The notes below the pieces were generated by a model, which saw only the letters and a list, made by a program, of their open reading frames with translations, was not told the DNA's origin and searched no databases. DNA of 64,000 bases. It comes from Azolla caroliniana. Its lineage: Eukaryota; Plantae; Polypodiophyta. Below are positions 1-64,000 of the stretch, in pieces. Numbering within the stretch: position 1 is the first letter of the stretch; every line of letters starts with the position of its first letter. Position numbers and translations under genes: made by a program. The stretch lies in the NCBI GenBank assembly GCA_043228905.1, contig JBHGNT010000002.1:9362001-9426000 (forward strand), in the 5' to 3' direction.

Positions 1-12850: not shown

Positions 12851-15800
12851 GTAAATATGTCATGAGGAAGCCCAATGAGGCTATCTATGTAAATAGCCCT
12901 AAGTTCATATAAGTATAAATATGACTTAGGGCAATCACTTTAGGTGTAGATTGTGTTCGTTGGATATTGTTGTAACTGTTGTATATATATATATATATAG
13001 AGAGAGAGAGTGCGAGAATAGCTACGAGCACTCTCTATTGTAACCGCCGCCCGACGAAGATTGAGAGCACGAGGTCGTTGCCTCTGTGCCTCCACCTTGT
13101 ATTTTTTCCTCTCTTCATAGTGATAGATCGGAGTCTGTTGGCTCCCGTGGTTTTTCCCTATTATGGTTTTCCATGTAAACATCCTGTGTACTCTCCTCCT
13201 TTCTCATTTCTATGTTCAACACTCGGTTGTGGCCGAGCCATATTCCGTGTATTTCTCATCAACCAAGCCCCCGAGGCAAATGTTTACTATTTCATCCTCC
13301 TTGATGGTCACGTTGATGGAGGCAAGAGAGTTGTAGATCTCCTTGATCCGAGCCATGTAATCATCCTCTGACATGCGTTGCTGCCGGATTTTGCTCAACA
13401 CCTGTATGAGTTGCAGCTTCCGGGCCGTGGTGCTTATGGCGAAAACCTTTTTCAGGTTCATCGAAGCTACCTTGAGCGTCTTGGCATCCCGGATATGGCT
13501 GAGCAGTTGATCACCGACACCAGATGCGAAGTAGTACATTACCTTGATTGCCGCTTGTTCCCAAGCCAGAAAGTCCCTGTGTGCCATAGCCGGTGTGTCA
13601 TCGTTAGCTACGTCGACATAATTCGAGTATCCATGTCCGAGCATGTACTGGTGCATCTTGTACGACCAAGATGCATAGTTGCTTCTATTGAGCTCCTCTG
13701 TTGGAAGAGAGCTAGTCATTCCTCTGTCCACTTCTCTTCTTGTCTATTCTTACCAGATGTTAGGTTTTGGTTTGTGTCAAAAGCTCTTGTCAAGAGTAGA
13801 GGATATTCTAACCCTCGCGCTCTGATACCATGTAAAAGTTAAGATGCAGAAGTGTGTACATAACTGGCTCACCCGGATTGTAACAGAAAAAACAAAAACG
13901 AAGTGAGTTTGAGGGGGAGTGTTGAGAGACAAGGTCAACATCGGCCGGATCGGCTAAGCAAGCCGAGGGCCAGTTCGGTTGGCACCGATCGGTTAGGCCG
14001 GATCGGTGCAGAAACCGTGAGGCCATCGGAAAGATATTCCGCAAGGAATATATTTGGGAGTTAGTGTAGGGGCTCCTTAATGAGCATTGAAGTATTGTCA
14101 GTACTTCTGTTAGTTCGGAAAGGACTTGTATAAAAGTGTTCATTGAACCCACACGATGTAAAGATCAAGTATTATTTCTGAATTGAGTTCTCGTGTTTAC
14201 TTTCTCTCTGTCTCTCCCGTGCGTATTGTGCAAACCTAAGCTTTCCATTAAACTTGCGTTTTCTGTTGTTCAGTTTCCTATATTGCTTCCGCACGCCATT
14301 CTTTTCATGGTATCAAACCGCGAGGGTTGAGAACCTCTATAGTCGACTTTGCTTGAAGGAAAAACCAACGAAGAAGAACAAGAAAACTGATGGACAGAGG
14401 AATGGCTAGCTCGCTTCCGATCGAGAAGCTTGACAGAACCAACTACGCATCTTGGTCTTACAAGATGCACCAGTACCTGCTTGGGCACGGTTACTGGAGC
14501 TCTGTCGAAGGAGAAAATGACGCGGCACCCGAATCAACACACAAAGACTTCTCAACGTTGGAACCATCGGCGAGAAGAGTGTTGTATTGTTTCGCGACTT
14601 GTGTGGGTGAACAACTATTAAGCTACGTTCGGGATGCAAAAATGCCGAAGGGTGTGTGGGAAAATCTGAAGAAGATCTTCGCAGCGAGCACCACAACTAG
14701 GAGGCTTCAACTCCGATAGGTGTTGAGCAACCTAGGACAACGCGATTTGTTAGTGGTTGACTATACCTTAGCTTCCATCCATGTGAACATCGAGGAAAGC
14801 GAGATAGTCCAGGTCTGTCTCGGGGGTTTGGCGTCGAAGTTCAGGGCATTCCGAACTGCTGTGTGTACCTAGGAGAATAGGCCGTCCTTTTTCGACTTAT
14901 AGTCAATGCTCCTAGTAGAGGAGAACCACGCAGGTGCGTTAACGAGCACACACACCGATAGCAAGATGTTGTACACGAAGGGAGATAGGCCCCGTGGACG
15001 TGGAGGATGAGGCAAGTCGGTGTGCAATGGAGGCGGCCAACGAGATCAAGGAAGGAGGCACCGAAATGATGCTGACAACAATTTCGGACCCTCCGGAAAT
15101 AGGGGGAGTCGAGGCGATGAGAACTGGCAAGGGAAACCCACCGCGGAATGCTGGTACTGTGGCAAGAAAGGCCACAGGGAGAGCCAATGCTGGAAAAAGC
15201 GTGCCAAGTCGGAGAGGACAGGTTCCGGATCTGGTTCCGAACATACCGACAAAGGAAACCGGCAACTATCGCACTACGCCGAAGGATTCGGAAAAGCCGG
15301 AAAAGGGTTTGCCTTCGTGATGAGACACCAAGCAAACTCAATGAAGCAGACCACCCCGAAATCGGACGAGGTGTGGTACGTCAGCTTCGGCGTGTCAAAT
15401 CACATGACGAGCCATAAGGAGTGGTTCTCGTACTTAGAAAAACCGATGCAACCGGGAGTAGTCATAACCAGAGACAATACTCCGCATCCCATCGCAAATG
15501 TTGGTGAAGTTCCCTTGAGCCATGTCGGGCAGAAAGGGAAACTTATGAACGTGCTACACGTCCTAATAATCACGAAGAATTTGGTGTCGGTCGGGCAGAT
15601 CGTCGACCAGGGGATGCAAGTCCGGTTCACGCAACTGGGGTGCTTCATTGAGGAAGAAGGTCGTGTTATTGCCCAAGGGCGCAGAGATGGGAGGATGAGC
15701 ATCCTCAACTCTACTGACGGTGGCACCGCAATGTTCGCGAAGGGACAAAAAGTCGAGTCGGATATCGACTTATGGCACAAGCGGATAGGCCACGTCAACT

Positions 15801-17965
15801 ACCAACGGCTTTAAGACCTGCAATCGAAACAAGTGGTGTTCGGATTGCCCAAATTTAGTGGACGGAAGGCACAAATTTGTGAAGCCCGCCATCGTGGGAA
15901 GCAACACCGACTTCCTTTCCCCAACGAGCGTAACCGGAGCTGGAACAAGCTCGACTTGATACACTCCGATGTGTGGGGTCCGGCACAAAACGTTAGTCTT
16001 GGCGGGAGCCGATATTTCGTCTCCTTCATCGACGACTACACGCGGCACACGTGGATCTACCTCATTGAGAGGAAGAGTGAAGTCTTCGACTGTTTCCAAG
16101 ACCTCAAAGGGTTCGTGGAAACGAAAACAGGAAGAAAGATCAGGTGCCTGCGGTCGGATGGCGGAAAAGAGTACTTTTCCGGTCAATTTAACGGATATCT
16201 ACAACAGATGGGAATTCAACGCGAATTCAGTTGTAGATACACGCCGGAGCAAAACAGCGTGGCCGAGAGGAAAAAGCGGTCGGTTGTGGAAGCGGCACGG
16301 GAAATGCTGGAGGAGAAGAGCCTGCCCAAGTTCTATTGGGCCGAGGCGGTAAGGACCGCGGTATACATCCAAAATCGGATCGGAGACAAAGTGTCGGTGC
16401 ACGAGCTATATTTCGGAACGAAGCTGAACTTGCGACACTTACAACTTTTCGGTAGCATTGCGTATGTGCATGTGCCAAAGGAGAAACGAAGGAAGTTGAA
16501 CGCAAAGGCCGAGAAATGTATCTTGGTCGATTACTTGGACAAGCATAAGGGTTATAAGTGTTATAACCCGCGCACCAAACAAGCGCGCGTGAGCCGCGAC
16601 GTTGTGTTTGATTAGTCCGCGTCCTGGTACTTGTCTCCGACTCCGGATCTCAACTCCAATACGAGTTCTGATCAGGAGGTCAGCGAGGCCTAGATGCCTC
16701 CAGATGAGCCTGAAATTGGGACCCGCGAAAAGAGTCCGATTTTGTTTCGGTTAAGTGGACCGAATGGATGACTGAGTCGGTTCGACCAATCCGATGAAGA
16801 GCCGGCGAGTAGTGGAGACTCAGCCGTGCATTCCCCGGGCAGGAAGCCAAGGAGACGGCTTACACGCAAAGAGAAAGGGAAGAAGAAGGTGTTGGATTCC
16901 GGCACGGATAGGAACGAATCAGACCGACGCGAGACCGACTCTAAGGGAAGCGGTGATGGGTCTTCAAGAGCAAAGTCCGCGTCGGCCGAGAAGACCTCGA
17001 CATCGGCTAATGACTGATTACGCCAATCTACCCGCCAGAAGAACCCAGTTGTGCGGTTTAGATACAACAAGTACATGGCGTATCATTATGCGTACATGAC
17101 CCATGTAGCGGAAGTGCGTGAGCCTGAGAACCACATAGAAGCGGCTAAGGACGCAAATTGGCACGCCGCGATGAAGGAAGAGATACATGCATTGGTGGAA
17201 AATGCATCCTGGGACCTGGTTGACGTACCGAAAGGTGTGAAGCCGATCAGATGTAGGTGGGTGTACAAGGTCAAGTATAACACTGATGCTTCAGTCAACC
17301 GATACAAGGCCCGGTTAGTAGCAAAAGGCTATGCGCAGAAACACGACATCGACTATGATGAGACGTGTGCGCCGGTCGCGAAGATGACGACCGTCCGTGT
17401 TTTGCTCGCGGTAGCTACGACAAAGGGGTGGCACTTACATCAGATGGATGTAAAGAATGCGTTCCTGCAAGGTGAGCTTGAGGAACAGGTGTACATGGTA
17501 CAATCTTGTCGAGAACTTGTCGTTCCTTATGTCCAACGCTCGGCCACAACCGAGATTCTTTTCATACATAGAAAACGGGAAATAGAACACGACACAAAGA
17601 GGAGAAATGGTACACAAAAGGTTAACGTGGAAAAACCCCAAACCAGGGGAAAAAACCACGGCAGCCCACAGGTTGCAAACTGTCACTATATAGGAATATA
17701 CAACAGTGAGTTCACTGAGGCAACGACCTCGTGCTCACAGATCTTCGCCACAGGCGGCGGTTACAACAGAGGCAACAACCTCGTCTCTCTCTCTCTCTCT
17801 TTGTACAGTTACGCACTCTCTCTTCTTCTTGCACCAACAAGGAAGAATAACGACAACAACTATTAGTTTTCCCTAAGTCATATTTATACCAATATGACTT
17901 TTCGGCTATTTACAAATATAGCCTCGATGGGCTCTCAGAAACATATTTACGAATATGTCTCTTCC

Positions 17966-18265
17966 TCCGGTTCATACGGGGCCTGCACCATCCGGCTCTC
18001 CGTAGCCGGGTACTCCTCATCCGGTTCATATGGGGCCTGCACCATCCGGCTCTCCGTAGCCAGGTACTCCTCATCCGGTTCATACCGGGTCTGCACCATC
18101 CGGCTCTCCGTAGTCGGGTACTCCTCATCCGGTTCATACCGGGCCTGCACCATCCGGCTCTCCGTAGCCGGGTACTCCGCATCCGGTTCATACTGGGCCT
18201 GCACCATCCGGCTCTCCGTAGCCGGGTACTCCTCATCCGGTTCATACCGGGCCTGCACCATCCGG
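17966..18265. repeat. 54-bp tandem repeat (about 5.5 copies) in the U3 region of the CoD 3' LTR
   Basis: Unit TCCGGTTCATACCGGGCCTGCACCATCCGGCTCTCCGTAGCCGGGTACTCCTCA; gives the 18-aa periodic ORFs; fewer copies at 22795-22885 and 23323-23460. Confidence 0.95.
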
Positions 18266-18294
18266 AGGGACCTGTTTCCCAACAAACTCCCCCT

Positions 18295-21200
18295 TCACTC
18301 CGGCATGGGGTGTATTACCAACCCGATCTTCTTCCGGCATGCGTCCAGCTTGTCGGGTGTCAGCACTTTGTTCAGCATATCTGACCCGTTCTCGGCCATG
18401 TGGATGTTCGTCAGTGCGAACTCCTGGTCATCTACTCTTTCCCGGATCTAGTGATACCTCCGCTGGATATGCTTCGTCTGGGAATGGTAGGCCACATTCT
18501 TAGCAAGGTGGATGGCACTTTGACTGTCGTAGTAGAGTCAGTATTCCTCTTGCCGGATACCGAGCTCTCTGATGAAGTCCTTCATCCATAATATTTCCTT
18601 GCCGGCTTCCACAGCCGCCATGTACTCCGCCTCTGTGGTTGACAATGCAACCGTCTTCTGCAGCCTCGACTGCCACGAAACAGCTCCCCCTGCATATGTC
18701 ATCACATACCCGGATGTAGACCGGCTGGTATCCACATCAGCCGACATGTCCGAATCGGTGAAACCATCTAGTTGAGGTTTTCCGGAGCCGAATCGGAGAC
18801 ACATATTTGAAGTGCCCTTCAAATACCGGAGTATCCATTTGACCGCGTTCCAATGCTCCTTGCCGGGATTACTCATGAACCGGTCGGGTACACACCATAG
18901 CGTACATCAAGCTCCCGACGGCAGAGGCATATGGAATCTTTATCATATGCGCCTTCTCTGCTTTTGTCTTCGGGCTTTGCTTGCCGGATAGCCTGCAGTT
19001 TGCTAGAAGTGTCGATCCGACCGGTTTCGCTTCTGACATGTTGAACCGGTGAAGCACCTTTGTCACATACTTCTCCTGTGATAGCCATAGTTGCTTCTTT
19101 AACCGGTCCCGAATGATGTGCATCCCCAACATCTGTCTTGCCGGACCCAAGTCTTTCATTGAGAAGGTCCGGTTGAGAGCCTTCTTTAGCATCCGTATTT
19201 TGACTTGGTCACGTCCGACGATCAACATGTCATCCACGTATAGGAGGAGTATCAGGAAGTCCCCTCCTTCGAACCTCTTCACAAACACGCAGTGATCGGC
19301 CTGCGTCTTGTGGTACCCTTGATCTGTCATGAAGGAGTCGAACTTCCGGTACCATTGCCGGGGAGCCTGCTTCAATCCGTACAGGCTCTTCTTCAACCGG
19401 CATACCAGGTGCTCCTTCCCTTTCTCCACAAATCCTTCCGGTTGCTGCATGTAGATCTCCTCTTCGAGGTCGCCGTGAAGGAATGCCGTCTTCACGTCCA
19501 GCTGTTCTACCTCGAGGTCCATGCTTGCTGCTATACTCAGCACCGTCCGGATGGAGTTCATCTTTACTACCGGGGCAAATATCTCGTCGAAGTCCACGCC
19601 CTTCTTCTGCTGGAACCCCTTCACCACGATCCTGGCTTTGTATCTCGGGGGGTTGCCGGCATCTCCCAGTTTCAACTTGTACACCCACTTATTTCGGAGT
19701 GCCCGCTTTCCTTTCGGCAACTCCACTAATTCGTATGTATGGTTCTCATGCAGGGAATCCATCTCGTCCTGCATGGCACTTAACCATTTTTGTCTGTGGG
19801 TGTCATCCTTCGCTTCTTCGAAGCTTTCCGGCTCCCCCTCATCGGTCAGCAAAACATGCTTTGCATTCGGAAATCTCCGGAGGGCCCTTTTCTCTCTGAG
19901 AGGATATCTACGTCTTCGGGCTTCGGTAACCGGCTCCTCCATTTGCTCTTCATCTGAATTGGATTCGAGGTCTTGGCCGGTTCCGGTCTCAGCTTCCTCT
20001 ACTTCTTCTTCTGCTGGTTCGGTATCCTCACCGTAACCGGCTGGTTCCTCGAGTGCTAACCGGTCTCTTGCCGGTTGGGTCTGCTCATCGTAGAGTCTAT
20101 CCTTACCGGTCGACTCAGAGTTCATTATCTTCTTCTCCGACTCCCAGTCGGCGAGTGTCTTGTCCTCCATGAAGACAATATCTCGACTCCGGAATACCTT
20201 CTTGTCAACCAGGTCCCACACTCGGTAACCGAACTCATCGTCACCGTAACCAAGGAATATGCATGGCCGGGTCTTTGGATCTAGCTTTCCTCTCCGGTCC
20301 TTAGCTACATGCACATACGCGAGACACCCGAACACCTTCCGATGCCGGTAGGATACTTCCTTACCGGTCCACACTCTCTGTGGCGTGTCTCCGTCCAAGG
20401 GTACTGAGGGTGATCTATTTATCATGTATGTCGCCGTCAACAGTGCCTCAGCCCAAAACTTCTTGGGTAGTTTTGCATGCGCTAGCATACTCCGGACCCT
20501 CTCCATTATGGTCCGGTTCATCCTCTCGGCCAGTCCGTTTAGTTCAGGCATCTTCGGCACGGTAAATTCGAGCCGGATTCCCTTCGAGCGGCAGTACTCC
20601 TCGAACTGCCCCCAATATTCTCCTCCGTTGTTTGCTCGAACTGCCTTCAGCTTCCGGCCGGTTTCTCTTTCCACTCTCGCGTGGAGCTCTTTGAAGACGG
20701 ATAACACCTAATCCTTCGTCTTCAGCGGTGTGGCCCACAGCTTCCGGCTGTGGTCATCTATGAACGTCACAAAGTACTGCGCTTCAGCATGTGACTTCGT
20801 GTCTACTTGACACACATCCGTATGCACCAACTCCAGTGGTGCATTACGTCTCATCGGTGGCCTTGGTCGGAAGGAGGTCCAGTTCTGCTTACCGGCCAGA
20901 CAATCAGTGCACTTCTCTAAGTGCACGTTCTTCACTGGAATGAGGTTGTCGTCTGCAAGCCTCTTTATCCCCTTCTTGCTCATATGACACAGCCTCTTGT
21001 GCCACAGCTCACCGGCAGTGTCGGATGCCACGTTCACTTCTTCCGGACATAACCGGGCATTCATCAGGTACAATGTGTTGACCTTTCGGGCCCAAGCCAC
21101 AATCAGGCTCCCTTTGCTGAACTTCATGACACCGTTCCGGATTCTACCCGTGTAGCCTTCATCATCTAGCCGACCGGCTGATATCAGGTTCAGACGAACT

Positions 21201-22309
21201 TCCGGAACGTGTCGGACATCCTTCAACAGCAACTTGCATCTGGTTGGTGTTGTTAGCCACATGTCTCCTATGCCGATAATTCGGCATGTACCTTCATTCC
21301 CCATCCGGACACAGCCGTGGTCACCGGCTGAGTAGGATGAGAAGAATTTCCGGTCCGGGGTAAGGTGGAACGACGCTCCAGAGTCTACCACCCAGGTCAT
21401 CTCGTCGCCGGCAAGGTTTATTTCACTCTCCTCGGTGATGAGCATCAACTCCTCTTCACTTGCCGCGATTGCCGTCGTTCCCTTTCGGTCCGGCCCCCTC
21501 CGGTCTTTACCGTTCCGGTCCGGGGTTTGCTTCGAATCGGTACCATCGGTTTCCTTGTCTTTACGGAAATGCCGACAGTTCTTTTGGAAGTGTCCCGGCT
21601 TGCCGCAATAGAAGCAAGTAGGCCTCCCCCTTGACTTTGACCGTGTCCCCGACTTCTCCCGGTTCTGGGGACTACGGTTTCTATGTCTTCCGCGTTCCGA
21701 TTCGGTAAGAAGCGCTTTGGAGTCGGAGCTCGTATCTTTGTCTTTCCGACGCGTCTCCTCATCTAGCAAGCTTGACTTTACTCTTGCTAGGGATAACCGT
21801 TTTCCTTCCGGCCCGGCGATGCCCAAAGTGACAACCAACGTCTTCCAGCTATCCGGGAGGGAACCGAGCAGGAGTAGCGCTAATACCTCATCGGCAAGAG
21901 GTACTTCCAATGACTTTGCCTGGTGTATCAGCCCCTAGAAGGCATTCATATGCTCCGCCATGCTGGAGCCATCTTGGTACCGGAGTCTTACTAGCTTCCG
22001 GAATACCGAAACCTGATTAACAACATTTTTGTTTTGAAACATTATGCTGATCTTCTCCCAGAGCTCATGAGCCTTGCTCTCTTCATTGAAGTTGTTGTAC
22101 AGGCTCATGTCGATGAAGCACCGTATGTACGCCGTTGTCTTCATGTGCATCACCTCCCATATCGCGGCGTCGATTTTGTTCGGTCTCTTGTCCCCGAACT
22201 GAACCGGCAGCCAAAGGTCTTTAACAACGAGCATGTCCCTCATCTTCGACTTCCATACTGAATAGTTGGAGCCGGTGAGCTTGAACATGCCGCCAAATGA
22301 TTCGTCCAT
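18295..22309 (-). pseudogene. CoD gag-pol polyprotein pseudogene
   Basis: ATG at 22309 (MDESFGGMFKL); CFYCGKPGH, WVVDSGAS, ELVHTDVC, LDVKTAFLHG, YVDD; stops at ~21935, ~20708 and ~18538, and a deletion/frameshift at ~18870. Confidence 0.9.
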
Positions 22310-25300
22310 TTTCTGTGTCGATTTCGCTCTGATACCACTTGTCGAGAACTTGTCGTTCCTTATGTCCAACGCTCGGCCACAACCGAGATTCTTTTCATAC
22401 ATAGAAAACGGGAAATAGAACACGACACAAAGAGGAGAAATGGTACACAGGAGGTTAACGTGGAAAAACCCCAAACCAGGGGAAAAAACCACGGCAGCCC
22501 GCAGGCTGCAAACTGTCACTATGTAGGAATATACAACAGTGAGTTCACAGAGGCAACGACCTCGTGCTCACAGATCTTCGCCACAGGCGACGGTTACAAC
22601 AGAGGCAACGACCTCGTCTCTCTCTCTCTCTGTACAGTTACGCACTCTCTCTTCTCCTTGCACCAACAAGGAAGAATAACGACAACAACTATTAGTTTGC
22701 CCTAAGTCATATTTATACTAATATGACTTTTCGGCTATTTACAAATATAGCCTCGATGGGCTCTCAGAAACATATTTACGAATATGTCTCTTCCTCCGGT
22801 TCATACCAGGCCTGCACCATCCGGCTCTCCGTAGTCGGGTACTCCTCATCCGGTTCATACCGGGCCTGCACCATCCGACTCTCCATTATGTCCAACACTC
22901 GGCCACAACCGAAATTCTTTTCATACACAGAAAACGGGAAATAAAACATGACATAGAGAAGAGAAATGGTACACAGGAGGTTTAAGTGGAAAACCCCAAA
23001 CTAGGGGAAAAACCACGGCAGCCCATAGGCTGCAAACTGTCACTATGTATGAATGTACAAGACAGTGAGTTCACGGAGGCAACGACCTCGGACTCACGCT
23101 TCTTCGCCATAGGTGGCGGTTACAACAGAGGCAACGACCTCGTCTCTCTCTCTCTCTCTGTACAGTTACGCACTCACTCTTCTTCTTGCACCAACAAGGA
23201 AGAATGACAACAACAACTATTAGTTTGCCTTAAGTCATATTTATACTAATATGACTTTTCGGCTATTTACAAATATAGCCTCGATGGGCTCTCAGAAACA
23301 TATTTACGAATATGTCTCTTCCTCTGGTTCATACCGGGCCTGCACCATCCGGCTCTCCGTAGCCGGGTACTCCTCATCCGGTTCATACCGGGCCTGCACC
23401 ATCCGGCTCTCCGTAGCCGGGTACTCCGCATCCGGTTCATACCGGGCCTGCACCATCCGGAGGGACCTGTTTCCCAACATACAACCCCCCGGATTTCACT
23501 CCGGAACGAACACGTCGGCAGTGTGCCGATTGAAGAAGTCCCTTTACGGACTGAAGCAAGCCCCGCGTGCCTGGAACGCGAAGATCACACAACAATTGCT
23601 TTGGATGGGCTTTGCAACGTCAAAATCGAACTCTACCTTGTTCATTCGGAAAGGTGGACTCAGTCCGGTTAGTATTCTACTATATGTTGATGACTTGGTT
23701 ATCACCGGCGCCGACCTAGGTGAAGTCGACCACGTGAAGCTCCAGCTTGCGGCATCATTCTACATGAAGGATCTGGGGGACCTTCATTACGTCATTACGC
23801 GCTAAATATGCTCTTCAAATTCGGGATGGTAGACTGTAAGTCCGTCTCGACTCCTTTGGATAGAACCATCAAGCTTCGCCCCGAGTCCGGAAAGGTATGC
23901 GACCCGATGAGGTTCCGACAGATGGTCGGCAACCTTATATACTTGACCATCACCCGACCAAATCTCAGCTACATGGTCGGGGTGATTAGTCAGTTCATGG
24001 CGCAACCGACTGAGGAACACCTTTAGTGCACACAACGCGTACTCCAGTACGTCAGTGGCACTAAGGACCGGGCGCTACTATATTGGTCTAATACATCCCC
24101 GCAGTTGGTCGGCTACACCGATGCCGGTTGGGCCGGCAACGTCGCTGATCGCCGATCCACGTCCGGTTTCGCGTTTTGTCTCTGGAGTGTCGCGATCGCA
24201 TGGAGCAGTAAGAAGCAGCCGACAGTTGCACCGTCGAGCACCGAAGCCGAGTATCAAGGAGCGGCTGTCGCGACATGCGAAGCCATATGGTTGAAGCGGC
24301 TACTAAAGGACCTGCAAGAGGAGGTGTCTGATCCGATGACGATCTACTACGACAACCTTAGTAGCATCCAGCTCTCGAAGAACCCCGTTTTCCATGCACG
24401 GACCAAGCACATTGAAGTGCACTACCATTTTGTCCATGAGCGTGTTCTTTCTGGTGAAGTTGAACTTCAGTATGTTCCGATGGATCGGCAAACTGCCGAC
24501 ATCTTCACCAAGCCTCTCGGTCTGGACAAGTTGCGGCAATTCTCGGGTGTGCTTGGGTTGCGTCACCTCGACGAGCCGAACTTGAGGGGGAGAGACGTCC
24601 CGGATGACCACAAAAGGGAGCAGGAAAGGAGCGGAAAAGACCGTGACACCGAGTCAGATGACGAATTCGATGTCGGATCGGTTGAAGAAGCCGAGGGCGG
24701 GTCCGCGGAAGAAAGTAGACATATGGGGAGCAACTGGAAGATAGAGCCAAAGCCAACCAAGCATGGGGGAGATGACGCCGGCAAGGGCGAGAAGACCGAA
24801 GACGAGTTGGAGACAGCCAACTCGGATGAGAGCGAAAACTGATCGGAGGTAACCGAGTCGGTTCAGATGTTTGATTCGGATACACTGAATCAACCGAGGG
24901 CCAAGCGGAAAAGAAGGCAGTAGGAGAAGCGCCAACACCGCGATAGCAAGGGAGTTGTGGAGGGCCGTGGGAGCAGACAAGCCGACCAGAAGGGTCGAAG
25001 CGCGCGGAGTCGAACAGGCCGAGGAGCGTGAGATAGGCGTGGAGCCAGGAGGAACCAGAGCGGTGATCCGGAAGATCCCGAAGAGCCTCAAGTTGAGTTT
25101 GAGGGGGAGTGTTGAGAGACAAGGTCAACATCGGCAGGATCAGCTAAGCAAGCTGAGGACGAGTTCGGTTGGGACCAATCGGTTAGGCCGGATCGGTGCA
25201 AAAACCGTGAGGCCATCGGAAAGATATTCCGCAAGGAATATATTTGGGAGTTAGTGTAGGGGCTCCTTAATGAGCATTGAAGTACTATCAGTACTTCTGT

Positions 25301-25566
25301 CAGTCTGAAAAGGACTTGTATAAAAGTGTTCGTTGAACACACACGATGTACAAATCGAGTATTATTTTTGAATTGAGTTCTCGTGTTTACTTTCTCTCTG
25401 TTTCTCTCGTGCGTACTGTGCAAACCTAAGCTTTCCATTAAACCTGCATTTTTTGTTGTTCGGTTTCCTATATTGCTTCCGCACGCCATTCTTTTCAAGG
25501 ACTATCATACCTGGAAACTTGCTCACACCTCCTTCCATTCTTGCACCTCATGCTCCGATACTAGTT

Positions 25567-26253
25567 TGTTGAGATATGACCATAGATCTGTGATAAAGAT
25601 CTTCTAAAATATAGCAACGCGGAAATAGGAAACATAAAATACAAATAGAGAATGCACAGTACACTGTATTTACGTGGATACCTTAAAACGGGAAAAAACC
25701 ATGGGACAACAGGTTTCCACTATGAACAGAGATATAAAAGAAAGATTTACAACTCTTTGTGAAAAACAGAGAATACTCTCTTAGGGTTTCCGCAAGTTTT
25801 ACTAAACTTTGCCTCTCTCTATGGTGCGCTCTCGCATGTCATCCTTCTCTCTGTTACTCTCATTTCTACTCTCCACTACAAAAGCTCTAACTCACTGAAG
25901 TCTAATACATAATGCTTGCCCTAGGTGTATTTATACTCATACACAATATGGGCTATTTACAAATGTAGTTGTTATTATTATTATATAATGTATATAATAA
26001 TAGATTGACCTAACTTGTCGGCCTTGTCTTTGACCATCCGGTCGGCCCAACTTGTCGACTTTGCCTTCTTCTTGAAGCATCCATCCAATGGATTCGACTA
26101 TCACATTCGACTCTCAATCAACTAGTGGACCATCCTGTCGACACCTTGTCGATCCGCCCGACCATACTATAGTCGGCTTTATCGAATTGATTGCCGACTT
26201 CTTCCTTGGCTTCGACTGTCGACTTCTCCCATAGGAGGGAAAAATTTCTAACA
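25567..26253 (-). mobile_element. Solo LTR, distant relative of the Tnt1-like LTRs
   Basis: TGTTGAG...TTCTAACA termini; flanks TAGTT/AAGTT (TSD with one mismatch); shares ACGTGGA..AACGGGAAAAAACCA and GGCTATTTACAAAT blocks with the CoD/CoE LTRs. Confidence 0.7.
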
Positions 26254-26258
26254 AAGTT

Positions 26259-27504
26259 GAACCTTCTCATATTGAAGGTTAAACTTATGACATTCCATGT
26301 GATATTCTTAAGATTTGCTAGATTTTTACATAAATAAATTCATAACTATTCCAAATTGACAAGGTCATTAACTAATCTTTCAAAAGGCATCTCACTATGT
26401 CTGTCAAACCAATTTCTTGGAATGAAAAAACTTGGCCACATCATTTAAGACACTCAAAGAGCGTGTGTGCAAGGCTCCCACTCTTCTATTATCAGACCCT
26501 TCTAAGCCTTTCACAATCGAAACCAATGCTGGTGATTATGCTATTGGTGTTGTACTTTATCAAGGCAATCACCCTATTGCTTTCGAAAGTAAAAAGCTTG
26601 ATGTGACTCAATCTTGGTATTTGGTTTCAAGAGAAAGAGTTATTCACGATAATCCATGCACTAAATACATGGAGGACTATCTCTATGGAAATCAAATTGT
26701 GGTTACAACAAACCATCAATCATTGAAGTATATTTGTAACTAACCAGATCTTGTTGGTTGTAAAGGCCGTTGGGCTAACCCTATGCAAGATTTTGATTTT
26801 TCCATATGGTATTAGAAGGGTTCTATGAACACCATTGTGGATACTCTTAGTTGCATTAAAGAAGTTAACATGCTTAGATTCAAGAAAATACAATCTTATC
26901 TTTTGGATCACCTTTGAGGGAAATACCTTGATGGCAGTTATTTCTCCAAATATTGGACGAAAGCCAAATTTGTTTTAAATGTCGTTACTAACACCCTACC
27001 CTTGGAGGCGACCTTTCACATTACAAACAGTTTGCTCTACCATGTAGTAGTAAGGTCTATGTTCCAGATTTACCAAACCTTAAACAAAAAACTCTTCATG
27101 AATGTCATGATATACCATCTACTAATCATAGTGGAATTCAACAAAAACTTGTTCTCATCTTGAACCATACCTTTTTCTAGTCTAAGATGCACTTTGACGT
27201 GCATAAATAGGTGACTCAATGCTTAAAATGCCAGATTAATAAATCAAAACAACTTAAAGATGTTGGTCTTTTGTATCCCTTAGATATTACTAACAACAAA
27301 TGAGAATGTATCTTGATGGATTTTATTGTTAGTTTACCTCATACACACAGTGGGCATGATGCAATGTGGGTGGTTTTTGACACACTAATGAAATTGGCTA
27401 GATTTATTCCTACCAAAACCAGGGTAGCCGCTCAACACTTGCCTTATCAATTTGTTCTTGAATTATTTCGTTTTTATGGCTTACCAATAGATAATGTTAA
27501 TGAT
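26259..27504 (+). mobile_element. Gypsy chromovirus-type pol fragment 'GyF' part 1 (RNase H to start of integrase core)
   Basis: PFTIETNAGDYAIGVVL, TNHQSLKY, MDFIVSLPHT...YGLPIDNVND; breaks directly into plastid sequence. Confidence 0.85.
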
Positions 27505-27557
27505 TCAGAACTTCCCGATCCATTCATTCCATATTTCTATTTTCTAGAAGATAGATT
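27505..27557 (+). pseudogene. matK: Plastid maturase K fragment
   Basis: TCCATTCATTCCATATTTCTATTTTCTAGAAGATAGA resembles the matK SIHSIFxFLED motif with a frameshift. Confidence 0.5.
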
Positions 27558-28394
27558 GCACGCTCAAGTTACAGATGTATCCGATCGCGTTTTAGAATCA
27601 ACATGAACAGATGATCGGTAAATATAGACATCAACGTCAATTCGATCATTTATTTGATTGAGATTACTGAAACTTCGGTAATCTCAACCAAGTATTCGAC
27701 ATATGAATGGATTCATTTTCAATGGCTGAGCCCCTCAAAAAAAACCATTCCTCAATCAATATGAGTAATGGATCTGTACCTAGCAAAAAAATCTTAAGAA
27801 ATCGAAGCATAAGAGGCAATTAGAATAAAAATGAATAAAAAAAAATCAACTAATTCATCTATCCCTATAAAAGAATTTAAGTATGAATAGACTCAGCCAT
27901 AAAGCTTTCTCCTTTTTGAACCGTAGTGTGAAGTAGGAACGAAGAAGCGATAGTCTTGATAGACTCACCCCCAACTTCTTTTTGCTTAGTACGTGAATCG
28001 GATTATCTGTGTGTTTGAGGGTTGTAGCTGATACTAATAATTGTTGGTTTTGCGGGCTGGATCGTACCATCAAGCAAGTTGATTATCGATCGATTCTTCT
28101 TCAAAGAATAATCAATTGAGTATTTAGTTTATTTGAAAGACAGGCTTCTTCCGCCACCCTATCTCCCAAATCTACTCGATGTCTGAATCCGATTAAGAAT
28201 TTTCCTCGTTCTTTCAGTCTCTTCAGAAAAACGTTTGGGTTCACCTCAGCGACGGAGCCCATTCCAATACCTAACTCGATGGGTCGTTCTTGTCAGTGCT
28301 CACCGAACTTGGGGCTCTTACGTAGCATCATGATAATAATGCTATATCACATAGCTTTTCGGGAGTTTATTGGTTAACCATACGATCTGAAGGA

Positions 28395-28525
28395 CATAGA
28401 GGAAGATTGAAAGGAATTGCCAATCGCGGTAATAAAATATCTTTTGGAAAATTTTCTCTCCAAGCTCTTGAACCGGCATGGATTACAACAAGACAAATAG
28501 AAGGGGGAAGAAGGGCAATAACGAG
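28395..28525 (+). pseudogene. rpl16: Plastid ribosomal protein L16 fragment
   Basis: [44 protein letters not shown]. Confidence 0.92.
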
Positions 28526-28714
28526 GAATTTGTGTTGGGCTTCTATTCTTGTCTGTGGTGCCACAAGTTTCCTACTAGTTGGGATCTCTAGTTGCATTGG
28601 CAAAGACCTGATTCTTGAACTTCTGTCTGAACAAATTGTTTTTATCCCCCCAGGTATTGTAATATCCTTCTACGGAATCGCAGGTCTTTTTCTTGGGTTT
28701 TACTTGTGGTGTAC
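28526..28714 (+). pseudogene. ycf4: Plastid PSI assembly protein Ycf4 fragment
   Basis: NLCWASIL...[11 protein letters not shown]...[27 protein letters not shown]. Confidence 0.9.
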
Positions 28715-29164
28715 GTCGTGCGAAATTAGAATTTCATGCACGGTTCTGAATGAGCGGGAAGATCGAAAATCTTCTTTTCAACTCTGACTCTCCCACACCA
28801 GTTGTTGCTTCTTTTTCTGTGACTTCCAAGGTGGCGGAGTTGGCTTCCTGCATCGGGCGGCGAAACTCCAACTTACGAAACTTTATCGATCGAGGATTCT
28901 ATAGATACACTGGAATGTGGAATTTTTTTTCTTATTGATGAAGATGGGTTTGTTTTTAAATATACCACGGGTTTTTATCCAGATAGACCTTTCTCTGACT
29001 ATTCATTGCGGAATTACCCGCGTCGACCAACCTTGTTAATTAAGCTTGGATTATTGCTCGGTGAAAATAGAAGCTTCCGTAAAAATGACGTTTGTCTTCA
29101 GTTCGGTCAAATTGTAGCCATTCATCATAAATATCTGTTAGCCCGAACAACGAAGCCTTTTTCA

Positions 29165-29315
29165 GCAAATCCCAACAATTGTTGTACTTCGCGAGTAACA
29201 TTAATCTCTTAACAGTTAGTGAGTTGTAAATATTCGGCATTTCCCCCAGAGAAAGAGCAACATCCGATACTGGTCCAATGATCTGAGTAACGTATCCCAC
29301 ATGATTTTCCACCAT
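29165..29315 (-). pseudogene. atpB: Plastid ATP synthase beta N-terminal fragment
   Basis: [31 protein letters not shown]. Confidence 0.9.
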
Positions 29316-30059
29316 TTTGGAAATTTCAAAAGAGGGAGAACTAGTTTTCGTAACTATTTTCGTGTATTATCTTTATTTGATTACTGAATCGATAAAGAGA
29401 TATCTTATTTCATCCCCGATCCATTATCTATTGTTGGCGAAAAGAGAGTCGTTCGGAACAAACCCCTCCGCTCTCCAGTCATGAACCTTTTATCAAATCA
29501 TTTGACTCATGAATTCTAAATCTGCTCCCTCTATGCAATCCGTGTCGTTCGGTGAGGGTTAGTACCGTCATCTTGGAAATCGTAGTTTTACTAGCAATGC
29601 CGATTTTTATGCATTCCCTGAATAAGGGAAGTTCGATCAGAGAAGGTAGAAAGTTGGATATTGCTAGCATGAACTATTGAGTCAATGAACATGCCGGTTC
29701 ATCATGCTTGCTGTTTAAAATACTCGTTAGGTGGTTCCGCTTTTCTTTTGGGAAAGGCGTGCGTTTCAGGCTTGCAGGGAAAAATGCCATTTCCGAGTTC
29801 AAAGATTGTTGCTTTAAAGTGGAAAGAAAAGTGCAAAGCCTCTTCTTGCTAGTGATTCATCAATATTGCTGCCGACTCGATTTAAAGTGAAAAGAAAAGT
29901 GTTGCTTTGCTGGATTCGCAGATTATGGCCAAAAGATGATATTGCCTTCTTGCATGATCCTTCTGAATTGGCCCTACGCGTTACCAATGCCATCAGGGAT
30001 ATTTTCAACAAGAAATAGATCGACGAATCCGCTCTAGCAAGACTGAAAATCCGAGTCTA

Positions 30060-30443
30060 TCCGAAGCTTGGTCTAAAATTCCAGAAAAATTAGCCTTTTA
30101 CGATTACATTGGTAACAATCCGGCTAAAGGTGGATTATTCAGAGTAGGTGCAATGGACAACAATGATGGTATAGTTGTAGGTTGGTTAAGCCACGCTATC
30201 TTCAAAGATAAGGGGGGTCGTGAGTCGTTCCTCCGCCGGATGCCCACCTTCTTCGAAACATTTCCATTAGTCTTGGTAGATGGCGAACGCATCGTAAGAG
30301 CCGATGTGCCATTTAGACGAGCGGAATCTAAATATAGTGTTGAGCAAGTAGGTGTAACTGTAGAATTTAACGACGGTGAACTAGATGCCACTAGCTTTAG
30401 CAATCCCTCTACGGTAAAGAAATACGCAAGATGCGCCCAACTG
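30060..30443 (+). pseudogene. psbB: Plastid PSII CP47 fragment
   Basis: [27 protein letters not shown]...[11 protein letters not shown]...[24 protein letters not shown]. Confidence 0.97.
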
Positions 30444-30624
30444 CCTAGCTACGAATCTGTTCGGGAGAAGCTAGCCCAATACGAAGTTTTTGATAATTAG
30501 TGTCATGAATTGTACGATAAAAAGTTTCAATTGTTTTTTTTTTACTTCTATGGAGTATCAAATATCTTCACTTCCCCTACCTAAATCTTCTTCAAACACA
30601 AACTCGTGTTCAAAATTCAAGCCC

Positions 30625-30918
30625 ATACCTGGTTTCCAATTCGGCTGCAAATGTAGCCAATTGGCTAGTAAGAACGCCGCAGAAATAGCTAGCAGGAAGA
30701 TAGCTCCGTTATAAAGATCTTTGTTATTGCGTAGACCAATGGTGTACCACCATTGATATACACCAGAATAAGCAATATTGACGGGACCCGAAGCCCCCAC
30801 CTAGGTGTAAGCTTCGACCGTTGGCTGTCCAAAGTGAGGATCCCAAATGGCATGAGCAATCAGTGTCACGTGTAGTGGGTCCCATACCCATGCCTCAAAG
30901 TTACCCTGCCAAGCTACA
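30625..30918 (-). pseudogene. psaB: Plastid PSI P700 apoprotein A2 fragment
   Basis: [28 protein letters not shown]...[20 protein letters not shown]...WLHLQP; a second psaB piece ([18 protein letters not shown]) lies at ~34148-34211 on +. Confidence 0.96.
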
Positions 30919-30927
30919 ACAACCCTA

Positions 30928-31023
30928 GTTACTATAGTGGTTCCTTTCGACCCTAGAAAATGACCAGAAGCACCTGCTATAAAGCTACCAGGCAATGACA
31001 ACGATACTATTCGTAAATATGTA
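30928..31023 (-). pseudogene. nad5: Mitochondrial NADH dehydrogenase subunit 5 N-terminal fragment (unedited)
   Basis: [32 protein letters not shown] matches plant mitochondrial Nad5 MYLLIVxLPLLGSxxAGxFGRFLGSxGTAIVT, with P/S at expected C-to-U edit positions. Confidence 0.75.
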
Positions 31024-31603
31024 CTCAATGAATCCTTTCTTTCTTGTTTTGGATATTCATGGCAGTTTGTCCAGAATGGAAACGCAAAGGGTTTTTTCCT
31101 TTACAGAATGCGCACTTATATACAAAATTCTTTCATATTGAACCAATAAATTGACCCTGTCGGTTACTAGAAATACTACCGCATCCTGCCAAAGGCCCGG
31201 AAACTTGCAAAGCTCCTAAGCCCGAAAAGGCGGCATTAGGTAAAGGGAGTTCGCGCTAGTTGGTATCAAGTCCCGGTCCACAGGGTAGCCTTAAGGGCAA
31301 AGGCGGGAATGGTTTCCTTTGTTTCCCCGCGTGCGAATGATTGATTGAATGTTGGATCCTCTTATATTGCTAATGGTGGTATCCCGAATGAATTCGGAAC
31401 AAAACATATCGTCAGAAACTACCTAGCGACCTGGTTCCTAACTACAACAAGTCCTGGATATTAGTAAATGATAACCAACTTCTTTTTTTCTAACAATAAG
31501 AAATTGGTGGACTAGTAACTAGTCTTGGCCAACAACCTAGCATGCACGATGAAAGCCCGCGGAGAACAATCTTTTAGTAATAGAAACAATAGTGGCTATT
31601 TTG

Positions 31604-31687
31604 GCCCACGTAGCTCAAAGGATAGACTATTCTTATGTACCACCCGGGTTGGCGGGAAACTAGCCGGTTCGAGTCCGGTCGTGGGCT
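31604..31687 (+). tRNA. Atypical tRNA-like sequence (possibly derived from trnT-UGU), pseudogene
   Basis: Acceptor stem GCCCACG/CGTGGGC, TAGCTCA start of D arm, T arm GCCGG-TTCGAGT-CCGGT; anticodon arm does not fold canonically. Confidence 0.5.
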
Positions 31688-31864
31688 GGTGGGAGGAACA
31701 AGCAAGAATAGTTCAATACGGCGTGTAACAAGCAAAACAAGAATTTCACTTCGAATCCTAGACTTTAGCACCTTGTTGTTTATGGTGTTTCATGATCAGT
31801 ATCGGAAACGAATGGAGAAGTGGTAGAACGTGCGGAACCGCATATTGGATTATTCTAGTGCGGC

Positions 31865-32150
31865 AATCAAGTAGTCCATTATTAAATAAAGATTCAGCCG
31901 ATTGAAAACCGTGAGGTATTTTTTGGCGTAACGTTTGTTCGATCACTCTTGTACCAGCAAACACTATATATGCTTCAGGTTCGGCTATGATTATGTCTCC
32001 TGACATACGAAAACTAGCAGTTACACCATCTGTAGTTGGATGAGTAAGAACCGATTTATAAGGCAATTTCTTCTGAACTTGATATTTTTGCAAAGCAAAA
32101 GAGATCTTAGCCATTTGCATTATGCTTAACATTCCTTCTTGCATACGAGC
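31865..32150 (-). pseudogene. accD: Plastid acetyl-CoA carboxylase beta fragment
   Basis: ARMQEG..MQMAKIS...[37 protein letters not shown]. Confidence 0.95.
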
Positions 32151-32434
32151 TTCTCTTTTTCTCATTGCTTCTCGAATAGGTCCATCACACCATCGATTCA
32201 AGATTTGAGTAAAGACCATGATCTTTTTCTAGAGATACTACTACTTTGTGGAGGGATAATAAAAACGGCGTATAGGTAAAGTGAAAGTAGTAGGAAGGGA
32301 TGATACAGAAACATTTGAAAAGAAATATAGGCTAGACTCATTATATTCTCCCAAAAATATTTTTCTTAAATCTTTTTTTTTTAGCAATTTAAATCAAAAT
32401 ACTTTTGCATGTTTCGATTTGCTTCTGGAACGTA

Positions 32435-32745
32435 TCCCTTGATTTGCTTACGGATGATACTGCTAATTTCATCGGGTCTAATGTTTATTACCATCTTTTA
32501 TCCACCAAATATATCTTACTGAAGGAAGGGAAGGAAAGAGTGAAACCTGTAACATAAAAAAAAAGAGTATCAATTCTGATCGGCTACGTCTTCCATGGAC
32601 TTGAGTAGACCGATTTTATAATCAATCAGGCGTAGATGCAATTCATTATCCAAACGACTATTCGGACTTTTTAGCACCCTCTTTGATGCAAGTCGAGAAA
32701 CTTGTTGTCGAATAGAGTCACAAATTTTTGTAACTGTAGCCTTAA
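32435..32745 (-). pseudogene. atpA: Plastid atpF 3' end, spacer and atpA 5' end
   Basis: IRQQVSRLA...LDNELHLRLIDYKIGLL (atpF) followed by MVINIRPDEISSIIRKQI (atpA), in native order. Confidence 0.85.
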
Positions 32746-32867
32746 ATTGGTTGAATCTTTGGATCTAAAACTATCTTTCCTTTTTTATCCCACAAATTCT
32801 TGTACTATAAAAACATTAGAAATAATGAGGTTAAGCATAATAGCTATAACCAATTTTTGTTAGGTAC

Positions 32868-32995
32868 CGTTTGTTTGTCTATTTCTGAGACGATCGGTGG
32901 TACATCCTTTAGTAAAATCATAGGGACTCAATTCCACCCTCACTCTATCCCTAGACAATATTCTTATATAGTTACGTCAGATCTTTCCTGATATG
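32868..32995 (-). pseudogene. infA: Plastid translation initiation factor 1 fragment
   Basis: [30 protein letters not shown]. Confidence 0.85.
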
Positions 32996-33017
32996 TGAGT
33001 CGATACGTGGCACCCAT

Positions 33018-33380
33018 TACTCCTTTGGAAATATCACCTGAGTGGTATTTATTTCCCGTGTTCCAAATACTCCGTACAGTTCCGAATAAATTATTAGGTG
33101 TACTTTTGATGGCGGCCGTACCCGCAGGTTTGTTAACAGTACCCTTCATTGAGAATGTTAATAAATTTCAAAATCTGTTTCGACGTCTGGTAGCTACAAC
33201 AGTTTTTGTTATTGGTACTGCGGTTGTTGTTTCGTTAGGCATAGGAGCAACTCTACCAATTGATGGATCTTTAACTTTGGGATTATTTCAAAATTAGAAC
33301 CCTACTAGTTCATTGACATGCACACAGAAAATCTAGGGAGTGATTGCTACACCACAACATCTCCCTAGCCTTGTTGTTTT
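33018..33380 (+). pseudogene. petD: Plastid cytochrome b6f subunit IV 3' part plus 3' stem-loop (copy 1)
   Basis: [35 protein letters not shown]...SLTLGLF; hairpin CTAGGGAG...CTCCCTAG followed by a T-run. Confidence 0.97.
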
Positions 33381-33448
33381 TTTTATAAGAAACTACTAAA
33401 ATTTCGAAATGGTTCTATTATTTATTCTATTTATTATTTGACCTAGAT

Positions 33449-33630
33449 TGGGGGGGAGGCAACAACCTAGTAGCAGTAGCTAGAAAAGTTGCTTTAGCAC
33501 CAATCCCGTTAGGTACTGCAGATTTCTTGGTACACCACATTCATGCATTTACAATTCATGTTACTGTATTAATATTACTAAAAGGTGTTCTATTTGCACA
33601 CAGCTTGCTGGTAATACCCGATAAAGCCAA
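33449..33630 (+). pseudogene. psaA: Plastid PSI P700 apoprotein A1 fragment
   Basis: [33 protein letters not shown]...IPDKA. Confidence 0.95.
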
Positions 33631-33649
33631 GTGGGAGAGCGGTTGATGG

Positions 33650-33766
33650 TAGAGCCCAGTGCAGCAAAATCGGCATGTTGGGTTCGTTAAGCAGTTCTAG
33701 AATATTTAGCATATTTTTTTATCTGCATGACCGAGAATGTCTACGGTTCGAATCCGTATAGCCCTA
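33650..33766 (+). tRNA. trnV-UAC: Plastid trnV-UAC group II intron 3' end and exon 2 (pseudo)
   Basis: Domain V-like GAGCCCAGTGCA..GCATGTTGGGTTC, then CCGAGAATGTCTACGGTTCGAATCCGTATAGCCCTA. Confidence 0.8.
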
Positions 33767-34615
33767 ATCCGACGCAAAAATGAGACACGCATTACCATTC
33801 TAATTTTAAATCTATAACAATAAGTATCTATCTATAGAATTAGGGATAGTTCTAACTCTATAGATATTTATTGTTAAGTTCAATACGAATCATTAAATTT
33901 CTAGATTTTCTCTCCCAAACAAAGTAGTTTGGTAGTTCGATATATTCCAGTTATTTGATCATTGAAATGCCCAGATGGACCCCCTTCCCAAACCAAACAT
34001 GGACCTTTCAATCCATTCGGTTTTCTTGACCGCGCCTCTTTCTCTCCTCAGATAGGAAAAGTTTATTCAACAATTTTTTTTTATTACTTTTACGCGCGGG
34101 CCCGCCACGTTCTTCCCACTATCTGTTCGATTCATACCGAACCGCAATAATAGCTCATCTGAGTTGGGCTAGCTTATTCCTCGGATTCCATACCTTAGGT
34201 CTTTATGTTCAGTTACTTCTGCTAGCGATAGGCGTAATTGGAGACCAATTCCTCTAAAACTTGCAATGTCTTTTCTTCGTATTCCCGAAGGAATAACAAG
34301 AAAATTGTGCCTGTTATTGGGTTTGTCACAGATTTGTGACTTATTAATATCGATAACTGGTTGAATTTTTTTGTTGGTGCGAAAAGATGTCCTATTTGAT
34401 CCACCAACACTCCACTTCGGTTCTATCAATTTTTGATGCTCAATTGTAAACATATCTCTATCAATCTTTTTGGTTTTTTTATAACTAGAGTTATTTTTGG
34501 GAAGTACTCCAGTTATTTCTGTAAACATATCTCTATCAACTTGTCGGGACGCTATGATTACCATAGAACTCCAATTCCAAAACGAAAACGTTTTGTGACT
34601 TCTTTTTTTAAGTGT

Positions 34616-34697
34616 GGGTTGATGCTCGAGTGGTTAATGGGGACAGATTGTAAATTTGCTAGCGACGCCTATGCTGGTTCGAATCCAGCTCGACCCA
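34616..34697 (+). tRNA. trnY-GUA: Plastid-derived tRNA-Tyr(GUA) pseudogene
   Basis: GGGTTGATGCTCGAGTGGTTAATGGGGACAGATTGTAAAT...GCTGGTTCGAATCCAGCTCGACCCA; C>T/G>A changes relative to plastid trnY. Confidence 0.9.
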
Positions 34698-34710
34698 AAT
34701 ATGAGACGGA

Positions 34711-35782
34711 TACACTTTTCAGCCACGAGCCCCGATTGATGTTAATATATATCATGATGAGTTGCGAAGTACGCAAAACTTTCTTCGGGATATGCAAGAT
34801 ATGTTGCATATTGCACGAGATAATATAAAAACAACTCAAGATAGAGCGCATTTTTATGCCGATCATCATTGGCAACCTCATGTATTCAACCCTGGACAGA
34901 AGGTATTTTTACTTGTACCTCACAATTCTAAGACATTGTCTAAGGGTAAGTGCGCTAAGTTAGCCCCAAGGTTTTGTGTACCTTTTACAGTCCTCAAATG
35001 CATTGGGTCGTCAGCCTATCGTCTCGCTCTTCCCGATGGTGTTGAAATTCATCTAGTTTTTCATGTGAGTCGTCTAAAAGAACTTCTAGGTTCTGGCGAC
35101 AATACAGTTACAACTGAAACTCTGGTTACTTTTGAAGAATTATCTTCTAAACCACATGGACCAGAAATAATTCTCGACGTTAAAACAAAAAAATTACGTA
35201 CGAAAGAAATCCAAGAATTTAAAATAAAATGGATGGATAAATCAATAAAAGATGCCACATGGGAACGCGAAAATACTCTTAGAACTAATTTCCCTAACTT
35301 TCCATTGCAAGAGTGCAATGTTTTAAAGAGGGGGAGTATGTTACGGGCATGACCATATAATATCCCATGATGAAAATTTACCGTAGTATTCTATACACGT
35401 GGATAAGTGTGAGGGTTAAACGAGGGTGTAAAGAAGGGGAGGATTACTTTTAATCATTGGGATTGAGACAACCCATTAGGCCAAGTGTGAACTTGCCTGG
35501 GGGCCTTGGGTATCGCTATAAATAAGAGGCCTAACTACCCTCATTTCATCATCTTTTGACTATGTTGAGACTCTGTTCTTCTAGTGGGTCAACTCTTGTA
35601 GCGAGCGCGCCAACACCAGGTACGACTCGACGCCACGACGGTGGTATGGGACGCCGATCGAGGCTCGAGTCCGTCTCGATCCCTTCGCTCAGGGGTTGTT
35701 GGGTGGATCGGCACACCCTTCTTTCTCTCTCTCCTTTCTATCTATCTACCTATCATTCTTTTATCCTTATCATATGCTTACA
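34711..35782 (+). mobile_element. Gypsy chromovirus 3' end 'GyF' part 2: integrase C-terminus, chromodomain, PPT and 3' LTR (35339-~35782)
   Basis: FQPRAPIDV, KLAPRFCVPF, HLVFHVSRLK, chromodomain PEIILD...FKIKW...DATWERE; PPT AAGAGGGGGAGTA; LTR TGTTAC...CTTACA with TATAAATA at ~35517. Confidence 0.85.
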
Positions 35783-36159
35783 TTAGTACATATCTCTAAT
35801 ATTGGGTTTTAGAAAGGAATTGATCGTGATACCGAACCCGTCCATAGAGCTGAGTCTTTAGACGATCAATCCTTATACTGCACAAAGAAACCCTATCGAT
35901 ATCTGTAAATAAACGAAAAAAGTTTCCTTGTTAGAAGTGAATATCTCATTATCGTTATGAATCGTATTTAAACATGATATTTTATTTTGAGGATATTCCA
36001 GTTTCAACCAGATCTATGCGGAGTTGATGTCTCAACTAGCATTCACCAGAGAAATTCTGTCACGCCAAGACTGATTAAACCCCGATAAGATTGATTGACA
36101 TAAATGAATTAGGAGGAGACTAATATGAAACCTATAATTTCTGTTGCTTTTGTTATTGT

Positions 36160-36318
36160 TGCATGAACCGAACCGACTATTAGTATAAGTATGAAGATTA
36201 TTGCTTCAATGAAGGCGAATAGGCCCAATTCCCTAAAACTCATAGCCCAAGGATGGAGAAAGACTGTCTCCATGTCCAAGATTGCAAATACCGAAGCAAA
36301 CATGTAGTAATCGAATGA
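36160..36318 (-). pseudogene. ndhC: Plastid NdhC fragment (unedited)
   Basis: [50 protein letters not shown]. Confidence 0.93.
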
Positions 36319-36580
36319 AGGTATTTCCTTTAGGTTCAATACCCGACTAATAAATTGAAAATTTTTCTTGGTGCCTTTCTTTTTCCCCGCGGGAGCATAA
36401 CATTGAGACAAAAAAAATGGAAAATGGAGGAATCCAATCCACATTCAAAAGATTGTGGATTGGAACCGTGGCACGGGGTGTTAGGAATTGGAATGCGCCA
36501 CAAACAAACGATGGAAAATGAGGATTTGAACGATGAGTAGGAGAAATCTAAGCCCTAAGCGAGGGTTGATAATCATCCCA

Positions 36581-36740
36581 TCACTCTAGGTATTCCCACA
36601 ATTTGTGTTGTCGATACGGATTGTGATCCAGATCTGACAGATATTCCGATTCCAAGTAATGATGATGCACGATCTTCCATTCGTTGGATATTAGATAGGT
36701 TGACATTAGCTATTCGTGAGGGTCACTCGACCCTAAACTA
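36581..36740 (+). pseudogene. rps2: Plastid ribosomal protein S2 C-terminal fragment
   Basis: [48 protein letters not shown]. Confidence 0.92.
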
Positions 36741-39700
36741 AAGGTCTAATAACTATTGAGGGATTATGTGGCTGGTTAGTATCCGGTTCGACATAGAGTA
36801 ACAAAAGATCCACGTCACGACTTGAAATATTGCATAATCCCATTAGAGGAACAATTTCTAAGCTATTTTTATAGAATTATTATTAGCAAATCTGAGTATT
36901 TTACACAGGTTTTACTATTAAAGCCAATAACATTTCTTTTCCAAAACCAAGGGTAAATATAGATATCAACATCAATTCGATCATTTATTTGGTTGAGATT
37001 ACCGAAACTTCGGTAATCTCAACCAAGTATTCGACATATGAATGGATTCATCTTGAATGCCTGAGCCCTAACAAAAAACCATTCCTCAATGAAAATGAGT
37101 ATTGGATCTGTACCTAGCAAAAAATGTTGACTGGCAAAGACTTACAAGCCGGATAAAGTCCAGAATGGTAAAGGGATATTTATTTTAGAACTATCTATAA
37201 TTATTATATTTTGAGAAGCGAACGGACAGACCTAGATTCGGTATGCCGATCCGGATCCGGACCGCTTCGTAGCCGGTTGCTGGTTGGCACCGGTTTGTAC
37301 CCAGAGCCGGTGACCTATAAAAGGACCCGGTTAGATTGTAATCAATTAGTGATTTATTAATGAAAATGTTGTTGTTCTATATCTTGTTTAATCTTTGAAG
37401 CTTTAGTTAATTACCGTTTTGTGCTTAATAGAATCTATCTTATGCGTGTATTGAGATCATTAACCATGCCGGCTAATAGCCGGTTAGGAATACGTTTGTA
37501 TCACGGTCTATGCCTACCCCACTTGCACCACCCTTTGGTGAAGTGTCCTAGAGGGACACCCTGTGTTAGGGCTAGTCCTGCCCCAAGGAGTAACACAGTT
37601 TTTGGCAACCACGATTCCAGCCCAAGCATAGTGAAAAGCGGGGGGCTTGGATGACTAGACCAACAAACGACCCAACAATGGAGCGAGCGCGACGACTTGC
37701 CGAACGACTGCGGAAGTGCAAAGCGTACTGCCAAGCAGCGGAATCCATTCTGTAGGCATTAGCAGCGGGAGAAGGCGATTCGGAACCATTTCCGACGTTT
37801 GAATCGGATTACCGCAGTAGTCACGACACCCCGGATGGACCGAAGGACGAGGAATCGGATAATATACCGACACCGAAACCGACGATAACAAAACTGGAAG
37901 CTTCAGGAAGGCACGAGGCGGATCAACCTCCGACACCACCACGTGGGCCTCCGAAGGAGGAAGAGAAAAGACCTTCTACGCCAGAAAAAGAGGAGGAAAG
38001 ACCTCTAACACCGCCTCCAAAAAAAGAGGAGGAAAAACCTCTGACACCGCCTCCAACAGAAGAGGGGGAGAGACCTCCATCACCACCAACTAGAGTTCCG
38101 ACACCAGACGACGATATGCCCTTCCAATATCCCAAGTACCGGGATGATCTAGACGCGGAAGCCCATGTGTATGCATTTCTACAAACATGGGAAGCAAACC
38201 ATGTGCCGCAACGCTTAAATGCCGCCGAAGTAGAACAGTCGAAGATCACAGAGTTCGGCATGACTTTGGAAGGAACAGCTGCGTGATGGCGCTTGATGCA
38301 CCTTTCCGGCACCATCAGTACGTTTGAGGACTTGAAAACTAGATTTTTACAATCCTTCAACAAGGAGGTGGATCAACGAGAGATGGTTGGCCTATTCTAC
38401 ACCATACGGCAGGAACCTACGGAAACCATTCAAAAATTCATAAGCCGGTTCCAGCGGATGCACAACCAGCTAAGTCAGGCACCACTAGAAGCAGAGGCTA
38501 AAGCAATATTCCTAGCAGCACTCCGGGAACCCTTGCATATGGTGTGCGTAGTCATTGATTTCCGCATTAGCACGATCGACTAGGTTAGGGAGATGGAGAA
38601 AACGAACTCGTGGCTAACAATGAGGGCACTCCAACGTACATTACCGACAGAAGAAGACCTACATTTTCGGCAAGCTATACAATGTACAACTTGTCTCAAT
38701 GCCGGGCACTCTTTCATAGAATGTACCATGTGATCACAGTGCATGTTATGCCATTCCAGGTTTCACACAATGGACCGATGCGAATATAACTTACCGAACC
38801 GGCAAGCTGCACTAGTAACACAAATTGATACCTACAGGGACCGGGAAGAGGAAAAAGAACGTTGGCATTGAGACGAGCGTTATCGGCCAGTACAGGATGT
38901 CCGGTACAACGACAAAAGGGACACTTATGACCGGGACCGGTACGACAGGTACCGGGATCATAATGGTGACCGTTCTGATCGCGATCACTCTCCAAGTTAC
39001 AACCGGAGGGGAGAGGATTAGCATGGGGATTACGAAGATCGCTGCCGACAGGGATACAAGAACCACCGACGGTTTAATAGGAAACGAAACAACCGAAAGG
39101 AGGGGTGTTGGGAACCGGCGAAGGAATACCCACGAGAGCCGGAGAGAGGCTTGAGTGGCACCCAGCCAGAACATAGACGAACGGAAGAGCCTAATCGGCC
39201 GACAACAGGATTTCAACCAAGTACCGGGCCAAAAGTAGAATCCAACAATACCCGGAAAGTGTATTGTTATTATTGCCGGCAGGAAGGCCATTACAGCAAC
39301 CAATGCCCTGTGAAAAGTAATGAAAAATGACCGACAGTCAATATGGTGGTAGTAGAGGTCGCGGATATACATCAAGTCAGCGCCAAGTCAAAAGGAAAGA
39401 CGACGGAGTGGGAAGCCCAAGAGGATATCCGGAAATAGGCCACTGAATGGGTCGAGAAGGAAAATGAACGGAATGCGGCTGAAGTCAAACAACAAAAGGC
39501 GGCACCAACGGAGCTCACTAGCACAATCCAGGCAGAAAACCCAACATGGCAGGCGTTACAGGAATGTCAAATTACATTGCCATTAGGCCGGTTACTACAA
39601 TTAGTACCCCGATTCACAGATGGGCTGAAATTAGTAATAACAACACCAGACTTGCCGCCAGCTCCGGATTTCTTTTCCAACCCAGAGCAAGGTTTGGCGG

Positions 39701-42700
39701 TGGTGGACCCTAGCAATCTAGCAATCACTGCCCTTGTCAAAGGACGCGAGCTACTAGGGACGATCCTCGATAGAGGATTGGGCGTCAATGTAATAAGCCT
39801 TCACACTTGTGACACCCTGGGAATCAAGGAGTGGGAGCCTTGCCCGTTTTGGCTCCGGATGGCAGATATGAGTTCGGTAAGACCCACCGGTTTAATACGA
39901 GATCTGGAGGTAACAATTGGAGGACATGCATTCCGCATTTCTGCGGTGGTTCTCTAGTTAAATACCCAAGGGGCTTACCCACTATTTCTTGGACGACCAT
40001 GGTTGCGGACGACACACATTAAGCAGAACTGGCGGAAGAACATGATTACGTTCCGATGAGGCAAAACCAAAGTACGGGTACCAACACATCCACAAACCGG
40101 AACCAACAAAGAGCTAACACCGTTATACGATGAAAGCGTTAATATGCTGGAAGGACTTGCGGACGAGGAAGTCAATCATTATCTCAAGGATAATCCAAAA
40201 ATCGTACCCTTGTTTCAAATAGATGTGGCAGAAGCAGTCTCTTCATATATTACACAATCGAGAGATGCCGGAGAGGAACCGGATAAAGATACCATCAGAG
40301 AACTACGTCAAGCACAGGAGGCCCTGGAACGGGAACTGGTGGTATCTCAAAGGTTCAAGGCATCCCAACTAGAATAAGTAAACTTAGGAATTGGAGAGGA
40401 AGTACGACCGGTACATATTGGCAAAGAAATGTCACTGGAAAACAAAACGGCAATGATTACACTATTGAAAGAATTCTGGGACGTATTTTCCTGGTCCTAT
40501 GAGGATATACGAGGGTTGGATCCACAGCTGTATCAACACCAAATACATCTTAGCAAAGACGCCAAACCGGTAGCACAAAGGCGTTATCGAATGAACCCTA
40601 ATTATGCGGTATGGGTAAAAGAAGAAATTGACAAGTTACTCTGAGTTGGTTTTATCCGGCCGGTAAAGAAAGCCACATGGATGAGTCTGATAGTAGTTGT
40701 GCCGAAGAAGAACAGGAAGATCTGGGTGTCCATCGATTACCGGAAATTGAATGTCGCGACAGTGACCGATGGCTTTCCACTTCCATTCACAGATGGAGTT
40801 CTAGACACGGTAGCCGGTCATGAGGTATATAGCTTCCTAGACAGATTCCACAGGTACAATCAAATACGGATGCACCCCGATGACCAAGAAAAGACGGCGT
40901 TCGTTACCGTGTGGGGAGTTTTTGCTGTCGTAGTGATGATGTTTGAACTCAAGATGGCATCGGCTACCTTTCAGCGGATAATCATGGACATATTTCGAGA
41001 GTTCATCCCGACGTTTATGCAGGTGTGCCTATACGACTTCGCGGTGTATAGCCGGCAAGGGGACCACCTGGACCATCTCCGATTATGCCTAGGAAAATGC
41101 AGGGGATACCGGCTAAGCTTGAACCTGGCAAAGTGTGTGTTCAGGGTGGCTAGTGGTACGCTACTGGGCCATATTGTGAGCAAGGATGGGATAGCAATAG
41201 ACCCGGACAAAGTCAGGGAAATTTTGGAGGCACTGGCACCAATGACGGCCAAAACATTAAGCAAATTTTCAGGACAAATCCGGTGACATAGACGGATGCT
41301 CCAGTATTTGGCAGATCTTGCAACACCACTGCATGTTGCGGTTCACCGGACACCGTTTCAATGGACAACTACAGAGGATGATGCTTACCGCGTGCTAAAA
41401 GTACTACTATCGCAAGCACCAGTAGTACAACCCCCGGACTGGTTCAAAGAATTTCATGTGTTCGTCGACGCGTCAGACATAGCAATCGGTAGCGCATTTA
41501 TGCAGCTGACCAAACCCAAGTGGTACTGGCCCGTATACTATGCGAGTCGGAAACTGTCACAAGTGGAACGAAATTATTCCACAACGGAGAGAGAAGCCTT
41601 GGGGATGATTGGGGATGATTTATAGCGTCACGAGGTTCAGACACTATTTGTTGGGCCAGAAATTTTCATTTCACGTAGACCATTCTACAGTTTTATACTT
41701 GGTCTCTAAGGCATCCCTAACAAGTAAGCTGGCCCGGTGGACATTGGTACTACAGGAATTCGAGTTCGAAATTTATCACCAACCGGGTATAGAACATGTG
41801 GTTTCCGACTATTTGAGCCAGTTAGAAACCGGCGAGGCCAGTGATGGCGTACCAGATGAGTTTCCGGATGCCGAACTGTTTAAAATTATAGCATAAACCA
41901 CGTCGGATGATACAGTTCCGGACGAGGAAAAATGGCTAACGAACATGCATCAGTTCTTAAGCATAGGACTACCTCCGGAGGAGATGAACAGAGACGAGCG
42001 GAAATGATTGACGGTCCAAAGCCGACATTTCTGTTTATTACAAGACACCCTATACCACAAGGGAGCCAATGGAATATGGCGGAGAGCGGTGCAGAGCAAT
42101 GAAAAGGACATCGTATTACGGGAATCACATTGGGGAGTCGCCGGAGGACACTATGCCAGTGAAGCTACAACAAGAAAGATATGGCGTAGTGGGCTATGGT
42201 GGCCAATGACACTGAAAGATTCCGTCCGATATATGAAGGAATGTGATTTGTGCGAACGAATGTGCCTCACCAGCCGGTACTACCCTTGGAACCATTTCAA
42301 AAATGGGGGATGGACTTGTCGAACCATTCAAGCCGCCAGCCATGCGAACCGGCAACAGATACGTCATTGTTGCTACGGATTATTGCACCAAGTAGGTAGA
42401 GGCCAAGGCTTTGCGAGACAATACCGTGGCATCATTGACAAAGTTTCTCTATGAGTGCCTCTAGTGCCGTTACGGATGTCCAATCGAATTAATTAGCGAC
42501 TAGGGTGGGCACTTCCTTGGTCAAGTAGTGGAGAGCCTAACAACGTTCTATGTGGTAGTACACAAGCGCAACACTCTGTACTACCCGCAGGCCAATGGAC
42601 TGTTCGAGTTCACCAACAAGACACTACAGAACATCCTCCGGAAGATCGTCAACGAGAACCGAACCGAGTGGGACATGAAGTTGCACAATACATTATGGGC

Positions 42701-44579
42701 TTATCAAACGAGCATCAAGATGACACCATTCCCGTTAGCATTCGGACTAGAAGTGGTGATGTCGATTGAATTTCAAGTACTAAGCTTACGAATATAGGTC
42801 CAGGAGCGACTGAGTGAAAAAGAATCAGAGAAAATCCGATTGGCGGCACTATGTGAGTTGGAAGAGCATCGGATAGCGATTATCATGAAGCTGGAACTGG
42901 AGAAACGACGAAGGAAGGCATTTGTCGACCGGCACCGGAAGGGCAATGAGAAGTTGTTCGGAATCGGCAAGCCGGTGCTCGTATTTCAGACCCGGATGGG
43001 TAAGATGCCGGGCACGCTATGGTTCCGGTGAACCGGACCATACTAGATCATGTGAGAATTCAACGGTTCTTACCAGTTAGGGACGCTTCCCGACGAAGTA
43101 CTAGACAAATGGGTAAATGGGTTCCGGCTTAAACCCTATTACGGGCCCGTGCCACCAAACCCATTCCATCAGGTATAGACTGACGGGGTAACCGAAAGCA
43201 GCAAGCAATTGGCCGGCAACCAAGAGGATCCGGTGTTACCCGACAACCAGGACTAATGTTTAATTATTAAAATTTAAAATAAAATAAAATAATAAAATAA
43301 TAAAAATATAAAAATATAAAATAAAAGTCATCATGCATAGGCGAGGAGCAAACGGGCACTTTGAAAAGGTCTGTGGTTGGTGGCTAATTAAAGCCTATTT
43401 AAAAGCACACCACGTGTCAACCGACTGTTATTATAGTACACGACGTGCATGCGTGGGAATCAAGAACAATGCACTAAGCGCACACATGGAGAGACAAAAC
43501 CTTTGCCTCACAGAGTCCCTCTCATTTCGCCAGAACAGAGCACTAAGTGCACACAACCAATTAAGAGTGATCAGACGAATGCCAGAAGAACGCACAGACG
43601 TACTAGTTCGACCAAGTCCCACAAACTCAGACGGCCACATGGAACACATGCCACATTCGGAAGCGGCCAAGAAATGGTTCAGGCAACACGGGTTGGAAGG
43701 GTTCCTAAGAATCGTCAAGGCACCTCTGCACGGCGAGGAGGAGAAAGTCATGTAGGAGATCGATACAGAGGTCATCACAGAAGAGGCCATCCGCAACATG
43801 ATCGGCTTACCGAAGGGTGGAATATTCTCGATCGACCACCCTTCCCTGGAGATGCTCACGAAGTTCTTTGGTGAGTACTCCTTGGCCGGCAAGGCGTACC
43901 ACACGCAAGGCGGCGAGGACGCTCTATTCCGAGCATTCGCTCGTGTGCTTCATGAATATGGGCATGTACAACCTTGACCCCTGGCTATGCCAAAGAACAG
44001 AGTTGGTCTTATTATAGCAACTTATGAGGGAGTACAGGTGGATTGATCGGTGATCATCACTGACAATCTGAGGGCGGCCATAGACTCAGTAAAGGATGGC
44101 AAGAAGATGTTGTAAGGAATTTGACGCTATCCAATCTTTCTCCTCTCGGTCACAACCGAGACAACACGGATCAATGCAGCAGAAAATGGGGAAAAACACA
44201 GAGAGAGATGAATACACAGGGTATAACGTGGAAAACCCTCAACGGGAAAAACCACAGGAGTGCACGACTCCAACTATCACTATACACTGGAATATACAAT
44301 GGCGAGCTGCAAGGCGACGACCTTGAGCTCGCTGTCCTCGCCACAGGCGGCGGTATTACATAGAGGCGTCGACCTCTTCGTTTCTCTCTCTAGCGGCTGC
44401 TCTCACTTCGCTCCCTCTAAGTAAAACAGAAAAATGAGCAACAACAAAACTGTTTGCCCTAAGTCATATTTATACACATATGACTTTCGGGCTATTTACA
44501 AATATAGCCTCAAGGGCTCTTGGCAAAACATATTAAAAAATATGTCCCCGCATCCGGATCTCCCTCCGGGTACATTCGT

Positions 44580-44845
44580 CATCCGGCTCCGTAGCCGGGG
44601 TCTTCAGCATCCGGCTCCGTAGCCGGGGTATTCATCATCCGGCTCCGTAGCCGGGGTCTTCGTCATCCGGCTCCGTAGCCGGGGTCTTCAGCATCCGGCT
44701 CCGTAGCCGGGGTATTCATCATCCGGCTCCGTAGCCGGGGTCTTCATCATCCGGCACCGTAGCCAGGGTCTTCGTCATCCGGCTCCGTAGCCAGGGTCTT
44801 CGTCATCCGGCTCCGTAGCCGGGGTATTCATCATCCGGCACCGTA
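44580..44845. repeat. 28-bp tandem array in the CoE LTR U3 (9 full units; 10 units in the other LTR at ~49494-49787)
   Basis: Unit CATCCGGCTCCGTAGCCGGGGTCTTCAG and variants; LTR lengths 800 versus 828. Confidence 0.95.
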
Positions 44846-44920
44846 ACAGCAACCGGGCTTGCCGTCATTCATCTCCGGACATCCCATCCGGAGGGACCGA
44901 AATCCCAACAAACTCCCCCT

Positions 44921-47900
44921 TCACTTCGGCATGGGATGTCTCTCCAATCCGATCCTCTTCCGGCATGCTTCCAGCTTGTCGGGTGTGAGCACTTTGGTCA
45001 GCATATCTGAGCCATTCTCGTCCGTGTGGATCTTCGTCAGCACGAACTCCTGGTCTTCTATCCTTTCCCGGATCCAGTGATATCTTCGCTGGATGTGCTT
45101 CGTCCGGGAGTGATAGGCCGCGTTCTTCGCAAGGTGGATGGCACTCTGCCTGTCGCAGTAGAGTCGGTACTCCTCCTGCCGGATACCGAGCTCTCTAATG
45201 AAGTCCTTCATCCATATCATTTCCTTGCCGGCTTCAACAGCCGCCATGTACTCCGCCTCCGTGGTTGACAACGCAACCGTCTTCTGCAGCCTCGACTGCC
45301 ACGAAACAGCTCCCCCTGCATACGTCATCACATACCCTGATGTGGACCGGCTGGTATCTACATCAGCCGACATATCCGAATCGGTAAAGCCGTCGAGTTC
45401 GGGCTTACCGGAGCCGAATCGGAGGCACACGTTTGCCGTGCCCTTCAGGTATCGGAGTATCCACTTGACCGCGTTCCAGTGCTCTTTGCCGGGATTGCTC
45501 ATGTACCGGCTCACCACTCCGACTGCGTATCCTATGTCCGGTCTTGTACACACCATTGCGTACATCAAGCTTCCGATGGCAGAGGCATATGGTACTTTCA
45601 TCATGTCCTCTTTCTCAGCCTTTGTCTTGGGGCTTTGCTTGCTGGACAACTTGCAGTTTGCCGGGAGAGTTGATCCGACCGGTCTTGCTTCCGACATGTT
45701 GAACCGGTGAAGCACCTTTGTCACGTACTTCTCCTGTGACAGCCACAACTGCTTCTTGCTCTGGTCCCGGATGATGTGCATCCCTAGTATTTGTCTCGCC
45801 GGACCCAGGTCCTTCATTGAGAAGGTTCGGTTAAGAGCCTTCTTCAGCATCCGTATCTTGACCTGGTCTCGTCCGACGATCAACATGTCGTCCACGTACA
45901 GGAGGAGTATTAGAGAGTCTCCTCCTTCGAACTTCTTCACAAACACGCAGTGATCGGACTGCGTTTTGTGGTACCCTTCGTCGGTCATGAAGGAGTCGAA
46001 CTTCCGGTACCATTGCCGGGGAGCCTGCTTCAGTCCGTAAAGACTCTTCTTCAACCGGCATACCAGGTGCTCCTTCCCTTTCTTCTCGAATCCTTCCGGT
46101 TGTTGCATGTAGATCTCTTCTTCGAGGTCACCGTGAAGGAATGCCGTCTTCACGTCCATCTGTTCTACCTCGAGGTTCATGCTTGCCGCTATGCTCAGCA
46201 CCGTCCGGATGGAGGTCATCTTCACTACCGGGGCAAATATCTCGTCGAAATCGACGCCCTTCTTTTGCTGGAACCCCTTCACCACGATCCTGGCTTTGTA
46301 TCTCGGGGGGTTTCCAGCATCTCCCGGTTTCAGCTTGAACACCCACTTGTTTCGTAGTGCCCGCTTTCCTTTTGGCAACTCCACAAGTTCATATGTGTGG
46401 TTCTCATGCAGGGAATCCATCTCGTCCTGCATGGCACTCAACCACCTGCGGCTCTGGGTGTCATGCTTTGCTTCTTCAAAGCTCTCCGGCTCCCCTTCGT
46501 CGGTTAGCAGCACGTGCTCTGGTTCCGGAAATCTCCGGGGGGCCCTTCTCTCTCTTAGAGGATATCTCCGTTCCGGAGCTTCGGCAACCGGTTCTTCCGA
46601 TTCTTCTTCGTCCAAATCCATTTCGGGATCGGGGCCGGTTCCGGTATCGTTTTCATCTTCTTCGGCCGGTTCTGTTTCTTCATAGTCTTCGGCCGGATCC
46701 TCGAGTGTTAACCGGTCCCATGCCGGTCGGGACTGCTCCTCGTAGAGTTGATCCTCACCGGTCGACTTGGAGCTCTTCATCTCCTTCTCCGACTCCCAGT
46801 CGGCGAGTGTCCTGTTCTCCATGAAGATGATATCACGACTTCGGAATATCTTCTTGTCGACCGGGTCCCATACTCGGTAGCCGAACTCGTCATCGCCGTA
46901 ACCGAGGAATATGCATGGCCGGGTCTTTGGATCTAGCTTTCCTCTCCGGTCCTTTGCCACATGCACGTATGCGAGACACCCGAACACCCTCAGATGCCGG
47001 TAGGACACTTCCTTACCGGTCCACACTTTCTGCGGCGTGTCTCCGTCCAAAGGTACTGAGGGTGATCTGTTTATCACATATGTCGCCGTCGACATTGCCT
47101 CAGCCCAAAACCCCTTGGGTAATTTCGCATGCGCCAGCATACTCCGGACCCTCTCCATTATGGTCCGGTTCATCCTCTCGGCCAGCCCGTTCAGTTCCGG
47201 CGTCTTCGGCACAGTAAACTCGAGCCGGATTCCCTTCGAGCGACAGTACTCCTGGAACTGCCCCCGGTATTCCCCTCCGTTATCCGCTCGTATCGCTTTC
47301 AGCTTCTTGCCGGATTCCCTTTCCACTCTCGCGTGGAGTTCTTTGAAGACGGACAATACTTGGTCCTTTGTCTTCAACGGTGCCGTCCACAACTTCCGGC
47401 TATGGTCATCTATGAATGTTACGAAGTATTGGGCTCCGCCATGTGACTTCGTTTCTACCTGACACACATCAGTATGCACCAACTCCAATGGTGCGCTACG
47501 TCTCGTCGGTGGCCTTGAGTGGAAGGAGGTCCGGTTTTGCTTACCGGCCAGGCAGTCGGTGCACTTCTCCAGGTGCACATGCTTCACCGGAATAAGGTTG
47601 TCTTCTGCAAGCCTCTTCATCCCCTTCTCACTCATGTGGCACAGTCTCTTGTGCCACAGCTCACCGGCAGTGTCGGCTGCCACGTTCAGCTCCTCCGGAC
47701 ATAGCCGGGAATTCATCAGGTACAGAGTGTTGACCTTCCGGGCCCGAGCCACTATCAGGCTCCCCTTGCTGAACTTCATGACACCGTTCCGGATGCTACC
47801 CGTGTAGCCTTCATCATCTAGCCTCCCGGCCGAGATCAGGTTCAATCGGACCTCCGGAACGTGTCGCACATTCTTCAGCAGCATTTTGCATCCGGTCGGG

Positions 47901-48994
47901 GTTGTCAACCACACGTCTCCTATGCCGGCAATCCGGCACGTACCTTCGTTTCCCATCCGAACACAGCCATGCTCGCCGGCTGTGTAGGATGAGAAGTATC
48001 TTCTCTCCGGGGTCAGGTGGAACGATGCTCCGGAATCGACCACCCAGGTCGTCTCATCGCCGGCAATGTTTAGTTCACCTTCTTCGGTGATGAGCATGAT
48101 CTCCTCTTCACTTGCCGCGAGTGCCGTCGTCCCCTTCCGGTCCTGTCCTCGCCGATCCGAACCATTCCGGTCCGTGGCTCCCCGGTATGCACCGTTTCTC
48201 TCCGGTGACTTCTTCGAATCGGTGTTGTCGGTTCCATTGTCTTTTCGGTAATGCCAACAATTCTTTCGGAAGTGCCCCGGCTTCCCACAGTGGAAGCATG
48301 TGGGCCTTCCTCTTGACTGCGACCGGGTCCCCGACTTCTCCCGTCTTTGCGGACTCCGGTTCCATTGTCTTCCCCGATCCGATTCGGTAAACAACATTTT
48401 CGGGTCGGAGGCCGGTTCCTTATCTCTCCGACGCGCTTCTTCGTTCAAAATACTTGTCTTTACCGTTTGTAAGGACAAGTTATCTTCGGTGCAGGAGGTG
48501 CTGAGAGTTACTACCAAGTTTTCCCAGCTTTCCGGCAATGTACACATCAGAATGATGGCTTGCATTGCATCCTCCAGCGGGAACTTGATCGCCGCAAGCT
48601 GGTTCACGAATCCCATGAACGTGCTTACGTGTTCCACCATACTCTCGCCGTCCCGGTACTTGAGATTCACAATCTTCCTCATCAGGGAGGTCCGGTTCAG
48701 CGCATTCTTCCTCTCGTAGAGGCCCGACAGCTTCCGCCACATCTCATATGCGTTGGTGTCGTTCGCCACATGTTGCAGAACACTTACATCTACATATTGC
48801 CGGATCGTCGCTACGGCTTTCCGGTTCAGGAGCTTCCACTCCGACTCTATTACCCCCTTGGGTATCTCGGCATTGTCGATCGGTTCGTACAGGTCTCAGA
48901 CGATGAGGAGGTCTTCCATCTTTATCTTCCAGTCGGCGTAGTTCTGTGAGTTCAACACCATCATGCCCGGAGGCCCACTACCGCCGCCTTCCAT
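44921..48994 (-). CDS. CoE gag-pol polyprotein (GAG, PR, INT, RT, RNase H) with one premature TGA near the N-terminus
   Basis: 1282-aa open stretch 48769-44921 with all Copia motifs; in-frame ATG at 48994 (MEGGGSGPPG) separated from it by a single TGA at 48898-48896. Confidence 0.92.
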
Positions 48995-51900
48995 TTTCTG
49001 TGTTACCGTGCTCTGATACCAGTTTGTAAGGAATTTGATGCTATCCAATCTTTCTCCTCTCGGTCACAACCGAGACAACACGGATCAATGCAGCAGAAAA
49101 TGGGGAAAAACACAGAGAGAGATGAATACACAGGGTATAACGTGGAAAACCCTCAACGGGAAAAACCACAGGAGTGCACGACTCCAACTATCACTATACA
49201 CTGGAATATACAATGGCGAGCTGCAAGGCGACGACCTTGAGCTCGCTGTCCTCGCCACAGGCGGCGGTATTACACAGAGGCGTCGACCTCTTCGTTTCTC
49301 TCTCTAGCGGCTGCTCTCACTTCGCTCCCTCTAAGTAAAACAGAAAAATGAGCAACAACAAAACTGTTTGCCCTAAGTCATATTTATACACATATGACTT
49401 TCGGGCTATTTACAAATATAGCCTCAAGGGCTCTTGGCAAAACATATTAAAAAATATGTCCCCGCATCCGGATCTCCCTCCGGGTACATTCGTCATCCGG
49501 CTCCGTAGCCGGGGTCTTCAGCATCCGGCTCCGTAGCCGGGGTATTCATCATCCGGCTCCGTAGCCGGGGTCTTCATCATCCGGCACCGTAGCCAGGGTC
49601 TTCGTCATCCGGCTCCGTAGCCGGGGTCTTCAGCATCCGGCTCCGTAGCCGGGGTATTCATCATCCGGCTCCGTAGCCGGGGTCTTCATCATCCGGCACC
49701 GTAGCCAGGGTCTTCGTCATCCGGCTCCGTAGCCAGGGTCTTCGTCATCCGGCTCCGTAGCCGGGGTATTCATCATCCGGCACCGTAACAGCAACCGGGC
49801 TTGCCGTCATTCATCTCCGGACATCCCATCCGGAGGGACCGAAATCCCAACAGATGTGGATGGCGGTGGCGCAATGGCCTACTCTTTTAGCACCGCCGGT
49901 AGAGCTGATGCAACCAAAGAAGCGGGGGCGACCTACTGAATCAACCCCATACCAATCTTCGAAAAGGCAACAACTACTCGCTAAACAATCGATCGGATGG
50001 AAAGCGGCCGGCTCCTCACAGAAGGCAAAGGAGTAGCCTAGTTGGAAGCATACGACAGAGAAGGAAACACCTGTGAAACCACCAGTGAGGCCCTTAAAAG
50101 TTAAGCTGCGCTAGCCCGAACAACAGTCGGCACAACAACAGGAGCAAGACCCCTTGGCGGCGTTAATCAATAGCGGAACCCTAGCAGAGGAGTAGGAAGA
50201 AGAACCTGTTGAGCCCCTACTATGTTGCAAACAGACATGCAACGAGGGCCACAAAGGGGGGGAATCAAGTCTGGTAAGGCACAATATACCAAAGCCCCGC
50301 CCCGAGGAGCCGCAACCAAGGAAGGAATCAGAACCAGTTCAACCAGATCCGGTGTTAGTAGCACCTATGCCGCAAGAAGTAGTCGAACCGGATGTTCAAA
50401 GACCAGTGATTGAATTGTCGGTGTCGCCGACGCAGCAACAACAACAAGAACAGGAACTACTACTAACCACCCAGAATAGGTTCCCGACGAGTGGGGAAGC
50501 TACACCATGCCTAGAACCGGCATGCAACAAAGCAACAATAGCCAATGGCTATGGTGGATAGGAGAACAAGTGGTTGGGGTGGTGTGCCACATAGAAGCGA
50601 AGGAGAGAGCACACGTGGACCGGTTGCTCGCCACAACCGAAGAATTAGAGAAGGCCCGGTTGAGAATCCGGAGCATGGAACAAGAAATGGAAAAGACCAG
50701 GGAAGAGGTGGTTAAGGTGGTCATCGAAGGACTAACAAAACAATTAGATCCGGTGGCACCGGTGAGTGTACAAACTAATAAGACCCCGGTGATTGAAACA
50801 GTCCTAAATATGAATAAGGCATAGGAACAAGAACTCGCCACACTGAAAGAAGAATTGGTAGCCCAAGAGGCCTTAAGGGCTAGAGAACGTGAAGGGAAGA
50901 AGGCGGCAGAGGTAGAACAAAAGAAATTAGCCGAAAGCCTCCGGCGAGCCGAAGAAAGCCTGCAAAAAGGTCATCAAGCATATAACCGACTAAAGGAAGA
51001 AAAAGAAAAACTCCTGCACGAAAAGGACAAACTTTGGTGCTCGGCGGAAGTAGAGATCGAGCAACTCAAAGAAGAGCTTCGACAACAAAAAGACCGGGAG
51101 GACCGTGCTCGCCGTCTGATCAATCAAAGGCTGAAACAAAAAACGGACGACTTTGATCGGCCGCACCGGGATCACAAACACTTGGATGCGTAACACCAAC
51201 AATTGATCATGGAAAGTGACCGGCAACAGGAGAAGTTACGGGAACTTCGGGATGAGGTTAACCGGACAGTAACGGCCTTGGCAGAGGAACAGTCGAAGGG
51301 GGTTGAAGCAGCCAAAAGACTGGTGGAATCGGTGAAAGAGCGGATGGAACTAACCCGGCAACACTCTGAGGCAATGGAAGACGCTACAATGGCTCTGAAC
51401 AAAGTGTAGACTACTTATCAGACACAACTCATGCATTACAGAAGCCAAGAAGTGGCAACCGCGAGCCTTATCAAACAATTGAAAGAAAAAAAATAGGCCG
51501 AGGAGAATAAGTTGAAGATGGGGTGGGGCGAATCCGTGATCTGGTGCGGACATGGAGAGACCAGACGAAGAGACTGGTGGAAGAAAGATCGGTTCACTGG
51601 TGGTCTCAATGGGCTAAGCAGGCAGCGGAGTTACAATTGTTGAGAGCGGATGCGGAGAACTGGAGGAAGGACGACAATGATTTCTATAAACTGGACGAAG
51701 AGAACATTGTAGCCAGAAGGGAGGAATTGTCGGACGACTTCCTATCGTTAGTCGGTGACCAATTGGCAGGGGTGAGGCAATTGGTGGAACAACTGGATGA
51801 CGACCAGCTAGATACACAACTCCAGTTCAAATGGTATGAACGAGAATGGCGACGGCAAGAGGTAGCTAGAAGAACTACGGCGATCAATATCAGTGATGAA

Positions 51901-53283
51901 GAGCAGTCTTCGGAGCAAGCGCCGAATGAAGCCGGATCTGGGGGAAGCCAACTGAATGAAACTCTAGAGAAGTAGCTGAAGGAGGAAAACCTGCAGACTG
52001 GTAACCATCAGCAGGAGGAGCCCAAACCGACAGAACTAGAACCGGAAGCCTCGAGACCAGTAGAACTGGCGAGACCAAAGGAGCCGGAGCAACAACAGAA
52101 GGAGCGGCAGCCGACAGAGCAACTCCCCGATGAGCCTTTAGAACCCTTGGACTAGAGCATTTCAGACATTTTGGAGGAAGATTGAAGGGCGAACCGTGGG
52201 ATTCGACGTACAAGGTATTGTCCCATGGGCGTGCCATGTGTTGACCAACAAAGACTTACAAGCTGGATAAAGTCCAGAATGGGAAAGGGATATTTATTTT
52301 AGAACTATCTATAATTATTATATTTTGAGAAGTGAACAGAAGGACCTAGATTTGATATGCCAATCCGGATCTGGACCGGTTTGTGGCCAGTTGTCGGTTG
52401 GCACCGGTTCGTACCCAGAGCCGGTGACCTATAAAAGGACCCGGTTAGATTCTAATCAATTAGCTATTTATTAATGAAAGTGTTGTTGTTCTATATCTTG
52501 TTTAATCTTTGAAGCTTTAGTTAATTACCCTTCTGTGCTTAATAGAATCTATCTTATGCGTGTATTGAGATCATTAACCACACCAACTAATAGCCGGTTA
52601 GGAATACGTTTGTATCACGGTCTACGCCTACCCCACTTGCACCACCCTTTGGTGAAGTTTCCTAGAGGGACACCCAGTGTTAGGGCTAGTCGTGTCCCAA
52701 GGAGTAACAAAAAAATCCTAAGAAATCGAAGCATAAGAGGCAATTAGAATAAAAATGAATAAAAAAAATTCAACTGATTCGCTATTAGTAAGTGAAGTAA
52801 CAAAATATCTGCTAGAATTGTGGAAGTCTTATCAATAGAATTGTCATTTCTCTGAGATCTGGGCATAGTCAATTCCAAATTCTTTCTCTCAGATTCCACT
52901 TATTGTTGTATTAATCGGGATTACTAATAAAATAATGCTTTTGGCTTTTTGCGGTACGAGGAAGCTTTACCCTACCGAATCGCACCATCCCTATGATATG
53001 TAGAAGCTTTCCTCTCTCTTTCAGTGGTTGGCAAAACTTGTAACAAAATATCTGCTAGAATTGTGGAAGTCTTATCAATAGAATTGTCAATTCTCTGAGA
53101 CCTAGGCATAGTCAATTCCAAATTCTTTTTCTCTCACATTCCAGTTATTGTTGTATTAATCGGGATTACTAATAAACTAATGCTTTTGGCTTTTGGCGGT
53201 ACAAGAAAGCAATAAGTACGCCACACATCATTTATGTATTTGAATTTGCAACTAGACATTAAAAACTTTAGATATGGGAGTAC

Positions 53284-53485
53284 CGAGGATACGCCAGGAC
53301 GAACAATGGTTCGCCATGGCGCTAATGGGTGGTTTTTCCATGGTGGAAAATAATCAAGTAACAGTACTGGTCAACGAAGCGGAACAGGCTACCGAAATTG
53401 ATCTTGACGAAGCTCAAAGGTGTTTTCAGATAGCTCAGGTTGACTTGGCAAAAGTGGAAGGCAAGAAGAGTGTTATAGAGGCTAG
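53284..53485 (+). pseudogene. atpE: Plastid ATP synthase epsilon fragment
   Basis: QWFAMALMGGFSMVENNQVTVLVNEAEQATEIDLDEAQ. Confidence 0.92.
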
Positions 53486-54139
53486 CAATTCCAAAAATTG
53501 CTCACGTAACGAGAGATTATCCAATTGGTCTTCCAGTTTTTTAATATATCTTTGTCTCAACCTACCTAAAGCTCTCTCATAACCGAAAAGATATCCTTTT
53601 TTATCATATGATCTATTTTCACTATACTTAATCCTATTCAATTCAAAATCCCGTTGGGGTATTTTATTCTGACTTTGGTAAAGGAGGATTATATTATACA
53701 AATTATTCAATTCAGATAATACTCTTATCAATTTGTAAGTACCATTTCGCATGAAACTCATGCGCCAAGCCTTGGGGGACTAAGCAATTTCACGCGATAC
53801 TTCCATCGGAATTGAGTCGATTTCGAGTGACTGTTTCATTCAAAGGGTTAAGCTATTAAACACCCCTATTCACGTAGATTTGGAGGAACAAACTGCATAG
53901 GTTATATCCGAATAGTAACTGGGTTCCGTAGAAAAAGGAAAGGAAAAACTTTGATTGGATTGATTTCTGCTTCTACATATTTCTGAACATGGGAAATCTT
54001 TCGAGAGGTTTTCTAGAACGCCAGAAGCTAGGTTAAAACCATTCTCTACAACTTTATCAAGAATAATGCAATTTTCTTTCTTTCCCATATCCTATTCAAA
54101 CGAATCGCGGGCCGCTAATCCAGCTAGTAGCCTTCGGAG

Positions 54140-54335
54140 CAACTCCCTCAGATTTTGCACTTGCTGTACTTACTCCTCCAACTTCTTCTGGCAGGGCTCT
54201 ACGCATGGCAATTCCCACAGTACTTGATTGACCCTTTTCAAAGGGGGAAACGACGAGTTGGTTGTGATGAAGACGCTTACTTTCCGTCCTGAATTCAACA
54301 CATTTCCATTGAATTGCCTGGGTAGAGGTACTCGT
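54140..54335 (-). pseudogene. rpoA: Plastid RNA polymerase alpha N-terminal fragment
   Basis: IQWKCVEFRTESKRLHH...SPFEKGQSSTVGIAMRRALPEEVGG. Confidence 0.9.
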
Positions 54336-54597
54336 CAATCTCCTCTCTATCCGATCCGTTTCGCGCCTCATGCAAAAGTGAGAAACTCATTAGCAAATCT
54401 ATCCATAAATTTGATAGGTTTTTTGTTTTTCTATCCGTGCTATAAAGAAAGATTGAAAAATGAGTTCAAAACATTCTAATTTTTTTGTAAATTCTTTCGT
54501 ACCTAAGAACAACTGAAAGTAATTTTGTACTCTATCTCTTAAGAGTAATTGAATGACGAGAAGCCGTACGAGGTGGGAATCTCACGTACGGTTCTGT

Positions 54598-54968
54598 AAA
54601 AACACGACAAGTCTAGGGAGATGTTGTGGTGTAACAATCACTCCCTAGATTTTCTGTGTGCATGTCAATGAACTACTAGGGTTCTAATTTGGAAATAATC
54701 CCAAAGTTAAAGATCCATCAATTGGTAGAGTTGCTCCTATGCCTAACCAAACAGCAACCGTAGTACCAATAACAAAAACTGTTGTAGCTACCGGACGTCG
54801 AAACGGATTTTGAAATATATTAACATTCTCAATGAAGGGTACTGTTAACAAACCTACGGGTGTACCGCCGCCATCAAAAGTACACCTAATAATTTATTCT
54901 GAACTATACGAAGTATTTGGAACACGGGAAAAAAATACCATTCAGGTGATATTTCCAAAGGAGTTGTA
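54598..54968 (-). pseudogene. petD: Plastid petD 3' part plus stem-loop (copy 2)
   Basis: [34 protein letters not shown]; reverse complement of 33018-33380. Confidence 0.96.
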
Positions 54969-55023
54969 AAAAGAGTATACCCAGAGTGGCTACCAGTAGA
55001 AATGTATAAACCAGTGCTTCCAT
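54969..55023 (-). pseudogene. psbT: Plastid PsbT N-terminal fragment
   Basis: [18 protein letters not shown]. Confidence 0.93.
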
Positions 55024-55187
55024 GGATTCGTCCGCCGTGGAGAGGCAACGAGTGAGTGATGGAGAAAGTCTAGGGGCTTTCCCCAAACCCAAAGAGAGGC
55101 TTCTAGTCGATTTGGGAAGGAAAAAATGGAATTTCGGTGTCGGTTCGACTTTGTTTAACAGGCACGTATGTGTATCCATAGAATTGA

Positions 55188-55290
55188 TGTTGCAGTCGCC
55201 GAAGCTGCCATTGGCTTAGCCCTTGCTCTCATTATTTGGCGAAACAGAAGATCGACTCCTATCGATCAATTCGATTTGTTAAAATGGTAA
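55188..55290 (+). pseudogene. ndhE: Plastid NdhE C-terminal fragment
   Basis: [32 protein letters not shown]. Confidence 0.9.
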
Positions 55291-55519
55291 TCGATTGATC
55301 AGTATGGATTTTCTCTCGGATCCAATCAAATCTGTACCCGATTCAGTAATAGATGTTAGTGTCAAACGAACCGTGTCATTGATCCCTATTCCTTCCATCT
55401 CTCTTTTGTGAGCAACATGAGTCAGGAACGAGTCAATAAAACAACAAAAAAGGTTGTGGTCTAGGGGTGGATTGAACCGTGCAAATCCTGTACATGGGAC
55501 GTGGGATGTATCCCAGACG

Positions 55520-55636
55520 ATTCCCCTATGCAAATATCGTAGTACTGGTTCACAATCATCAACATTTTCTGCATCCAGAGTGACAATAACCCGAAGAACA
55601 CCATGCATCGATGGGTGGTGAGGACCCATACTTATC
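55520..55636 (-). pseudogene. ndhH: Plastid NdhH N-terminal fragment
   Basis: [38 protein letters not shown]. Confidence 0.93.
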
Positions 55637-56773
55637 AAATAAGTCATAAATAATCTCCCTTTCTCGTATTATATAGAAAAAGGGAGTCTAAGCACCGATG
55701 TCCGCAAGGAAGGGTCCAAGCCATAGCAAGTGAGAAGCTATTCGGCTTATTTCAAGCATTATCACACGCATATAACTAGCCCTTTCAGGTACTCGGATAT
55801 TTGCCAATCTTTCCGATGCGTTGACAGCCACTACCTTCGTAAACATGGTTGCTAGGTAATCCCAATTTTATTTCTTCTCAGTAGATGTCACAAAATGTAG
55901 TTTCCATAGAAAAAAAGACTTCTTCTATAGTAATGCATGTTATACAATAGGAAATATTATGGACTTTTTTATTGTCGTTCCTTCAATCTCCGAATATTCA
56001 TATTTTTGAGAACTTTCTTATATGAAACGGGATCTCAATTCAATAGATAGATAAGAAGATGTTTCTGCTTGCCCAGCACCCTCCATAAACCTCTTTGGGA
56101 TGAATAATCTTTGGGATGTAGTTCTAGATGAGATGTTAGTTTCGAGACTCGATAATTCAAATTGCTAATTTGGATCGCACTCAGAGGTAAGGCATTCCCG
56201 GTCGAAATAGACAATCTTTTTTCACCATCTATGTAGTTAATTAAACAAATATATGCATTTCGATTCAGATCGTATTCTACACTTGCTACTGCTCCCTATC
56301 AAGAAAGGTATAAACGAATCTCGCTTTCTCGGAAGAGTCAACGGGGGTATCGGTGGTACTAATTCCGAGGTTTCTCAGGAAGAGGTACAAGAATTTGGAA
56401 TCAATCAACATCTTTTTTCAAATTGGGTGATACCTCTGGTATCTACCTCAATTCTTTCTAATATTGTGATGAAACGAGGGAAGGAGAAGCAAATAGTGCC
56501 TTCGCCAGCGTAGTCGCTTCAATAACAAAATATATCTTTTTTGGTTGTTATACTTTTGTAAAAAAGATTGTTTCATTCCTTCAGAAGCTTTTGACAGATC
56601 AAATCAACCAAAGAAATTACCCGAAGATATAGAAAAAATGCCTATTAGGAACGAAAAAACTCTTAAAAATTCTCTACTATGTAGTAATAGTTTCTATCAA
56701 CTTATTTATATTCCATCCATCTTGCAGGAGTGTAGATTCTATCATAGATAGGTAGGAATAAGGGAAAATCTAG

Positions 56774-56845
56774 GCCCCTTTAACTCAGTGATAGAGTACC
56801 GACATGGTAAGGCGTAAGTCATTGGTTCAAATCCAATAAGGGGCT
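56774..56845 (+). tRNA. trnT-GGU: Plastid-derived tRNA-Thr(GGU) pseudogene
   Basis: GCCCCTTTAACTCAGTGATAGAGTACCGACATGGTAAGGCGTAAGTCATTGGTTCAAATCCAATAAGGGGCT. Confidence 0.92.
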
Positions 56846-57376
56846 GGTCAAACAAAGATACCATAAAGAAAACATCATTTATATCATTTCGAGGGAAGTC
56901 TCTAAACCAGAGCCAGTATAAGTTACGAGGGAAATAAAAAAAGCCTACTTATGCAAAAACCTAAAGATGCTGGCACAAAATGAGTTATTTCACGAGATAC
57001 CAGGATTTTTTCATAAAACTTGAAACAAACTACCAGATTCTTTGAACAAATCCTTTTCTGTGAACAAATACTTTTTTCTATTCACTTACGACTCTACTAA
57101 AGGAAATCTAAATACCGCTAGAATTAGCGACAGATTGATAGGTGAAAATGTGGTATGGCTGGCTCATCCAGCCAGTGGTGAAGCTCACTACGAGACTAGC
57201 TCTTCTTTCATTTGACTATTTCCATCGATAGATTGAGTAACATCAAAATATAGAGTACCAGAAGGTTTTTAGCTCCCGCTTAATATCTTACCTTCTGTTG
57301 GTACAATGAGAATCTCACCGAATGAGGATTGGATGGTACAAACAACCCATTTTTGATACCCGAGGGAATTAGAATT

Positions 57377-57556
57377 ACGACTATAGCTTTTCAATTGACT
57401 TTATTTGCACTAATCACCATATCATTCTTACTAGTTGTTGGTGTACCTGTTGCGGTCGCATCTCCTGATGGTTGGTCCAGCAATAAAAATTTTGTATTTT
57501 CGAGGGCTTCGTTATGGATCGGATTAGTAGGTATACCTAATTCCTTTATTTCCTAA
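57377..57556 (+). pseudogene. psbZ: Plastid PsbZ, nearly complete, with ACG start codon
   Basis: [44 protein letters not shown]...[15 protein letters not shown]. Confidence 0.93.
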
Positions 57557-57888
57557 ACATTAATAATCCCAGTACTCTAGAACTTACTATCGCGGGTAGA
57601 GACGCAATAAATATAGTTAAGGAGTTACAGAGTAGCTTTTCGCCTCAATTTATCTCGAAAGTGTATTGGTTGTTCTGTAACAAATGAATAGATTTCCCAG
57701 TAAGTACTTGATTTTTCAATTTATCCGTAGTATCTCCCTTGTCGTTCCTTTATTCTCTTTTTCTCGCCTTTAATAGTTCTTGTATAGTCTACAAAATTGA
57801 AAAGGTTAAAAATACACATTAAAATTTTCTAATTATTCTATTCTAGAATATTTATATGTCTACTATTCTTACTTTCTTTTTTTCTATT

Positions 57889-57962
57889 TGCATCCAACAG
57901 GAGTTGAACCTATGAATTCCCCAATTATGAGTTGGGTGCTTTAACCGTTCAGCCATGGATGC
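57889..57962 (-). tRNA. trnI-CAU: Plastid-derived tRNA-Ile(CAU) pseudogene
   Basis: Reverse complement GCATCCATGGCTGAACGGTTAAAGCACCCAACTCATAATTGGGGAATTCATAGGTTCAACTCCTGTTGGATGCA. Confidence 0.92.
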
Positions 57963-58222
57963 TATATCCATTACTAGTATCTTGATAAGTCTTTTAGGCT
58001 TGCTGAATGGTTCATTTGTAATTTCTACCTAAATAGAAAGAAATTGAAATTGTTTTCAGTCTGAAAGTATAGAATGTTCCGTAATCAATCAAGTTTTCTT
58101 TTAAGTGGACGACATTAATAGCTTGACCTCATGATAGAGGCACGTCAATTTCAAATACCCGTACTTTTCACTTTTACAGGGGTATTTTTTCAAATGGGAA
58201 GGAAGATCCGACCGATTCGCCA

Positions 58223-58500
58223 ATTGTGGTGAAACGAGGGAAGGAGAAGCAAATAGTGCCTTCACTACTAAAACAACAGATAAAAAAAGATGAGGTGGGT
58301 TTTACAAACATTAAGGTTCAGCTAAGTAATTTCTTGGATCAGAATGATATTCTTGCTATTTATGAAAATTACAAATATCAAACTTCCCTTTCGGGAATAA
58401 TCAAATATGGTACTGTAAGGGTTGAAGCCAGTAGCAGAAACATATTTGTCTCCAACGACAGGAAAGAAAGAAAGAATGGCTCCTGGTACAAAGTAACTCA
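58223..58500 (+). pseudogene. rpoC2: Probable plastid RNA polymerase beta'' fragment
   Basis: NDILAIYENYKYQTSLSGIIKYGTV resembles the RpoC2 ILAxFDDPRYRxxSSGIxKYGT motif. Confidence 0.65.
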
Positions 58501-58774
58501 AGGAGGCAACTCCTACGGATACACGGCTTTAGCGCTTCATTCACCCAGTCTATTCTGTCAAAACTTACTTTCTTTATAATACAAACCAACACTGGGGGAA
58601 GGTTCAATCCCTCCCCTCTATATCAATAACATGGTTCACCTCGTCGTGAGGTTACTTCCCTTTCCCATCTCTTTCTTGCTAAGAATTGCCATGAATGCAA
58701 GAGACTGCCCTGGGTAAAAAGTGCCGAGGAAAGGGATTCGACGGAAGAGAAAGGGAACGAGATTGTTTAAAGCT

Positions 58775-59090
58775 GGAGAAACGGAATAACCATCTACTAT
58801 CTCGGAAGAAAGAATGACCAACTATCACACCAAAAATTCCAGTGGATGAGATCAGTTGAGTGGTATCGGTTGGGGATGGAATTGCATGTGTTTATGGATC
58901 GAACAAGATTCAAGCAAGAGAAATGATAAGAATTTGCCAGCGGTGTGAAAGGAATGGCTTCGAATTTTCAGAATGAGAATGTAGGAATTGTTATATCTAG
59001 TAGTGATACCACCATTAAAGAAGGAGATATGGTCAAGCACACTGGATCTATAATTTGTGGACGTTCTTGTAGGAAAGGCCATGCCGGGTA
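58775..59090 (+). pseudogene. atp1: Mitochondrial ATP synthase alpha N-terminal fragment
   Basis: Across frameshifts: [43 protein letters not shown]...NENVGIV...[15 protein letters not shown]; mitochondrial type (FASGVKG), not plastid atpA. Confidence 0.85.
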
Positions 59091-59094
59091 GCTT

Positions 59095-59305
59095 GAATAC
59101 TTTCAAGAAAAACCGGAAAAGACTTTACCTCCCATTGGTACAAAAGAAGAATCATGCTTATTACCAGAGATAGTAATGAGATTCTATAAAGAAATTTTTT
59201 GTCTCTTCCTTTATCCAATAAATTAGTGGCAATAATCATGATTAAGCCGAGAATCAATATAGATTCTCCAAGAATTGGCAAATCAACGAATGAAAGTGAA
59301 AAATA
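59095..59305 (-). pseudogene. ndhB: Plastid NdhB N-terminal fragment
   Basis: ILGESILILGLIMIIATNLLDKGRDKKFLYRISLLSLVISMILLLYQWE. Confidence 0.75.
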
Positions 59306-62305
59306 AGTTTTAAGTTGGTGACGGAAGAGAAGAGAGTCGAGAATTTGGTCGACCTCATATTCTTCTCCGGTTGAGAGCTGTATTGGTGGTGGAGGAGGTG
59401 GGTGTCGACCGTGGATTTCAAATATATGGCAAGGTTCTAGAAGGGAGACAGGGAATACATTATGAATACAAAAGTGGGATGGTGGCTCTAAGCGGACAAC
59501 CATGGAACCAATTTTCTAAATGATTCGGAAAGGGCCTAACTTCTTGTAATCAAGCTTCGGACAAGGACGAGTGGTGGCAATATTGCGACAGAGAAGCCAA
59601 ACAAAGTCTCCTACCTCGAACTAGGGAGCATCTAAGCGATGGCGGTCAACTTGCTTCTTGTAACGTTCGCCAGCGAGGATGAGCTCCAAGGAAAGACCGC
59701 GATGTACATCCTCCAATAGACGTGCCCGATCCTCCATAGAAGGATTGCCAGAGTCAAAGGGAAGCGAAATGTTGAAGTGCGGGTGGAGACCGTAGTTGGC
59801 GAAAAATCGAGTAACTCCTATAGATTGTAGAGAGTTGTTGTAGGCGTACTCGGCAAGTGGGAGAAGGTCAACCCATTTGTCTTCTTGGTAACTAAGAGAG
59901 CACCACAAGTATTGTTCCAAGATTTGGTTAACCCACTCCGTTTGTCCATTGGTTTGCGGATGATAAGCGGAAGATAGATTCACAGTACAACCGAATGTTT
60001 GCAAAAGGCACCGCTAGAAATTGGAAACAAATTGTGGTCCTCGATCAAAAGTGATCTCGTTCGGGAGTCCATGTAGTTGAACCACATTTTTGAAAAATAA
60101 ATCAACTGTCTCCTCTCCGGTAATGGTTTTGGCACATGGAGCAAAATGAGCCATCTTGGTGAAGCGATCTACCATGACGAATACCGAGTCATAACCACTA
60201 ACAAAGGGAAGGTCAGTGATGAAGTCCATGGAAAGAGAGGCCCAAGACCGTTTGGGGATTGGAAAAGGGCGAAGGAGACCATATGGTCGATGATGAGATA
60301 CTTTAGAGTGAGCACAAACGTCACATGACTTAACGAACTCTTTGACCAATTTCCATGGTTGTGGCCATCAGTATCCCCGAGATATCAACTCCAAGGTTTT
60401 CGCAATGCCAAAATGACCAACAAGTGGATCATTGTGACACTCGTGAAGCACCCTTGTCCGACAAGGACCTTCTGGGACATACAAAAGATTATCTCAAAAC
60501 AAAAGATTGTCCTGAATTGTAAAATGAGCTAAATCAGGTCTTTTAGGTTCATGGGAGGGGTTTGTGATACTTGCCTGGACCTCTGTGGCGAACTTGTCAG
60601 TCGTAGTGGCTTCTGCTATTTGCTTGAGCAAAGAGTCATCCCAAAGCAAGCAAGTCGCGAAGTTGTAGAATTGGTTAGGCTTTAATAAACTCTAGGACTA
60701 CTGAACAGAGTGAGCTCGAACTCAAACCGACGGGATAAGACATCGGATGTCGTGTGTTGAGCGCCTGGTCAAAAGATTATCTCAAAATCATAGTTTGCCA
60801 AGAAGGTCGACCATTGCGCTTGTCTACGATTTAAGGTTCGTGTGGTAGAAAAGTATATTAGATTTTTGTGATTGGTAATCACATGGATACGATGTTGCGC
60901 CCCAGCTAAATAGGATCTCCATTCTTCAAAAGTAGCAATAATAGCGAGAAGCTCCTTGTCGTATATGGGGTAGTTAATTTCTGGGGCCGTGAATTTGCGG
61001 GAGTAGTAAGCCACCAGGTGAAAGGATCGCCCCAATGGCGAAATCGGAAGCATCTGTTTTGACCTTGAAAGGCTTATTTGGGTCACGATGTAAAAGACCG
61101 GTGCCATAGTAAAGGCTTGTTTCAACAAGTCATATGCCTTTTAGGCAGTTGTTGTCCATTCGAAAGTAGCATCCTTGTGGGTAGGAGCAATGAGAGGTTG
61201 TGCGATCACTGAGAATCCTTTGATGAAGCGACGATAAAAATTGGCAAAACCAAGGAATGATTGCACCTCTCGTACCCAAGTTGGGACAACCCACTCTTGG
61301 ATAGTCTTGACTTTCCATGTGTCCATTGAGATTCCTTGTGTCGAAATGACATACCCAAGAAGTACGATCAGATTCACATTTTTCACTTTTAGCATAGAGT
61401 CTGTGCTCGCGAAGTTTGGCAAGGACTAACCTGACATGTCGAGTATCCTCCTTGATGTTCAAAGAGAAAACCAAGATATCATCTAGATAGATCACAACAA
61501 AGTGATGTAGATATTCTTGGAATATGTCATTCATCATATGTTGAAATACTACAGGAGCATTAGTGAGGCCGAAAGGCATTACCTTATACTCGAAATGTCC
61601 GTAGTGCGTTCTAAAGGTGGTTTTCCATTCATCTCCAGGTTTGATCCGTACCAAATTGTATGCTCCCCCCCGTAGGTCAATCTTCGAGAAGACCTTCCGA
61701 GTCCGGAGTCGATCCAACAACTCTGGGATGAGAGGTAGTGGGTACCGGTTGCGAACAATAATCTTGTTTAGACCCCGATAGTTGATGCAGAGGTGTAAGG
61801 ATCCATCTTTTTCTTCACGAACAAAATAGGATCTCCTGCTGGTGATTTTGAGGGTTGAATTAAACCCTTTTCAAGGTTCTCGTCGAGACACGTTCGGAGT
61901 GCCTGGAGTTCTGGTTCCGACAACCCATAAATTGGGCCAAAGGGAGGACTAGCACCTTCTTGCAGATCAATCGGACAATCGTAGCGTCGATGCTCAAACA
62001 AGTGATCAACATTCTTTTTCTCAAATACATCCTTGAAGTCTTCATACTTGGACGGTAGTGAATCAGTAGCTGTCCTCATTGGATTGCTTCATGAGGCACT
62101 ATGCACTATTTTCCTTGTTGTGACTAGGATGTGAGCATCTGCCTTCGAGCTGATTCCTGCATTAATGGGAGGGTGAGCGCCTGCAACAACATGAGATATT
62201 GCTTGCACCTTCGAACTAGTTTGGGAGAAAGTAATCAAGACTTGATTGTGCCAATCAACAAGTGGATTCTGTGCCTTCAGCCAAGAGAAACCGAGGATGC
62301 CTGGA
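59306..62305 (-). mobile_element. Degenerate Tcn1-like chromovirus pol 'GyH' (PR end, RT, RNase H, INT, truncated chromodomain)
   Basis: [60 protein letters not shown]; chromodomain breaks into ndhB and no 3' LTR is present. Confidence 0.92.
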
Positions 62306-62749
62306 TGTCACGGTGAAGTGATAACATAAAACATTAAGGCCTCCTGTGTCAAGATTCGAACTCTTGACACGACCATGTTATAATCTACTATTATGAGTTA
62401 ACCAAGATATCTAGTACTAGTTATGTATGTAATTGGTCCTTATTATTTTGCTAGCATCATGTGCATAGTTGCTCCCTTGTAGTATTTACACTTGGCACAT
62501 GCATGCATACCTACACGCTCTATTGTAGATTCACATGCGTGCAACAAGTGTGCATGCCATGTAGTATAAATAGAGGAGTTCACCTTGAAGGAATTCAAGG
62601 TGAACAACACCAGTTATGGAGTCTTTCCTTTAGTACTATCTTCTTTCTTGTCCATTTGGTTATCTTCTTGGTTGTCTCTTGAGTTTATGATCCGTGACAG
62701 TTTGTTCACCTTCCCATCCTCATAGCTCTCCCTCTCATAAGCCATAGCT

Positions 62750-63766
62750 ATGTCCGACTCAACTAGTGAGTTAGGCCAAATAATGGTAGCCTTACGACAA
62801 CTACAGCTTGAAAATGAAGCTCTTCGAAATTCTTTACAAGAACTTCAAGTCGGTACCTCCGTATCCTCACAACCCCCGAACCCTAGTCTCCCACAACAAC
62901 CTAGCCTAGAGCCCGATCTTCTACCAACATCTAGCCTAGCTTCGTCACAGTTTCTTGAGCCTAAGGTTAGCCTCCCAGAAAAATTTGATGGAACGAGGTC
63001 GCGTTTCCGAGGGTTCATCAACCAAGTTCGACTTATCATTCGGCTACAACCTCAACGTTATGGAGATGGTCTTCGACAAGTCGGTCTTGTGGGCACCCTT
63101 CTCTCCGGTCCGGCCCAAGCTTGGTTTGCACCATTGGTAGAAACCTCATCACCTTTATTGGAGGACTTTCCCGCCTTCCTCGCCGAGTTAGAGGCCACAT
63201 TTGGAGAGACGGACCGACGACGTACAGCTCTTAACAAGATTTATGCACTCGAACAAGGTTCACGTGCAGCTTCGGTCTATGCTTCCGAATTTCGACAACT
63301 AGCATGCGACGTCAATTGGGATGATCAAGCTTTAGTTGATCACTTTCGGCGCGGTCTTCGAAGCAATGTCAAGAATCTTCTCTTAAACTTTCCGGAGCCC
63401 ACCTCGTTATCCCAAGCGATTTCACAAGCAGTCCATTGTGACAATCGTCTTTTCGAATTTCGCCAAGAAGAGCGCCGAACTTGGGTTCCACCTCATTCAC
63501 TTCCACGCCACGCCCCAGTCATACAACCCCAAGCATCCTCACACTCCCCTACTTCGGCAGATGCTCCTGTCCCCATGGAAATTGATCAAGCCCGATTTCG
63601 GCCATTGACTGATGCTGAACGACAATTTCGGCGGGCTAATGGCTTGTGCATGTATTGTGGCGCCTCCGGTCATGTCGTTCACCATTGTCCTAGGAGTACT
63701 CGCCCACAATTCCATCGAGCTAACGGACCCCAACATCCGGAAAACGACATCGTTCGGTTGCAGTAG
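62750..63766 (+). CDS. GyI Gag (retrotransposon gag domain plus CCHC zinc knuckle)
   Basis: 338-aa ORF: EPKVSLPEKFDG, LLSGPAQAWF, PVPMEID, CMYCGASGHVVHHC. Confidence 0.93.
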   Translation: MSDSTSELGQIMVALRQLQLENEALRNSLQELQVGTSVSSQPPNPSLPQQPSLEPDLLPTSSLASSQFLEPKVSLPEKFDGTRSRFRGFINQVRLIIRLQPQRYGDGLRQVGLVGTLLSGPAQAWFAPLVETSSPLLEDFPAFLAELEATFGETDRRRTALNKIYALEQGSRAASVYASEFRQLACDVNWDDQALVDHFRRGLRSNVKNLLLNFPEPTSLSQAISQAVHCDNRLFEFRQEERRTWVPPHSLPRHAPVIQPQASSHSPTSADAPVPMEIDQARFRPLTDAERQFRRANGLCMYCGASGHVVHHCPRSTRPQFHRANGPQHPENDIVRLQ

Positions 63767-64000
63767 GAGCCATGCAACTGGACATCTCCCGTCGCCCACA
63801 TTCTCTTGGTTCCATTGCCGGACCATCAGGCAATTTCACATTGGAGGTATGGCTTTCGTTTAACTCTAGTTCCATTCAATCTGTTGCTTTACTTGATTCT
63901 GGGGCATCTTCTTGCTTCATCGACGTCGCGTTTGCCCAAGCACATGGCGTACCTGTCGTTGGCCTCTCAAAACCCATTCCAGTTGAAGCCATCGACGGGT
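63724..64000 (+). CDS. GyI Pol N-terminus (aspartic protease) in the -1 frame relative to gag, partial
   Basis: Frame opens after TAA 63721-63723, overlaps the gag end, encodes VALLDSGASSCFIDVAFAQ...VEAIDG. Confidence 0.85.
63739..63783 (+). promoter_or_regulatory. Putative -1 ribosomal frameshift signal
   Basis: G_GAA_AAC heptamer, 6-nt spacer, 11-bp stem GTTCGGTTGCA/TGCAACTGGAC (two G-U pairs) with a 10-nt loop. Confidence 0.75.

What the first reader, a model, noticed from the sequence alone, without database searches (positions are those of the whole stretch)
26259..35782. A chromovirus whose integrase core is replaced by 7.2 kb of shuffled organellar DNA
Seen: GyF pol stops at YGLPIDNVND (~27504) and same-strand, collinear integrase resumes at FQPRAPIDV (~34711), followed by chromodomain, PPT and LTR. 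Judged against typical Gypsy integrases, roughly 80-90 codons are missing. The gap holds the plastid/mitochondrial patchwork, and more patchwork starts right after the LTR. Inference, three alternatives: (a) filler capture at a double-strand break inside the element; (b) an LTR element carrying organellar cargo, assembled or spread by retrotransposition, which would be an undescribed route for NUPT/NUMT mosaics; (c) chance juxtaposition of two elements.
Basis: partly seen in the sequence, partly recalled or inferred. Interest (0 to 1): 0.8.

Follow-up and report, generated by a model that had tools for sequence, protein, structure and literature searches.

The report
Organelle patchwork with captured retrotransposon end
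What looked like one retrotransposon stuffed with organelle DNA is really pieces of two different retrotransposon families around and inside a 16 kb patchwork of chloroplast and mitochondrial fragments, likely glued into a chromosome break in one event, and one piece likely came from a free, not-yet-integrated DNA copy of a retrotransposon.

Summary
The anatomy is real, but it is not one element. Left (26255-27504) and right (34716-35803) chromovirus pieces are collinear with 257 nt missing, yet belong to sister families. At diagnostic residues the left follows P0002 16:1 and the right follows L001 49:1 (p=2.5e-13). The left is about three times more decayed. The patchwork does not stop at the LTR: it runs 27505 to about 59310 (15.1 kb organellar), is split by a later LTR insertion with a target-site duplication, has the same age inside and outside (3.8% vs 3.5% from organelle contigs), and ends in a third broken Gypsy. 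So this is a complex plastid-mitochondrial nuclear insertion, a known kind, and cargo transposition has no support. One detail is unusual. The right piece ends at the LTR end plus TT, the two bases that lie between LTR and primer-binding site in its family; the plastid has CC there. That fits an unprocessed cDNA end captured by end-joining, as shown in yeast (about 0.6 over two rival forms). It rests on two bases and one reference contig; integrase insertion followed by deletion remains (0.3). The scan's notes showed no such finding elsewhere.

The parts
26255..27504 (+). Old Gypsy piece, family A (P0002-like): RT end, RNase H, integrase zinc finger and start of core; 6 stops plus frameshifts; left edge of the insertion
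   Evidence: tblastn; 71.5-73.3% aa to P0002, 61.6% to L001 protein; 71.6% nt to L001
27505..34698 (.). Organellar patchwork, part 1: about 20 pieces can be told from the rows shown, both orientations, mostly plastid; about 30928-31660 inferred mitochondrial
   Evidence: Pfam, tRNA, Rfam, laid contigs; 94 differences in 2461 nt over 7 X5 pieces
34699..34715 (.). 17 nt of unassigned filler between plastid tRNA-Tyr piece and retrotransposon piece
   Evidence: no other match in window
34716..35338 (+). Young Gypsy piece, family B (L001): integrase tail, SH3, chromodomain, polypurine tract; open frame, no stops
   Evidence: 90.9% nt to L001 over 1104 columns; Pfam; tree 98/92 with L001 protein
35339..35801 (+). 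3' LTR of family B, single copy in window
   Evidence: alignment to L001; family contigs leave the window at 35801; self-search
35802..35803 (+). TT dinucleotide, equal to the LTR-to-PBS spacer of L001; candidate unprocessed cDNA end
   Evidence: plastid letters before 35804 end in CC
35804..37124 (.). Organellar patchwork, part 2 (starts with a 40 nt plastid piece that I read as the psbC end, name recalled; Pfam Oxidored_q4, Ribosomal_S2)
   Evidence: 33 differences in 933 nt over 5 X5 pieces
37125..52709 (+). Later Gypsy insertion into a plastid piece, AAAAA target-site duplication, LTRs 7.4% apart; carries a nested young Copia (44110-49852)
   Evidence: the interrupted plastid piece is also present unbroken at 27617-27856
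52710..59310 (.). Organellar patchwork, part 3 (right boundary approximate)
59311..62343 (-). Third Gypsy (family C, about 32% aa to P0001), broken inside its chromodomain-like motif; right edge of the insertion
   Evidence: tblastn; translation at the boundary

Best explanation
This is a 16 kb patchwork of plastid and mitochondrial fragments lying between two unrelated broken Gypsy elements, likely joined end to end and into a chromosome break in one repair event, and the 1.09 kb chromovirus end inside it is likely a free retrotransposon cDNA fragment captured in the same event. Shown: two families, unequal decay, extent of the patchwork, equal age of its parts, the later insertion that splits it, and the TT at the LTR end. 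Inferred: single-event end-joining; loss of the 3' ends of families A and C at the break; that TT is the end that integrase would normally trim (mechanism recalled from retroviruses and Ty3). Confidence is about 0.92 for 'two families, ordinary complex organellar insertion' and 0.5 for the whole statement.
For: Families: 16 vs 1 (4 neither, n=21) and 49 vs 1 (4 neither, n=54) diagnostic residues, Fisher p=2.5e-13, uniform up to both breakpoints; no recombinant type among the 36 proteins of three clusters compared; summed family depth 8.9-16.1 times higher on the right in 4 of 4 runs. Ages: about 13-14% vs at most 4.4% estimated nucleotide decay; organelle pieces 3.8% inside vs 3.5% outside, p=0.76; duplicate plastid pieces 5.2-6.9% apart and later LTR pair 7.4% apart, i.e. 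2.6-3.7% per copy. Nuclear decay: 263 of 464 listed changes in X1 are window A/T for contig G/C, the known NUPT bias (PMC7037861, passage). cDNA end: LTR end, TT, PBS in L001; plastid CC before 35804; double deamination about 1% by local CG and CHG rates; upstream half of that plastid gene absent from window. Precedent: yeast break repair captures mtDNA and Ty1 cDNA, the 3' LTR is a hotspot, 40 of 56 such inserts carried cDNA-only nucleotides (PMC11372161, passages).
Against: The cDNA signature is two bases. The TT spacer comes from one contig (L001); the only other LTR-PBS join found, L012, a more distant subfamily, has GT. CC to TT is the favoured kind of mutation at a CCG site. No displayed contig bridges 27504, 34716 or 35803 (tables cut). 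The 257 nt register between sister families on one strand is unlikely by chance (my rough estimate: under 1% per capture). Part 3 of the patchwork was not dated against organelle contigs except through its duplicates. P0002 is only a stand-in for family A and may come from a related species.
Confidence: 0.5

Rival explanations
1. The patchwork formed first. A full family-B element then integrated normally into the plastid piece at 35804, a deletion later removed its 5' four-fifths and the other target-site copy, and CC decayed to TT.
For: An exact LTR end is what integrase leaves. Another Gypsy did integrate into this patchwork (37125-52709). TEs, mostly Gypsy, split 71 organellar insertions in Oryza (PMC12129026, passage). 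B is the more abundant family. The 17 nt filler at 34699-34715 fits deletion repair.
Against: Needs two deaminations (about 0.9-1.4%) that happen to give the family spacer, plus a second large deletion that also removed the upstream plastid half.
Confidence: 0.3
2. Homeology-guided capture: the broken family-A integrase paired with family-B cDNA in the integrase core and copied or joined it out to its raw end; the mismatched join then broke again and was filled with organelle fragments in the same burst.
For: Explains both the register and the TT. The missing 86 residues are the most alike part of the two families (79 of 86 identical). Integrase-independent, homology-guided insertion is known for Tf1 (PMC12786077, passage; PMC11042837, search listing).
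Against: No conversion tract at either break: last informative residues on the left are A-type, first on the right B-type. Needs two joins of one age.
Confidence: 0.12
3. One LTR element carried or spread the organellar cargo by retrotransposition, or a single element was simply filled at an internal break (strict a).
For: Collinearity and strand. One low-depth X4 contig (316 nt, depth 21.4, 8 differences) covers 34387-34702, across an inferred fragment junction; it may be an allele or a second copy.
Against: Two families and two ages; no 5' LTR; patchwork continues past the LTR at the same age; at 30162-30226 only the plastid contig was laid in X1, X4 and X5, though contigs drop rare variants.
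Confidence: 0.03
4. The patchwork or its joins are an assembly artefact from organelle reads.
For: No displayed contig bridges the three retrotransposon-organelle junctions; best run holds only 0.32 of the words.
Against: Pieces differ 3-4% from organelle contigs with a deamination bias; a real insertion with a target-site duplication sits inside one piece; X1 has 0-1 difference contigs at depth 21-35 on the left flank.
Confidence: 0.03

Closest known systems
Nuclear mosaic insertions (numins) and complex NUPT/NUMT (PMC6215612; PMC12129026; passages read)
   Same: Many short plastid and mitochondrial pieces, both orientations, equal age, inferred single-event end-joining, later split by a Gypsy insertion; in Oryza 88 of 828 insertions came with non-organelle filler over 50 bp.
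   Different: Here the non-organelle piece is a retrotransposon 3' end that stops exactly two bases past the LTR; the passages I read do not describe that.
Capture of Ty1 cDNA and mtDNA at double-strand breaks in yeast (PMC11372161, passages; Yu and Gabriel 1999 seen only as a reference entry)
   Same: 3' LTR region captured, extra cDNA-only nucleotides, multi-fragment inserts.
   Different: Experimental yeast inserts of 2-4 fragments; here an inherited plant locus of dozens of pieces, plastid-dominated, with a Gypsy rather than a Copia-type element.
Retrotransposon-linked NUPT proliferation (papaya rps15 x23; PMC12863932, PMC7037861 passages) and the 38-copy grape numt (PMC6215612 passage)
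   Same: Organelle DNA next to Gypsy sequence.
   Different: Those are multi-copy; here no repeat of the unit was seen and the flanks do not form one element.
Chromoviruses (Ty3/Gypsy with integrase chromodomain)
   Same: RT-RNaseH-integrase order, SH3 and Chromo domains, PPT, LTR.
   Different: Only fragments of two sister families; clade within chromoviruses not determined.

Membership tests
Single chromovirus element with replaced core | Both flanks from one family | tested here: not met
Single chromovirus element with replaced core | Both flanks equally decayed | tested here: not met
   6 stops plus frameshifts vs none; about 14% vs 4.4%
LTR element carrying cargo | Two matching LTRs and a target-site duplication around the unit | tested here: not met
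   no second LTR in the 64 kb window; a 5' LTR outside the window cannot be excluded
LTR element carrying cargo | Several dispersed copies sharing junctions | tested here: inconclusive
   no genome held; contig tables cut and rare variants dropped
Chromovirus (right piece) | Chromodomain at integrase C-terminus, PPT, 3' LTR | tested here: met
   Pfam Chromo 28 bits over cut-off 25.1, SH3_Tf2-1
Chromovirus (left piece) | Belongs to a chromodomain-bearing family | tested here: met
   nearest P0002, which carries PF00385; the piece itself has no chromodomain
Complex mosaic organellar insertion (numin) | Multiple plastid plus mitochondrial fragments, shuffled | tested here: met
   mitochondrial origin inferred from contig depth only
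Complex mosaic organellar insertion (numin) | One age across fragments, deamination-biased decay | tested here: met
   (12 pieces from X5; part 3 only through duplicates)
Complex mosaic organellar insertion (numin) | Blunt or microhomology junctions | tested here: inconclusive
   organelle genomes not obtainable; several neighbouring pieces abut or overlap by 0-2 nt (28005/28004, 33019/33019, 36579/36579); not tallied
Captured unintegrated LTR cDNA | Extra cDNA-only nucleotides beyond the LTR end, no target-site duplication | tested here: inconclusive
   TT matches L001 spacer and not the plastid, but two bases only; deamination route about 1%

The most novel reading that the evidence does not exclude
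A fossil of one catastrophic repair event in a plant germline: shredded plastid and mitochondrial DNA and a raw, untrimmed chromovirus cDNA end were ligated together, showing that organelle fragments and retrotransposon replication intermediates share one pool of free DNA, and giving a two-base signature to count such events genome-wide. In its boldest form (about 0.12) the cDNA was drawn in by pairing with the broken sister-family integrase.
Probability: 0.55. Interest if true: 0.55.

Novelty: new variant of a known kind. Interest (0 to 1): 0.33.

Why it matters
The headline idea, a new retrotransposon route for organelle mosaics, falls. What remains is useful in two ways. It shows how a collinear look across an insertion can mislead without a family test. 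And if the TT end is real, plant complex organellar insertions can hold retrotransposon cDNA captured without integrase, as in yeast. That would date retrotransposon activity and organelle DNA release to the same cell, and it can be tested on any assembled plant genome by asking whether LTR ends inside patchworks keep the LTR-PBS spacer and lack target-site duplications.

Tried and rejected
No whole genome is held, so junctions could not be counted. A 28-letter plastid-derived stretch found no contig in genome contigs or viral contigs, so no plastome was available for a full fragment map or a microhomology tally. A homologue search with a polymerase-subunit piece gave one unnamed protein; the host was not identified beyond a land plant. 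I first read 25567-26254 as a solo LTR, then as the 5' LTR of the Copia at 13219-13903; one search shows only an LTR with a degenerate PBS on the minus strand whose body I could not trace, so both readings are dropped. The left-region tree did not resolve the five close rows; the family call rests on diagnostic sites and identities. A recombinant A/B family was looked for among 36 proteins and 43 loci and not seen. Lack of bridging contigs and of extra copies is weak, because tables were cut and contigs drop rare variants. PMC6673722 and PMC5338827 (passages) did not give the two-base detail for Gypsy or plant cDNA ends, so that step is recalled. Supplements were not read; Table S8 of PMC12129026 lists long fillers and may hold similar retrotransposon ends.
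Full report
Setting. The window is nested LTR retrotransposon DNA of a land plant (Copia and Gypsy domains throughout). Two earlier scan notes on this genome call it a fern (unchecked); I did not identify the host. No assembly is held, so I used public proteins, metagenome contigs and contigs of sequencing runs.

Observation. tblastn with two full-length Gypsy polyproteins (P0001, P0002) places RT end, RNase H and the first half of integrase at 26305-27504 and the integrase tail from about 34711. The tail has SH3_Tf2-1 and Chromo domains above their cut-offs. L001, a 361-fold-coverage contig found with the tail, aligns to the left piece up to its base 543 and to the right piece from base 801, so 257 nt (about 86 codons) are missing. 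The right piece starts at 34716; its LTR is 35339-35801. Between them lie plastid gene pieces (9 Pfam hits in 8 of the 50 frames scanned that start between 27858 and 34400, one of them weak; 138 frames scanned in all), a tRNA-Tyr and a group II intron piece. Laid contigs show pieces of 137-600 nt on both strands whose order differs from the organelle contigs. A stretch at about 30928-31660 is covered by contigs of much lower depth in 4 of 4 runs (for example 23.5 vs about 490 in X5), which I read as mitochondrial (inference).

The flanks are two families. L001 is 90.9% identical to the right piece and 71.6% to the left. Decay alone does not explain this: 69 of 127 left differences are at third codon positions. 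Where the L001 protein and P0002 differ, the left piece follows P0002 at 16 of 21 sites (L001 1, neither 4) and the right follows L001 at 49 of 54 (P0002 1, neither 4); Fisher p=2.5e-13. The pattern holds up to both breaks. The right-region tree groups the piece with L001 (98/92); the left-region tree leaves the five close rows unresolved, with P0002 nearest. None of 36 proteins from three clusters is close to both pieces, nor any of 43 loci. Summed depth of family contigs is 8.9-16.1 times higher over the right coding part than the left in 4 of 4 runs (a rough measure). The left has 6 stops and frameshifts in about 400 codons, the right none in about 207 (p about 0.01 at the left's rate); estimated nucleotide decay is 13-14% against at most 4.4%.

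The patchwork is larger than the finding. It resumes at 35804 and is cut at 37125 by a Gypsy that ends at 52709, with an AAAAA target-site duplication; the cut plastid piece also occurs whole at 27617-27856. It goes on to about 59310, where a third Gypsy on the minus strand is broken inside a chromodomain-like motif. Total: 15.1 kb organellar plus 1.09 kb retrotransposon. The X5 pieces shown differ from the window by 94 of 2461 nt inside the finding and 33 of 933 outside (p=0.76). Four plastid pieces present twice are 5.2-6.9% apart and the LTRs of the later insertion 7.4% apart, about twice that figure, so all parts are of one age and the later insertion came soon after. In X1, 263 of 464 listed changes are window A/T for contig G/C (whole 12.1 kb), the known methylation bias of NUPTs (PMC7037861, passage). 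This is a complex mosaic insertion as described in nine plants (PMC6215612, passages) and in Oryza, where most were judged single events, 88 of 828 had long non-organelle fillers and Gypsy elements later split many (PMC12129026, passages).

How the right piece got there. It ends at the LTR end plus TT, then a 40 nt plastid piece. In L001 the LTR end is followed by TT and the primer-binding site. Five other loci that reach the LTR end continue into unrelated sequence, as integrated copies do (L003, L005, L008, L013, L036). The plastid contig has CC before 35804, and the upstream half of that gene is not in the window (0 matches at up to 3 mismatches). By recalled retroviral and Ty3 biology, the bases between LTR and primer-binding site are on the free cDNA end and are trimmed by integrase; PMC6673722 (passages) says only that Ty3 integrase is needed for cDNA processing. 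In yeast, breaks capture mtDNA and Ty1 cDNA, the 3' LTR is a hotspot and 40 of 56 such inserts had cDNA-only nucleotides (PMC11372161, passages). The decay of the right piece (C>T/G>A at 32 of 1080 aligned nt) is of the same order as the patchwork's. Against this: CC to TT at CCG by two deaminations has about a 1% chance at local rates (CG 0.117-0.125, CHG 0.075-0.115), and normal integration plus deletion is common, so that rival keeps 0.3. The spacer is known from one contig; L012 has GT.

The register. That B resumes 257 nt after A stops is not explained by the best model. The lost part is where the two families are most alike (79 of 86 residues), which leaves room for homeologous pairing (0.12), but no conversion tract is seen.

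Cargo transposition. No second LTR or copy of either piece is in the window. At 30162-30226 only one contig, the plastid's, was laid in X1, X4 and X5. One X4 contig of depth 21.4 covers 34387-34702 with 8 differences, across a junction that I infer near 34536; it may be an allele or a duplicate. Contigs drop rare variants, so low-copy duplication is not excluded, but there is no single element to carry the cargo.

Novelty. Paper searches listed no plant report of an untrimmed LTR cDNA end inside an organellar insertion; I read passages of eight papers, no supplements, and the library lacks most subscription papers. Verdict: known kind of insertion, with a plausible but two-base-thin new variant. 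Interest 0.33.

Noticed in passing
window 44110-49852: Very young Copia nested in the later Gypsy: LTRs differ at 2 of 801 aligned nt and hold a 28 nt tandem array of unequal length.
   Followed up: partly
window 17505-23504: Minus-strand Copia with LTR-like copies at 17505, 22338 and 22864 and a 54 nt tandem array: an apparent tandem LTR at one end.
   Followed up: no
window 27617-27856 / 36952-37124 + 52705-52780; 33019-33383 / 54598-54964; 52797-52965 / 53040-53210; 56463-56503 / 58223-58263: The same plastid stretches occur twice in the patchwork, 5-7% apart for those measured, so more than one plastome copy or early templated copying fed it.
   Followed up: partly
window 25567-26254: Minus-strand LTR with a degenerate primer-binding site abutting the left Gypsy piece; its body could not be traced.
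   Followed up: partly
window 34387-34702: X4 contig of depth 21.4 with 8 differences in 316 nt: allele or second copy of this part of the patchwork.
   Followed up: no
L002:1581-2051: Coverage-112 contig 95.5% identical to the chromodomain-PPT part but unrelated upstream of the SH3 region; possibly an amplified deleted derivative of family B.
   Followed up: no
window 57888-57962: Rfam Plastid-ycf2 5'UTR match overlaps a tRNA(cat) on the other strand.
   Followed up: no
window 5741-6467: 187 nt tandem repeat inside a Copia pol region.
   Followed up: no
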